A DNA stretch of 63,112 nt, the filler included, from Nemertoderma westbladi (lineage: Eukaryota > Animalia > Xenacoelomorpha): assembly GCA_032718475.1 (NCBI GenBank). It is 3 parts of 3 records of this genome, joined end to end, with 100 filler letters (N's around TTAATTAATTAA, not from the genome) between each part and the next. Parts side by side here need not be neighbours in the genome. Positions count along the whole stretch, not along the records: positions 25,750 to 56,108 come from JAUCBJ010005297.1; 2 more parts are not named here. One strand, given 5' to 3'. Within the stretch, counting starts at the first letter, position 1, and each line of letters starts with the position of its first letter. Below the pieces are notes generated by a model. That model searched no databases. It was given only the letters and a program-made list of their open reading frames with translations, and was not told the origin of the DNA. The position numbers were made by a program, and so were the translations under genes. Shown here one piece after another: positions 1 to 63,112 of the stretch.

Positions 1-929
1 TTTTTATGCTGAAACAGTTCCACCCTACTGTACAATACGAATACTGGTGGGCTTTGCCTACACATTGACTCAAATGTCCCAACTCAAATTTTACATACAG
101 TACATGTGTGCTGAAAATACCGTATGTTTTTCATTGGAAATACAAGGTTATAACGGCCGCATTCTTTCACGATTGGTTATCGTGCTTGTAACACCCCGGG
201 GAACTAAGTGATTTTACAGTGTTATTTGATGCAATATGTAGTTATAATGCAAATATTTTGTAACTTCCGGTTTTTTCTACAGTACGTTTTCCCTGTGATA
301 GAAGCTCCACCCTACTGTACAATATGAATCCCGTTTGGTCTTGCCTACATTTTCATTTAAATGCCCCAACTCTAATTTTACATACAGTACATGTGTGCTG
401 AAAATACCTACGTTTTCCTTGTGGTTTATATTTTTATGCTGAAACAGTTCCACCCTACTGTACAATGTGAAAGCTGATGGGCTTTGCCTACACATTGACT
501 CAAATGTCCCAACTCAAATTTTACATACAGTACATGTGTGCTGAAAATTCCGTATGTTTTTTCATTGGAGATACAAGGTTATAACGGCCGCGTTTTTTCA
601 TGATTGGTTATCGTGCTTGTAACACCCCGGGGAACTAATTGATTTTACAGTGTTATTTGATGCAATATGTAGTTATAATGCTAATATTTGGTAAATTGCC
701 GGTTTTTTCTACAGTACGTTTTCCTTGATTGGTTATCGTGCTTGTAACACCCTGTAGAATAAAATGATTTTACAGTGTTATTGGGCGAAATTGTAGTCAT
801 AATGCTAATAACTTTATACGTCCGGTCTTTTTCTACAGTACGTTTTCCTTGTGGCCCGAAACGTTACTGAAATAAATTTATTGTCCTATATTTAATTGGA
901 CCCATCCTACTACTGTTATACTGTAGCTG

Positions 930-3323
930 CATAGCCTACTATATTACAGGCCGTGCCAACGTGCAGATACAATTCTGACTTGGCGGCCGAGTTGGACTTG
1001 GAACCAGACTCCGCAATAAGCCAGTAGGCCTACAGCCAGACAGCAATACCTGAATTCAGCATTGGAGCCTACACAGTTACACTACCTACAGACTGACAGA
1101 CCTAGGTGTGTTCCGTGTCTTACTTGTATGTGTACTGGTACTCCCTTTTGAGAAGTTTTAGATAAGTTTTAGGCTACTTGTGCCTTTGCGCCGAAAGTCT
1201 TCGACGCAGCATTACGACCGGCGTCGGAAGTGGAAGCCATCGCAAAGATGTGCAGCGCCGGCGCTAAAATTTAGAACTATTTAAAACTACCAATTAAAAC
1301 TATAGGCCTAAGTCTACCGGTATTCAGGTATTAGGCCTACTTGGTGCTTGGATATCGATATGCCTCGGAAGTGCTGCGTGCCAGAGTGCCTGGTCGGTCA
1401 AACTATAAAAACGCCACACCATGCAGCGTTTTCCGTATTCCAGGCTGCCAGGGGAGGAGCCCTATAGATCGTCATGGATTTCCGTATTATCAAAAGTGCG
1501 TGCTAATTTGCATGTGACTAAACAAACCGTTGTTTGTGAACTCCACTGGCCTGAAAACCATGAAAAGCGCCGTGCTTATCGCTCAATTAAAATGATTCCA
1601 GCAGATCCACCATCTGTGTGGCCAGACATCGCTCCAAGTTGTACGCCCACGCCCACCCACGCTAACAACCGTCCCCGCAACCGTAAACTCTGAAACTCGT
1701 TGCATCTATGCGATCATTACGGCCGGACGATTTACCCCAGTTTCTGGAGGGGGATATTGTGACTTATGGATTTATACATTTGTTCAAATGTATTCGCAAT
1801 AACTGGATCACAGAAAAATCGAAAACTATCGAATTTGATGGATGTGTAGCGAAATGGTCCTGTATTGAAAGTCTCTTTGAACGAGAAAAGGCATCATCAA
1901 TAAAGATTGTCCATCGATTGACACAGAAGGCAGTGTACCCAAAGCCTATTGAAAGACAGGATGTTTCTGCTATGCTCCGTGTGTTTTGTGATGAAACTGT
2001 TGTTGCTCTTCGTACTCACGTTGATCCCACTGATGATGATAAAGAAACCGCAACTTTCATTGAGAAGTTCGTTCGCGCATTTAAGATACTTAAAATTCGC
2101 AGTCGCAGTGAAGACCAGCACTTAAACGACCCACTGCACCAACCATTTACAGACTCAAATGACCCACGACTCTCCGAGTTACTGATGCTGGCTAACCAAA
2201 TCGACTCAATGGATTGCAAAAATAACAACCTTCGCTGTCATACTTTTACTATTGATACTGCTAAGGCCATCTCTCATACATTTCGTGGCATTGTACATTT
2301 GATTCGCCATTGTCTCAACAATAGTTTTCAATATGTACTCTCCGGTCAGTTTACCACTGATCCCCTGGAAAAGGCGTTTGGACGGATCCGACAGTCAGCA
2401 GGCGGTACTTATTTCATATCTGCAGTCCAGGCAATGCAATATTACTCAATACAAAAGACCAAATTAATAACTGCATTGGATCAAGATTTTCTAGATTTTC
2501 AATCAACTAGCGGAGCTCATAAATGTGATAACTGTGCTTTCATGCTAACCGAAGAGGATGCTGCAGTATTCGATTCCTTGTCAGCCCTTGAGGTTGACGA
2601 GTTGGCCTTCGACACAAAGTCTGCTTTGCTATATGTTGCTGGTTATATACAGCGTTATATTCCCAACGATGATGACGATGACACATACTTTTATGCAATG
2701 CAGTTTGGCGGCTTTCTTGGTGAACTAAATCGAGGGAAATTGGTTACACCATCCGATACCTTTGTCCAGTTTACATTCTTTGCTTACATCATGTTTATTA
2801 GTTTACAAGCACAGACTATGTCGTTTTAGTTTAACCAATATTTTTGAAACAATTGCGGATAGTTATTTCGCCCAAGTCGTGCCAAAGGTGTGCTGTACCG
2901 GACTGTGCAACATATTTCTTAATAATTACAGTGTATTAGTCACCCCTACAAGCTCTAATGAAACATCAATTAAAGCAATCAAGTTGTGCTAATGATATGT
3001 TTTATTTATTGCCATACAGTAAAGTTAATTACGTTAAGTGTGAAGTTATCAGGCTAAGTATAAAGTAACACCATAAGTGTAAAGACCAATTTCAATTAAT
3101 TATAATCCAGCAGATTAACAGACAAACTGTAATCAATGACATAAAGTTTAATTAAAGTTTCATAACGTATGCATGCATCCTACGGAAAACGTATTTAGTG
3201 CATAGTTATCAGGTTTTGTGATGATGACACCACCACTAATAGTATAGGTAGGTTATTACAGGTCGGCCGCCAAGTCAGAATCGTACCTGCACGTTGGCAC
3301 GGCCTGTAATATAGTAGGCTATG
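930..3323 (+). mobile_element. P-superfamily DNA transposon, defective
   Basis: ~61-bp TIRs starting CATAGCCTACTATATTACAGGCC (930-990 / 3263-3323, 2 mismatches); 8-bp TSD TGTAGCTG at 922-929 and 3324-3331; empty site visible in the downstream repeat near 8227. Confidence 0.93.
1360..2992 (+). pseudogene. THAP-domain P-element transposase (THAP9-like), frameshifted and internally deleted
   Basis: MPRKCCVPEC...W...VCELHW THAP finger split across frames (1360-1693); core 1708-2829 with HLFKCIRNN, FTTDPLEKAFGRIRQSAGG and YVAGYI; C-terminus shifted into 2762-2992. Confidence 0.88.
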
Positions 3324-3562
3324 TGTAGCTGTAATAAATGCCCCCTACTGTACAATATGAATGTCCGTCTGATTTTCTCCTACATACTCTACTGATTTAA
3401 ATTTTGTTGATTTAACGTCTCAACATTAATTGCTTGTACCAAGGTACCGGTACTGCAGTACTGCCGGCTACTGCAGTAGTGAGTTGAAACTCTGTAATTA
3501 TCAGATTACAGTAATGTAGTTGGTTCGATTTAGTAGTACGATAGAGCTTGTTGTTGTTGCGA

Positions 3563-3598
3563 ACCCTGAGGATGCCCCGAGGGGCGAAATTAATTGGT
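3563..3598 (+). ncRNA. Minimal type I hammerhead ribozyme motif
   Basis: ACC-CTGAGGA-T-GCCC(CGAG)GGGC-GAA-ATTAAT-T-GGT: CUGANGA and GAAA cores, GC stem II, palindromic stem III, 3-bp stem I. Lies just upstream of the PLE ORF, where such motifs are known. Confidence 0.7.
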
Positions 3599-3696
3599 AA
3601 TTGAATTATATTTTATTGATATTATACATTACTGCATTATATGGGCGTGTAAAACTCCAACTGAAATAGTTTTTATCATTAAGTTACAACAATAAT

Positions 3697-6600
3697 ATGA
3701 ACGCCCTGAAGACGGCATGTCGTTATTTAAGCAATTTCAACTTAAATCCTGGAGTTAAACACGACATACGCACTTTGTTCGCAACAAGACAGAAAGTAAC
3801 TAGAATACCTGTACAAATTTGGTACCTGAAACAATGCAGAACTCAGACTCACTCTCCTGTTTACTTACGCGATATTTATGTTAGGACTGCGAGGCACCAC
3901 CAAGACTTAGCTGAGTATGTGGTGAAAAAGATATTAGGCCGACACATTACAGAATATTATACTAACTTAAGAATCTGTAAGCACAGCTGGTTTTGCCAAT
4001 ACCGGAATTTCCGAATCTGGATAAGTAAACATATAGAGGCCGGTACGATAGGCGAAGACTGGAACACTCTTCTGCGATTTGTGGAGTTCTGGCTCTACAC
4101 AATTGACCAGGGAGAACAGAAAGAACGGAGGAACATAGTTTCGAATAAATTGATCAGCATAAAGATGTGGCACGACCGATGGCGAACGAGAATGACCCCC
4201 CGTTGGCTTGTGCCGCAACGCCTAGTTAGACGTCCCTTGATTGACGTAATCGGAAACGGTAAAGGTGTAAAGACGTTCGACAACGTCGTTAACCTTTCGT
4301 CAACCCAACTAAACAGGAAAGAAAGGGACCTGCTCAGTCTGGGTTTTAAGTTCATCCCTACTGGGAGACCCAATCGTTCAAATCTATTGGATGCGCATGT
4401 CGACATTTCCTGCCTAGCCAGCAATCTGCGCTACGCCATCCTTAGGAAACAACGCGAAGACGACACCATCGATCTGAATCAAACCCCCGAACCACGGTTA
4501 ACCACCCTCGCAAGCGAGGTTAACGACAACGAGACGAACCAGGAGGTATCGTTCGATGTCACACCGTTAAACGTCGGATTCCCGTGGACGGAGCCAAACG
4601 ACGTAGAAGAAGACGACGGGGACGAACTTGAAACTTTGGACACGATGTTCGCAACTTTTTCAGTAAACCAGTCAAGAAGAGGAGACTCTGCGGTAGTAAG
4701 AAAACTGTTTGGGGGAGACGTGAGCGCGGGCCCAACTCCTCAACCACTGGTAAACTCGAGTACACCGATTGTACTCGGACCAAGTATAAGCCTTCCAGTT
4801 ACCAATACCGGTACATCACCCGAACTGAGGGTACAGAACCCGACGGACACACCGAGGAGAGAGGGGTTGTTAACTTTAAACCTAACCCGGCTGCAACGGG
4901 AGGAACCAATAAATCGAAGAATTCCAGGGTACGAAAGAGTTTCTCCACCGCCAACAGCGATACCACTAGAATACAAACCAGTGAAGATCCCCAGTAAATG
5001 GAGATATGTCGCGCCTGTGTGCGATAACCCAACCATTGAAAGCACGATCTCCGAGCTCCACAAAACGATAGAGAAAGAGATGAAACACGTAGGCAAAAAG
5101 ACTAAAAACAGAAACATTTCTGAGGAGCACCACAAATGTTTAAAGAACCTAAAGAATAACAAAGACATAGCGATTGTACAAGGAGACAAGACGGGAAACG
5201 TCATCATAGTAGATGAGGAAATTAAACAAAAAGAAATTGCCAGAATTTTGACAGATGAGGATACATATAAGAAACTTCCCTGGGACCCAACTAATAAGTA
5301 CCTAAAACACCTAAAAGACACTTTCCGGCTTATGGATCTCAACGAAGGACCTCTTAAAGACTTCTTACACGTGAAACGACCAGCGATGGGATATGTATAT
5401 CCCCTTTTTAAAGACCATAAGGATCGAGACCAATGGATCGACTGGGGCAATGGGATCTCCGCACCGAAGGCGAGGCTTATCGTCTCGACTACGGGAACTC
5501 TCGTCGAACGTCCCGCAAAACTGCTGGACTCACTCATACAGCCACTACTGTTACGAATGCCACATTATGCCAAAGATTCAAAATCGGTGAAAGAGAGGAT
5601 TCCCGTAGGATCATACCCCAGGGCGACTTTTATGTCCCTAGATGTAGTGGAAATGTACCCTTCAATATCCTTTGAAGTCGCTGTTGAAGGGATTACCGCC
5701 GCCGTAAGGGAGAATGAGGACATTTTAGATAAAACGGGGTATACTTTAGATCAAATTATTCAGCTGTTAATGTTTGTAGTATCCCACACATATTTTAAGT
5801 TTAAAGAGGGATTTTACGTACTGACCAAGGGGTTGGGTATGGGTGTACCGGCGGCGAAGGCGATTGCCGTTTTAGCCGTCCACCGCCTACACACCCACGT
5901 GGGCCTTATCACCATGTACGGTGCCATCTTTTTCCATACCTTTGTAGACGATGGTGAAGCCATTTTCGATTACGCCGTATCGGATCGAACCAAAGAGAAC
6001 ATTATATCTGAGTATAATAACGCGGGGAGGGAAGTGTTTGGAACCGATGACATTAAGTTTACATTTGAATTTTCAAACACTACATCCGTATTTTTGGATA
6101 TGGAACTGTATAAATCAGTACGGGGTGAAATAAAAACCCGAGTGTATTTTAAACCACTTTCGCGGAAGTTACCCGTTCCTTATTTAAGTAACCATGACAA
6201 CCAGTTACTGAAATCAGTGGTTAGAGGCCAATTGTTACGATTTTGGCGCCTGACCGGCGGGGTAGGGGGTGTTGATTATGAATCTGCGAGGGATCGGTAC
6301 CTCACAGACTGTTGGGTGTCGGGATATCCGCAGGAGTTCCTAGAGCGACTCCGAGAAATAAAGTGGGATAAACGACGGACCCCTCGAAACAGAAATGACG
6401 AGAGGGGTGGGGATTGCTTTTATTTCAAAATTGATGGAACTTTTAGACCGTGCGTAAAGACTGTGTTGGTCAACAACAAACGCGCCTTAGCCGAGGTAGG
6501 GGCTAAGGTTATTGTCACGAAGAGAGGTGGACTAAACTTGGGGAATTCCTTGATAGTGAAACGCGACTCATCAAGAGGACAGGGAAACGCACCATGTGGA

Positions 6601-7002
6601 CGCGGGGGGTGCCTTACGTGCCCGTTTTTGTTTGACCTTCCTGTACTACCATGGGGTGATCGTGTTACGGGCTCTTTCTCGTGTGTATCGTCAAATGTAT
6701 TATATGCAATCACGTGCAAAGACCACCCGGGGGGTTTTTATATTGGCCAGACCGAGCAAAAGCTGGCCGAGAGAGTATCTAAACATAAATCGGTCATAAA
6801 CGGGTATAGGAAACAACCACCCCAAGATTACCATGAACTAGCAGAGTTTTTATTGTGCGAACACTTCCGTATGTGCCCTTGGGAGAGTTTTAGGATCACG
6901 GTTTTTCGCCAATTCCGGGACAACAAATCAAGAGTACATGCGGAAGCGAATTATATTTTTCAGTTCAACCCCCCGTGGAACAAAGTGAGACCAGCTGTAT
7001 AG
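3697..7002 (+). CDS. Penelope-like element reverse transcriptase + GIY-YIG endonuclease, intact 1101 aa
   Basis: NLSS..L...E..LLSLGFKF, GDKTG, LFKDHK, SLDVVEMYPSI, GLGMG, FVDD, FLDM, VYFKP; C-terminal CxxxGCLTC and VLYAITC...FYIGQT GIY-YIG. Confidence 0.95.
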   Translation: MNALKTACRYLSNFNLNPGVKHDIRTLFATRQKVTRIPVQIWYLKQCRTQTHSPVYLRDIYVRTARHHQDLAEYVVKKILGRHITEYYTNLRICKHSWFCQYRNFRIWISKHIEAGTIGEDWNTLLRFVEFWLYTIDQGEQKERRNIVSNKLISIKMWHDRWRTRMTPRWLVPQRLVRRPLIDVIGNGKGVKTFDNVVNLSSTQLNRKERDLLSLGFKFIPTGRPNRSNLLDAHVDISCLASNLRYAILRKQREDDTIDLNQTPEPRLTTLASEVNDNETNQEVSFDVTPLNVGFPWTEPNDVEEDDGDELETLDTMFATFSVNQSRRGDSAVVRKLFGGDVSAGPTPQPLVNSSTPIVLGPSISLPVTNTGTSPELRVQNPTDTPRREGLLTLNLTRLQREEPINRRIPGYERVSPPPTAIPLEYKPVKIPSKWRYVAPVCDNPTIESTISELHKTIEKEMKHVGKKTKNRNISEEHHKCLKNLKNNKDIAIVQGDKTGNVIIVDEEIKQKEIARILTDEDTYKKLPWDPTNKYLKHLKDTFRLMDLNEGPLKDFLHVKRPAMGYVYPLFKDHKDRDQWIDWGNGISAPKARLIVSTTGTLVERPAKLLDSLIQPLLLRMPHYAKDSKSVKERIPVGSYPRATFMSLDVVEMYPSISFEVAVEGITAAVRENEDILDKTGYTLDQIIQLLMFVVSHTYFKFKEGFYVLTKGLGMGVPAAKAIAVLAVHRLHTHVGLITMYGAIFFHTFVDDGEAIFDYAVSDRTKENIISEYNNAGREVFGTDDIKFTFEFSNTTSVFLDMELYKSVRGEIKTRVYFKPLSRKLPVPYLSNHDNQLLKSVVRGQLLRFWRLTGGVGGVDYESARDRYLTDCWVSGYPQEFLERLREIKWDKRRTPRNRNDERGGDCFYFKIDGTFRPCVKTVLVNNKRALAEVGAKVIVTKRGGLNLGNSLIVKRDSSRGQGNAPCGRGGCLTCPFLFDLPVLPWGDRVTGSFSCVSSNVLYAITCKDHPGGFYIGQTEQKLAERVSKHKSVINGYRKQPPQDYHELAEFLLCEHFRMCPWESFRITVFRQFRDNKSRVHAEANYIFQFNPPWNKVRPAV

Positions 7003-8648
7003 TTGTATATTTATCAACTCATTATTTTTAGTGTAATACCCCGGGGAACTAAATGATCTTACAGTGTTATTTGATGCAATATGTAGTTATAATGCTAATA
7101 ATTTTGGAAACTTCCAGTCTTTTCTACAGTACGTTTTCCTGTGGTATATATTTTTTTATGCTGAAACAGTTCCACCCTACTTAACTTCCAGTCTTTTCTA
7201 CAGTACGTTTTCCTGTGGTTTATATTTTTTTATGCTGAAACAGTTCCACCCTACTTAACTTCCAGTTTTTTCTACAGTACGTTTTCCTTGTGGTTTATAT
7301 AAATTTTTTTATGCTGAAACAGTTCCACCCTACTGTACAATACGAATACTGGTGGGCTTTGCCTACACATTGACTCAAATGTCCCAACTCAAATTTTACA
7401 TACAGTACATGTGTGCTGAAAATACCGTATGTTTTTCATTGGAAATACAAGGTTATAACGGCCGCATTCTTTCACGATTGGTTATCGTGCTTGTAACACC
7501 CCGGGGAACTAAGTGATTTTACAGTGTTATTTGATGCAATATGTAGTTATAATGCAAATATTTTGTAACTTCCGGTTTTTTCTACAGTACGTTTTCCCTG
7601 TGATAGAAGTTCCACCCTACTGTACAATATGAATCCCGTTTGGTCTTGCCTACATTTTCATTTAAATGCCCCAACTCTAATTTTACATACAGTACATGTG
7701 TGCTGAAAATACCTACGTTTTCCTTGTGGTTTATATTTTTATGCTGAAACAGTTCCACCCTACTGTACAATGTGAAAGCTGATGGGCTTTGCCTACACAT
7801 TGACTCAAATGTCCCAACTCAAATTTTACATACAGTACATGTGTGCTGAAAATTCCGTATGTTTTTTCATTGGAGATACAAGGTTATAACGGCCGCGTTT
7901 TTTCATGATTGGTTATCGTGCTTGTAACACCCCGGGGAACTAATTGATTTTACAGTGTTATTTGATGCAATATGTAGTTATAATGCTAATATTTGGTAAA
8001 TTGCCGGTTTTTTCTACAGTACGTTTTCCTTGATTGGTTATCGTGCTTGTAACACCCTGTAGAATAAAATGATTTTACAGTGTTATTGGGCGAAATTGTA
8101 GTCATAATGCTAATAACTTTATACGTCCGGTCTTTTTCTACAGTACGTTTTCCTTGTGGCCCGAAACGTTACTGAAATAAATTTATTGTCCTATATTTAA
8201 TTGGACCCATCCTACTACTGTTATACTGTAGCTGTAATAAATGCCCCCTACTGTACAATATGAATGTCCGTCTGATTTTCTCCTACATACTCTACTGATT
8301 TAAATTTTGTTGATTTAACGTCTCAACATTAATTGCTTGTACCAAGGTACCGGTACTGCAGTACTGCCGGCTACTGCAGTAGTGAGTTGAAACTCTGTAA
8401 TTATCAGATTACAGTAATGTAGTTGGTTCGATTTAGTAGTACGATAGAGCTTGTTGTTGTTGCGAACCCTGAGGATGCCCCGAGGGGCGAAATTAATTGG
8501 TAATTGAATTATATTTTATTGATATTATACATTACTGCATTATATGGGCGTGTAAAACTCCAACTGAAATAGTTTTTATCATTAAGTTACAACAATAATA
8601 TGAACGCCCTGAAGACGGCATGTCGTTATTTAAGCAATTTCAACTTAA
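7003..8648 (+). repeat. 3' region / downstream pseudo-LTR of Penelope-like element
   Basis: Built from internal subrepeats (CTACAGTACGTTTTCC, GCTGAAACAGTTCCACCCTAC); 7306-8648 duplicates the upstream copy and ends at CAATTTCAACTTAA. Confidence 0.9.
8466..8501 (+). ncRNA. Second copy of minimal hammerhead motif
   Basis: Identical to 3563-3598. Confidence 0.7.
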
Positions 8649-11600
8649 CTCGTGTCACTGGTATTGCACGCTGTCCGTGCATACTACTTACGGTATAACT
8701 GACGCGCTTACCTTGTCTGAGATCCGTCACGACGTCAGCTATCTTTTCATCCACGTAGCTGTGAGATGAGGCTGAATCTAGAATTGCGTAGATTCTCTTG
8801 CTCCCCTTTGTGCCAGTAATCTTAATCGGAATTACACTGAATCCCTTCAGTTGGTCAGTAGTCAGAAGCGCGATCGATGGTTGTTCGTCTCCATTGGAAT
8901 ATTCGTCGTCGTCTTCTAACTCTTCGTCCGACGATCCGGATTGTTCTGAGAAGCAATCCTCAATATGGGTCACGAAGGTTGGAGTCGTTTTCGATTCTCG
9001 ATTTCTGTAGGCCGCATCACATCTCGCTGCTGCTTCCGGGTGTTCCCTGGCGAAGCGTTTTGTCGGCGTGTGGCTGTCTGTGTGGAGCAGACCGTCGTGG
9101 TTGCGTCCACAGGATGGACAAGTGTCAGTATTTGGGCAATCCTTACGGACGTGTCCGTGTCGCGTACACCGCCAACAAGAGTCCAGTGGCCGTATCTGCA
9201 GCCGCCGTTCTTCCGAGTTTAACTCGCGAAACTGTCGACAACCTCTCAACTTGTGACCGATATACCGCTTGCCTAAATGCTCGCAGTATTGGCAGCCGCT
9301 GAAGTCGGTACTGAGTTGTTGTCTAGTCTGTTTTATCCCAATGGGCGCAGATACCCTACTTCCGTCCGAGAATTGTCGGGTTTCCGTCGATGTGGCGTAA
9401 GTGGCCGTCTTAGTGGATGTTGTCTGGGGTTTTTGTCGGTTGGAGGATGGCAATGTGATTCCTTCTGCCACGATGTGCTGGTCAGTGTAGTTGGATCGAG
9501 TTTCTACTACTGCCTCCCTGGATATTAAAAGGTACACGTCCTCCAGTTTTAAGAATCCGCCCCGCTCTTCTCGCTGGTATTCGATCTTTCTCCACTCCCG
9601 ACGAAGTCGATGGTGGAGTCGTCCTATGATCTTTAATAGGACTGTAGGGGTATTCCCGTAGTCAAGTTGTCCAATGGATCTTAAAGTAGTGATAGCGTTC
9701 CTTATCTCGTCAGCCAGTTTTAATAAGTCGACGGGTTTAGTAATAGCCCCTCCCTTACAGAGTTCCTCTATTACTGACCTGGCCATACTGACTGTACCTC
9801 CGTATATCGAAGTTAAACGATCGTACGCTAGTTCGAAGGCGTCCGGTACACCAACGAAGGTCTCTGCCAAACGTTTAGGTTCTCCTGACAACGTTTGGAG
9901 CAGGTAATTAAACTTCTCCCGTGATGTAAAGGCGCACACGGCGATCTGGGATTCGATATAGTCTACGAAAGTATGCCAGTGTTTTGAGCTACCGGAAAAC
10001 TTCGGTGGTTGTTGTACCGGCAATCCTTGTCTGGCTGCGAATTTCGCTATCTCCTCGGCAACGTTCAGAGTTTCGCGTCCTTGGTTGTTACACTGGTTGA
10101 TATCCCTTCTTGGCGCTTTTCCCTGATACGATGTATGTTTTGAAGGTACCGGTCTTTGTGGTTCCTTCGGGTGTCTATTGTGTTCGAATTCGGAATTTCT
10201 CGAACTGTCGGTGTGACCTTCCTCCAGACGTTCCTCGATCTGAGCCAACTTGTTAACAACTGGTCGCAGGATGTCGGCGAACTGTTGTGTACTGATTGCG
10301 TCCGTTGGGTGTAACGCCTTCTGTGTTGGTGTATTCTGTGGAGGATTGTCTACAAAGGAGTTGTCTGAACGCTCGCGTTTATATTCATCGGCCGCCCCTG
10401 TTCTAAATACCTCGCGTTTCGGGTAATCCGATTCGCTCGAAGTACTACTATCATCTGGATATGGAGGTCGACGTGCTCGCGTCCGTTGCGTCGTACGAAT
10501 TCTCACGTTTCGTTTCGGAACATCGTCCACTGATCTCCGTTGTTCGGTAGGCTCACAAGTCTTCCTCGAAGTCGTAGATTGCGATGTACGCTGGTTGAAC
10601 GGTCGCGTATCCACTAGTCTCCGTTGTTCGGTAGGCTCACAAGTCTTCCTCGAAGTCGTAGATTGCGATGTACGCTGGTTGAACGGTCGCGTATCCACTA
10701 GTCTCCGTTGTTCGGTAGGCTCACAAGTCTTCCTCGAAGTCGTAGATTGCGATGTAAACTGAACCGGTGGGCGAATGACAGCATTTGAAACAACTGGCCT
10801 TGTTGGCCTAAACGTCATTGGGTAAGCGTAGTGTGTAACAGGTTTTGGCGTCAAAGGTGGACTCACCTGTTTAGTCGTCAGTAGTGCAGGTCCGACTAAT
10901 AAACTACTACGATCTGTAATCGGCGGGTTACTTACCTTGACTTTTGGAATAGGCGATGACGTTGCTCTTGGCGGTGTAAACTTGTCCGGAATAACAAACC
11001 TGTGTTCCGTCGCACCATGGATAGGAGAAATATTACTACTACCAGCAATCGAAACAGGTTCCTTAGTCGTAACAGGTGCAAACATAGGAGTTACCTGAGG
11101 GAATCTTTGACATAAGTCCCTAACTAATTGTCTTTCTCGTCCAGGTGCCCCTACCGAACCTTCCTTCATTCGTTCCTGGATTTGGCGGTGCCTTACCTCT
11201 AACTGGTCTAGATCGTGTCCATCTCGAGATCTCATCGATCGATCGCGGGCTTGTAGATCCAGATCTTCCTTCGCGTTGGCTAATTCTCTCGCCTTCTTCC
11301 CGAGTTCGAAATGAAGTTTAACTTCCTTCTCGCGTTGTTCCGTCTGTTGTTGTTGCGCCTCGAGCTCCGCTTGTCTTATCGCTGATTGAGCCTTTATTTG
11401 CCGTCTTTTCATTTCAGCTCTTGCTTCCGAAACTCGCTTGTGTTCTTCCAACTCCGCTGCTCGTCGCTCTAGTTCCGCTGCTGCTGCTCGTCGCTCTAGT
11501 TCCGCTGCTGCTGCTCGTTGCTCCGACTCCGCTGCTGCTGCTCGTCGCTCCGACTCCGCTGCTTGTCGTTCTAACTCAGCTGCTGCCGCTTGTTGCGCTA

Positions 11601-12624
11601 ACTCAGCTGTCGCTGTTCGCTGTGCTATTTCTAGCTCCAACCTTTCCATCTCAGCCGCTTCCAACTCGGCTTGTTCTTGCAGATGAGAGATTCTTGCAAC
11701 ATTCGCAATGCGTAGTTTCTCTTCTTGCACGGCTGCTTGTGCCGTCAACAGTTGAGCTTGTTCCTCCGCTTCCCGTTGTTGTCTGTCGTGCTGTTGTTGC
11801 TGTCTGTAAATTTCTGATGTCACTATACTTATCTCGCCAATTTCGCTGCGAATACTCACTAACGATTGGTCCAGTATTCCCGGTGCCGATTCGATTCGTA
11901 CGGGTGAAGTTTCCCTCGTATATTCCGGCACGGTTTCCGAATCGCCGATGTCTTCGCCGCACATACGTAAGTGGTCCGTCAGATGTTTCAATTGTCCATC
12001 CAATCGGTACAGTTCCTGTTCTTCCTCGGGCTGTAATAATTCATCCGAAACTGACTCACCTAACAACTGGTCCGCTTGTTCCTGTTGTATCTGCCTAATC
12101 GTCGACTTAAACTGAATCAGTTTCTCTCTAGCGATCATTAGTTTCTCGAGGATTCTAAGTTGAGTTTCCATGTCCTGTCTCTGTCTAGCTAGATCTTGTA
12201 GACCAATTAGGTTATCTACGGACTTGTGTACTCTAGTTTGCACTCTAACCTGGAGGGTGTAGAACTCGAATCGAGACATCGGAGCGGTCAACTCGTCTAA
12301 TATGCGATGACCTTCTCCAATACTCCTGGTAATATGCGCCATGTATCCACCGACGCTTCTAACCACACTCTCCTGGCTTCCTGCTGAACTTACCATGTCC
12401 GTTTCCCTGTATCTAGGTTGCGGAACAGTTAGAAAGTCCTCGGTCCTGCCGTCGCCTCGTACTACGGCATCCGGTACTCCCGTTGGATGTACTGGTGACG
12501 CACACGGTGTAGGTTCAGTAGGCTCGCGAGTCTTCCCCTGTTGTTCTTCCGCTGCTGACTTATCCGCATCACACGAGTCATAGTCGGTAGGTGTGTTCTT
12601 CGTATAGTCTTGTTTGTCACTCAT
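8626..12624 (-). CDS. BEL/Pao Gag-protease polyprotein, truncated by the Penelope insertion at ~8648
   Basis: Coiled-coil N-terminus; DUF1759-type PKFSGSSKHWHTF...EKFNYLLQTLSGEP; triple Zn knuckle CQYC...H...C / CWRCTRHGHVRKDC / CPSCGRNHDGLLH; aspartic protease AILDSAS. The stop lies inside Penelope sequence. Confidence 0.9.
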   Translation of the reverse strand: MSDKQDYTKNTPTDYDSCDADKSAAEEQQGKTREPTEPTPCASPVHPTGVPDAVVRGDGRTEDFLTVPQPRYRETDMVSSAGSQESVVRSVGGYMAHITRSIGEGHRILDELTAPMSRFEFYTLQVRVQTRVHKSVDNLIGLQDLARQRQDMETQLRILEKLMIAREKLIQFKSTIRQIQQEQADQLLGESVSDELLQPEEEQELYRLDGQLKHLTDHLRMCGEDIGDSETVPEYTRETSPVRIESAPGILDQSLVSIRSEIGEISIVTSEIYRQQQQHDRQQREAEEQAQLLTAQAAVQEEKLRIANVARISHLQEQAELEAAEMERLELEIAQRTATAELAQQAAAAELERQAAESERRAAAAESEQRAAAAELERRAAAAELERRAAELEEHKRVSEARAEMKRRQIKAQSAIRQAELEAQQQQTEQREKEVKLHFELGKKARELANAKEDLDLQARDRSMRSRDGHDLDQLEVRHRQIQERMKEGSVGAPGRERQLVRDLCQRFPQVTPMFAPVTTKEPVSIAGSSNISPIHGATEHRFVIPDKFTPPRATSSPIPKVKVSNPPITDRSSLLVGPALLTTKQVSPPLTPKPVTHYAYPMTFRPTRPVVSNAVIRPPVQFTSQSTTSRKTCEPTEQRRLVDTRPFNQRTSQSTTSRKTCEPTEQRRLVDTRPFNQRTSQSTTSRKTCEPTEQRRSVDDVPKRNVRIRTTQRTRARRPPYPDDSSTSSESDYPKREVFRTGAADEYKRERSDNSFVDNPPQNTPTQKALHPTDAISTQQFADILRPVVNKLAQIEERLEEGHTDSSRNSEFEHNRHPKEPQRPVPSKHTSYQGKAPRRDINQCNNQGRETLNVAEEIAKFAARQGLPVQQPPKFSGSSKHWHTFVDYIESQIAVCAFTSREKFNYLLQTLSGEPKRLAETFVGVPDAFELAYDRLTSIYGGTVSMARSVIEELCKGGAITKPVDLLKLADEIRNAITTLRSIGQLDYGNTPTVLLKIIGRLHHRLRREWRKIEYQREERGGFLKLEDVYLLISREAVVETRSNYTDQHIVAEGITLPSSNRQKPQTTSTKTATYATSTETRQFSDGSRVSAPIGIKQTRQQLSTDFSGCQYCEHLGKRYIGHKLRGCRQFRELNSEERRLQIRPLDSCWRCTRHGHVRKDCPNTDTCPSCGRNHDGLLHTDSHTPTKRFAREHPEAAARCDAAYRNRESKTTPTFVTHIEDCFSEQSGSSDEELEDDDEYSNGDEQPSIALLTTDQLKGFSVIPIKITGTKGSKRIYAILDSASSHSYVDEKIADVVTDLRQGKRVSYTVSSMHGQRAIPVTRVKLKLLK
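10525..10757 (-). repeat. 84-bp in-frame tandem repeat (~2.7 copies) in Gag
   Basis: TSQSTTSRKTCEPTEQRRLVDTRPFNQR repeated with essentially identical DNA. Confidence 0.95.
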
Positions 12625-14723
12625 TTCGGTAGTTGTAAGTCAAGTAAAGTGAGTGTCAAAGTATCGAGTTTACCGTAAACGGTACTAATTACAGTCATAT
12701 AAAATTAGCCTACCGGCCGATTCTATAGCAGATGGATAAAATTAGCCTAAACGGCCAATTTTACAGCAAATAAATGTCACGGAATAAGTATATAATAAAA
12801 TTAGCCTAACGGCCGATTTTATAACAAATAAATCGGATAACGATATGCGTTATCAAAAGGTAAATTAAATACAATAATACGGACTAATTCAGCAATGAAC
12901 AAAGAAATCATACGGAATGCATAAATACTTGAGACAGTGGAACCCACAATAATTTTAACTAATACGGTAATGCCTAACTTATTTATGCAACTTTCCGAAC
13001 TCACCCACTCCAATAATTCTCCAGAAAAACAGATTCCCAGATACAAACCGGACGTGAACCTTTCCGTTTTTAACGTTGCGGACGAAACGCGATTTTCCCA
13101 ACCAAAGTTGTTGAGTTATCTATCTCCCAAACTTGCTAAACACGGTCTTGCTCCCGTTACAGTCTAGAAATGAGTTCTGAATCCTGAAAAACAAAAGAGT
13201 TAGGTTTTACTTTTACGAAAATTTTGTACCGGTACAATATGGTATTTAAACCCTTTTTAAACACCGGTATTCAATTCCAAAAAATATTTTACACGCGGTT
13301 CAAATCAAATTTTATTTCAAAAAATTAGCACTTAGCTAATCAAATATAAACTTTTACCTCAAAATACCAAATTTTCAAATAACTTTAGTCCTACCGAACC
13401 GTAGTTCAGTAAAACATATTCCTACTAAATGGAAGAGACGGTAACAATACCTGCAATATCCTACTGTAAAGTTTGTGAATCAAATCATAAATCCGACCTT
13501 CTCACCAAAACAGTAAACTCTAAGTAAGCGAATATATTGCAGTATTGATCTCTTATAACCGGTGAGGCAGAAAACAGTCTACGAGCAGACAAACTTCGAT
13601 AAAACAAAATCCCGCGCAGCGAATCCTAAAATCAGGCTGACTCACTGACGGACTAAGGGGCTCGTATACTTTGCCGCGGTGTGATTTATATGGTTGGGCA
13701 AAGAGACGCTAGCTAGGTACAGAGGCAGAGATTTGGAGATGTCTAACTAGCGAGCAAAGTGCAGTAAGGACGAAAGTTAATTTTATATATTTTGAGGTGT
13801 AAATAATTTCTAACGCGCGTGTGTCAATTCTGAACGGTCAAAAGCAGTTTTGCTCCTTCACATATATAATTACTGGGTACAGTGTGCATTTTACGAAATA
13901 TTCTAATTTTGTAACTTGTAGGTCCAATACTCACGAATGATAAGGTTCCTTCCCCTCTTGCGTATTTCCAGGACTCAAATTCAGGCATAAGGTTAATGCT
14001 ACGCCCAGAATTCGGCAATTTTAGGTACCAGGTCCCTGATACTAAGAAGAGATGTGTTAGTTTACTACTGTAGGCGTACAGTTACTAATAGCTATCCTGG
14101 CGTCTTATCTAGAATTTTAGTCACCCAGGTAGGCTGGGTAACTTCCTATCAGGACGTTGGCGGGGACACGGTAGATGTTAGTATCCCTAATAGCCTCAAT
14201 TTATTTGCGCCTAGCTGTAAACTGCCCTACCGCCTGAACGGTACAATCCCAATTCAGGTGAAAACACAGCAACCCTCCTAGCCTACAAGTTCTAATGCGA
14301 TGGACACTGTTGTACTGCAAATAGTCGCAAACGCACCTGTACTTAGCAAGAGTTAGGCGTACAGTTTGCTGCACCCTACCAATTTGTATGCTTCGTACCG
14401 ATGTGCCTACGTCCTATCTGCGTACTAGTATCTGCCTGCTCTTTCCCTCTCCCCGTAGGAATATGAAGGTCTACTGCGGTTTTTCCTGAATCAAGACAGT
14501 ACAGTCCCTAAGATGTAATTTTAGGCTCACAGCGTGTCACTACTTCTACCTTTTGATCTTTGGTCTTAAACTTAGGTAGCAAGGCGTCGAACGCTGTCTA
14601 ACCTTTCAGGCGATGGGCGAATAACTCAAGATGGTATTGCGGGTTGTCTCTGGTCTACATTCCCCCGATGTTCCCGTTCATTGCTGCGGCCCGATCTCTA
14701 GCCGGCCATCCTATCCTTAAGTT

Positions 14724-15023
14724 TGTTCACCGTAGTGAATCCATGGTGAAAGAAAAGCAGATAGCGGTATTTCTGAATTTATTGCAGATAATAATACAAA
14801 ATGTAATCTGAATACTAATGACAGAATAAACAAATATCAGAATAATACAGAAGATTAGAATGAATAAAGATAGAAGTGAACTAATGAACGAAATCGCACC
14901 TTTATATACCAAATTTGTGCTGCAATCAATCGAGAAAATTCTCGATTGTTCTATAGGTTCTAACGGGTTTTTAAAGATAGCTATTGGTCCAGCTAATATA
15001 TAACTTGCACGACATTGGTTACA
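14724..15023 (-). repeat. Probable 5' LTR (~300 bp) of the minus-strand BEL/Pao element
   Basis: Minus strand reads TGTAACC...CCAAT...TATATAAAG...AATAAA...GGTGAACA; lies ~2.1 kb upstream of gag. No second copy in the window. Confidence 0.55.
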
Positions 15024-15121
15024 ATCAAATAACTACAGTCTCATTGGTACAGACAAATGCAATTAATTTGTAGCGGTCAATTTAAATGAGTTGAAATTCT
15101 GCACAAAAAATAATTCGCACT

Positions 15122-15191
15122 TACTAGGATTCGAACTCAATACCTACTACACATATAATTTCCAACGCTCTACCGACTGAGCTACTGAACC
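15122..15191 (-). pseudogene. tRNA-derived sequence / Pol III type-2 promoter (SINE head or tRNA relic)
   Basis: Minus strand GGTTCAGTAGCTCAGTCGGTAGAGCG (A box / D arm) ... GAGTTCGAATCC (B box); anticodon arm does not pair convincingly. Confidence 0.7.
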
Positions 15192-15563
15192 ACTTGACCA
15201 ATAGGCGTACAAATGATAGAACAAATACGAATGAGAACTCAAAGCAATCTTTTACAAAGTTAATTCGAATAAAATAAAATTTTGAAAATCCACGGCATTT
15301 AGGGAATATAATTCTATAGATAAATTTCATTCCGCAAACCATGGTTTCAAACTGCACAAATCAGAATTGAATATAACGTTCAATCTGACAACCTCGTTAG
15401 AAACATTTGTAATACCTCAACCGGTTGTTGAATATATCCACAGCAATGTAACACAAGAATCTGCAAACAAGCTCCTTGGTATGTCAACACTCAAAGCTTC
15501 CTTTTTTGTTGATGAGTGTCTGTTTGATTTTCATAATATTTCAAACTCAATTCTTTTAATTAT

Positions 15564-16610
15564 TTGGAACGCATGATTCATCCCCTCAAAGATGAATCTC
15601 GTTTCTTCAAACTGTTTGGATATGATGTACTAACTTTTATTGAACAATTGAATGAAATAACCTGTTTCTACAACAACAGCAAAGCACATTATTTTGGTTT
15701 TAATTTTAAAGTTGTTCGTTATTCGAAAACATCCCCACTGAGACCTATTGATTTAATACAACTAGAAGATACAGTAGATGGGGGTTGGTTAACCATTTCA
15801 GACACTGCGGCTGCTTTACTACAACATTATATAAACATTTGTCGTCCTTACATCAATCCAATCTCGTACATTGTCTTAGAGCCAGATAACTATGTTTCTT
15901 TCGATAGTTCTACTTTTGGTTATATCACAAATATTAATAATAAAAGAAACATTGCAATCGCGAGCGGAGTTGAGGTTGATTCAAACAAAGTTATTGTTTC
16001 CACAAGAGATGCACTTTTACTCACGAGAAATGAACTTCTTAAAATTTCATGGTTCGATTCTGCGGTCGAAGGATACGAATGCTACGATGAAGTCAACCAC
16101 GAAGAATTAATTTCAGATCGAATAAAAATTTATACCGCTTACAGCTGCGAAACCCTCGAAATTTCTGACAGACGCTATGACTACATGTTCTCTATTGACA
16201 ATACAGATCGCGCCCGAGAAGCACTCTCTGAACTAAAGTCATTGGCCAACAATAGTGATTATGAACCAAAGCAACTACAACTACCTAATCACCAGTGTCT
16301 TAATTTATATGAATCAGTAGCGGCTTTCATTTATTCATTCAAAGGCGAAGCTTATGTTGGCATATGGCCCGTCATCAAAAAAGATTTGAAATCAACCACG
16401 TTTCAGTTTACCGACGGTTTAAATATAAAAGCGAGTGATTTCTCCAACTTTCATCCCATTCAACAATCCACTTCCTCCCATTACTATCTCACCTGGCTGT
16501 GGCTGTGGCTGTGGCTGTGGTTGTGGCTGTGGCTGTGGCTGTGGTTGTGGCTGTGGCTGTGGTTGTGGCTGTGGCTGTGGTTGTGGTTGTGGCTGTGGCT
16601 GTGGTTGTGA
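15564..16610 (+). CDS. Hypothetical intronless protein (probably frameshifted from 15367-15576), 3' end invaded by microsatellite
   Basis: ~310 codons of normal composition in AT-rich DNA; no firm domain recognised. Confidence 0.4.
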   Translation: MERMIHPLKDESRFFKLFGYDVLTFIEQLNEITCFYNNSKAHYFGFNFKVVRYSKTSPLRPIDLIQLEDTVDGGWLTISDTAAALLQHYINICRPYINPISYIVLEPDNYVSFDSSTFGYITNINNKRNIAIASGVEVDSNKVIVSTRDALLLTRNELLKISWFDSAVEGYECYDEVNHEELISDRIKIYTAYSCETLEISDRRYDYMFSIDNTDRAREALSELKSLANNSDYEPKQLQLPNHQCLNLYESVAAFIYSFKGEAYVGIWPVIKKDLKSTTFQFTDGLNIKASDFSNFHPIQQSTSSHYYLTWLWLWLWLWLWLWLWLWLWLWLWLWLWLWLWLWLWLWL

Positions 16611-16734
16611 CTGTGGTTGTGGTTGTGGCTGTGGCTGTGGTTGTGGCTGTGGCTGTGGCTGTGGCTGTGGCTGTGGCTGTGGTTGTGGTTGTGGCTGTGG
16701 CTGTGGTTGTGGCTGTGGCTGTGGCTGTGGCTGT
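16494..16734. repeat. (GGCTGT/GGTTGT)n hexamer microsatellite, ~40 units
   Basis: Directly visible. Confidence 0.98.
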
Positions 16735-17812
16735 AAGAGGGCTTTATTTAATTATGCGCTTGAACTGCTTCATAAAATACAATGCGAAAGAATGCAAACT
16801 ATTGCAAGAGCAGATGTTTATTATAATTTCTCGGACGAATTGATGTAATAACGAAGCTGTAGGTTTGAATAATTTAAACTCTGTGGCAGGCCCCATTCAC
16901 GCGTTGACGTACAGTATAGGATTCGATGTTTGGATTAGTCATACCACATCTAATAAGAGCCCGAGCAGCCGCAGATTATTGAGGGATTGACTCAGGGCCA
17001 AACTGGCCCACTTTATTTTCTTGAAAGGGTAAATTATGTTTTGGGCCTCGTTCGCATGTTTATATTTAATTCTACCTTTACCTACTGTACAACAAAAATA
17101 ATACAAATGTATTGTATATTGTAATGTACAGTGCCTATTGTGTTGTATATTTCGTTTGCTGTAGTACAATTTATTCATCTCGCGTCCCTATCTGATTGAT
17201 TTGTATCAAATTAAATTGCCTTTGGCAACATTATTTGATACAAATCGATTGATTAAACAATTAATTAATTGTTTAATCGACCAATTAATTAATTGTTTAA
17301 TTAATTAATGACCTAATTAACACCCAAGGTGCGAAGTTGGACTAAACTGTCGCCGAGGGTGGCATACTATTACTACTAATGTTATTTTAGTGATTATTTA
17401 GTAGATTAGTGCGATATATTAGTGTTTATTACGTACGTAATTACTTATAATATATATTTAGTGCGACGGCGAGAAAATAATTATTTTTCTCTTTCCTTAC
17501 TGTCCGTATCATATTATAAATACGTGACTACAGTAAGATGAAATGTCCGTACTTCTTAAAGTACAATAAAGCCACTACTATATTCAAGTATTATTAGTAG
17601 GCAGAGTATTAGGAATGCAAAGTTCAGATCCTCGTGTCTCGGCTAAACCAAGCTCTGGGTAGACCTTGGAAACGACTTGCCTCTTCACACTGACATTGCT
17701 TCGTGCGATATTGCTCTTCTACCTTATATTAAATAATACATATAGTAGCGTGATGTCCCTCTAACAGTAGCGTAAAACGCAAATAAATCTGTTAAACCTT
17801 TTGACCATCTGT

Positions 17813-18072
17813 AATTCTAGTCGATTAAGATATCGCGGCACCCACCGATATACTTGAAAAACCAATTCTAGAATCAGTGGTTAACGTCCCCAGACAAGCT
17901 CTGGAATAAATCGGTGCCCATCTTAAATATTAATTTAATATTTATTACAATCTGTAAAATTCAGATCCGTTAACAATTCTAGTCGATTAAGATATCGTAC
18001 CACTTACCGATACTCTTAAAAGACAAATTTCATAGAATTAAGGATCCTATGTCCCCAGACCTGCTCTGGAAT
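17813..18072 (+). repeat. Imperfect direct repeat, 2 copies, period ~162 bp
   Basis: AATTCTAGTCGATTAAGATATCG...GTCCCCAGAC...GCTCTGGAAT at 17813 and 17975. Confidence 0.85.
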
Positions 18073-18889
18073 CAAATTGTGTCAATTTTAACATCAAATA
18101 ATAAAATTCACGGGAATAAATTTAAATTCATATTTTAAATGAATTTCATAAATTGTCATTTTGTACAATTTATAACATTCCCAAAATTCCATTAATTAAT
18201 AGATCATGGGAGCGGAGATTCATCCTATTAAGTGTATTAGAGTGCGAGAATCTCCAACATATAGTCAATAGCCGATAAAATTAATAAAATCATGCATAAA
18301 GAGGATATTGACAACTAAAGAATTATTATTAAATAGCATCCCAGATCTGTATGCATGAGAATTACCCTAATTCTACCGCTAGCATTCCATAATGTCACCA
18401 TAGCAACACCCACGCTAGAATTAGAAGCAAGTTAAAAGAACAATAGAAAGCTTGTCCCATTGCATAGCATAGAGAATATAGCACACTGCTAGTATCCAAG
18501 GATACACAGTAATAACGTGACATTCTGGAAGGCACTGACTAACGGACAAGTGGCCTGTATGTGTGCAGTTGGTGACAGTTGTGTGGAATTTGTGCGTTTA
18601 TAGGTGAATGTTACTGCTAAATTATGTTTACAGTAGCTAGTCGCAATTGTAAAAGTAGCCCAACTCTCCTATAGAAAGAACCTAAGTGGATCCAAGCCTT
18701 TGGGACGGACAGTGGAGTGACTTGTGCCGGTTATCGTTGTCGTGCTGTTGCTACATGTTGGCGTAAACACCGCGACGACGGTACATCGGCGCTGAGAATC
18801 CCACTGTCCGGGGGCAAAGAGAAGTAGGCAGCGACGCCCGCTCGCCTAAATATAAACTTATTTGATATTAATAAACTCAGATAGCAGAT

Positions 18890-21800
18890 ATGACGGAGTT
18901 GATAGAAGATGATCTTGGTATTAGGGAGCGATATACTCTACCTTTACAAGCATTTGTGGATAGCTTAATACGCGGTGAAGCCGATCCAACCATTACGGAG
19001 GACGATGGTCGTTATATCGAACCGCCGATGTCCCAAGAGCAACTCGCGCGTGAATTGGACTATCGAAAATTCACCACTCGTTATACGAATCGTAATGGTA
19101 CGTATATGGACTTCTTAACGACCGGCCATCCTATCGATTTACATGATACGGACGATGTAGATACAGAGAGGGAAATGGTTCTATTTAAATATCATACCCA
19201 GCGGAGTCGTAACGATAAACCGAGAATAGATCACGAAAATTCTATTCGTAATAAACTGGAAAGAGAAAACATTGAAGAACCGGATAAACGTATCGACTTC
19301 AACGAATACCTAGAATTTTTGAGAGAAACCTATCTCAACATCGCTAGTCAGCAGAACTTAGAGACTCGATATCCTCAAGGCATACACCACGACCCTGTGG
19401 TAGAACTCAAACGGCTCTATTTCACTATGATGTATCTTACCGCCGATCGTCCCCTACCTGTTATCCCGGATAGTTTTGAACAAATGGAAGAATATTGCAA
19501 AACTGGAGAACGTTCACCCGCGTTTCCTCTACAGGACGTACGTCTTTGGTATTATTGTGACGAATGCCCTAGACCCAACCAACAAACTGAAAGACACAAA
19601 CATCCGCGGAGACGTTGCGCTAAACATAGTTTTACGCGTTACACTTACGGGAGTTTCGAGCGAAACCTGTTCGACATACCACCCACGATCGCTCGTCTTA
19701 AACGATCACTGAATAAACCCATGATCAGAGTTCCGGAATACTCGGTCAGGCCTCCTCATTCCCTAGTGAGACCTCAAACTCTTGATCCTAACAGTATCAC
19801 TGATCCTCCCGAACTATATTCCTTGTTCAAAGACTTAGTGTTACCCGAACAATTAATCGGTGGTGCTCCGGTAGTGGGTTCGTTAGACATCCGCCCATCC
19901 TACTTAGCCGGATTGGGACGCGGTCAGCTAATATCGCCCTTTGATCCTTACAATCCTCCAGGATTAAACCCGATGCAACCCGCCACGGAAGTCGAGGAGA
20001 GCGTTATAAGAAACGCTTTAGACGCCATTCGACAGAAAATCGGAAAGGGAACACAAGATTGTTTAGAGAAACGTAAACTACAGCAACAAGTACAATCGGT
20101 GAAGGAGTTAGCCTTGCCACAGTTCGATAGAGAAATCCAAAACCTCGAGGAAGACATCGAGCTTGGATGCACGTATTCTCTACAAGAATTTTTAGATGAA
20201 CGCTTACAGAGACAAGCGGAAGAAATTCTACTCGAGGAGAAACACACGAAACTGGAAGAGAGAGAAGAAGCCGCTTTAGCCCAACCGGAAGCTCAAATCC
20301 TCATGACGGACCTCTACTCTAAAACCATTCGTCATCCCTCGATGATTCCACATTTCGGGGACAAGCTCTTCGCGACGATACAACCTCAACCGGTTGATAT
20401 CAGTACAGGATCGCAAAATCTTATCGCTGACGCCCCTATGTTACAGCGTCCGCCGATCGAGGCCGCTTGTGTTGACGGTATACTCGTTGAACCTCCGGAC
20501 AATCGAGCGGATCTTGTCCGTCGTATGGTACACGATGTCAACATACGCGCTAGACCCTTACAGAACTCGTTTTATGGGATCAAAGACCACCCTTATTACG
20601 TTAATCTGACTCAATATTATATGGTAAAACCAGAAGACCCGACACATAATTTAAAGTTTCTACCACTGATAAATCCTCTAGACATTGTCGAACTCGAACA
20701 ATTGCAGAAACATCTGGATCAGTTAGTAAAGGTAAACTCATTTAGAAAACCATATAACATTTCTCGAATCGAGAAAGATATAGAACCTCCTTATAATCTC
20801 GATGGATTTATTAAAACTCGATTAGTCCATTGGAATCTAGATGTATTATTTGAAGAGGAGAAAATACAAAGATATGGAAATGTGGAGACGTATACCACTC
20901 GGCATATGAAGTATAGTGATCTCCCCGACGCTAACCAATGCGCCACCTTGTGGCATCCAGTAGGGATGACCCTAGAGAACGCCACCAAGGAGTGGAATGA
21001 AACTCTTAATGTTATTGAGATGTATGGAGTTGTCACCTACGATAATGAAGGTAGCGTTCCGGTCGGAGAACTAGGAACTACGCGCATGATCCACATACGC
21101 GGATTAGCTGGTTCTACCCACGTGTTTACTCGAGCATGTTCCGACGTGATTGATTATTCTTTTGAAACTCTCACCGAAACACAAAAGAATCTCCGACATG
21201 GACAATTCGAACTCGCGCAGCGTTACGTCATTGACACCGAACGCAAACCGGCCATGGGCATCGATGGATCGATGTTACCCCAGCCCGTACTCGAGATGTT
21301 GTTCAACGAAAGAATCCTTAAAATCGGCTCAGCTGTTTATGGAGATCTCCAAAACGACTTTCGGAATATGGAGAACATTCCATACCCTTTCGTTGATACT
21401 CAGCTGATTGCTCCCTGGGCAGAAGGTCGAGGTTTCTTCCGCACCATGTATGCTAATACGTCTAGCAACATTACCAAGGTGCAACGAACTTCCATCGGAC
21501 ATCTTGCCTTTCAGGAATACGGATGGAATTTCAAAGTCGGAAATCCCATTAACTATCAACAAGTATACGGAGATCATTATTCTCGCTTGTACTTTGATGG
21601 ACCATTAACCGCACCTGGCGCCGTGTATAGCTTCATGAGTGTTCCACTCCGTCCCTCCTTAGCTATATACACGATCTTTGAAAACACCGCACTTGCCGGT
21701 TGGCTAGCCGATGTGTGCAGTCGTACTATACGCGCCCATCCATTAATACTTGGGACCAAACTCGCTAAGCTAGATGAACATAATAAATTCATCTGTTTTG

Positions 21801-23143
21801 AATGTTTCCGGCGATTTTTAACCCCGTTCCGCAACGTGGATAGCCAATTTAAAGACCGCGCTTTGACCAAGCTCAGCCTAAGAAACTCAGCTGCAGAGAA
21901 GTTGGATAGCGCTGGATTCGCCGTTTTCCAAGAGATTTGTATATCGAACTTGCACTCCTCTGTTATACAAAGACCTCGAATCCCCACAGGTTATTCTGTC
22001 GTGGAAATTCAGACAATAGGTCCACCTGAAGAGACAGACGCGCCCACTTCAGCTATGCACTTGGAAGACGAACCAATATGTCTAGAATCTGAAGAGATTC
22101 AGCCTATCGCGCCCCGGAACAGCGACAACGATTACATCATAGAATGGTATCAAGGTCCACAGTGTCTCACTGCGTACGATTATCGACATGCCAACTATGT
22201 TTCCCGGCAACGTTGTCGGTTATGCGCATCGAGAGACCACGATACGCCCATGGACACCAACGTCCGCTGTTCCTATTTCCAAGAACAACCGACTATGGAA
22301 ATTTATTGCGCATATTGCAGACTCAATAACTTGCATATCTTTGCGGTTTGCCCTCAATTTATGACTCAATGTCACCATTGTCAACTAAAGGGACATGCCA
22401 GTTTCGATTGCCCTTTTAATCACGATTTGGAAAGCGTAGATGAAATGATCACACTACGTTACATCAGAGCTTGGGAAGCGAACGCTGATTTACATTGTGA
22501 TTCGCGCCATCGCTATTATCCCGGACGCGCTTACGAAGGAGTTTATGCGTTCCATCCTTATCTATTCGCTTCGGTTGAACAGAAATCACGCATATCAAGT
22601 TACGAGCTACTGAAGCGCGTCGGAGAATGTATTTCAACCAAATTCGTACGCAAATTTCTCAGGAGTGTTAATCCTAGCGACCTTCATTCCTATAACTTAA
22701 TCAATTATATCTGTCAGGATCCGGACTATGGAGACTTGTTTGTTAACTCACACCCCGAGTTACAGGAAGTATATCGACGGCCTTACGAATACCGAGCACG
22801 CGAACGCGAGTTGGAAAGGACCATTAAACCCCGGAGGTTTCTAACTGCCTATGGTCCACCCACGGCCCTCATTCAGACCACTCGTAAAGGACCCGTAAGA
22901 GCGGCTGTCTTGAAACGAGCTCTCAAAGCCGTTAGACCTCTCTCCCCTGACGATGATGTCAATCAACCCGGTACTTCGACTGGCGGATACACCGACCATA
23001 ATCCTACACCCTCTGATGCAATCATATTGCACCCTTCACCCAGGAGTTATAGCCCTCCTTGTAAAGTGGCTCGCCCCAAAGAGAAAAGGACTCTGGCTAG
23101 CTTTAAAAAACTGCGTAAACGCCGTCCACGCAAGAAAGACTAA
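18890..23143 (+). CDS. 1417-aa LTR-retrotransposon accessory protein with DEDDy (WRN/EXD/RNase D-like) 3'-5' exonuclease domain and Zn knuckles
   Basis: ExoI VVTYDNEG; LPQPVLEMLFNERILKIGSAVYGD (ExoII); FVDTQLIA; SIGHLAFQEYG; PLRPSLAIYTIFE (ExoIII-like); CRLC..H, CAYC...H...C, CHHCQLKGHASFDC; basic C-terminus. Intronless and intact. Confidence 0.8.
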   Translation: MTELIEDDLGIRERYTLPLQAFVDSLIRGEADPTITEDDGRYIEPPMSQEQLARELDYRKFTTRYTNRNGTYMDFLTTGHPIDLHDTDDVDTEREMVLFKYHTQRSRNDKPRIDHENSIRNKLERENIEEPDKRIDFNEYLEFLRETYLNIASQQNLETRYPQGIHHDPVVELKRLYFTMMYLTADRPLPVIPDSFEQMEEYCKTGERSPAFPLQDVRLWYYCDECPRPNQQTERHKHPRRRCAKHSFTRYTYGSFERNLFDIPPTIARLKRSLNKPMIRVPEYSVRPPHSLVRPQTLDPNSITDPPELYSLFKDLVLPEQLIGGAPVVGSLDIRPSYLAGLGRGQLISPFDPYNPPGLNPMQPATEVEESVIRNALDAIRQKIGKGTQDCLEKRKLQQQVQSVKELALPQFDREIQNLEEDIELGCTYSLQEFLDERLQRQAEEILLEEKHTKLEEREEAALAQPEAQILMTDLYSKTIRHPSMIPHFGDKLFATIQPQPVDISTGSQNLIADAPMLQRPPIEAACVDGILVEPPDNRADLVRRMVHDVNIRARPLQNSFYGIKDHPYYVNLTQYYMVKPEDPTHNLKFLPLINPLDIVELEQLQKHLDQLVKVNSFRKPYNISRIEKDIEPPYNLDGFIKTRLVHWNLDVLFEEEKIQRYGNVETYTTRHMKYSDLPDANQCATLWHPVGMTLENATKEWNETLNVIEMYGVVTYDNEGSVPVGELGTTRMIHIRGLAGSTHVFTRACSDVIDYSFETLTETQKNLRHGQFELAQRYVIDTERKPAMGIDGSMLPQPVLEMLFNERILKIGSAVYGDLQNDFRNMENIPYPFVDTQLIAPWAEGRGFFRTMYANTSSNITKVQRTSIGHLAFQEYGWNFKVGNPINYQQVYGDHYSRLYFDGPLTAPGAVYSFMSVPLRPSLAIYTIFENTALAGWLADVCSRTIRAHPLILGTKLAKLDEHNKFICFECFRRFLTPFRNVDSQFKDRALTKLSLRNSAAEKLDSAGFAVFQEICISNLHSSVIQRPRIPTGYSVVEIQTIGPPEETDAPTSAMHLEDEPICLESEEIQPIAPRNSDNDYIIEWYQGPQCLTAYDYRHANYVSRQRCRLCASRDHDTPMDTNVRCSYFQEQPTMEIYCAYCRLNNLHIFAVCPQFMTQCHHCQLKGHASFDCPFNHDLESVDEMITLRYIRAWEANADLHCDSRHRYYPGRAYEGVYAFHPYLFASVEQKSRISSYELLKRVGECISTKFVRKFLRSVNPSDLHSYNLINYICQDPDYGDLFVNSHPELQEVYRRPYEYRARERELERTIKPRRFLTAYGPPTALIQTTRKGPVRAAVLKRALKAVRPLSPDDDVNQPGTSTGGYTDHNPTPSDAIILHPSPRSYSPPCKVARPKEKRTLASFKKLRKRRPRKKD

Positions 23144-23208
23144 CTGTTTAGAGTATTTATGTATATTAGAAACTGTGATTTTGTATATTTTATAGACTCA
23201 AATCCCAT

Positions 23209-24450
23209 TTTCTGGGAGCGGTGTAAAAGCTTCTGTGGGATATAACTGGCCCCTTTGCTTCGCAATCCAGTTTCCCCCCAGGCGCTGGAATACTCTAAAA
23301 GGTTCTCTAACGGTATATATATTCCCCTCGCCCGCAAGGTACCGTTACAGGTGTTTTAACGGACATAAAAGTCATTCGTCTATATACCTGCTTTGGCGGA
23401 CATGGTAAGGCAAAAAACCCGCAATGCACCAAATACCTTTACACGGCTTGGCCTTGATGATTCAGATTGCGACATCTAGCAGCTGGTTGCTGGCATGGAA
23501 ACAGCCATTGGACGCACGGTTCTTTGTTTGGTTTGAGCCAATCAGAGCGATTTTTTCTGTCGACGTGTAGATATTCGGCCGATGATACTAGGAGTGTTCA
23601 ATCTTACGGTTTTTTCTTGATACTTTGTGTTGTTGCTATCTAGGCCAGGAACACCGGCTCTAGAGTCAATTCGTTTTTCATACTTTAGGAGAAACATTAG
23701 TAGGCTTAAATTATAAAGCGTATAACTGTTATCAATTCAATTCACACATTACTTATCTTATCATAACAACTGATCGCAATTCAGTTTTACTTTATCGGTT
23801 CAATATACATTATTATACTGCTATTTACTATTGTTTGGTTGAATATTATTTGGAGAACATTTATAAAGAACCCAAATTTCCCAATTTTCTTGATACACTA
23901 CAGGTTAGAGAGACGGGTTATATATAGCGATTGCGACTTATATTGTTGTGGTTTGTAGTGAATTTAATGCTATTTGGTAAGCCCTACATGAGTCAATTGC
24001 TGTTCGCTTTATATATGATAAAATTCATTGACGGTCGGCAAATTAGTGAGCAGTATTGTGTGTTACCGGTAGTGTGCCTGATGGTGATTGATAACTAAGC
24101 ATTTCCTAAAGAATGCGCCTCATACGTGAATTATAAGCCTTACCGACTTACCGTTGTGATTAGTATAAGTCATATCTCTGTTTACCTAGATAGAGCGCCA
24201 CGTCCTAAAGGGACTGTTAATATTTCCCGAAATAATATTAGTCAGAAATTATTTATTAACGATCAATCGAATAATACAGTAAGCTTACACTGCAATAATA
24301 ATCTAAGCCCTCAGAATCCAGTCTCCCGGGTATATCCAGCGGGTGAATGGACGCGCACTAGGCTGGCTTCTGCTAATGTTGTGTTTATTGGTATTAAATA
24401 TTTGTCATCTTCTAAAGTCTATTTATAAACCAAAAGACATATAAATTTTG
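23209..24450 (+). repeat. PPT-like tract (TTCTGGGAGCGG) then long LTR starting TGTAAAAGC at 23222; right end approximate
   Basis: Repeat copy at 25541 begins exactly at the TGT; a diverged homolog at 51175-52140 has the same GGGAGCGG / AAAGCTTCTG junction and shared blocks (GGGACTGTTAATA, ATCAATCGA). Confidence 0.7.
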
Positions 24451-24652
24451 GCAGGTTAAACTGCTAAAGGTCTTCAAAAGCGCGTACAACTACCCAGTTC
24501 AGCACTATCACGGGAACTTGTATATTCTTGCTGCCTGTTGAAATGGAGATGGATGCAGACCGAAATATTTATTTTAACGGTTGTACTACTGTATTAGGCC
24601 TAATATTGCTTAGTCAAAGCAGAAGAGCCGAAAAAGGTCGAAAAATTAGACA

Positions 24653-25389
24653 GTGAATGACGCCTGTCAGCTCGTAACAGTGTACGAGAAGTACCATGGC
24701 CTCGTTAGTGGTTCTTTTAATAAAACGAAAAACATAACTCCGGAATCGAAGGAGCGTGCATGGCAGGTCATGCTAAATCGATTTAACGCTTCGGGGGTCG
24801 AGGCTCCTCGATCGAAAGACGAACTAATTAAAAAGATAGAAAACACAAAACAAGTTGTTCGCACTAAAATACCATCGAACCGGAGGTGGACCACCGGTTC
24901 CGCAACCCCCCGTTTATGTCATGAAGATGTTCGTAATAATTCACGGTTCAAGTGGCGATGTTATTTTTGGTATAGGATCTGGGGCGGAGTGTGGTGGATC
25001 TAGCACTACTGGTAATGATATTCGCGGAAAATAAAATATTCCGATACCTCCAGCCCAGCACCAGTTAGTACAGGAACCGATCCTGGTAGATCGATCATAG
25101 ATCACTCATCCGAATCTTTGCGGCCAAATGCATTTGTGCCACCAGGGTCAAATCGACGGAGACTGCTCTAGATGTTCAATTGGTTCAACAGCAGTTGTTA
25201 ATGGTAAAAGAAAACCGGTATTTAATTTACGTTAAGAAATTAAACGCCATAGAAGAGATGAGACGATTGAATCTTCTGGTTCCAGATCCTCAAATGTTTA
25301 CGTTGGATGCTTCAGCTGTTGAGACTTCAGGAGTTGGAGATGAAGATAACGGATGTAGGCCAATACTAGAGGAACCTCCAGTTATCTAA
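24653..25389 (+). pseudogene. Myb/SANT-like DNA-binding protein of PIF/Harbinger type, fragmented
   Basis: LVTVYEKY..LV.G......TPESKERAWQVMLNRFNA.....RSKDELIKKIEN matches the MSANTD/Harbinger ORF pattern; helical tail at 25180-25389. Confidence 0.7.
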
Positions 25390-25540
25390 ATTGGCAATAA
25401 TGCCGAGGTAATGTTTGTTGACAACAACCTGGCTCGAAACATTCTTCATCAGATTACTTTGTTAAATGATAAATAAACTGAGTATTTTTTTTAATAATAT
25501 GCAATTAAATAATATCAAAGTATTTACTGTTCAAAATAAT

Positions 25541-25649
25541 TGTAAAAGCTTCTGTGGGATATAACTGGCCCCTTTGCTTCGCAATCCAGTTTCCCCCTAG
25601 GCGCTGGAATACTCTAAAAGGGTTCTCTAACTGTATATATATTCCCCTT
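25541..25649 (+). repeat. Second copy of LTR start, runs into gap
   Basis: Near-identical to 23222-23328; no PPT in front. Confidence 0.9.
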
Positions 25650-25749
25650 NNNNNNNNNNNNNNNNNNNNNNNNNNNNNNNNNNNNNNNNNNNNTTAATTA
25701 ATTAANNNNNNNNNNNNNNNNNNNNNNNNNNNNNNNNNNNNNNNNNNNN
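25650..25749. other. Assembly gap with TTAATTAATTAA linker
   Basis: 100 nt of N with an artificial spacer; same format at 56109-56208. Confidence 0.97.
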
Positions 25750-26619
25750 CCACTCTAACTTCTCTCTAGTTCTCTCTAATATCTCTCTAGTTTTTAATTC
25801 ATACGCTGCCAGATTTATCTCCTGCACCCTTCTTTCTTTTGCGGAGGATGTAGCAGACTTATGGGTTGTGACAGATTCCCTCCGCCTTCCCGTTCTACTG
25901 ACTCTCCCCCGCCTCCCGGAACTCCCTCCGACCGACGAGACCGAATCCTCGGGGTCAACCTCGGATTTGCCCTCCTGCGGTCTCCTCCAACCCACTAATT
26001 TTACTCCCCGGGCATCGACTAAGTATGGCCCTATGTACAATACACTAGGCTGCATACCCTTATACTCCCATAGTTCAAGCAGTTCGCTGGCAACCCCTCT
26101 TGCTCTCTCCTCAGCTAGTTCTCCCTGCCCAGAACGCACTAGGTAATCAAAATGTTCATTTGACTCACCTAGTCGCCTTTTCAACTTCACCTGCTCTATC
26201 TCGGCCCCTCCTCTAGCTTCTTTCAGTTGTTCCCGGGACGCGGCATAGGCTCGTCGGAGCTGGACGACCCTGACGTCCTCGTCGCCGACATCTCCTATCT
26301 CCCTCCGGGTCCGGCGTCGTACCGGCGGCTCCACCGTTGCCGTTCCGGTGGGCCGTCCGTCGCCCTCGGCCTGTGGCTGGCCGGCGACATCGGCACGTCG
26401 AACGCCATCGTGTGTCGACTCGTCTCTCTCTTCTCCCGACTCGTCTTTCCCTCCTCTCGACTCGCTCTCTCGTTGTAGACGGCCCCCCTCCTCTTTGGTT
26501 GCCGGATCGTTCATCGACGGATCCGGCGTCGTGGGTCGATACCGTCTCGCCGTGGCCTTGCGGATCGTTAGATCGTCGTCCGGGGTCCGTGGCGGTGTCG
26601 TCTTTCCTTCTCTACTCAT
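25750..26619 (-). CDS. N-terminus of a BEL/Pao-like Gag, cut by gap
   Basis: Charged low-complexity ORF with VDPEDSVSSVG...S-rich then coiled coil, a pattern common in BEL Gag; starts 38 nt downstream of a candidate LTR. Confidence 0.6.
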
Positions 26620-26656
26620 TCTCTAGTAGTTAGCTCGGGCCGTTGGATCTTAACAC

Positions 26657-27002
26657 TGTGACGGGATCCACCGAGGATCCCAGTTTATCTGGTTATCTTG
26701 ACTACACGTCCCCGCCGTGTATGTGAAAAGGCTGAAAGAGTTCTGATGTTGATCCGTGTATGTATAGATATATAGATAAGATGGAAATAAGCACAGGTGA
26801 ATAAGTACCGGTAATGCACTGAATAAGATAGGCTGATAGCAGTGGACGGGGACGGTGTTAAGAGTTCCCGTACCACCCTAACTAACTGACTAACTAAGAG
26901 TGAATGGGATAACATGATGACTGGCAATATATATTGCACGGTTGGCCACGTGGTGTTACTCAGTCGATGCCTTCCCCCCATTGGCTAATAGCTCACTTCA
27001 CA
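26657..27002 (-). repeat. Candidate 5' LTR (346 bp)
   Basis: TGTGA...TCACA termini; CCAAT and TATATA on the minus strand; directly upstream of Gag-like ORF. Confidence 0.55.
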
Positions 27003-27242
27003 CCCTCTGCCCTGCGGGGGTGTTTCCCCCCCCCCCCCCCCCCCCCCTGCTGAGGTTACTTTCCTCTCTCTCAGAGGTGTAACCCCTGACCCCTATTGTG
27101 TGTGTGTTCTCTGGGGCCTATTGTCCCCATTTACTGGGGTGACACGAGGTTGATTGGTAATCAACCTCATGCTCCCAATATTGCTTAGAGGTGCTCTTTC
27201 CCACTTTATGGGGGTTTGGTGAGGTGGAATTGAATCCGCTCA

Positions 27243-29142
27243 TAATCCGAATTTAAATAATGCAACAATTAAACGAAAAGGTATATTTCCCTACGAGTAT
27301 CTGACAGATTTAAATAAATTCAATGATTCGAAATTACCATCAATAGACAATTTTTATAGTAAATTAACACAAAATACCTGTACACCCGAGGAATATAGTT
27401 TTGCCAACACATCATGGAGTCAGTTTGACTGTTCAAATCTCAAGGATTATCTTTTAGCATACTTAAAACTCGATGTTTGTCTCCTCGCTGATATATTTGA
27501 GAACTTTAGGAGAGTATGTAGACAAAACTACGAATTAGAAGTAGTTTACTATTGCAGTATCGCAGCTTTCACTTATGATTGCGCCCTGAAATACAATAAA
27601 TGTAAGTTAGCATTAATAAAAGATTACCAAACATATAGAGATTTTGAAGCATCTATTAGAGGAGGGGTTTCATTCTGTCGAAAGCATTACATAGAATCAA
27701 ATATACCAGATACTGATAATTATGATCCAAGCAAGGAAGAGTGTCATATTTTCAATATAGATTTTAATTCCTTGTATTCGGGTAATTTAAGTAAAAAGCT
27801 ACCTGTTTCAGGTTTTGAACAACTCAACGTTACATATTTAGAGAATGCTGCTTCCAGAAGAACTAATGAACTATTTAACAAATCTTGATACTGAAGGGGA
27901 TATTGGGTTTTTCTTAATTTGCGATTTGAAATATCCCAAAGATATTCATGATCGAACATTAGAACTACCCTTAGCCCCAGAACATTTAAGCATAAATGAA
28001 ACAATGCTTTCACCATATATGAGAGACCAATTTAATAATGTATGTAAACAAAGAGGTACTAATAGCAAGTATAAGATGTCTACTCCAAAACTTATGTTGA
28101 CACAATTCGATAAAGAATTTTATCATTTACATTTGAAACTGTTAAAATTTTATATAAAACAAGGTTTAATTGTTACTAAGCTACATAAATTGTATTCTTT
28201 CCATCAAGACTTTGTATTTAAACCCTATATAGATTTTAATATTAATCAAAGACGATTTAGCAAAAACTTATATTGAAACAGCTGTTGCAAAGCTGCTGAA
28301 TAACTCGTTATTTGGTAAAACAATAGAGAAGATACGAGATCGCTGTAATTTCCGTATTGCTAATAGCAATGAGAAATGCGATCAATTGGTGAAACGTATA
28401 AATCACGAAAATTTCATGATTTATAGCAATTCCTTATCGGGACACTTATTAGTGAAAGACAGCGTGACACTAGATAAACCAATCTATGTAGGTAGTACTG
28501 TCTTGGATTTAGCAAAACTTGATATGTATGAGCTGTACTACGATAGATTTACCTATTGAGAAAGAATTAAACTGCCGAATTGAAATTGTAGCATCAGATA
28601 CAGACTCATTAATAGGTTGTTATTATAATACATCGCAGAGTAATTTCTTAAAAGCCTTAATTCGAAATAATATTCTAGATACCTCTAATTATCCCAAGGA
28701 TCACCCTCTCTACAGCGATAAAAATAAATCCAGACTCTATTACTGTAAAGACGAGTTGTGCTCACGAGAGATTAAGGAAGCTGTATTTTTACGTCCGAAG
28801 TTAGATTCAATTTTGGAATGGAATGAAACGAATGTACGACGGGCGAAAGGAATAACAAGAGCTGTTGTGGATAAAAAAATTTGCCACGAAGATTATTTAA
28901 GAGCATATAAGGATAACGAAGAAATTTCCAAGGAAACGCATCAATTTCAGAGTCAATTACACAAAGTGTACACTGTAGCACGAGATAAGTTTGCTCTCAG
29001 CGCATTTGACGATAAACTTTATTGGGTTAATAAAAATCATTCACTTCCCTGGGGTCACTATCAAACCAAGGTTGTAAAACCAGTAAAAAAAATAAATATA
29101 CCTATTTATCGGGAACCAAACAATGAACTATCAGATAGTTAA
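27243..29142 (+). pseudogene. Protein-primed family B DNA polymerase, 5'-truncated, several frameshifts
   Basis: RKGIFPYEY, YLKLDVCLLADIFENFR, SIRGG, IDFNSLY, KLLNNSLFGKT, KPIYVG, SDTDS, LDTSNYPKDHPL, KDE, RAKGI, DDK. Confidence 0.93.
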
Positions 29143-29677
29143 TAAGAATGTAAGTTGCCATAGAGTGTCAGCGATTAACTTGAAAGAATTAAAAAATCAA
29201 TTATCCGGTAAACACATACTCAATCCAAATCAGTTTATATATAAGATATTTGGTGCCACATTATTAATATTTAAAAATGGTCGTATTACATTATTAGGTA
29301 GTAAGTATAATTTCCAAAAAGTAAAAAAGCATATATTTGATAAAACAAGTATTAATTTGATTTTAAAATCTGTTAATTTATATACTTATATTTTTAGTAT
29401 TAACTCTGTAGTCTATAGGTTATTGATAAACAATACCGGGTTTTATGTTGTCTTTGATAATGTACAACTTCAAGTTATATATGAACCTGAAATTTTTAAT
29501 AATTGCAAAAAAAGAATAAATAATACCGTAGTCATTTGCTGCTTTCATACCGGTAAATGTACTTTAATGTGTTCACCTAGCAAATTTCACATTTATTACC
29601 CTATATTTAGTAAACTGGTTAATTATTTATTAATGTTTGGTGTTGTGACTTTAGGTGTAGAATATATCAGTAATTAG
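29123..29677 (+). CDS. Divergent TATA-binding-protein (TBP)-fold protein, 184 aa
   Basis: Aligns by eye with both TBP repeats: YQIVN..S......INLKEL; NPNQF..KI.GATLLIFKNGRITLLGSK (TBP NPKRF...TTALIFSSGKMVCTGAK); YEPEIF (YEPELF); VVICCFHTGKCTL (VLLIFVSGKVVL); IYYPIF. Confidence 0.8.
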   Translation: MNYQIVNKNVSCHRVSAINLKELKNQLSGKHILNPNQFIYKIFGATLLIFKNGRITLLGSKYNFQKVKKHIFDKTSINLILKSVNLYTYIFSINSVVYRLLINNTGFYVVFDNVQLQVIYEPEIFNNCKKRINNTVVICCFHTGKCTLMCSPSKFHIYYPIFSKLVNYLLMFGVVTLGVEYISN

Positions 29678-29764
29678 AAGGTGAAAATTAAAAATTATTA
29701 TTTTTCAATCGATCTATCGGTAGTTAGGGAAAACTAACCTCGTTTGAATAAGCATGACTCTCAC

Positions 29765-30565
29765 AGGCTGACTGCGTAGCCTAGCTGGCCTTTGCCTCCC
29801 CTCCTGACTGCGTGGCTGGCTGCGTGGCTGGCTGCGTGGCTGGTTGCGTGGCTGGCTGCAAAGCTGGCTGTGAAGCTGGCTGCATCCCCAGCAGCGTGGC
29901 TGACGACAACTAGCTGCGAGGCTGAATGCATGCATCTGATTGTAACTAGCTCACGATATTGCATACATTGGGTTAGTTTGTTACTACAGGTACTGTTACA
30001 TTAATACTGTAGTACTGCAGTACAATACTAATCGAAGGAAATCAGTATGCTCTATCTGACTATACTGTTACAACAACAGTGACAGTACTGCAGTACTGTA
30101 TTGTTTGGGTAGGGGATCTAATCCCTGTATGTGAGACCCATGTGAGCAATCCAGGTCATGACTGCAGTATGGCAGTATGCTAATCAAGGTTCGGGTAGAC
30201 TGCAGTATCCTTATAGGTGAAAAAAAAACAAATGCTATTGAATCAGATTACTGCTGTACTGATTACCGGTAGACCGCGACTGCAGTGTTGGAAGAGTAGA
30301 ATACTACCAGTAAATTTCAACTCCAACTGCTAGCGATAGGTTAGTAATTAAGCATTTTCAGAATCAAGGCACAGCCTGTCTGCAGTATGCTTATCATATC
30401 AAGGTACTGTCTGACTGTTGTATGCTTATCAAGGCACAGTCTGACTGTAGTATGCTTATACAGTCATAGGTGGAAAAAAAACAAATGCTATTGACAGATT
30501 GAACTAGATTACTGATACCGGTAGACCGCGACTGCAGTGTTGGAAGAGTAAAACACTACCGGTAC
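29765..30565. repeat. Non-coding repetitive segment: 12-bp GGCTGCGTGGCT array, GACTGCAGTATGC motifs, ~110-bp duplication (30215 / 30467)
   Basis: Directly visible; GC content differs from flanking Polinton genes. Confidence 0.75.
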
Positions 30566-30972
30566 TGATAAAGTGGATGACAGTTGTGGATAGGCCTATA
30601 CTAAATTATTGAATTTAACAGTACCGGTACCAACAGGTTAACATTACATCCTGTACAGATTATGTTGCATTTCTGACTAATATTACTAAAGTTATATCAC
30701 TGGTCAACTACTGTATGTGTTATTAGTTTGCGACATATAGGATGTTTCGCAATACCGGTACAACTATATTAGAATGATATCGGGAATACTTACTGTATAT
30801 GTTACGTCTACGTCATATTGTTAAATGTGTATGGTTAACCTAGCGCAATTGATTTTTTTTAGAAAACTTGTTGTAAAAAAATTATATTTTATTATATTTT
30901 TATATTAACATCAAGACCATCACCAAAATAAAATTATATTATATCCCATCACTTTACAAGCTTAGAGTAAAC

Positions 30973-31547
30973 CTACTGTACATCATTCACCGCAGTTATT
31001 TTTTTCTGTTTATCACCTGTCTCAGTTAATCGCTTCGTTACATACCCTCCAATCCTTTTCGCTGAGCAGTAATTCAAGCAGCTATCACCATCTTTGTGAA
31101 AACTACATTTATCTTCTACAGTAGTTAATTTATCATGGAAAGGACACGGAGTTAAATAATTGTAATATAGTCGAAATATTCCCAATTTGTTCATCGATTT
31201 TGGAGCGTAAACATCAAGTTGGGTATTTAATATTGCGGCTTTCATCAACCCGAATACATATATATTATATTTATTTTTTAATTGTCTCTTCATGTACTTT
31301 TTAAAGTCATCATGCGAAATGTCGCCGTAATCCCAGGGTAAATACGATGTAATATCACGTAAATTGTTTACATGGGCTTTATTATTAATGCCAATAAGTT
31401 AATATCAGGAGGTCCTTTAATTAAAAACGTCTTTATATTAGTTTTACTGTATTTAGAATCGAATATAGCAAATTCTTTAAATACTATTGGATATTCCTTA
31501 TTGTCTATCCTATAATATTGAAAATCAACAAAAATAACATTATCCAT
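30973..31547 (-). pseudogene. Polinton accessory DEDD/DnaQ-like protein, one frameshift
   Basis: MDNVIFVDFQ...FKEFAI...KGPP, then shift, LPWDYGDI...IYVFGLMK...C.FH...C; resembles a small exonuclease-fold family I recall from invertebrate Polintons. Confidence 0.55.
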
Positions 31548-31591
31548 TTTATCGAATAATATTTTTAAATAAACAAAAGTTAAATGATTAA

Positions 31592-32020
31592 TTACAACGC
31601 TTGTTGGTTTATTTTATAATAATTAACAAGCCATTTATATAATATTATTTCATTTATTTCCACATTATTTGTAAATGCTCTCATTGGATAGTTTGTGTGA
31701 ATTCGATTTACCAAGTAATAAAGACAGTATAACCCGCATGTGGTCCTTCTATAGTCTTGAAATTGCCTGCGAGTAGTACACCACCTTGCTGAATTTTTCT
31801 CAAGCCATTTTTCAATACATCTGTTTGGAAATTTTGGACCAAACGAATTAAATAATTCAGCTTCATTATCTCGTATATATATAGCCACCCAATGAACACC
31901 AGGTAGATGCGCTTTATCAGTATTTACTATTAACCCATAGTCTCTTCGCTTACTATTATCTAATTTAGGTAATTTATTAGATAGAAATGCCCCCAAATAG
32001 TGACCACCCACTGGAATCAT
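31592..32020 (-). CDS. Adenain-like cysteine protease (N-terminus replaced by capsid fragment)
   Basis: IVNTD....PGVHWVA, FNSFG, Q......TCGLYCLYYL. Confidence 0.9.
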   Translation of the reverse strand: MIPVGGHYLGAFLSNKLPKLDNSKRRDYGLIVNTDKAHLPGVHWVAIYIRDNEAELFNSFGPKFPNRCIEKWLEKNSARWCTTRRQFQDYRRTTCGLYCLYYLVNRIHTNYPMRAFTNNVEINEIILYKWLVNYYKINQQAL

Positions 32021-33007
32021 ATCAAAAATGTATGTTCCATCAGTAAAATTAGGCTCGTATATTACACCACCTACTGGAAGACCGTCTACAATCAGTTCCG
32101 CACGTCTAAGGTTAAAATGTTCAAATTTCAACGGATTACTAGTTAATTCACCCGAATATGAATTATTTGTTATAAAACCGATAATAACCAATTTGGGTTT
32201 TTTACCATCAAATATGTTTGCTTGGGTGTAATTTGTGGTTTGAGCGGGAATAGTAAATGTAGTAACCTCTTTTTTTTAAAATTGATATTCAATATTGTAG
32301 CTCTCTAAACGTTTTAGATGGCTGCTTTCCATTACCGGATTAACCTCCATTCTAGGGATTAGGATCTTTACTTCATCTAATTCTAGCCGAAGATTTGTCA
32401 CAGCGTTTGCGTTTGGAGTGATTTTAAAAATAAACGAATTTGATACTTTTCTAAAATGCATTCTTAAATCATACCCGGGTTGTATTATTTTACTTTCAGT
32501 ATCAAAATCAATCGTCAATCCACTTACAAATTGCAATTGTTTACTAAAGGCATCAGCAATAGGATGCACACCAGGATTAATTTCATTTCCATGTTCGGAT
32601 AAAGGCTGACGAAAGCCGCCTACCCCCAGTAGCCCATTTTTAGTTTCATATGTAGTAAAAAGTAAATTGGATAAGTACGACTTGTAGAAATAATGGTTAT
32701 TACTATTTTCAACCTGCTTCTCATTGAGGTCTATTTTAATATCACTCCACATAGTTCCAGAGGGGTAATTCAACATATAAATGTGTGAGTTTTCAAGCCG
32801 TCTATCCCACCGTACAGTACATTTTGTAATTAATAACGCATCTTGCAGTTTCGTATAGAATTCATTGGATCGCGGTACAAGAAATGTTACTTCCCGAGAC
32901 TCGCTTCTGAGACTAGATACCGGGTAAATTGTTTCATAATGCTTTGCTTTAAATTCAGTCTGTATTGGCAGTGTAGAAAATAAATCTAACTCCTTAATAA
33001 TTGACAT
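32021..33007 (-). pseudogene. Polinton major capsid protein, frameshifted at ~32275 and C-terminally deleted
   Basis: ELDLFSTLPIQT, YPVSSL, WSDIKIDLN, YFYKSY; downstream frame IIGFITNNSYSG..TSNPLKFEHFNL...VDG. Confidence 0.85.
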
Positions 33008-33242
33008 TATTAAAAAATACTTTTTTCGCAGTGTTTGAGTTTGCTTTTTTTATTTTTCTATTTTTACTACGGCCATGATGTATGTTCATAGACATTGGTT
33101 TAGTCGGTCGCTTTAAATCTCTATAAACTTTTTCTACAACTGATCTTGTTGATGGTTTCATTTTATTTAATGCTTTATTAATAACCGCATTAGCCTGCTG
33201 ATGTAAGACCCGCTTACCTTTTGGTATTACGTGTTGTCTCAT
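32994..33242 (-). CDS. Small basic Polinton protein (core-protein-like; may be frameshifted continuation of 33251-33568)
   Basis: K/R-rich, overlaps MCP start. Confidence 0.5.
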   Translation of the reverse strand: MRQHVIPKGKRVLHQQANAVINKALNKMKPSTRSVVEKVYRDLKRPTKPMSMNIHHGRSKNRKIKKANSNTAKKVFFNNVNY

Positions 33243-33250
33243 AAATAAAA

Positions 33251-33568
33251 CTAAAGTAAAGCTTTTTGTAAAACCTTTTTTGCTAATGGCTTTCCAAATT
33301 TCTTCAATGTAGATAAAGCATCTGTAAATATACCTTCCCCGTGTTGATTTGTTTGCATACCTCTGCGATAACGTTGAAATCGACGTTGTTTTAAGTTTGG
33401 ACCAAATGCTCCAATTTGTTGACCGTAAGGGTCTATATATGAACCACCTCGAAAAACAGGAACTTGCATCGAGCCTCTCGTACTTCTACCACCTTTAAAA
33501 ACAGCAAGATTTGAGTCTGCACCACCATATTGAGGTTTACTGTATCTTTGAAATAAATCGGAATCCAT
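33251..33568 (-). CDS. Polinton core-like protein with adenain-type cleavage motifs
   Basis: QYGG, VFKGG, VFRGG, QHGEGIF followed by amphipathic helix. Confidence 0.7.
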   Translation of the reverse strand: MDSDLFQRYSKPQYGGADSNLAVFKGGRSTRGSMQVPVFRGGSYIDPYGQQIGAFGPNLKQRRFQRYRRGMQTNQHGEGIFTDALSTLKKFGKPLAKKVLQKALL

Positions 33569-33574
33569 TTTAAT

Positions 33575-34411
33575 TTATTTTTTTAAAGTGTAAGGTAATA
33601 GAAGTTGTGCCGTATTAAAATTCAAATCTTTTCCTTCTTTGTCTGTTATTTCAATATGAATGTATGTTATCTTATATGATTTTTTTACAGGGATATAATG
33701 AATTGTATCCTTGGCAAATTCTTTATTTATTATACCGCCATATTTCACATCATCAGGTATCACCACGCGACGAAGTAAAGCTAAGCCAAAATCATTAATA
33801 TATTCATTTTCAATTATATTAGTAGTCACGTACATATAGAAAGGAATAGAATTGGGTGGTTGAGGACATAAAAATACCATTTGGTAAGATTTTTCTTCAT
33901 TTCCGATAATCTTTATTAAATAACCCTTTATATTATTTTTCGTCTTCAAAATAATTTTAAAATTTGGATTTAAATTCGCACCGAGATTATTTTCAGTAAT
34001 TCCAAAATAATAGGCTAATTGTTGACCTATAAATAATTCTCGTACAGTTTTCCCTAAAATAAATTGCAATCTATTTTGCTGAGTATTGTCAACTATTTGT
34101 AATTTATCTTTCAACGCCCCAGTGTTAAAATAATCTATAATGTCATTAATACTGTAGAACAAACCAGATGGAAGTGTATCCTCAAAATTTTTTTTCCCTT
34201 TTTTTAATAAAATAACATTCTCTACATTGTTATACATGGATGGTAATGTGGCTAAGTAAAATATACTTTTTATACCAACCACCCAGTTTTCGTTTGGATT
34301 TATAGGTAAGGCACCATGAAAATTGATCTGATAATTACTATTAGTATTACGGAGAAAATCAATTGGACATGAGTTACTTGGTAGCCTAACATAGAATTCA
34401 TCCATCACCAC
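33575..34411 (-). CDS. Minor capsid (penton) protein 1
   Basis: EFYVRLPSNS...NTNSNY, WVVGI, MYVTTNIIE, LLRRV, YIPV, IHIEITD..G..LNF. Confidence 0.85.
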   Translation of the reverse strand: MVMDEFYVRLPSNSCPIDFLRNTNSNYQINFHGALPINPNENWVVGIKSIFYLATLPSMYNNVENVILLKKGKKNFEDTLPSGLFYSINDIIDYFNTGALKDKLQIVDNTQQNRLQFILGKTVRELFIGQQLAYYFGITENNLGANLNPNFKIILKTKNNIKGYLIKIIGNEEKSYQMVFLCPQPPNSIPFYMYVTTNIIENEYINDFGLALLRRVVIPDDVKYGGIINKEFAKDTIHYIPVKKSYKITYIHIEITDKEGKDLNFNTAQLLLPYTLKK

Positions 34412-34419
34412 CTATTATT

Positions 34420-35270
34420 AACTTAAGTGTTATAACAGTGCGACCACCATTGAAATTAATTAATTCACCTTGACCGTCACGTAAAGTAATTAAGATTGTT
34501 TTTAGTTTTTTATTCAACAATGAGTAATAGCAATAATGCTCTCGTATTCGTGATTAATATATTTTCGATTTAATTGTGTTAAAGGACAGGTTCTTAAGAG
34601 CGGAGCTAAAGCGTCACCAACAAAAGAGCTTTCAATAATATCTGTATATATGAAGATTGTATCTTTATTACGAGTAATATTTGTGGGATCTGGAAAATCT
34701 AAAATACCAATTTCTGAAATTTTTGGTCCACTATAATTTAAAATTAAAATCGGCTGTTCTATATTGCTTAATTCATCTATGGTAGTGGTACTGTATATAT
34801 CCCAATTCGGAATACCCGGATGATTCTGATCCAATAATTGTTTTAAGCATAGAATTTGTATTAAATCACCGCGTAGACTTAATTGTATTTTTTTCAACTT
34901 TTTAGGAAATTTAAATTTAATTCTAGAATTATTTGTATTAAAAATGAATTCGAAATCTTTATATTTCGCTTCAGAATTAAACAGTTTATTTATATCATCA
35001 ATAATGACTTGAATAGAGCTATGCATACCAGCAAATAAACTGTATAATTTGGCATCTTTTGCATCTACCCCGATTGACAGCGAGATTTGAGTTTGTAGAG
35101 TAATATTGCTGTACGTTGCTTGGTATTGAATCTCGGCAAGCCCAATTTTAGCGTTTGGACCAATATAAAATTCTTCGGCTAAATCAACAGTAAACTCGCT
35201 AGGGTTATTATTAGGATATATGTTTAATGAGCTATCTGAAACTAGAGTGATATATGTATCCTATAGCCAT
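34420..35270 (-). pseudogene. Minor capsid (penton) protein 2, frameshifted
   Basis: YITLVSDSS...YPNNNPSEFTV.L, IGLAEIQY, IFIYTDIIESSFVGD..APLLR, ITLRDGQGELINF. Confidence 0.85.
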
Positions 35271-35518
35271 TATTATTTAAGCTCTCTCTGCTTGACTCCA
35301 TTGTACATACTGTACTGTATAATGTTAAACTATAGACATCTGTGACCACATTCATTGTTTCTACAGTATATGCGAGAGATCAATATTTAAAGCGAATGAA
35401 CTATAGATATTAGACTTACAGTATAGTATAGTAATATCATTCGAGTTAATATTGATTAATTATGGTCATATGTGACCATTATTCGCGCAATGAATTAATA
35501 TACAGTATAAACCTAAAC

Positions 35519-36611
35519 TTATTTAATATGCTGTATCCACGACTGTTTCTTGGATCCAATGAATCTGACTAAATATTCTTTTTTCCCATTACGCACACGT
35601 TCTTTAAGTTTGCCAATATTTTTGTCAATCGGAAGATAAATAATTACTACTCGGGTGGACCTTTTGGAGTTCGTAAGAATAAAATGAACCATTTATTATA
35701 GCACCAGCGCTGTCCTTAATATCAAACATTACCGCTGGTACTCTGTCCAATCTGACTCGATGAATAATAAATAATTCACGTGTCTATTGTTCTCGATAGC
35801 CTTTAGCAAAAGCAGTACGCGCAATAGATAATCGTACTGTATCTCCAACTTGAAATTTTATTTTCTTGTGATTAATCTGTCTATATTTCCCATATAATCT
35901 ATTAATTAATTCAGTTCATTAAATTTATTAACTTCAATGGGTGTCATTTGTATAGTCCTATGAAATGACCTATTATACGCGAAAATAAGCTTCGGTAAAA
36001 TTTTTATCCAAACATTATTCCATCGTTGCGTGAAAATTTTGAACATCTTTGTTTTTAATGTTCTATTGAATCTCTCGACAATAGCCGCCTTATTCACAGA
36101 GTACATTACGTAATAACGTACTCCAATAGTATCTAAATATTTCCTTACAGATTTATTTAGAAACTTAGACCCTTGATCAGTCGCGATTCTGTTTGGTTTA
36201 GCTTTCTGGAATATTTTTTGCAATATACTAATAATTTCAATACCTGTTTTTGTTTTCATACCATAGGCAAAAGCAAACCGGCTAAAGGCATCAGTACATG
36301 TTAATATATAGTTATAATTATTATTTTGTGATTTATATTGCTGCATGCATATCCACCAGATCTATCATATGTATATCTTTTAACCCTCCCGTAAATATTT
36401 TAGATGTTGGATAATGATGTCTATGTGGTGCATGAAGGGAGTATGTCTTTTGCCCGCTCAACCATTTCTGGGCTTGAGATGGTTTGATCTTTGCAGCTTT
36501 TGCTAATTTTGCGATACTTGCAAAACCCGCAGGTGATGAAGGATCTGAATAAATTCTTAACAGTTTTTTGTCTAAGCTTCGGCTTAAAATCGGTCTCATC
36601 TTGCGTGGCAT
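35519..36611 (-). pseudogene. Retroviral-type integrase with C-terminal chromo-like domain, frameshifted
   Basis: IYSDPSSPAGF, IDLVDM, LTCTDAFSRFA, TDQG, AAIVERFNRTLK, YNRSFHRTIQMTP, FQVGDTVR, GKKEYLVRF. Confidence 0.92.
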
Positions 36612-36829
36612 CTTTTCGACAACCGCAAGTAATATGTATATTCAAATCTCTTATAAAGGGCATCACCGTAAAAACAGCTGATTTTTTTATTTTCTTGAAG
36701 TTGATGTTTTGAAGGGTTTTCTTTTTGTAGTATTTACTCTAGGTATATCTTGAGGTTTTAAATCAGTAGCTAACGGTTTACTCGATACTAAATATAATTT
36801 TCTAAATGTTACTCCTGTTTTAACCATTA

Positions 36830-37153
36830 TTACCGTCCAAGGTTAATTCTTTTCGCAATAGCCGCTCCAGCGGCGGCGGCACCAGCTCCCGCAGCGAGTT
36901 TCGCGCCAATGCCGAGTAAGGGTATTAGAAATGGCAGTATACCACCAGATTGATTGGTTAACTTTTTTCTGTAACTTGATATATTTTTTGTGTTGCGGTT
37001 GAGTGATTTTAATACCTTTTTATAACGACGAATATTTCTAAATGAATGAGGGGTCAATTGTACGTTACCTTTTAGAACATTTAATGCAGTATTTACAATG
37101 AGCTTTGTTAGCGCTGCGTAGAAATTCCAATTCGTCACGATATTTCTGCACAA
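36830..37153 (-). CDS. Conserved small Polinton protein
   Basis: ALNVLKGNVQL...QSGGILPFLIPLLG (cleavage motif plus hydrophobic helix). Confidence 0.75.
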   Translation of the reverse strand: MCRNIVTNWNFYAALTKLIVNTALNVLKGNVQLTPHSFRNIRRYKKVLKSLNRNTKNISSYRKKLTNQSGGILPFLIPLLGIGAKLAAGAGAAAAGAAIAKRINLGR

Positions 37154-37212
37154 GTCTATTCATTGTTGCAACATTATTGTATATTGTTACAAAATATTAA
37201 TTATTATTCTTA

Positions 37213-37869
37213 TTATTCGCTACGTTTATAGTCAATATAATTTTTAATGTAACAATTATGATTACGAAATATATCCGATCTAAATCTTAAATGTTCGGGT
37301 GTTTCCTGTTGTAAATCAATTAAGAAATGCGAAAATGGTTCAATTGTCGCATCTTGATAGGAATCTACTAAAAATTTGGTCTGCCCTGGTAACATCTGCT
37401 TCGCGAAATTTAAAACCGATAAACTGTCTCGTGGATTTTTCATTAATACCAAGGTATGGCTATTAATTGATCTTGTACGGTTATGCTTCCCTCCGTAAAA
37501 CATGTTTTGCGTTATGAAACAAATAAATATATTGGAATGATGAGCTACCTTAGTAAACAATACAGTTAAGGCTGTACTGGACTCATTTTCTGTTAATAAA
37601 TCATCTATAATTAATAAATCTCGACTATTCACTAAACTATCTATATTTCCAGGCAAACCTTTGTAAAGGTGAGTAATACCTGGAATAGTCGGGGGATTGC
37701 TCCCGTAACAATACAATACTCACAAGGGGGGTTCGTTGAAGCAACCATTCTTGTGTTTAATTAAATTGCCAACAAATGTAGACTTTCCGGAACCAGATGG
37801 GCCAGAAATTATCATACTCGTTCCCATTTGAAAGTTTAAATTATATGGACCTGAATTAAAGTCAGCCAT
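37213..37869 (-). pseudogene. A32/FtsK-like packaging ATPase, one in-frame stop at ~37720
   Basis: ISGPSGSGKS, LLIIDDL, FTKVAHH, ITQNMF, KNPRD. Confidence 0.92.
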
Positions 37870-37914
37870 TTATTATTATTATAAATCATATCAACATATT
37901 GATATATATATATC

Positions 37915-38530
37915 AACGCTGACGCCACCTCGTATGTCCAGACCAACCGTTCAACTGAGTCTCTCCTGGAGGAGAGGTGTCGGCTGAAGAAGCGACACTA
38001 CCAGACCGTCTGCAATGACCGGAGGATGGCCTTCACCCCCCTGGTTGGCACCACCGATGGTGTCTGGTGCACCGAGGCTCAAATACTAATTCGCCATCTA
38101 GCGGAGTCACTTGTGGCTCGGCGGGATGGTATGCGTGAGAGGGGCCTCGCGTGCGTGCTGGGGGGTGTTCGCCGGCGGCTGCAGTTCGCGCTCCTCCGGT
38201 CTAGCTCCCTCTGCCTCCGTGGAGGTCGGCGTCCGTGGCGGGGCTTGGGATTTGGAGACGGTGCGGGTTTGCGTGGCGCTGATTTGGGTAATACTGATTA
38301 CAGTAATTATTGTATTAAGTAAATTTATCAGCATTTATTAATCATTTATTCTACAGTAAATATATTATTTTATTTAACTGAAATTATAATATAATAATAA
38401 TAATTTTGAGATTAACAAAAAAATAATATTAATATATAATTAAATAATAAATCGTGCATTTACTGTTGTATAGTCCCGTTGTGCAGTATATATATATATT
38501 GAGATTTAAATAAACATTTGATTTGATTTG
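37915..38530 (+). mobile_element. 3' fragment of a CRE-type non-LTR retrotransposon (restriction-like endonuclease C-terminus)
   Basis: GC-rich island; KKRHY...C.....FTPLVGTTDG....EA...LA...RRRLQFALLR...LCLRG; ends AATAAAC(ATTTG)3. Confidence 0.7.
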
Positions 38531-39094
38531 ATATTTATTATTATTATTAAGATATATCAACAATACAATATAATATAATATAATATAATATAACATAAAG
38601 AACCATCATCACCATTACTATGTATATATGTAACAATTCACAAAAAAAACAGCATTTTACAACAAAAAGTATATACAACTGTAGTATTAGTATATTTATC
38701 ATGGCAATCTTTCGTTCTGCTTATTACCTTATTTGAAAAGATTGTGTAATCGTATACCAGCAATCAAGTTATCAATACCAGTTATACTTCTTAGTTTGAC
38801 ATTTACGTTCTATACCACGTCCGTAGCATTTAGTACTGGAAATATGACTTAGAGTATGTTCCGTCAAAGTGCGAATTACTCTCATACACAAATCATTGCA
38901 AAGAATACCTTCATCAAGTTTAAAATAATACTTTTTTGGTTTTATACCTCTTGAAGATGATTCATCTTGATTGATGTTTTAAATTAGAATAACAAATACT
39001 ATAATTTGTGTTTATTAATATATCCATTTTTCTTAAATAACAAAACCAAAATCGTTAAAATGTTGATAAAATATTTATAATATAGCTGAAAGAG

Positions 39095-39520
39095 TCAAGA
39101 ATCATCTTCATTGTCATCGGTTTCATCAGTGGTTACAAGGGTTTCTTTCGAAATAATAACTATAAACGAAGCCATAATTTCATAAGCATTTTTACGATCT
39201 AATTTGATCACAAACTTTTCACATTTATTGCTCGCTATATTACCACTATATTGAGTAATAACAATAAAGTTATCTGACATTGATAAAATTGTGAATTTAT
39301 CTAAATCATCTTCTTCTTTGTAATCTAAAAGGTAATTAGTAGAATCTACCTCACCGAAAATATCAATAGATCGTAGTTCTTTTCTTGCTTGTTCAGAAAT
39401 ATCTATTTTAAAATTAGGTTGTGAAGGACAATAAATAGTGTTACCAATAACAATAAAAGTAAGATTATCTAAAGTATTAAATGTATGTCTTATTACAGGC
39501 GCAGGTATATCAGTAGACAT
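39095..39520 (-). CDS. Hypothetical Polinton accessory protein, acidic tail
   Basis: 141-aa ORF preceded by (AAT)n-ATG like other Polinton genes. Confidence 0.55.
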   Translation of the reverse strand: MSTDIPAPVIRHTFNTLDNLTFIVIGNTIYCPSQPNFKIDISEQARKELRSIDIFGEVDSTNYLLDYKEEDDLDKFTILSMSDNFIVITQYSGNIASNKCEKFVIKLDRKNAYEIMASFIVIISKETLVTTDETDDNEDDS

Positions 39521-39663
39521 TATTATTATTATTATTTTATGTAATAAAAATTAAATAACAGCGACAAGACAGATAAATAAATATTAATAATATTTTTGCT
39601 ATTCTATTCATATATTTATATAGATCATTAAATTTTTATATATACAACCAATCAACTAAGAAC

Positions 39664-40515
39664 TACTACTAGGATCGGCATGCTGCATTGCAGCTGCATT
39701 TTTAAGAATGCTGTGCCGGCTTGTCAACAAAATTGCACCGCCACAACTCCCTATCACCCATGACATTTGCTAGATCATCCGCATCTTTAAGGCCAGTGTC
39801 CTTTAAGATGCGTCTCAAGAAAGTCATGGGCTGTCCACCATGCTTATTCACTCCATGAGGCTGCCAAAGTACAAGATTATGCACTGGCTGGTCCTCACGG
39901 CGAAAGCAATGTCCTGCAAAGTGGAGGCGATTTTGTTCTAGTGTCAAGCTTGAGGGAACCAATGAGACACCTCCAATGTTATATAGTGTCTGGTTGGAGA
40001 TGTGTGCATTGTACTTGACACAATGAACCCGGCGTAGCATTCTTGTGAATGTGCCATCCAGAGATTCGGTGTCCTCAGCAGCTAGAGCCCAGCATGGACT
40101 CCCATAGAGGAGTACTGGAACTACTGCTGCTCTAAATAATCGGACCTTAAGTTTCCGATTAATTCTCGGTGACTTCCAAATCCTGTAGTCAGGTCAGGTA
40201 TTCTAGGTCATTGATCAAGAAAACTTGCCACCTCCATGCAGCATAAAGGAGGTGCCACCTGTAGCTGCATAGACCCTGTTACTAGGGCAAATCTGGTCCT
40301 GTAACTAGGACCCCCTTCGTTCTGGGATAAGGACGCCCTTGGTCCTGGATTAAGGACCCATATACTTGGCTGCAGGGGTATATGGCCTGACCAGGCAGAT
40401 GGTGAACTACCAATGGCTGGTCAGGAGTAGAGTGTTCTCATGTCCACTCTGAGAGCACTTCACTGCAACCTGCACCTGGCAGCAAGGGTACAGGGCATGA
40501 CCCAGCATGACCTGT
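39664..40515 (-). mobile_element. 5'-inverted, internally deleted RTE-type LINE insertion
   Basis: 39664-40185 is the RT 3' end (VLLYG..CW, RLHFAGHCFR) with a (TAG)n tail on minus; 40189-40515 is the opposite-orientation 5' end matching the reverse complement of ~57835-58143; TSD AACTAAGAAC at 39654-39663 and 40516-40525. Confidence 0.85.
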
Positions 40516-40559
40516 AACTAAGAACACGTGTCACATGTAACCAATAGAAAGTAAATAAT

Positions 40560-41241
40560 AACAGTAAATGAAGCAAAATAGGTCAGGCTACGGTATAACT
40601 CGGATATTTATCGCCATTTTCTCTCGAGGTTGGATGGAAGAGTGAGTGGTGAATTGTAGTGAAACACGAGGGTACCGAGTTCGATCCCCAGATGAATATT
40701 TTGTTATCTGAAAAATTGCAAAATGAAATTTAGTTACTGGTGAAAAATTGCGAAATGAAAAATAGTAGAAGTTACCTGTAGACACTCCTAGCACCTGTAA
40801 AATAAAGGTTGGTGAATATGAAAATACTGGTTGCTGAAAAATTGCGAAATGAAAAATAGTAGAAATTACCTGTAGACACTCCTAGCACCTGTAAAATAAA
40901 GGTTGGTGAATATGAAAATACTGGTTGCTGAAAAATTGCGAAATGAAAAATAGTAGAAGTTACCTGACGCTAAGTGTAGACACCCGGACACCTGTAAAAT
41001 AAAGGTTGGTGATTGGATGCAGTACTAGCGTTGGGTGACTAATAACGCCTCTAGCGGAATAAGCGGGAACTTTAAAGTTACCATGGTTACGGTTGAAATG
41101 CTGGCATCTGATTGGATGAAGTAATAACGACCACTGGTAAAAGTTGAAATGGTGACTTCTGATTGGATGCAGTACTAGAAATGGATGATAATACTGGACT
41201 ATGGGTGACCTTGATGCGAGGGACTATCTTCTTATACTACT
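40560..41241. repeat. Right terminal region (TIR) of Polinton
   Basis: 94-bp tandem units (40744, 40838, 40932), three TGATTGGATG boxes, terminal ACTACT; flank starting ATTAGC recurs without the element at 43638. Confidence 0.75.
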
Positions 41242-41479
41242 ATTAGCTTAAGAGAGTTTCACCCGACGGATGGTCAGAACAGAAGCGAGACAAGCAGTAT
41301 CCGTGGCAGAAGTTGTAAAATTCAATGGAGAAGAGATGAAGTGGTTGCCATTTAATGAATATTACAAGAATAACATCCTAAAATTCGGTCTTATCCAATG
41401 GTGAAAATCATTGTTTTCTCATTGAATATTTGGAGGGACCTCCAAATGTCATGGCATTGAAACTTATAGGACATCCAGA

Positions 41480-43495
41480 ATAGATTTTCAAAATTTCGTG
41501 CTAGCACACAGCACCGAAAAATACAAGTTTGATACGCTTGGTGCAACTCGTATATATTTCATTAAAACCTGAACCCCAAAAAACCCCAATTGCGTAAAAA
41601 ACAAGTTTCAAACAATCAATTTACAAAATTGACATATTTCAGGAAAAGTCATAAAATTTCAGATTCCCAACTGCGTTTGTTTCAGAATTATAATAAAAAA
41701 ACCACGGGGGTGTCATATTGACCCCCCCCCCCCCCCCCCGGGTTTAATAGGGTTAAACCCCCGGGGGGGGGAGGTGAATCTGAAATTTTATGACTTTTCC
41801 TAAAAATCTATTCTCTTCCTAGTAGTGAAAACCGTTTTCAAAATATTGTTTACTTTTCGAGTTATAGCACCATTTTTTAACCCTACTTTTGGCACTTTTT
41901 TGAGACGATTTTTGAAAATTACATTTCATTAACCCTATTAAACCCGGGGGGGTCAATATGACCCCCTCCGTGGTTTTTTTATTATAATTCTGAAACAAAC
42001 GCAGTTGGGAATCTGAAACTTTCTGACTTTTCCTAAAAATCTATTATCTTCCTAGTAGTGAAAACCGTTTTCAAAAATATTGCGTACTTTTCGAGTTATA
42101 GCACCATTTTTTAACCCTACTTTTGGCACTTTTTTTGAGACGTTTTTTGAAAATTACATTTCATTAAATATGAATTGTAACATCTCTATTTTTGATTTAC
42201 ACCGGTTTTTTGGTGTTAGAAATTGGATGGAATTCATATAAATTGATTTAGAAATTTCAAACTTGTTTTTTTCGGTGGGTGCCAAATTTTGGTGCCAGCA
42301 CCAAATTTTGAAATATGTCAATTTTATAAATTGATTATTTGAAACTTGTTTTTTACGCAATTGGGGTTTTTTGGGGTTCTGGATTCGATGATGGATACGA
42401 ATTGCACTAAGCGTATCAAACTTGTATTTTTCGGTGCTGTGTGCAAATTTTGGTGCTAGCACGAAATTTTGAAAATCCATTCAATAGATAAAATTGCTTG
42501 TGACAATTTATTTCTTGCGTTTTAGAGGTTTATGGCTGTTCTGAATTCAATGGAATATATAATTATCGAACTAGACATCTCAAACTTGTATTTTTCGGAT
42601 GTGGGAGCAAAATGTGGTGCCAGCACCAAATTTTGAAAACCGTCAAATATATCAATTGATTGTGTCACCTTGTTTCTTGCGTTATACGGGTTTGTGATGG
42701 TTCTGAATTCAATGGAAGCAGTAAAAATTTCATAGGAGTTCTCAAACTTGTATTTTTCGCCGTTGGGTGAAAATTGTTGTGCCAGCACCAAATTTTGGAA
42801 AATATGCAAATTGATCAGTAGATAGTTTCACCTTGTTTCTTGCGTTATACGGGTTTATGAGGGTCCTGAATCCGATGGAATCAATAAAAACAGCACTGGA
42901 CATGGCAAACTTGTACTTTTTGGTGATGGGTACGAAATTTGGTGCTAGCACCAAAATTTGCCAAATTACGCCGAAAAATACAGGTAGCAATGATCTGGCA
43001 TATTTGAAATGTATTCCATTAGAATCAGCGCCCTCGAAAACCTGAAAATGTGAATTTATAGCATCGTATAAGTGAATTAAAAATTTTGTGTTCTAACTGA
43101 AAAGTGCTGGTTACTTGTTTTTTTCATTTTTTTCCTACGCAGAGAGGACTAAACAGCCATTTATAGTAATCATATCATTTTTAAATATTTTCCAATGTAT
43201 TTTGCACCCCAGAAAACCTGTATTGAAAAACAATTAGCCGAAAATGTAACTTTCAAATTTTGTAAAAATTGTGCACTACTTGTAATTTTGGTGCTGCAAT
43301 ATAAGTACTCCAGTACATTTTTTCGAAAATTTTTTTTTTCGGTCGGATCCAGACAAGTGATACCTACGTACAAACAAAAAATCAGACGTTTTCGTAAATA
43401 TTTGTAGATTTTAGAGGGAGGTGTCAATATGACCCCCCCCCCCCCCCCCCCCGGTATTTGTACAACATTTTATAGCCCGGTACTAATAGGGTTAA
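41480..43495. mobile_element. Cluster of piggyBac-like non-autonomous elements; complete copy 41933-43491
   Basis: TTAA|CCCTATTAAACCCGGG ... CCCGGTACTAATAGGG|TTAA; internal TTTTGGTGCYAGCAC repeats; inverted and partial copies at 41480-41928. Confidence 0.8.
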
Positions 43496-43752
43496 TAGGG
43501 TTAAGGTTTAGAGCCTAAACGCATGACAACGATTTTGGGACACCTATGGATTATATAACAAATAGATAGTCTATACATAATGTTCCTCCCAGTGCACATC
43601 GTACTTCATATGAAAACAACTCTCTATTTTATAGCACATTAGCTCAAGAGAGTTTCACCCGACAGATGGTCAGAACAGAAACGAGACAAGCAGTATCCGT
43701 GGGAGAAGTTGTAAAATTCAATGGAGAAGAGATGAAGTGGTTAACACACACG

Positions 43753-43960
43753 GGTGACCCCGCGCCCGGGTAAGACATTAGTGCAGCGTGACCCCGCGCC
43801 CGGGTAAGACATTAGTGGCAGCGTGACCCCGCGCCCGGGTAAGACATTAGTGCAGCATGGCCCCGTGTCCGGGTAAGACATTAGAGCAGCATGGCCCCGT
43901 GCCCGGGTAAGACATTAGAGCAGCATGGCCCCGTGCCCGGGTAAGACATTAGTGCAGCGT
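43753..43960. repeat. 34-bp minisatellite x6
   Basis: CCCCGYGCCCGGGTAAGACATTAGWGCAGC units head to tail. Confidence 0.95.
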
Positions 43961-44689
43961 GCCTCTTATTGGAGGCAACTACATGCTCCTCTTAACTGGA
44001 AAAAAGAAGAGAGATTCAATGTACCAGAAGCAACAAGGAAGCTCATGTCTACCGGACGAATCCAGAAAGCTCTCCATTATGTTCTTAAATAGACTGGTCG
44101 GGTGTTTCAAGGAAATGTGTAGTAAGTATCCCATATGTACGCTGTACGGTACCCCACACGATTATAATCTTAAATATGGAACGATGTCAACAATGTTAGA
44201 TGCAATATCCAACATTACTTTTGTTAAATTCTATATATATTTGGTATACCAAGCCTGAAGAGAAGAGGTTTCATTTGAAGCGCCTCTCAAGTGCGTTGTT
44301 AAGTGCCATATACTGTACTATGCATTATTTCGGTAATATTCTGGTATGCCTGCTAATTTTTGCAATGTATATTGAGACGCAATATAGCATTGAATTTGAC
44401 AGAAAGTCCCTTTCGAATACTATATATATCTCAAGCAACAGTGTAAGACATCAACCATGCCAACCATGTCATAGAGTTACTCTCCTTTGAAGTCCAGCTG
44501 CTGCTGATCAAGAACAGGAGAGAAGAACTTCGAACCTAAGGTTAGTGAAAAACCAGTAACCAGGCGCCGTTCAACTCCTGTGTGTTACACTGACTATGAT
44601 AGTCAGACTTCCCCAGAGGAGGATACAGAGAGAGATTCCTCCGACCTGTATTTCTCCCAAACAATCAACGTCAAGGTAATAAAGGTATA

Positions 44690-47031
44690 ATACCTGGTTG
44701 GAATGAACAAGTAAAAGATTTTAAATCGAATTCGATGTTTTGGCACGATATGTGGAGCGCTGCAGGTAAACCTACTGGTGCAGGTAGTTATTTATTTCAT
44801 ATGCGTCGCACTTCTCGTGCACAATATCATTTTGCAGTTCGTAGGTTGAAGAAATCTCAAGATATCATCAAACGCGATAGAATTTTACAGGCGTGCTTAA
44901 ACGGAAATAATAACTTTTTTGATGAAATCAAAAAATTTCGCGGTAACCAACAGGTACTTAGCGAATCAATAAATGGTGTTAATAACCCAAGTGACATTGC
45001 GAATAACTTCGCCAAAATTTACAAGGAATTGTACAATCAGAATTATAGCGGTGACACAAGTGTTGATGATATCGAAAATGATATAAATTGTAGAATTAGA
45101 AACCTAATTGGTAACAATAATGTATCGGGTACAAATTGTGCAGGTTATCGAGAGGTATTGTCGCCTCGTATAATACACGAGGCATTGTTGCGTTTAAAAA
45201 ACGCCAAATCAGATGTCAGTTATAGTTTTGACTCAGGGTCTTTAATTAATGGTGGCCATATTCTAGAACATCATTTATCTATATTATTTAACTCTTTTCT
45301 TTCGCATGGATTGGTGTCAAAGTGTCTTTTATTGGTTTCTATTATTCCGATCATTAAAAATAAATTAGGCGATATATCTGATGATAAGAATTACCGTGCA
45401 ATTGCAATATCTTCTTTGATTCTGAAAATTTTTGAATGGGTATTATTATTAAGTGAAGGCGATAAGTTATGTTTTGATGACTTACAATTTGGGTTCCGTC
45501 CAAATTCTAGTACTGTAATGTGCAGCTGGTCGGCTTCGGAAGTAATCAATTACTATATGAGACACTCATCGCCCGTATTTGGTTGTTTGTTAGATTTTAC
45601 AAAAGCGTTCGACCTTGTTGAATGGCCAAAGCTGTTCCTTGAACTATTAAAAAAGGGTTTTTCAGTTTTATATTTAAGGTGCCTCATTTTTATATACAGA
45701 AACCAAGTTTGTGCAGTAAAATGGTTGAATTGCAGCTCTTTTAATTTTTTAATTTCTAATGGGGTCAGACAGGGTTCTGTTTGCTCGCCGACATTGTTTG
45801 CTCTGGTGTTAAATATTCTAATTAAATCTCTACGTGACTCCAAAGTAGGTTGTTTTATAGGGAATTATTATTTTGGTGTTTTGGCATACGCCGATGATGT
45901 ACTGTTATTGTGCCCATCTGTGGTTGGATTGCAATATATGGTCGATTTATGTCAAATTTTTTGTGCTAAATATAACTTGCGATTAAGTACAAATGTTGAT
46001 CAGGATAAATGCAAATGTAAGTGTATACCATTTAATTTTAAGTGGAGTCCACCCGGTGCTAGGATTAGAGCAGGTACAATTCTTCTCCCGTGGGCAAGAG
46101 AAGCTGTTCACCTAGGTATTACACTTGACTTTAAATGCACTTTAGCCAAGGACATTTTACGTAAACGCGGCCAGTTTATTGGGAAACTCAATAACATTAG
46201 GCAAGAGTTTGGCTTCTCGCACCCTGGTAATCTAACATATCTACAAAAGTTATACACTATGTGTTTTTATGGTAGCAATACATGGAATTTATGGTCCGAT
46301 GAATGTTCTAGAATCTTAACCAGCTGGAACATTAACGTTAGGATTATATGGCAGTTGCCTTATAATGCTCATAGGTATATTGTACAAGAAATTGTAGGAT
46401 TTATACATCCATGGGTTATTTTATGCAAAAATTTTGTTGGTTATTGTAGGTCTATTTTTAATGCTGATAGGATGTGTATTAGATTCCTAGCTAACTTAAT
46501 GTTATTTGATTGTAGGAGTACTAGCGGAAGTAATTTACGTCAGATTGGTAATGAGTGCGGGGTGTCGGATTTATCTTTGTTGTCCACCCGTACTGTAGAC
46601 AATAAACTATCATATGTACGCACTCCGCCGGGTGAGGAGTGGAGAGTTAATAGCTGCAGAGAAATCGTAAACTCAATTGTAGGTGTAACTAATATACCTG
46701 GTTTTACGCATGATGAGCTTAGAGATATTTTGAATTATATTTCTTCCACTTAAAGGACTATAGCTTATTTGTTATACTTTCTTTTTTCTCTTTTTCTTTT
46801 TTCTTTTTCTGTTTTGTTACGTTCTGTTCGGTTTATATTAAGTCTTGCTGTAATTATTGTGCCTATCTTTCGTTCACGTGAAATTTAAATGTAGCTAAAT
46901 TTATATATTATGCACTATTATCACTTTGTATGTACGCTCTACTGTACCTGTGCTATTTACTTGGTATTGCTGTACTTATATGTGTTTGCCCACGTTATAA
47001 TGTACGAATAGAATAATAATAATAATAATAA
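44690..47031 (+). mobile_element. 5'-truncated non-LTR retrotransposon (Proto2/RTE-group-like); RT ORF 44735-46753
   Basis: IPGWNE, NYRAIA, QFGFR, LDFTKAFD, GVRQGSVCSP, AYADD; 3' UTR and (AAT)n tail. Clade assignment tentative. Confidence 0.88.
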
Positions 47032-47199
47032 TGGGAAAATCCAAATAAACAGGTAAGTTCAAGAAAAAGTACAGTAAAACTCCTCAAAGTTCCCCAAAAT
47101 GTATCATTTTCAAAAAAGGGGAGGAGGCCTCCAAATCCCAAAATACTATTCTCTCAAAAACATCGAGTATCAAGTCGATTAAATGAGTAATGAGCGGGG

Positions 47200-47830
47200 A
47201 TACTCATAATATTGGTAAGTGTTCCTCCTTCTTGAAGATGACTCTTGACGCATTTTATAAAGGTTGTATTTCAACTGTCTAAGATCAGGATACCAGCAAA
47301 ATAGCTGCTACTCAGAGATCAAGTATTCCAAGTATGGAGCTAAACCCTACTCATTGCTCCATACTGAAAATGAGAAGATTACTGAACTTGAAGTACACGT
47401 GCAATTCAGAGATATGTATGACACTGACACTGACAGGAACCTCCAATGACAAAGACAAAGAGAGGATTCATACTAGTCTTAACCTCTCAGGAATAATACA
47501 GGTTTGGAATTCAACAGAGGAGACATATTTCTATGTCAATTCACTATCCACCCTTCAAGATCAAACAGGTAAGAACGGTATTAATCAGATTAAGACGGTG
47601 GCTATTAAGAATTTTGCAGCCAGTCAGGCTGATTTATATAATTGGGATAAGGATAAATTCGCAAGTAAAAACAAGGTCCCAGGGTTTAGGATGGATAAAC
47701 CAGGAGTCCAATTACTCATGGGACAAAACACGCATGAGGCTTTCGAAGTATTGGAGAAAAGACCTGCTAATCCACAGCCATTGCAAACCTATGCCAGATG
47801 CACTAGAGTGGGCTGGTTCTGAACGGGCCC
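47200..47830 (+). pseudogene. Decayed BEL/Pao Gag knuckle / protease remnant
   Basis: YFNCLRSGY...C.S......YSLLH; VQLLMGQ...A..TRVGW. Confidence 0.65.
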
Positions 47831-48183
47831 TTCGGCGAGATTGCTTAGAGAAAGAACTGAGACAGTTTTTAACACTAAGGTGTGTGAAGATGTATATCAA
47901 GAACTTGAGACATCAGCTAATCACATCACCTAATCAATCTCACCTAATCAGGTGGAGCTATGTATTTTAATACATAGAAATAATGAGTTAGCCGCCTATG
48001 GGGATGATGCGTTGAATAAAGTGGTGGAAAGGTATAACGCAAAATTGAGAGATGAACAGAACATGCAGTTAAATTCTTCACGCAGGAAGATGTCAAACTT
48101 GTATGACAAGACTCTGTAAATAGAAGAGGAGTTAGTGCGGCAGATTCAGAAAACAATAACCCGCTTCCTAAAGGAGGAAGGAC

Positions 48184-49467
48184 GGGAAGTTTGGAGTATG
48201 GACCAGCTTATCACTACTGAAATGTGCATTTTAGGATGCAGAAGCTTTCAAACCGCTCCCGAAAGTAGGACTTAGTTTAAGGGGGGGGTACACCATTTTG
48301 GTCAAAAATATGTCGAAATTTTTTTTATGATCTCTTATAATGCACCATTAAATGGTGTTTCCAAATCTGAAAACCGCTATTTAATAGCTCTTTTAGTTTT
48401 TAAGTTATAACAATTTCCATTTAGGGATTCCTATTGAAATTACTATTACTATGTATAATGAAAGGTCGATTATCTCCAAATATTTATTTTATGAAATTGT
48501 CAACTTCAAAACCCTACTACTTCTACAATTTTTGAGCAATTAGTCTGAAACTTTCTGTGGGTGTCTACATAGCCACCCTGCATTAAAGTATCAGACAACT
48601 TTTCGAAATTATTTGTTAATAAAATTTAATACTATTTATAACAAACCTAAAAATTAGGCATAAATTTGCAGCGCCACCTAGCGGCGCAGAATTATTTTCA
48701 CAAAATTTCGCCTGATAGTTATGTTGCCACATCTTTGATCTATCATATAAAAAAACTTTCATGTGATTAGATTCAAAACTGTAAAAGCCTTAGGGTTTTA
48801 AGCGCAACCAAGTTTTTTTTGTTGTTAACTAGTATTAACTAATATTAAATAGCGAAAAATAAAAATTTTCTAATCTGTCATGTAGAATAGCATCTTAGGC
48901 ACCAATATTCCAAATTATAGCCAAAACCAAACAATTTTGAAACGCTGAGAGTGATAAATCGAAGAGTTGTCCGAAAATGGTGTACCCCCCCCCCCTTAAT
49001 ATTTACACTAAAAGTTTCTACTTTTAACAAGTTCACTACTCCAAACAATTCACTATATCTAATCAATTCTTTTTGGATCTTCGTTTATGTAACTTCTTAA
49101 TAGTTTCTTTCTCCCCTGGTCAAGTCACCTTGAAAGGAGTGCTACCACTCTCAGGTGATGGATGCAGGGAAATTGCATCAGGAGGAACCGGGTTTCTATC
49201 AGTATAACCACCAGTAGAGGTACCTGGTAGACTAGGGTCAAATGTCAACTCTTTTCTCTCCTTCCCTTTGGATCCTGCTTCTATGTTTTTGCGATATAGG
49301 ATTTATGGCTTCAGAATGAGCTCTATTCAATGCAATGGGACTCCTTCTGAAATATTGGGCATACCAGTTTTCCAATCCTTGGATCAAATACTGGCGACTT
49401 CTTTACTCTGTATCTCATTAGGGTGCTCTAAAAGAGTCTCCTTTCTGGTGTCCATACGGGGTGGCGT
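48184..49467 (-). repeat. Left arm of inverted duplication (accessory-ORF tail, PPT, LTR start), split by MITE
   Basis: Reverse complement of ~50690-51254 once 48281-48999 is removed. Confidence 0.9.
48281..48995. mobile_element. Kolobok-like MITE
   Basis: TTAA TSD (48277-80, 48996-99); TIR G(n)TACACCATTTT; purine-starting ends; single TTAA in the uninterrupted copy near 51158. Confidence 0.82.
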
Positions 49468-49479
49468 TGGATGTATATA

Positions 49480-50670
49480 ATACTGAAAGATCCAAAGGGA
49501 ATAACTTTGACTTTACCGTGCTGGTTTTTGGTTTAACCATCTCAGCTCCCTTGGTTTGTCTGATCTCGCTAGGGGTCAGATGCTTGGGCCATTCATTCTC
49601 TGATTGATTTAGAAAGTCAGGGCCACTTAACCAACAAGGAGTTTCAGTAAGTTCTTTGGGTGTGGCTCACCTTCTCAGGATTTAGCTATATCGGCAGGAA
49701 TTATAGCGCCCGGGCAGTGTCTCCATTGTTGGATAGTTGTTCGACTGAGAATAATCGCAAACTCTGTTGGTAACGAAGACACTAAATTAGCAGACTTGAT
49801 TGGCGAGATTTTCCAATACCTGTACAGCGTTGGTCCAGTAGAAGGTTCTTTCCAGTTTAAAGTTAATTTGTTCGGTGATATTCTTCCCTATAGCAGTGGC
49901 ATATAAGGCAGCCTTTAATTCCACTTGAGGGACTCTCAGTTTGTTGTTAATGAGTGCGACTTTGATTCCCATAGGGGTTTCCACTCTTAAATAGGCTACC
50001 ACACCTATTCCAATATCGTTGGCATCTCCAAAAACATGGGGCTGAAGGGAAGGGAGAACATTTCCAAAATATGTGTGAGAGATCTTCTGAGATGGAAGTG
50101 AGTCTTCCCCCTTGTCATGGATCGTCCCAAGAGTGGTTTTCTAACCATATTTGTTGCACGAAGTACTGAGCGACTAGGATTACTGTACTAATAAATCCCA
50201 AAGGGTAGAAGTAGGTGCTCAGATTACTCAGACAAATACTTTTTTTTCTAATGAGATTGTCACGCCATTTCAGTTGGAAAAACATCAAGTCCCTTTTGGT
50301 ATCCCATTTCAAACCAAGGGTCTATGACCGCTTTAGGGAAGGAGTCTCTAGTTTGGTCAGTGGTAGTACGGACCACTGAACAAGCGTTAGATGGGCTTGA
50401 TATAATACCGAAAGCCTGGATGTTCATCCAATGCTCGACGGGATCTTGACTGAAGTCACACTTATAGAAACATACCTTCTATGTCTGAGGGAAACGCAAT
50501 TGAGTATTGCCATAATCTTAGTAATATCCCCAATAAAAATCATAAAAGATTGGGTCCCGGCAATAGTTCTGAGTTTAGGGACTGCCCTTTATATAGCTGA
50601 ACCATTGAAGACTACCTGGACTTTATTCGGCTTACTGGGTTTGGGAACGTATTGATGGGTTAAATAATAC
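49480..50670 (-). pseudogene. Decayed BEL/Pao pol (RT start, Peptidase_A17/RNase H region)
   Basis: KPSKPNKVQVVFNGSA, KWDTKRD, YPLGFI, SWDDP, HVFGDA, VAYLR, ELKAA, FYWT, FVTNRV, QWRHCP...PAD, LSGPDFL. Confidence 0.85.
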
Positions 50671-50689
50671 TTACCCGTACTATAATACT

Positions 50690-52140
50690 TACGCCACCCC
50701 TATGGACACCAGAAGGGAGACTCTTTTAGACCACCCTAATGAGATACAGAGTAAAGAAGTCGCCAGTATTTGATCCTAGGATTGGAAAACTGGTATGCCC
50801 AATATTTCAGAAGGAGTCCCATTGCATTGAATACTGCTCATTCTGACGCCATAAACCCTATATCGCAAAAACATAGAAGCAGGATCCAAAGGGAAGGAGA
50901 GGAAAGAGTTGACATTTGACCCTAGTCTACCAGGTACCTCTACTGGTGGTTATACTGATAGAAACCCGGTTCCTCCTGATGCAATTTCACTGCATCCATC
51001 ACCTGAGAGTGGTAGCACTCCTTTCAAGGTGACTTGACCAGGGGAGAAAGAAACTATTAAGAAGTTACATAAACGAAGATCCAAAAAGAATTGATTAGAT
51101 ATAGTGAATTGTTTGGAGTAGTGAACTTGTTAAAAGTAGAAACTTTTAGTGTAAATATTAAACTAAGTCCTACTTTCGGGAGCGGTTTAAAAGCTTCTGC
51201 ATCCTAAAATGCACATTTCAGTAATGATAAGCTGGTCCATACTCCAAACTTCCCTAAGTGACAGATCCATACGCCCCGACGTGTTCAATTGTAGTACACA
51301 CCAAAAGATAAGCAGCCAATAAAATCTACGTTTCATTTTCTTGGCTCAGATTTTCTTTATTAGATCAACAAAGACGCATGGCAGTTTTTTATTGGTAGTT
51401 GATGAGCAATGTGCCATGACGTCATGATTTCTTGGAATTATTAGGTTAGTTAAGCTTGGACGGAAGCTCATTCTTCTGTTTTGCTGATAGCAGAGCAGGG
51501 CGTTTTTGCCTATTAACATATTGGCTGGATGCGTAGAATCATAGTTAGTTACCTAACCGGCTGTATACCCTACCGACTGGAATACTGCTTTATTGAACTG
51601 ATTGCTGATTATTGCTGTATTTGTATATTATATTTGCCGATTATCTTATGTAAATATTTCTTCTTATATGGATGAATAATTGCATCCTTAACTGATTGTT
51701 ATTTTCATCCTAAGAGGTAAGCTTTGGCTTTGGGGGTTAATTAGCAATTTCCTGGTTCACATCAAGTGGAGTGTGGAGTGGAATATTATTTTGTAGCACC
51801 AACGCATGTGAGCCTATAAACATCCTTATTCATGAACAAAATTGTCTCAAGTCAGCAGTTCATACACCAAAGTGTATTTCAGCCCGACTTATATATACCA
51901 TGCCCATAGGTGTGCAAAATATGATTTTTGTTAGTATTTTTAATTGCTATAAGACAATTACAATCAAACGGGACTGTTAATACTATCCCTGTACGTTAGC
52001 ATAGTTATTGGGAATTATATTTCGAGAATCAATCGACTGATGCACAAGCAGCCTATTTTAGCTGGCCGATATATTTCAGACTCCCTTTGGGTCATACGCC
52101 ATGCTAGTTTGATTTATATTTGATGTATATATATAAGTTG
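50690..52140 (+). mobile_element. 3' end of a relative of the 18890-24450 element: ORF tail, PPT, long LTR from 51186
   Basis: PGTSTGGYTDRNPVPPDAISLHPSP...KKLHKRR matches PGTSTGGYTDHNPTPSDAIILHPSP...KKLRKRR; TTCGGGAGCGG then TTTAAAAGCTTCTG. Confidence 0.85.
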
Positions 52141-52680
52141 GCAAAACTAAGCAAGATTTCTGTGATAATTGAAATAGATTGTAAGGTCTCTTTCTCTTAA
52201 AATACGTAAGCATTCGTTGTTATAGTCATTAGTATCTAGGATTATAGTGTTACCAGATTTATCACCCCCTACAGATACGAATAATATTAGTATTACATTT
52301 GAGAGACTTGAGAGAACAGTCCGTTGTTGCTTCGTAAGGTTATACTAAGTTACATTTTTGGGTGAGACATTGTTGTGGTTGACGTCTTGTAGTTGGTGTG
52401 AGCACCTGGGTCGTTGGTGGATAACCGAGATATATCAAATATTTCTGCTTCATATGTATATCCAACCTCCTATCATTTGTAATTGGTGTGAATGATGAAA
52501 TTAAATTAAAATTTCAATTCATTTTTAATTAATTGCAGATCATTGGTAGAAAATCATCAAATAATTAAAAGTAAGACTGTATTGACCATTTTCATTTAAT
52601 TTTGGGTGTTTTGAATAAAATTAAGAGCTGTGGTATTGATTTCATAAATTATCTAATTATCATAAGTTCCATAAATAAAC

Positions 52681-54366
52681 ATGAAGTTACTACCATACTA
52701 TGGGAATCTTACACCTGGAGATTGTATTAATATTTTCAATCAAAAGGAAATGCAATGGATAAATGAACAAAGTTTCATAGTAACAGAGGGCCGTTATATG
52801 CATTGGCCATTCGGAAACCACCACCAAGAGACGATGCCATACGGAAAGAAATACAGGCAACAGTTGAAAATTACATCGTATCTTCTAGCTAAATTCACCC
52901 CTAAAAGGATTGGTGTCATTATTGACAGAAGGGTAAACGAGTGGATAATTTCGAAGCAAAAAATAGGCGTAATATCTACAATAATTCAGGAAGAAGTGAG
53001 ATATTTGCTCGCTGCAATGATGTTAGATCTAGTCTTTGATCAAGAAGCCTCAGATGACATCGTGCGGATATTTTACACGGCTCACAAAAACATGAATTCA
53101 GTCTTTATTGGTACAGGATTGAGATCAAAGAAAGTCCGTCAAGATATGCACCAGGAATTAAAGAAGTTGGTTTTGAATTCGGTAGAAGATGGACATTTTC
53201 GGGAGTTTATGGAAGAGAATGGGAACATTGTAATGCTTACTGAGCATATTGGAACGTTGATATTCTATGCTGCGATTCAACAGATAATGGAAAGCATCGG
53301 TCATTGTATGACCGAGATTCTCTTAATCCCTAGAGTTTATGATAAGTTGTTGCCGCTTTTAGAGCGCAATGCAGCGGAATTAGACAGTGACGAGCTAATT
53401 CATGATACATACCTGGATTGGGTAGTCAATGAGTCACTCCGTATGTTTCCTCAATTCCCTAAGACAACAAGAGAAGTTTTTGAAACATTCACTTACAAGG
53501 GTCTTACATTCACTAAAGGGGAGACCGTCGGGTTAGATATACGTGGATGCAACAATATGATGTGGGATGATGGCGACAAGTTCATTCCTGAGAGATGGGA
53601 AGACTGGGGTCCACAATCAGTGCCGACAAAGGAGACACCTGGTAAAGGGTACTTTATATCATTTGGTCAGGGATACAGGAGGGGCTGTCCAGCCAAAACA
53701 TTTGCTAGACAAGTTACCAAAATAGTATTGGTGGGTTTGTTGTCTCGGGCTACTTTCTACATACCAAAAAGCTTCATACACATTCCACGCATGGCCAAGG
53801 GAGTGCCGGTTGTCGTATCGTTTAATCGAGATGAGAATCCAGGGCATAAGGAGTTAGTGAACCGACTTCTTGATAAAGCTGAGTCCGAACAGGCCACTCA
53901 TAACTTATTGAATATTCCATTCTGGAGTGGCCTCGGTTTTTGGAAACAATGTGCGAAGATGAAAGCCTACGCCATGAACTTGGACCCCGGGATTTTTGCT
54001 GCCTCCATTACCTTCATCGACGTCAGCATTCGATATCTGTTTAAAAAAAACTCTGCGTCGCTTTGGATTATGATTTTAGAATTTTTTTCTTGGAGTTTTG
54101 GAATTGATGGTATCCAATCTATATACTTTACAGTGGCCATTTTGACCCTTTGGCAATTTAATTTACTCAATTACTTGATAAAATTTATATTTCAAACAAC
54201 ATTTAACCCTATTGATCCAGGTATGTATTGGGGTCAATATGACCCCCTCCACCCCCCCCCCCCCCCCCCCCCCCCACCCGCCGCGCCACCCCCCCCCCCC
54301 GGTTTTTATTACTATAACTCTGAAACTAACGCAGTTGGGAATCCGAAGTTTTACGAATTTTTCTAA
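52681..54366 (+). CDS. Highly divergent cytochrome P450, intronless CDS; codons after ~54206 are MITE-derived
   Basis: K-helix VVNESLRMFP, FTKGETV, FIPERW, heme loop SFGQGYRRGCPA. Confidence 0.9.
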   Translation: MKLLPYYGNLTPGDCINIFNQKEMQWINEQSFIVTEGRYMHWPFGNHHQETMPYGKKYRQQLKITSYLLAKFTPKRIGVIIDRRVNEWIISKQKIGVISTIIQEEVRYLLAAMMLDLVFDQEASDDIVRIFYTAHKNMNSVFIGTGLRSKKVRQDMHQELKKLVLNSVEDGHFREFMEENGNIVMLTEHIGTLIFYAAIQQIMESIGHCMTEILLIPRVYDKLLPLLERNAAELDSDELIHDTYLDWVVNESLRMFPQFPKTTREVFETFTYKGLTFTKGETVGLDIRGCNNMMWDDGDKFIPERWEDWGPQSVPTKETPGKGYFISFGQGYRRGCPAKTFARQVTKIVLVGLLSRATFYIPKSFIHIPRMAKGVPVVVSFNRDENPGHKELVNRLLDKAESEQATHNLLNIPFWSGLGFWKQCAKMKAYAMNLDPGIFAASITFIDVSIRYLFKKNSASLWIMILEFFSWSFGIDGIQSIYFTVAILTLWQFNLLNYLIKFIFQTTFNPIDPGMYWGQYDPLHPPPPPPPPPAAPPPPPGFYYYNSETNAVGNPKFYEFF

Positions 54367-55470
54367 AAATCTATTATATTTCTAATAGTGAAAACTGTTT
54401 TTAAATATATTGGGAACTTTTCGAGTTGTATCAACATTTTTAAACTTTCGGCTCAATTTTCGAAACGTTTTTTTTGAAAATTACATGTTATGAAATACTG
54501 TATGATTTGTAACATCTCTAATTTTGAGTTAGGCCTACATCGGTTTTTGGTGTTCCCAATTAGATGGAGTATATAAAATGGGAGAGAAATTTCAAACTTG
54601 TTATTTTTTTAAAATATATCAATTTTGTTAATTGATTGATTGTTTGAAACTGAATTATTCGTAATAATGTTTTATTGCGGTTCTGATTTCGATTGAATAT
54701 ATCCGAGTTGCATCAGACACATCAAACTAATATTTTTCGTTGATGGTTGCCAAGTTTGGTGCTAGCACGAAATTTTGAAACTTCAACCAAATTGTTCAAT
54801 TAATTGTGACAACTAGTTTCGCGCATTTTACAGGTTTATGGGAGTTCTGTCTTCTAAACGGAATAAGTAAAAATTGCATAAAAGTTATAAAATTTGTATT
54901 TTTCGGCGGTGGGTTGAAATTTGGTGCCAAATTATGAAAATAAGCAAATTAAAAAAATAGGTTCTTGTGTTACATTATACTGGTTTATGAGGGTGCTGAT
55001 TCAGATTGAATAAATATAAACGGGAATAGCTATGTAAACTTGTATTTTTCGAGGGTGTGTGCGAAATTTGGTGCTACAGTAGAACCAAAATGTTCAGTAT
55101 TTCGCCGAAAAATATAAGTTGCATTGATCTGGAGCATTATAAATGGCGCCAAAGAAAACGAAATAAAGTAACTTTATAGGTATTATAAGTTAAACTTGGT
55201 GTTAAAACTGAAAAGTGCTAGTTACTTGTTTTTTAATTTTTCGTCTTACGAAGAGGTCTTTCATAGTAATTCAACATAGTGAAATTACAATGAGACAAAT
55301 TAAACATAGTATTCATAGTACATGTAACCATATGTGTTTTAAATATCTTCCAATGGATTCAGCGCCCCAGAAAATGGAAACAGATTGTAAAAATAGAAAA
55401 CTTAAATTTTTTTTAATTTACAACTGCTTTAAATTAGATACGTGGAATTTGGAACAACCCTCAAAACGGT
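54207..55470 (+). mobile_element. Diverged piggyBac-like MITE, same family as 41933-43491
   Basis: TTAA|CCCTATT, GGGGTCAATATGACCCC, GCAGTTGGGAATC, TTTGGTGCTAGCAC; right TIR not seen. Confidence 0.8.
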
Positions 55471-55596
55471 GACAACAGTCAGCCACAATAAAAAAAAATG
55501 GTTGATCATTATCAACACACAACCACACGCACCAAAAAAAAACAAAAACACCAACCCACAAAATGTCCGGACAACACTTTGAATCATGAATTCAGA

Positions 55597-56108
55597 ATTC
55601 TGTAATATTTACTGCTTACTACAGTACCAGTTAGGCCTACCTACAGTGTTGTATTACAGTATTCTGTAATATTTACTGCTTACTACAGTACCAGTTAGGC
55701 CTACCTACAGTGTTGTATTACAGTATTCTGTAATATTTACTGCTTACTACAGTACCAGTTGCGCCTACCTACAGTGTTGTATTACAGTATTCTGTAATAT
55801 TTACTGCTTACTACAGTACCAGTTGCGCCTACCTTACAGTGTTGTATTACAGTATTCTGTAATATTTACTGCTTACTACAGTACCAGTTAGGCCTACCTA
55901 CAGTGTTGTATTACAGTATTCTGTAATATTTACTGCTTACTACAGTACCAGTTGCGCCTACCTACAGTGTTGTATTACAGTATTCTGTAATATTTACTGC
56001 TTACTACAGTACCAGTTGCGCCTACCTACAGTGTTGTATTACAGTATTCTGTAATATTTACTGCTTACTACAGTACCAGTTGCGCCTACCTACAGTGTTG
56101 TATTACAG
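55597..56108. repeat. 64-bp tandem repeat, 8 copies before gap
   Basis: ATTCTGTAATATTTACTGCTTACTACAGTACCAGTT...GTATTACAGT units. Confidence 0.97.
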
Positions 56109-56208
56109 NNNNNNNNNNNNNNNNNNNNNNNNNNNNNNNNNNNNNNNNNNNNTTAATTAATTAANNNNNNNNNNNNNNNNNNNNNNNNNNNNNNNNNNNN
56201 NNNNNNNN
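56109..56208. other. Assembly gap with linker
   Basis: N run with TTAATTAATTAA. Confidence 0.97.
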
Positions 56209-56219
56209 ATATATAAATC

Positions 56220-58143
56220 TCAGAAGCAGTATTTACTTAAAGTCAATGACTGAAATAATATACCGATACTTGCCTAACCCTAGATGCAGCCTTAACTGCA
56301 TTCTTGGCCGATGTAATCTGTTTGAGTCGGGACTCTTTCTGCGCCTTCTAGAGGTCATTGCAGCACTTCTGAATTTTGTGGTCAGTCCAGGGGGCCCTTT
56401 TCCTGTTTCGAGGGTATACAGGAACTGTTTCTGCAGCTGCTAACTTAACTGCTTCTGTGAAGGCAGTATAGCCCTCGCCGTGATCTGCTGCCTCAGAGGC
56501 AATAACCTCATACCTGTTGCTCAGCTGTAGTGTGAAGCTGGATCTCACACTTGGCTGTTGCAACAGAGAGGACCAGTCATGCCGCGGCAAGGCAGATTTC
56601 GTTGTTCTGCTAGCATGCAGACAAAGTCTTACCTTGGCCACAATAAGGCAGTGATCACTGGAGAAGGGTCGAAGTGTAAATGCATTACAGTCTTGTATAG
56701 AGCTCCTGTATTTCCTACGAAACAGAATATGGTCTATCTGGGACTTGTGACCACTGGGTCCACTATGAGTCCATAGATTTCCAGTTTGCTTCTTGAACTG
56801 GGTTCCAGCCGAAAACAATCCATTTCCAGAGATAAAATCCTGAAGATGGACGGAAATTCGGTTAACACTAATGCTATAGACCCAGCAGGGCGATGTAGGT
56901 GATTGATGCAGACTTGCATTAAAGTCTCCCAGGAATGTTAAGAATGCATGCTGATCCACTCCATCAGTAGCTGCTTGTAGATTGTGGTAAAATTTTTCCA
57001 CCTCCTCTACAGGGGCAACACTAGGTGGAGAGTAGCATACAATCAGAACCACCTTAGGAAACTTCTTAGCCAGTCTTCCAGAACATGAGAAGTGGCAACG
57101 GATGATGCGGTTAGAGATTTGGTCTATTTTGTCCAATGCTGCATGTGCAGTTGGATTCATCAATAGACCAATTTCACCATTGCCACTATCATCTGCTGAC
57201 GCGAGGGCGAGTCGCCAACCGCCCCCCATGTCCTTAATCAGAACCTCATCAGTCTGTCCAGTCTGCATTCGGTGCTCTTGAACGCCCACTGCGCTAAGAG
57301 AAAGCTTATCTACCAAGGCAGTCAGCTCACCTTGTCGCATTGGGGACCCGAGTGTTAGGGTGTTTACTGAGGCTAGTCTAGTGACTTGCCTCAGATTCAC
57401 CAATGGCTTTGTTGGTCGGGGTGGAACATGAGAGTAGCCTCCAACTCCAGAATCCCTCGCCCCCTCACAATCTGGTCTCCCTGGTGACCCAGGGTTTGGG
57501 CCAGAAAGGTCATCAGGAAAGGGACTCAAAGAATTGTTGGCTGCTCTCTCTTCAGTAGGGGGTGATACAGGCAGCCGGTCAGGAGATAACTGACGCCTGT
57601 GAGGCCGATTGTGTACGGTAATTCCACTGGCCTCTAGTGGCTGGAGCTCCGCATTACTAATGTAATCCATAGTGGGGGTTGGGGGGTGCTTTTTTGCCGA
57701 GTCAGCTCTCGGGGCAAATACCACACCCTGGTTTGCCATTCCACAGGGTGGGAGGCGCAGTGGACTCAGATATGAGGCCCATCACCCATATCTACTCTGG
57801 CGCACATGACCCACCATTGGCTGTGCAGCTCATCTGCTCGGTCATGCCATGTACCCCTGCTGCCAGGTGCAGGTCGCAGTGAAGTGCACTCAGAGTGGAC
57901 ATGAGAACACTCTATTCATGACCAGCCATTGGTAGATCACCATCTGCCTGGCCAGGCCATATACCCCTGCAGCCAAGTATATGGGTCCTTAATCCATGAC
58001 CAAGGGTGTTCTTATCCAGAACAAAGGGGTTCCTACCAGATTTGCCCTAGTAAGAGGGTCTATGCAGCTACAGGTGGCACCTCCTTTATGCTGCATGGAG
58101 GTGGCAAGTTTTCTTGATCAATGACCTAGAATACCTGACCTGA
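56220..58143 (-). mobile_element. 5' half of RTE-type LINE: 5' UTR and APE endonuclease ORF 56348-57739 (premature stop)
   Basis: LASVNTLTL, GVQEHR, CYSPP, LGDFNA, QIDHIL, FSSDH, LQLSNRYEV. Confidence 0.88.
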
Positions 58144-58806
58144 GTTCAAGGGAATAGTGTAATATTTACGTGTAAACTGTTCCTTTATGTTGTGTTGTCG
58201 GTGGGCAAGTGTACGTGTGACTTATTTATATTACAAGTATGACGTTATGTAGGACGCTGGTAAGCGCACAGTTCACTCATACTGAACACATTATAGTATT
58301 AATAGATTATTGTTACAAGTTGGGAAAGAATATTGCAGTATTGCGGACGCACACACTCGCACTAAATGAACCGAATCTATTACAGACAGGTTACAGTCAG
58401 CACTCACCGGGTGGAAGGCAAAATGGTGTAATCCTTGGTCTTGTATATTCATGAACAATATAATGCAATAATAATAACTATAATATGATGATAATATATA
58501 TTGATGGCAAATTACAATATGTCCAGCAAGATTTAATATGCACAGCAAGGATGTATTCAGTAAGGTAAAATTTATAGATTCCTGCTGGCTACATGAACTG
58601 GTAACAGGCCTCAGATGATATGGTTAAGCCTAGGTAATAGCAGAAGAAACATTGATTATTATACACATTACACATACAGTGAGGATGGAAACAGCCAATA
58701 AGGCGCAAGAACACCGTAAAGTATGGCAACCAATAGGAGTTTTAGAACTATAGCAACTGATAAACAAGGTCAACGGTGGCATATGGCACGGATTGGACAC
58801 AAATTA

Positions 58807-59058
58807 TTATGTGCACAAAGTTGAATAGTTCTCTGATAAAATATGATTTCGATATGCAGTTGTGTGCATCAAAAAAAGTCTCGTGTATCCGACTTCTAAA
58901 AAAGTTTCCAGTGCAACTTCTAGCGAGTGTCGTCTAGCGATATTATTGTAGCCTACACGAAATTTATTATATATGTCTAAACTGTAGTTCCGCCGCGACC
59001 ACAATGCATTACAGTAAAATTGTATACAAAAACATTGCAATAATTTAATCTTAACACT
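58807..59058 (-). pseudogene. Small LINE RT C-terminal remnant
   Basis: VKIKLLQCFCIQFYCNALW...FRVGYNN resembles the C-terminus of the 44735-46753 ORF. Confidence 0.5.
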
Positions 59059-59066
59059 GGTTGAAC

Positions 59067-59138
59067 CAGGGGCGCAGCCACGTTCCCGAAAGTGGGAGGG
59101 ACGTGTCCCCCCCGTCTCCCCCTGTGGCTGCGCCACTG
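59067..59138. mobile_element. 72-bp hAT-like mini-MITE
   Basis: TIRs CAGGGGCGCAGCCA / TGGCTGCGCCACTG; 8-bp TSD GGTTGAAC / GGTTTAAC. Confidence 0.8.
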
Positions 59139-59428
59139 GGTTTAACATTTATTAAATTTCATAATTAGTAAATTTTACCACGTTTACCACGTCATCAGTT
59201 GAGTTGCGAATAATATGTCCCATCATATGCACCATAAATATAAAATCTGGATATTTAATAACGTTTTATACATTTTATGTGTGGCTGGTTGCGAGAAAAG
59301 GGACTTACTTGAGGAAAAAAGTTCATTCTGAGAAAAACGCGTTTAAAGTTTGGCTCTTAAAATCGACTGCTTTCATTGGTTTATTGGTCGTTATTGGGTT
59401 TTATTAGATCGAAATTCAAACTGTATTA

Positions 59429-60341
59429 CACCATGTCCCGTAATATAGTGTAATTTTCTGATGACACGGCCCCCCCCAAATTTTTCTTCAAATCTTTATC
59501 ATTTTGCTTAAAAATGGAAACACAACTAGTTCAACTCACCGTGGTTGTTACCATGAAGCCGGAATTTTAGATTTTGCCTTTAAATTCGTTTTAGAAGCGT
59601 TTTAAAAAAGTGTCTTTTGCGAAATCGCGCCCTCCGTATCGCGGACATTCTTCACATTAGTCGTAATTTTTTAATATCATTAGAAAGTTTGCCTTGCAAG
59701 GATTCGAAATATGTAACAATATCTGAATTTCGTTGAGAAACAGCTGAGATATAGGCGTTCAAAGATTGCAGGAAGTATTGTTCTCTGCAGGCCATTTATT
59801 CTATTCAATAAAATACACAATATTCTGGAACAATTTGTTTATGTATGATTAGCTACGCAATATAGATATTGTATTGTATAGGCATACGACTGTTGCCAAC
59901 CAACTCATAAAATAAATAACACGTTCTAGAATTTTGTGTAATTATTAAATAGAATAAATGGCCTGCAGCGAACGATAATTCTAGCAATCTTTGAACACCT
60001 ATTTCTCAGCTGTTTCTCAACGAAATTCAGATATTGTTACATATTTGGAATCCTTGCAAGGCAAGCTTTTTAATGATATGAAACAAGTACGACTAATGTG
60101 AAGAATGTCCGCGATACAGAGGGTGCGATTTCGCATAAGACACTTTTTTAAAACGCTTATGAAAATAATTTAAAGGCAAAATTCGAAAATTCCGGCTTCG
60201 GGTCATCGACGGTGAGTGGAACTAGTTGTGTTTCAAATTTCAAGCAATATGATAAAGATATATAGAAAAATTAGGGGGGGGGGGGGGGGGGGAGGGGGGT
60301 CCGTGTCATCAGAAAATGAAACTATATATCGGGACATGGTA
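59429..60341. mobile_element. Foldback MITE with ~430-bp inverted arms, TA-flanked
   Basis: ACCATGTCCCG...CGGGACATGGT ends; arms pair inward to ~59860-59910. Confidence 0.85.
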
Positions 60342-60499
60342 TATACTAGTAATAGAACTAAGTACCGTATACAACTGTTTTTTTAGATTATTGTAGAATA
60401 TCTGTAAGGCTATTCGGTTAGTTATTGTGCAAAAAAGTTACTATACTGAAAATTTAGAATTTATTATGGAAACTGAAGCAGAGTGAGCGACCTATTAAA

Positions 60500-61045
60500 T
60501 AATAGGGTTTTCGAGGTCGCTGATCACGATAAAACTTGTTAAAAATATTTTCTGGAAAGCTAAAGTACCATCATTTTCTGTGCTACTTTGGTCCCCCAGG
60601 ATGAAAAGTACAAGTAAAAAAATGTCAAACTAAAAAAAAATTACGTTTGTTTTGATAATTCTGAACGTATACTTAGTTTTCGTGGTCGTTAATCACGATA
60701 AAACTAGTTATAAATATTTATGGTAATGCAAACCCAATTTTGGAGCCATTCTGGTGCCCCAGAACGAAAATTATGTACAAGTAGCACAAAATTATAAACA
60801 TATTTGTAATTGTAAACGTAAACGTAATAATTGTAATTCTGAAGCTAAACTGGTTTTCAAGGTCGCTGATCACGATACAACTCGTTAAAAATCATTCGTG
60901 GTAACGCAACTGTCTTTTTTGGTGCTTGTGTTGTGGGACGAAAAATGCAAGTAGCACAAAATTTAAATGGCCAAAATCTAATTTGGTTGGATAATACGAT
61001 ATTTTTGAGTGTCATATTTGTGATCAGCGTCTCTTAAAACCCATG
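60500..61045. repeat. Spaced GTTTTCRWGGTCGYTRATCACGATA repeats (period ~170 bp) with one inverted copy; probable MITE interior
   Basis: Copies near 60507, 60676, 60853; inverted copy near 61020. Confidence 0.6.
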
Positions 61046-61439
61046 TCTTGAAATCAGGTTGATTTGGTGAAAATTTTTGATTATAACTACACTACACTAC
61101 GGACTATACTACAGTATCGTAGCACTACCGCTTGACTTGTTTATAATATTATATATATATACCGGTACACATATTAATAAACTCTTTATATCGGAAATCG
61201 GAGTTGATCGGTGCTTCATAAAACTATTGACACTCATGGAAGCATCAAGACGACCATCTAGGAGTATTACAAACACTCCACCACGTTCGACTTCCACCCG
61301 TCATCACCCTGCGGCTAACAACAAAAAAAAACAAACGAAAGAGCATCGAGTGGAAACATACAAGCATCGAATGTAGCCTATGTACTTCTACCTGGACGGA
61401 GATACATGTTCCCTTGACTGACTATACTCTGGAGATAAT

Positions 61440-63112
61440 GTGACTGGGAGTGGTATCATTGCTAAGGAGTCAAATAAATACAAAACCAAAATAATTTACA
61501 CTAATGCGGACAATCTTTTAAATAAGATGACTGAACTCAAAGCTTTAGCTGCAACAATTTCGCCAGACTTAATTGCTATTACAGAAACACTACCAAAAAA
61601 CTATAAGTCAGCCATTGATGACAGTTGTTACTCCATACAAGGGTATAATGTGTTTTCCAATTTACTGCAACCCTCATGTGAACGTGGAGTGTTGGTCTAC
61701 TACAATGAGAACATGAGCTGCAGTGAGTACGAGACCAAGGAGCTTTCCACTAAATCCGATGATGGTGTTGAATCAGTCTGGATCTCCATATCATCTGGGA
61801 GTTCTAGAGCCACGATTCTTGGATGTATTTATCGCAGCGGTAACCCAAAGTACTTCAACAATTGTCTACAGGTGGCAGACCTAATTGGTCATATCTGTAC
61901 ATCCAATAGACACAGCGATATAATCATGGTTGGCGACTTTAACATGCCTAATTCGGACTGGGAAACTCTATCATCGTGTGATACTGGAGAAAATATTTTG
62001 TTGTCAAGCATCCAGGACAACTATCTCTTACAACATGTGGATCGGCCCACACGGTTCCGACATGGTCAAACTCCGAATCTACTGGACTTAGTACTATCAA
62101 ACAATGAATATTCCCTCGAGCCACTTGTTCATCACCCTCCCCTAGATGCGAGTGACCACAGTGTAATTGAGTTCGATGTGACAATTGCAAGTTCTGGAAT
62201 AGTTCATACCAACACTAGACAATGTTATAACTTCGCGAAAGCAGACTTCACTCGCATCCGGTTGGACTTAACATTGACAAATTGGTCTAGACATCTCACA
62301 GATATGGATGTCCAATCATTGTGGTCCATGATCCACAGCAGGATATCAACATCATGTGAGAAATACATTCCAAAAGTTAAGCTTCGGAAAAGTGGGAATA
62401 ATCCGCCTCAGTGGATGACAAGAGAAATTGGATCACTAATAAGAAATAAAAGGAATCTGTGGGGCTCTCACAGACATTATCAGAGTGATACATCTTACTC
62501 AAGATACAAGCAGCAACGCAGCAGGAACGAATGCACAATTCGAATCAGGGACGCACAACATAACTATGAAAAGGAGATTGCGAGGAAAGCATCCGTAAAC
62601 TCTAAAGAATTCTGGAAGTTCATACAATCTAAACGTAAAACAAAGGCTGGTGTCTACGACCTAAAGGACACTAATGGAAAACTGGTGACTACTAGTGAAG
62701 ATAAAGCTACTGTTCTCAACATACATTACAGCTGAATTGAAACAGTTGAGGATACCAGTATAATACCATCTGTTTTGCATCCATATATTTATAAACACCA
62801 GTTAACGACAGTTGAGTTCACACCATCTATAGTGTCTGAAGCGATCATGAAATCGAAACAATCTGGTGCTCCAGGCCCTGGTGGAATATACCCAATAATG
62901 CTCAAAGAGCTTTCCGCTGAACTTGCTGGGCGCTTTCAAATCTGTACCACAAATCCATGACCACCGAAACTATTCCTAATGAATGGAAATTAGCCAATAT
63001 CACCCCAATTTTTAAGAATGGCTTTAAGTATGACCCAGTCAACTACAGAAAGGTGAGTCTGACGTCTGTAGTCGCAAAACTCATGGAGCGCATTGTAGCA
63101 GATGTAATGTGG
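61440..63112 (+). mobile_element. CR1-type LINE ORF2 (APE endonuclease into RT), stop at 62735 and frameshift near 62930, runs off window
   Basis: YTNADNL.NK, IAITET, GCIYRS, MVGDFNMP, LQHVDRPTR, LDLVL, SDH, NSKEFWKF, APGPGGIYP, WKLANITPIFK. Confidence 0.92.

Follow-up and report, generated by a model that had tools for sequence, protein, structure and literature searches.

DEDDy-type exonucleases have been described as ORF3 products of Juno and Vesta, LTR retrotransposons of bdelloid rotifers, and also in Terminons (Rodriguez, Kenefick, Arkhipova 2017, PMC5408684); the parallel originally drawn with Vesta and Terminons is thus correct, and Juno belongs with them. Dada DNA transposons carry a DEDDy domain with all four acidic residues, for which the authors suggest 3'-end processing, though it is inserted into a DDE transposase, whereas the gene reported here is a stand-alone retroelement ORF (PMC3706591). 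In the Belpaoviridae (BEL/Pao, Semotivirus), elements of 4.2-10 kb, the third gene is env-like and of unknown function (ICTV profile PMC8742986). We found no published report of an exonuclease ORF3 in BEL elements, or of an ORF3 exonuclease with zinc knuckles. The family described here resembles the Juno and Vesta ORF3s in occupying the env slot as an ORF of its own 3' of pol, and in having an RNase D-like DEDDy fold, intact acidic residues and no membrane segment (PMC5408684). However, Juno and Vesta are Gypsy-like, whereas this family accompanies a BEL/Pao pol (Peptidase_A17, DUF1759, DUF5641); it joins the nuclease to three knuckles and an aromatic segment, whereas the available portion of that report mentions only a Cys-His-Cys motif for Vesta2/5 ORF3; and its motif is DEDD or DEDE against DEED in the rotifer proteins, which were compared by their description (PMC5408684). 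Like Belpaoviridae, the related loci have the PR-RT-RH-IN order, a PBS and PPT, LTRs that run TG...CA, and a third gene 5' of the PPT, but that gene is a nuclease-knuckle protein, the complete relatives are slightly longer at 10.4-10.9 kb, and the window copy is without gag-pol (PMC8742986). The predicted fold is that of cellular EXD2, WRN exo, Nibbler/Mut-7, RNase D, Rrp6, EXD1 and Egalitarian (Z 7.7-10.3), yet the family has at most 18% structural identity to these proteins and, unlike them, is transposon-borne, multi-copy and fused to nucleocapsid-like knuckles.

The window, meaning the whole 63,112-nt stretch analysed, comes from Nemertoderma westbladi (GCA_032718475.1) and consists of three parts joined by 100 N's, with positions 1-25,649 from JAUCBJ010000101.1; its features are collected in the table. 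The ORF was predicted to be an intact accessory gene, neither pol nor env, and it translates without stops over 1417 aa, ending 78 nt before 23222, where TGTAAAAGC opens the LTR candidate. Pfam returned no family at E<=1, hence no RT or integrase, and the best 19-aa hydropathy mean of 1.21 indicates no transmembrane segment; by hydropathy and Pfam we likewise found no signal peptide, membrane anchor or fusion-protein homology. Searched whole or as separate domains, the gene is invisible to Pfam. It is covered by contigs from all five runs at a depth far above that of unique flanks (in run X3, 5,100-14,000 on single contigs versus 130-190), and diverged subfamilies are present. Silent changes account for 29 of the 41 listed variants, which are the best-supported of roughly 2400 and 830 in two tables, versus 12.3 expected (p ~1e-7). 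The ORF is therefore real, intact, multi-copy and under purifying selection. Its unusual size is borne out by relatives of ~650-900 aa, and is specific to the lineage of the window protein. Word-indexed searches with the window protein against proteins of 779-2480 aa, and with the family profile against proteins of 1541-4400 aa, gave no match, which argues weakly against pol fusions.

Features of the ORF3 element and of related BEL/Pao pieces in the window
Feature	Position	Strand	Basis
High-depth non-coding leader, contiguous with ORF, starts TGT	17380..18889	+	depth, similarity search
Accessory ORF (ORF3-type), 1417 aa, stop-free	18890..23143	+	translation; purifying selection
CxxC/His cluster, aa 223-246, inside 640-aa N-terminal extension	19556..19627	+	motif reading
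Predicted DEDD(y)-fold 3'-5' exonuclease domain, aa 643-960	20816..21769	+	alignment A4, EXD2 match, model, fold search
Three Cys/His zinc knuckles, aa 1109-1174	22214..22411	+	motif reading, alignment
Conserved post-knuckle segment (W/F-E-x-x-A-D ... aromatic-rich), family-wide	22412..22621	+	alignment
Basic C-terminal tail, predicted nuclear-localisation or RNA-binding segment	23066..23140	+	composition
Purine-rich tract (putative PPT)	23213..23221	+	7 purines in last 10 nt; same 8-mer 5' of contig-2 LTR start
3' LTR candidate, TGT...ACA, ~1.27 kb	23222..24488	+	start repeated at 25541; right end inferred
Second copy of LTR-candidate start, 97% identical, cut by contig end	25541..25648	+	sequence repeat
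Contig 2: broken BEL/Pao pol fragment (RT end, RNase H)	49565..50590	-	BEL pol profile
Contig 2: paralogous ORF3 C-terminus, 3' UTR, purine tract, LTR start	50926..51199	+	63% aa over 60 aa

The assignment to the DEDDy nucleases draws on conserved residues, a profile match and a structural model. The predicted catalytic set of the window protein lies where it had been placed, with ExoI at D718/E720 (nt 21041/21047), ExoII at D819 (nt 21344) and a variant ExoIII at Y927-x3-E931 (nt 21668/21680). In alignment A4, whose 19 rows comprise the window protein, P0002/3/4/8 and 14 locus rows, the ExoI DxE and the ExoIII tyrosine are invariant, the ExoII aspartate is present in 18 rows, and the complete D-E-D-Y-[D/E] set likewise in 18/19. 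The fourth acidic residue is glutamate in the window protein and P0002/3/4/8, and the canonical YxxxD occurs in 14/14 locus rows; E931 reads as a conservative variant. In the proposed HMM check Pfam stayed blank on the ORF, and the A4 profile found human EXD2 among PDB sequences (E 4.8e-11, the sole match at E<=0.001), while single-sequence PDB searches with the nuclease or the N-terminal part gave no match. An AlphaFold model from the 19 sequences (pLDDT 55, core 70-87; pTM 0.58) was used, and a single-sequence model (pLDDT 32) was set aside. Fold search with the former returned diDNase, Pol I exo, RNase D, WRN, Nibbler, EXD1 and Rrp6 at Z 10.5-9.3 (rmsd 3.7-4.9 over ~155 residues; 4.4 for the Z 10.5 match) and EXD2, as a partial match, at Z 7.7. 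PF01612 clusters in the ESM Atlas, at 0.93 (166/256 features) and 0.86, are leads only. The EXD2 match and the model together support a DEDDy-type, RNase H-like DnaQ fold, in accordance with the original prediction. The window protein is nevertheless a distant member of the family: a nuclease profile built from the loci alone scores it at 5.3 bits (best of 500 shuffles, 4.1), against 27 bits once the relatives P0002/P0003, sequences without genomic context, are included. What ties it to the family is an intermediate homologue together with the knuckle domain.

Of the three knuckles, found where they were expected, only the third is a canonical C-x2-C-x4-H-x4-C. Knuckles 2-3 match retroviral nucleocapsids (HIV NC E 1e-4 for P0002), and the spacing pattern also retrieves Gypsy gag nucleocapsids. 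The knuckles of the window protein score 27.6 bits against the family, with non-family matches at 16.3 or below, though this is partly circular because the scan pattern was built on the window protein's own knuckle spacing. The N-terminal CxxC/His cluster and the basic tail (K/R at 13 of the final 25 residues) are present as described; the 640-aa extension that holds the former has no homologue by Pfam, PDB sequence or homologue search (query from aa 130). A similar tail occurs in the contig-2 paralogue, and neither the tail nor a PGTS motif was found to be conserved across the family.

Scanning with the knuckle pattern yielded 64 loci, of which 20 were assigned to the family and 44 were not, L033 (19 bits) being counted among the latter. 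A BEL/Pao pol lies directly upstream on the same strand at 15/20 family loci versus 0/44 others, and wherever a pol can be recognised at a family locus it is BEL (15/15); among 14 upstream ORFs run against Pfam, 13 contain Peptidase_A17 and the other DUF5641 with an integrase zinc finger. GGGGGAG followed by TGT stands after ORF3 in all 11 loci tested. At L041 and L018, the purine tract, a TG..ACA LTR and a TGGCGCCC primer site surround the junction to gag, and both of these LTR-bounded relatives carry ORF3. The predicted env-slot BEL/Pao context is supported for the family and is not seen in the window copy, which has no pol upstream. Trees restricted to ORF3-bearing BELs have four main groupings in common between pol and ORF3 (identity correlation rho 0.89), and this agreement suggests that the accessory gene is old and has been inherited vertically; ORF3 identities among aligned rows fall to 29%, and the window protein falls, with a long branch, outside the clade that the BEL-verified ORF3s form. 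Locus scans of metagenome, viral and prokaryote collections, with protein or alignment queries, found nothing.

Our leading explanation is that the window gene would be an accessory gene of a BEL/Pao LTR retrotransposon lineage, probably expressed separately from a spliced subgenomic RNA; its nucleocapsid-like knuckles may bind the element's own RNA, its nuclease may shorten RNAs engaged there from their 3' ends, and this trimming could blunt small-RNA silencing of the element's own family. AG acceptors are present at 18880-18887, as predicted. We advance the whole of this explanation tentatively, as a possibility somewhat short of probable; granted its other parts, counter-silencing as the target comes near an even prospect without reaching it. 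Two observations favour a host-facing role. Elements that differ in mechanism (Juno/Vesta, Terminons, Dada) repeatedly carry DEDDy domains, and loci whose nuclease motif has been lost (L009, L060) or is absent (L058) still retain the knuckle module. On the other side, reviews have argued that TE-encoded piRNA suppressors are disfavoured, and the rotifer report describes no clear copy-number benefit of DEDDy ORF3s (PMC5408684). The pol-less copy, the long branch, the weak loci-only profile score and the non-significant Foldseek result also count against this explanation. A sharper form, in which the env-slot exonuclease of a BEL clade destroys or over-trims piRNAs on element RNA as a family-specific piRNA antagonist, enlarged by a novel 640-aa domain and spread on pol-less copies, appears rather doubtful.

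Replication could be served instead, with the knuckles loading the protein on genomic RNA in the VLP and the nuclease trimming the tRNA primer, RNA:DNA intermediates or mismatched or untemplated cDNA 3' ends before integration. The nucleocapsid resemblance of knuckles 2-3, the Gypsy gag nucleocapsids retrieved by their spacing and the stable co-inheritance of ORF3 with pol are all consistent with this. So is the identity of the closest solved relative by sequence, EXD2, which acts on RNA and DNA. Processing of 3' ends was also proposed by Rodriguez et al. and by Kojima & Jurka. However, ORF3 is separate, often contains an intron and is not fused to Gag-Pol, no gene beyond gag, pol and, in some cases, env has been described in BEL elements, and the three loci with a lost or absent nuclease motif speak against it; we regard a replication accessory as a serious but rather unlikely account.

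Catalysis may also be dispensable, the fold and knuckles acting as an Egalitarian- or EXD1-like adaptor that binds element RNA and routes it, for instance to the germ-cell nucleus, or shields or sequesters it. Egalitarian keeps all its DEDDy residues, requires none of them and transports I-factor RNA, so that intact catalytic residues in the window protein are no proof of catalysis. Egalitarian-RNA complexes are the best Foldseek rows (E 2.6e-3), members without catalytic motifs exist, and an E/K/Q/R-rich stretch spans aa 401-500 of the window protein. No Foldseek row reaches E<=0.001, though, Egalitarian ranks only 20th by Z (8.6), behind active nucleases, and the catalytic residues are kept in all but one A4 row down to the lowest ORF3 identities. 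An adaptor role is an unlikely reading.

The surroundings of the window copy bear on whether it belongs with BEL at all. The putative PPT lies directly 5' of a TG-starting 3' LTR candidate, and depth drops to flank level past ~24490, near that candidate's right end; the repeated start at 25541 has no purine tract before it. Neither a cis gag-pol upstream nor two identical LTRs with a tRNA primer-binding site were found: the BEL pol profile detects no remnant between 12640 and 18890, and the window copy holds no 5' copy of the LTR candidate, the longest shared word being 10 nt, as in shuffles. Throughout the window the profile exceeds 5 bits only in the minus-strand stretches 8671-10710, 49565-50050 and 50438-50590. 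The adjacent BEL gag at 8626-12639 was rejected as the ORF's partner, being on the opposite strand in a separate depth block, with flanking DNA of no similarity to the ORF element. DIRS, Ngaro or Penelope-type ends were dismissed (no matching repeats, no Rfam match), as was a 23903-to-18693 joint in run X5, whose loose letters resemble a diverged version of 18665-18693. A non-BEL unit, or a self-standing non-autonomous one, at 17380-24488 could have taken the nuclease-knuckle module from a shared pool, as in Juno, Vesta and Terminons, with the BEL pieces as bystanders. The missing pol and the long branch fit this, as do the TGT start, the ACA end and 5-bp flanks matching at 4/5, though the ends share no repeat, and ORF sharing between retroelement classes is already published. 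Against it stand the consistently BEL pols of the family loci, the existence of pol-deleted BEL ORF3 derivatives (L015) and contig 2, where the BEL pol fragment runs into a same-strand paralogous ORF3 end, purine tract and LTR start. That paralogous piece has an inverted duplicate within 48184-49460, and no knuckle remnant or longer ORF3 homology was detected in the contig-2 arms. The BEL link within the window rests on this rearranged piece and on distant homology; we consider BEL ancestry of the window copy quite probable, and an independent unit improbable. A host gene or chance LTR neighbour, which the lack of pol in cis might suggest, is very hard to reconcile with an intronless 4.2-kb ORF of such depth and diverged subfamilies, a purine tract and TG start 78 nt downstream, and relatives inside LTR-bounded elements.

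For BEL/Pao, the family shows the third-gene slot occupied by a nuclease-plus-knuckle gene that is old, selected and vertically inherited; the capture of DEDDy nucleases, described in Terminons and in Gypsy-like elements of rotifers, is thereby extended to this group. In 2019 a review could name no factor encoded by a TE that acts against the piRNA pathway; if the sharper form of our explanation is true, the family would provide a transposon-encoded antagonist of that pathway in animals. The family is soluble and its natural variants include active-site, dead and nuclease-less forms, which makes the question of piRNA antagonism directly testable. Seven loci carry a GT-AG intron just 5' of ExoI, which implies that ORF3 requires splicing there. 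The shared spliceosomal intron is precisely missing in one close relative, and this offers a handle on how such genes are expressed.

Our findings point to the protein encoded on the plus strand at 18890-23143 as a probable, unusually large member of a BEL/Pao nuclease-knuckle family of ORF3s (third genes, in the env slot after pol). On translation, this reading frame in the first of the window's three contigs (joined through N spacers) is uninterrupted over 1417 aa, and inspection of its motifs bore out the original prediction of an intact ORF carrying DEDDy exonuclease motifs (ExoI, ExoII and ExoIII) and Cys/His zinc knuckles. A Pfam scan of the ORF found no family, and no membrane segment was detected in it. 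It is a repeated gene: in X3, one of five runs whose contigs were compared with the window, single contigs over the ORF have depths of 5,100-14,000 (which are not copy counts) versus 130-190 at unique flanks, and some are ~15% diverged. Among the 41 ORF variants listed, which are part of longer tables, 29 are silent where 12.3 are expected, with 27 at third and one at second codon positions; the silent share is 19/29 in the N-terminal extension, 7/7 in the nuclease and 3/5 in the C-terminal part. This excess of silent changes marks the ORF as being under purifying selection. Contigs of four of the five runs also carry an internal deletion (19259-22062), at high depth in run X5, that removes the nuclease domain and keeps the knuckles.

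A phmmer search of 1.84 billion representatives with the window protein returned a single match, the 648-aa protein P0002 (E 5.6e-6, 30% identity across the nuclease region), and a search with P0002 recovered a second protein, P0003; the two have in common DxE, D, YxxxE, three knuckles and a post-knuckle segment. A DNA pattern for knuckles 2-3 yielded 64 metagenome loci, which a knuckle-domain profile splits into 20 family loci (at least 89.9 bits) and 44 others (at most 29.3 bits), though 16 of the 20 had gone into training it, and each of the remaining four is closely related to a training member or to another of the four. The 20 loci come from few source assemblies and include near-duplicate pairs (L007/L045, L017/L051, L015/L034); by our reading they represent about nine distinct lineages. 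Among 12 of the 44 other loci scanned with Pfam, several ORFs are Gypsy gag-pol. The 905-aa ORF at L033:6855-9569, with similar knuckle spacing and three other long ORFs beside it, was rejected as non-family by the same profile, and Pfam matched none of the three L033 ORFs submitted to it, of which this is one. The window protein lies on a long branch outside the clade of BEL-verified ORF3s, and a nuclease profile built from the loci only gives it 5.3 bits versus 4.1 for the best shuffle. Two links tie it to the loci family: P0002, with 70.6 bits against the nuclease part of the loci profile, and the knuckle domain, for which the window protein scores 27.6 bits.

The nuclease domain of the window protein is predicted to adopt a DEDD fold. 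Searched against PDB sequences, the family profile matched human EXD2 (E 4.8e-11), the sole match at E<=0.001. With an AlphaFold model built from 19 sequences (pLDDT 55, pTM 0.58), an exhaustive structural search returned DEDD nucleases all through the list (best Z 10.5), and Foldseek gave the same kind of match, not significant. D-E-D-Y-[D/E] is retained in 18 of 19 aligned rows.

The family is associated with BEL/Pao elements, and this association was not built into the scan, since the pattern is blind to pol type and nuclease. A BEL pol ends directly upstream on the same strand in 15/20 family loci, against 0/44 others. The five without pol comprise three with too little upstream DNA (L017, L034, L063), L009 with less than 1 kb, and L015, where a gag knuckle is present and pol absent. 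Pfam found Pao markers in 14/14 upstream ORFs scanned, and behind ORF3, 11/11 loci tested have a GGGGGAG tract with TGT; in L041 and L018 there are additionally an LTR end and a primer site leading into gag. Across 11 loci with both genes, the pol (44-81% identity) and ORF3 (29-84%) trees give the same four main groupings. At one shared position just upstream of ExoI, seven ORF3s (L007, L018, L022, L028, L041, L042, L045) contain a GT-AG intron of 113-168 nt (for example L022, about 7036-7203). L020, from the same group as L018 and L022, shows its precise absence, as do the more distant lineages, which suggests one gain followed by precise loss.

At the window copy, 78 nt separate the stop codon from TGT at 23222, with a purine-rich tract directly before the TGT; this start recurs at 25541 without the tract. 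The tract nonamer (23213) occurs once more, at 18207, immediately behind CA. No pol was found upstream of the ORF on contig 1, and no repeat shared between the two ends of the surrounding high-depth unit. It could be a copy that is truncated or chimeric, the product of a join in the assembly, or a non-autonomous unit. A BEL gag at 8626-12639 was rejected as part of the same element, being unrelated and on the opposite strand; near 14660, the minus-strand element to which it belongs has what looks like a purine tract with a TG start. On contig 2 (JAUCBJ010005297.1), one strand carries a broken BEL pol that leads into the end of a paralogous ORF3 (63% aa identity over 60 aa to the window ORF), the same purine tract and an LTR start. 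This piece is rearranged, so it supports BEL ancestry without proving it. Its left arm is broken by 715 nt of inserted DNA (48281-48995) that has inverted ends and lies between TTAA-like flanks. We consider it likely that the window copy is of BEL ancestry. The original prediction, an env-position ORF of a BEL/Pao-linked element, is supported in part: the predicted fold and the relatives' position after BEL pol agree with it, but the window copy lacks an upstream pol.

Coordinates of other features in the window
Feature	Position	Strand	Remarks
P-element/THAP9-like transposase fragment	1687-2829		TNP-like_GBD, E 4e-7 (Pfam)
Intact 1110-aa ORF	3670-7002		Among long direct repeats; no significant Pfam match; by eye presumably a Penelope-type RT with C-terminal GIY-YIG-like segment
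Separate BEL element	8626-14660	minus	1337-aa gag carrying DUF1759; breaks off within protease
357-aa ORF	15537-16781		Runs into long (CTGTGG)n-type repeat; intermediate depth; no Pfam match
High-depth unit	about 17380-24488		Depth limits; starts TGT, ends ACA; 5-bp flanks match 4/5
RT ORF	44603-46753		Pfam
Rearranged contig-2 element	48184-51254		Inverted arms of ~560 nt around broken BEL pol fragment
Cytochrome P450 match	52675-54366		Pfam
Endonuclease/exonuclease/phosphatase (LINE-type) ORFs, two	56348-57781; 61422-62735		Pfam

DEDDy ORF3s have been reported in Juno, Vesta and Terminons (PMC5408684, in part), and the genes given for Belpaoviridae are only gag, pol and env-like (PMC8742986). 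The word 'exonuclease' does not occur in the passages of PMC3118150 that were covered. In the literature, judged mostly by title and start of abstract, we found no report that BEL/Pao elements carry an exonuclease ORF, with or without knuckles (further sources, each in part: PMC3706591, bioRxiv 10.1101/2025.08.03.668247, PMC6338049, PMC6431247, PMC6719617, PMC5168828, PMC12451622, PMC12440569); Repbase, GyDB, supplements and subscription journals lay outside this scope. A family of BEL/Pao ORF3s that combines a DEDDy nuclease with triple knuckles is apparently undescribed so far, though deposited, unannotated members may exist.

Given the intron before ExoI in seven relatives, the ORF3 protein would be made separately from Gag-Pol; its knuckles, which in P0002 resemble those of retroviral nucleocapsids, may bind RNA, and the nuclease, with its predicted DEDD fold, could trim RNA 3' ends. 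We favor a host-facing role, in which the protein would counter silencing of its own family only. A role in replication is nearly as plausible, yet enzymes of this class turn up repeatedly in transposons of differing replication chemistry (LTR, Penelope-like and DNA), which argues for the host-facing role. Close behind stands a non-catalytic, Egalitarian-like adaptor; that the RNA-binding half is kept longer than the catalytic one is likewise taken to favor counter-silencing. The ExoI DxE acidic pair is missing in L009 (884-1183) and L060 (7425-8169), both outside the 19-row alignment, and L058:1513-2838 is a knuckle-only ORF3 directly behind a BEL integrase.

Follow-up and report, generated by a model that had tools for sequence, protein, structure and literature searches.

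A divergent TBP-family gene in a Polinton lineage and its possible role as a late-gene switch

To our knowledge, Polintons lack an RNA polymerase, and it is of interest how the expression of their capsid genes would be timed. An open reading frame (ORF) resembling TBP, which directly follows the DNA polymerase gene (pPolB) of a Polinton in Nemertoderma westbladi (assembly GCA_032718475.1), raises the question of whether such an element has a TBP of its own and what it would use it for. Here, we analyzed the whole stretch of 63,112 nucleotides that holds this locus (the window), in which the N runs at 25650-25749 and 56109-56208, with their TTAATTAATTAA spacer, are artificial contig joins.

The ORF at 29123-29677 (+) is open and intronless from ATG to TAG and encodes 184 aa; at its composition, a frame of this length would stay open by chance with a probability of about 2e-8. 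It matched Pfam PF00352 with 39.2 bits against a curated cut-off of 22.9 (E 6e-10), in two stretches that correspond to both TBP pseudo-repeats, as had been claimed. HHalign against a canonical TBP profile gave 94.8% for the window protein alone and 99% for three Polinton TBPs taken together (the other two are described below). All of the 30 feature hits obtained in ESM-Atlas were TBP clusters (best 0.95), with a recognition score of 1976, which is under the tool threshold, and the nearest clusters had half or more viral members. Identity between Polinton TBP and cellular TBP/TRF was about 20-28%. Sequence searches with the window protein returned no relatives among 50 candidates, 1.84 billion representatives or viral contigs, only one chance match (E 8) among plasmids and a single weak match (E 0.055) in the PDB. 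Judged by its sequence, 29123-29677 is a real TBP-family gene of a Polinton. The predicted 20-nt overlap with pPolB was confirmed for the window copy, in which the last pPolB frame ends at 29142; since most other copies of the element differ at the pPolB stop codon, the value of 20 nt holds for the window copy. The two genes are in different frames, which ruled out a pPolB-TBP fusion. On the other hand, the suggestion that the ORF has the same AT-rich composition as the Polinton genes did not hold, as its GC content is 25% versus 32% in pPolB and the capsid module.

To characterize the surrounding element, its genes were compared with Pfam and with ORFs of related loci (L031, L035 and L045, among 67 related loci from a metagenome search with pPolB). 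The polymerase gene that the original prediction had paired with TBP is present at 27223-29142 (+; PF03175, E 2.6e-6), but as a remnant without its 5' part and broken into four frames (27223-27888, 27842-28276, 28233-28559 and 28513-29142). On the other side of TBP, all on the minus strand, lies the capsid module. It begins with a broken gene in two frames (30973-31547), which is at the same place as an L035 ORF (4144-4608) with no phmmer link to it and no Pfam match, and which we take to be exonuclease-like from a motif only. This is followed by an adenovirus-like protease (31592-32020; PF00770), a broken gene presumed from motifs and gene position to encode the major capsid protein (MCP; 32021-33007; no Pfam match; E 4e-14 to the MCP-type ORF of L031), a basic core-like gene in two frames (32994-33568; weak, E 0.002) and two minor-capsid genes, presumably penton-like (33575-35272, comprising 33575-34405 and about 34514-35272; E 3e-7 and 4e-10 to the L045 counterpart). 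Further along are a broken rve integrase (35520-36611; PF00665, E 2e-10), two small basic genes that L031 and L035 also have (36687-37163; E 1.6e-5 for the larger one) and a broken A32-like packaging ATPase (37213-37869; E 5e-33 to the L031 ATPase, a Pox_A32 protein). The capsid labels were based on homology to ORFs of L031, L035 and L045 together with motifs. The Polinton gene set in the window thus includes pPolB, rve integrase, ATPase, protease, and major and minor capsid genes. The right terminus at 39656-39670 ends in (ACT)3, an end motif as in the accessible text of PMC8097293; by the criterion of terminal inverted repeats, AGT/ACT ends and a 6-bp target duplication, no left partner of the terminus at 39670 was found within the window, and the left part of the element may lie beyond the first N run (25650-25749). 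Because pPolB lies on one side of TBP and the capsid module, continuing to the (ACT)3 end, on the other, TBP is interior to the element, between two convergent modules; this position ruled out a neighbouring host gene. The window copy is decayed, a fossil.

Several other features were observed in the window. Between TBP and the capsid module lies a gap of 1.3 kb (29680-30970), in which a 12-bp unit is repeated in tandem (29804-29883) and 30-bp repeats occur (30363-30459); sequencing runs cover it deeply up to 30050. An internal piece of MCP continues in frame into the protease (31592-32275, minus strand), which suggests a deletion in this copy. Two accessory ORFs by the right end (39095-39520 and 38772-38978, both on the minus strand) had no Pfam match. 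Fragments that we assume from motifs to be retroelement-like are found at 25702-27220, in the place of the missing 5' part of pPolB, at 37900-38300, upstream of the ATPase, and at 39700-40500, beyond the right end. An intronless cytochrome P450-like ORF of 561 aa (52681-54366, plus strand; Pfam E 1e-15) lies amid repeats.

Other copies of the element were examined in four DNA runs, in which 841, 448, 1239 and 22 contigs matched 28450-30050. TBP and pPolB were both covered, showing that other family copies carry the TBP ORF, with the reservation that depth does not equal copy number. A 650-nt contig of run X4 was 83% identical over 293 nt of TBP with no gaps, and a joint of equal depth connects it to the pPolB end; a contig of a diverged variant keeps the order of pPolB followed by TBP. 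Codon classes were assigned from the listed differences only (40 of 182 entries, 17 of them in the TBP ORF, and 40 of 73 entries). Among these, nine of the 10 TBP codons that vary between other copies were synonymous, against 23% expected (p 1.4e-5). The listed TBP differences comprised eight synonymous and four non-synonymous codons in the diverged contig and six and seven, respectively, in the 83%-identical contig, and none of those listed in other copies was a stop codon. Of six listed codons private to the window, five were non-synonymous and one was synonymous, which suggests that the window copy is drifting, as expected after insertion. With many copies in four runs and the synonymous excess between them, TBP appears to be a selected gene of the family and not a host retrocopy. 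On this codon evidence, it is under purifying selection across the element family and drifting in the window copy.

A profile search of the 67 pPolB loci identified two TBP carriers, L031 and L035. Their proteins (148 and 149 aa; Pfam E 2e-17 and 5e-18, respectively) were also the best matches to the window TBP among these loci (E 2e-5 and 1e-4), and the order of their late-module genes is nearly as in the window. In both, TBP is on the minus strand upstream of the ATPase, opposite in strand to pPolB and 6.5-7.3 kb away from it. TBP did not follow pPolB in any of the 44 loci with at least 700 nt past the pPolB match, which ruled out a conserved adjacency, and in L032, the nearest pPolB relative, the gene after pPolB is KilA-N (4909-5661, plus strand; Pfam E 3e-21), suggesting that this slot takes variable accessory genes. 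Thus, the predicted coupling of TBP to the polymerase stands for the window's family and fails in its relatives. In a pPolB tree of 39 of the 67 loci and the window, the window, L031 and L035 fell in one nine-member group (SH-aLRT 97, with a long-branch warning), whose other six members are short contigs. In the TBP tree, the three Polinton TBPs were on one side of a branch (93/98) outside eukaryotic TBP, on very long branches and with a long-branch warning, so that the phylogeny, from which the host's own TBP is absent, did not point to a recent host retrocopy. Considering the nine-member group and the differing places of TBP in the three carriers, TBP is likely a trait of this Polinton clade with a mobile position, and by the same comparison its coupling to pPolB is local to the window's family. 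Overall, the idea that a Polinton lineage carries a TBP-fold gene of its own is supported, and the gene is family-wide and under purifying selection.

The related loci had some additional features. Searches of viral contigs with pPolB gave no match. An ubiquitin-conjugating (E2-like) gene (13480-13977, plus strand; Pfam E 1.7e-12) is located by the end of the TBP-bearing Polinton L035. Related pPolBs (L031 548-3817 and P0002-P0010) contain an endonuclease VII (HNH-type) domain, a part that is missing from the window pPolB; such a domain has been described for pPolB2 in the accessible text of 10.1101/2023.08.22.554363. In all three TBP-bearing elements, a small ORF in another frame (window 36421-36663, L031 8084-8248 and L035 9463-9663, all on the minus strand) begins some 50-60 nt ahead of the integrase ATG. 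The N-termini of these ORFs resemble one another and end in Cys residues, and the ORF may be a genuine overprinted gene.

Residues of the Polinton TBPs are discussed with yeast TBP numbers, which were taken from Table 1 of PMC12529657 and mapped onto the Polinton alignments in this analysis. N69, L114, F116, YEPE, F190 and F207 were kept in all three proteins, which also have common substitutions (V71 to N, T124 to L/M and T215 to M/L) and a first stirrup that is three residues shorter, with an invariant Gln. The acidic stirrup YEPE, which is the contact for TFIIB, was invariant across 78 aligned sequences, including the three Polinton proteins. The original prediction held that all four DNA-intercalating Phe were kept. 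This was secure for F50, F125 and F141 of the window protein, which aligned with intercalating Phe of TBP, but ambiguous for F38 (in NQF), which meets the first one only with an adjoining three-residue gap. The same position is Tyr and Cys in L031 and L035, and residues 37-42 of the window protein are within a strand in the predicted model; for these three reasons, F38 may be a core-facing residue rather than an intercalating one. N7 of the window protein matches one central Asn, while the position of N159 is Ser in both relatives and the alignment of the window protein is ambiguous there. P191, which has been tied to a preference for T at box position 1 (accessible text of PMC12529657), was lost in the window and L035 TBPs. 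Helix H2 is largely absent from the L031 and L035 proteins, and residues 62-119 of the window protein are of ambiguous alignment. An alignment-guided model had pLDDT values of 79-92 over residues 11-80 of the first repeat and below 50 at 90-108 and 119-128 in the second. It best matched TBP structures (Foldseek E 5e-7; Z 9.7; rmsd 6-8 A, 8.1 over 170 aligned; TM only about 0.44), a match that is partly circular because the model was built on a TBP alignment. A single-sequence AlphaFold model of the window protein reached a pLDDT of 35 and had no TBP in its top 50 fold matches.

It is the N-terminal repeat of TBP that reads the 3' half of the TATA box, and the element boxes deviate from the canonical TATA sequence (TATAAAAG) in their 3' half. 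In L031 and L035, ATAAACA was found upstream of all late-module genes (7/7, p 1e-6, and 9/9, p 3e-8; uncorrected, with windows of the same module as the background). The box mostly sits 32-38 nt ahead of the ATG and was nearly missing on the opposite strand. It was absent before TBP in both loci and before pPolB in L031. A strict CA follows ATAAA in all 16 of these late genes, and canonical TATAWAWR precedes only one of seven in L031 and none of nine in L035. No ATAAACA occurs in the window, in which ATAAGA precedes three of nine late genes (p 0.002-0.005; all three occurrences on the strand of that module) and WATAARA, a motif defined post hoc, precedes six of nine (p 5e-4). The candidate late boxes, all on the minus strand, are TATAAGA at 36649-36655 (44 nt before the integrase ATG), with AATAAAA at 36685-36691 as a second integrase candidate, TATAAGA at 33670-33676 (108 nt before the core gene) and AATAAGA at 37208-37214 (51 nt before the small basic gene at 37163), and, post hoc, AATAAAA at 33048-33054 (47 nt before MCP), AATAAAA at 34508-34514 (109 nt before penton B) and TATAAAA at 31612-31618 (71 nt before the gene at 31547). 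Gene-specific distances in the window were close to those in L035, namely -108 and -98 for core, -109 and -104 for penton B, and -80 and -92 for integrase, respectively. The window box is loose and A-rich, resembling both canonical TATA and poly(A) signals, and the best case of ATAAGA, 36649-36655, falls within the first codons of the small overlapping ORF. The window box is the weakest among the three TBP-bearing elements compared. TATAAAC variants can be bound by host TBP, and PDB 1qn3 is, by its title, such a complex. An automatic motif scan of 26 loci of at least 5.5 kb returned a TATA-like top motif in L031, L035 and, weakly, L041, with too few ORFs in nine loci; as the contigs are partial, these loci are not a clean TBP-less control. 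Thus, the prediction that TBP drives late genes gains indirect support from the conserved boxes of L031 and L035.

Taken together, the highly divergent and selected TBP is probably a one-protein switch for late genes; the prediction is that it recognizes a variant TATA box and brings in TFIIB and RNA polymerase II of the host. Host machinery would first make pPolB and the viral TBP; early expression of TBP is suggested by the fact that TBP and pPolB have no late box. The viral TBP would then bind the variant box before the capsid, packaging and integrase genes, and once there it would recruit host TFIIB and RNA polymerase II via the kept acids of YEPE. The altered DNA face of the Polinton TBPs suggests a changed DNA specificity, and control by host TBP regulators might be weaker where helix H2 is short. 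More tentatively, with the chances somewhat against it, a clade of animal Polintons could have the smallest virus-specific transcription switch known: a bare TBP whose DNA face and box co-change between lineages (TATAAACA versus WATAARA/TATAAGA) and which uses host TFIIB and Pol II.

The same data may be read in other ways. The invariance of YEPE in three Polinton TBPs whose DNA face is much changed, together with the uncertain first intercalating Phe, would suit a decoy or modulator of host transcription. Such a protein would engage TFIIB or other partners of TBP in the host, so that host genes are dampened or redirected, and would not read viral promoters. Such a role is unlikely, as it leaves unexplained both the strict lineage-specific box before late genes and the retention of N69, F116, F190 and F207; the late-gene role fits better. 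About equally unlikely is a supplementary TBP of no new specificity, which would boost transcription from TATA-like promoters of the virus that are also recognized by host TBP, and might do so outside the control of host regulators. The boxes do retain a TATAAA-like core, those of the window are near canonical, and L045, with no TBP seen in 7.2 kb, has similar A-rich TATAAA-like boxes at similar places; however, the strict CA in L031 and L035, the rarity of TATAWAWR before their late genes and the DNA-face substitutions common to the three proteins all speak against it.

Binding of DNA outside transcription, such as at the termini or, jointly with pPolB, in protein-primed replication, would agree with the position of TBP directly after and overlapping pPolB in the window's family, including the diverged variant that keeps this order. 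We consider it quite improbable: in L031 and L035 the gene is on the other strand and kilobases from pPolB, L032 has KilA-N in the slot, and the different frames of pPolB and TBP mean that there is no fusion. A captured host TBP retrocopy or a drifting, functionless relic is already largely refuted and has very little probability left. The window-private codons would be in line with a relic, but the synonymous excess between copies and the TBP relatives in other Polintons contradict it. The window TBP is only 25% identical to a plant TBP to which three eukaryote-like TBPs are 64-65% identical, and its long branch (6.9) lies outside the eukaryotic group, in a comparison without the host's own TBP.

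Polinton particles have not been observed so far, according to the abstract of PMC8097293. If the proposed role of TBP as a late-gene switch is true, the pairing of a dedicated TBP with a late box of its own would constitute direct and testable evidence that the viral cycle is regulated. It would also be a minimal counterpart of the viral-TBP system of herpesviruses and a source of natural TBP variants with changed specificity. A co-changing TBP face and box, if true, would provide natural orthogonal TBP-promoter pairs and imply a timed early-to-late virion programme in Polintons. Given its decay and its box, the weakest among the three elements compared, the window copy mainly serves as a further independent lineage.

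With known Polintons/Mavericks, the element shares the (ACT)n end and two convergent modules that carry pPolB, integrase, ATPase, protease, and major and minor capsid genes. It differs in that the copy is broken and has no left end, and in carrying TBP beyond the eight core genes, among which, as originally predicted, the accessible text of PMC8097293 does not include TBP. A TBP gene was not mentioned in the accessible texts of PMC11071308, 10.64898/2026.10.13.758929, 10.64898/2026.06.19.733378, 10.1101/2023.08.22.554363, PMC8097293 and PMC12220804. The claim that such a gene is undescribed stands in part: we found no characterization of a Polinton TBP in the literature, where figures, bioRxiv supplements, Repbase and subscription papers may hold annotations, but the gene is not wholly unrecorded in such elements, since Starrett et al. 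use 'TBP' to label a gene of MELD viruses in figure legends of the section on non-animal datasets (10.1101/697771; PMC8502044). It is absent from the supplement text of PMC8502044. As in the present case, those legends associate a TBP-like gene with small dsDNA viruses or elements whose PolB is adintovirus-like, as a label only, with no residue, selection or promoter analysis in the accessible text.

Compared with cellular TBP/TRF (PF00352), the Polinton TBP has the two repeats and the kept residues given above and differs in the three-residue deletion of the first stirrup, in changes at V71, V122, T124, P191, L205, V213 and T215, and in helix H2, which is missing in L031/L035 and uncertain in the window. 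The TBP homologs of nucleocytoviruses (BFVD and Atlas hits) are also divergent viral TBPs, and viral members make up half or more of the nearest Atlas clusters; most nucleocytoviruses with TBP encode their own RNA polymerase, whereas no RNA polymerase gene was seen in the window element. The closest functional parallel may be KSHV ORF24, the viral TBP of beta/gammaherpesviruses, which has a more polar DNA face and reads TATTWAA late promoters (accessible text of PMC12529657). Herpesvirus-type partner activators, as in the five-partner complex, were not found among the ORFs scanned. The Polinton protein is a bare predicted saddle of 148-184 aa, without the Pol II-binding N-terminal or the extra C-terminal domain of ORF24, and unlike ORF24, it keeps the acidic residues that contact TFIIB (accessible text of PMC12529657). 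Both systems would combine a virus-encoded TBP fold of more polar DNA face with a variant TATA box before late structural genes (strong in L031/L035, weak to moderate in the window) and no viral RNA polymerase. By this analogy, the Polinton TBP likely works like the herpesvirus viral-TBP/TATTWAA system, without being a member of it.
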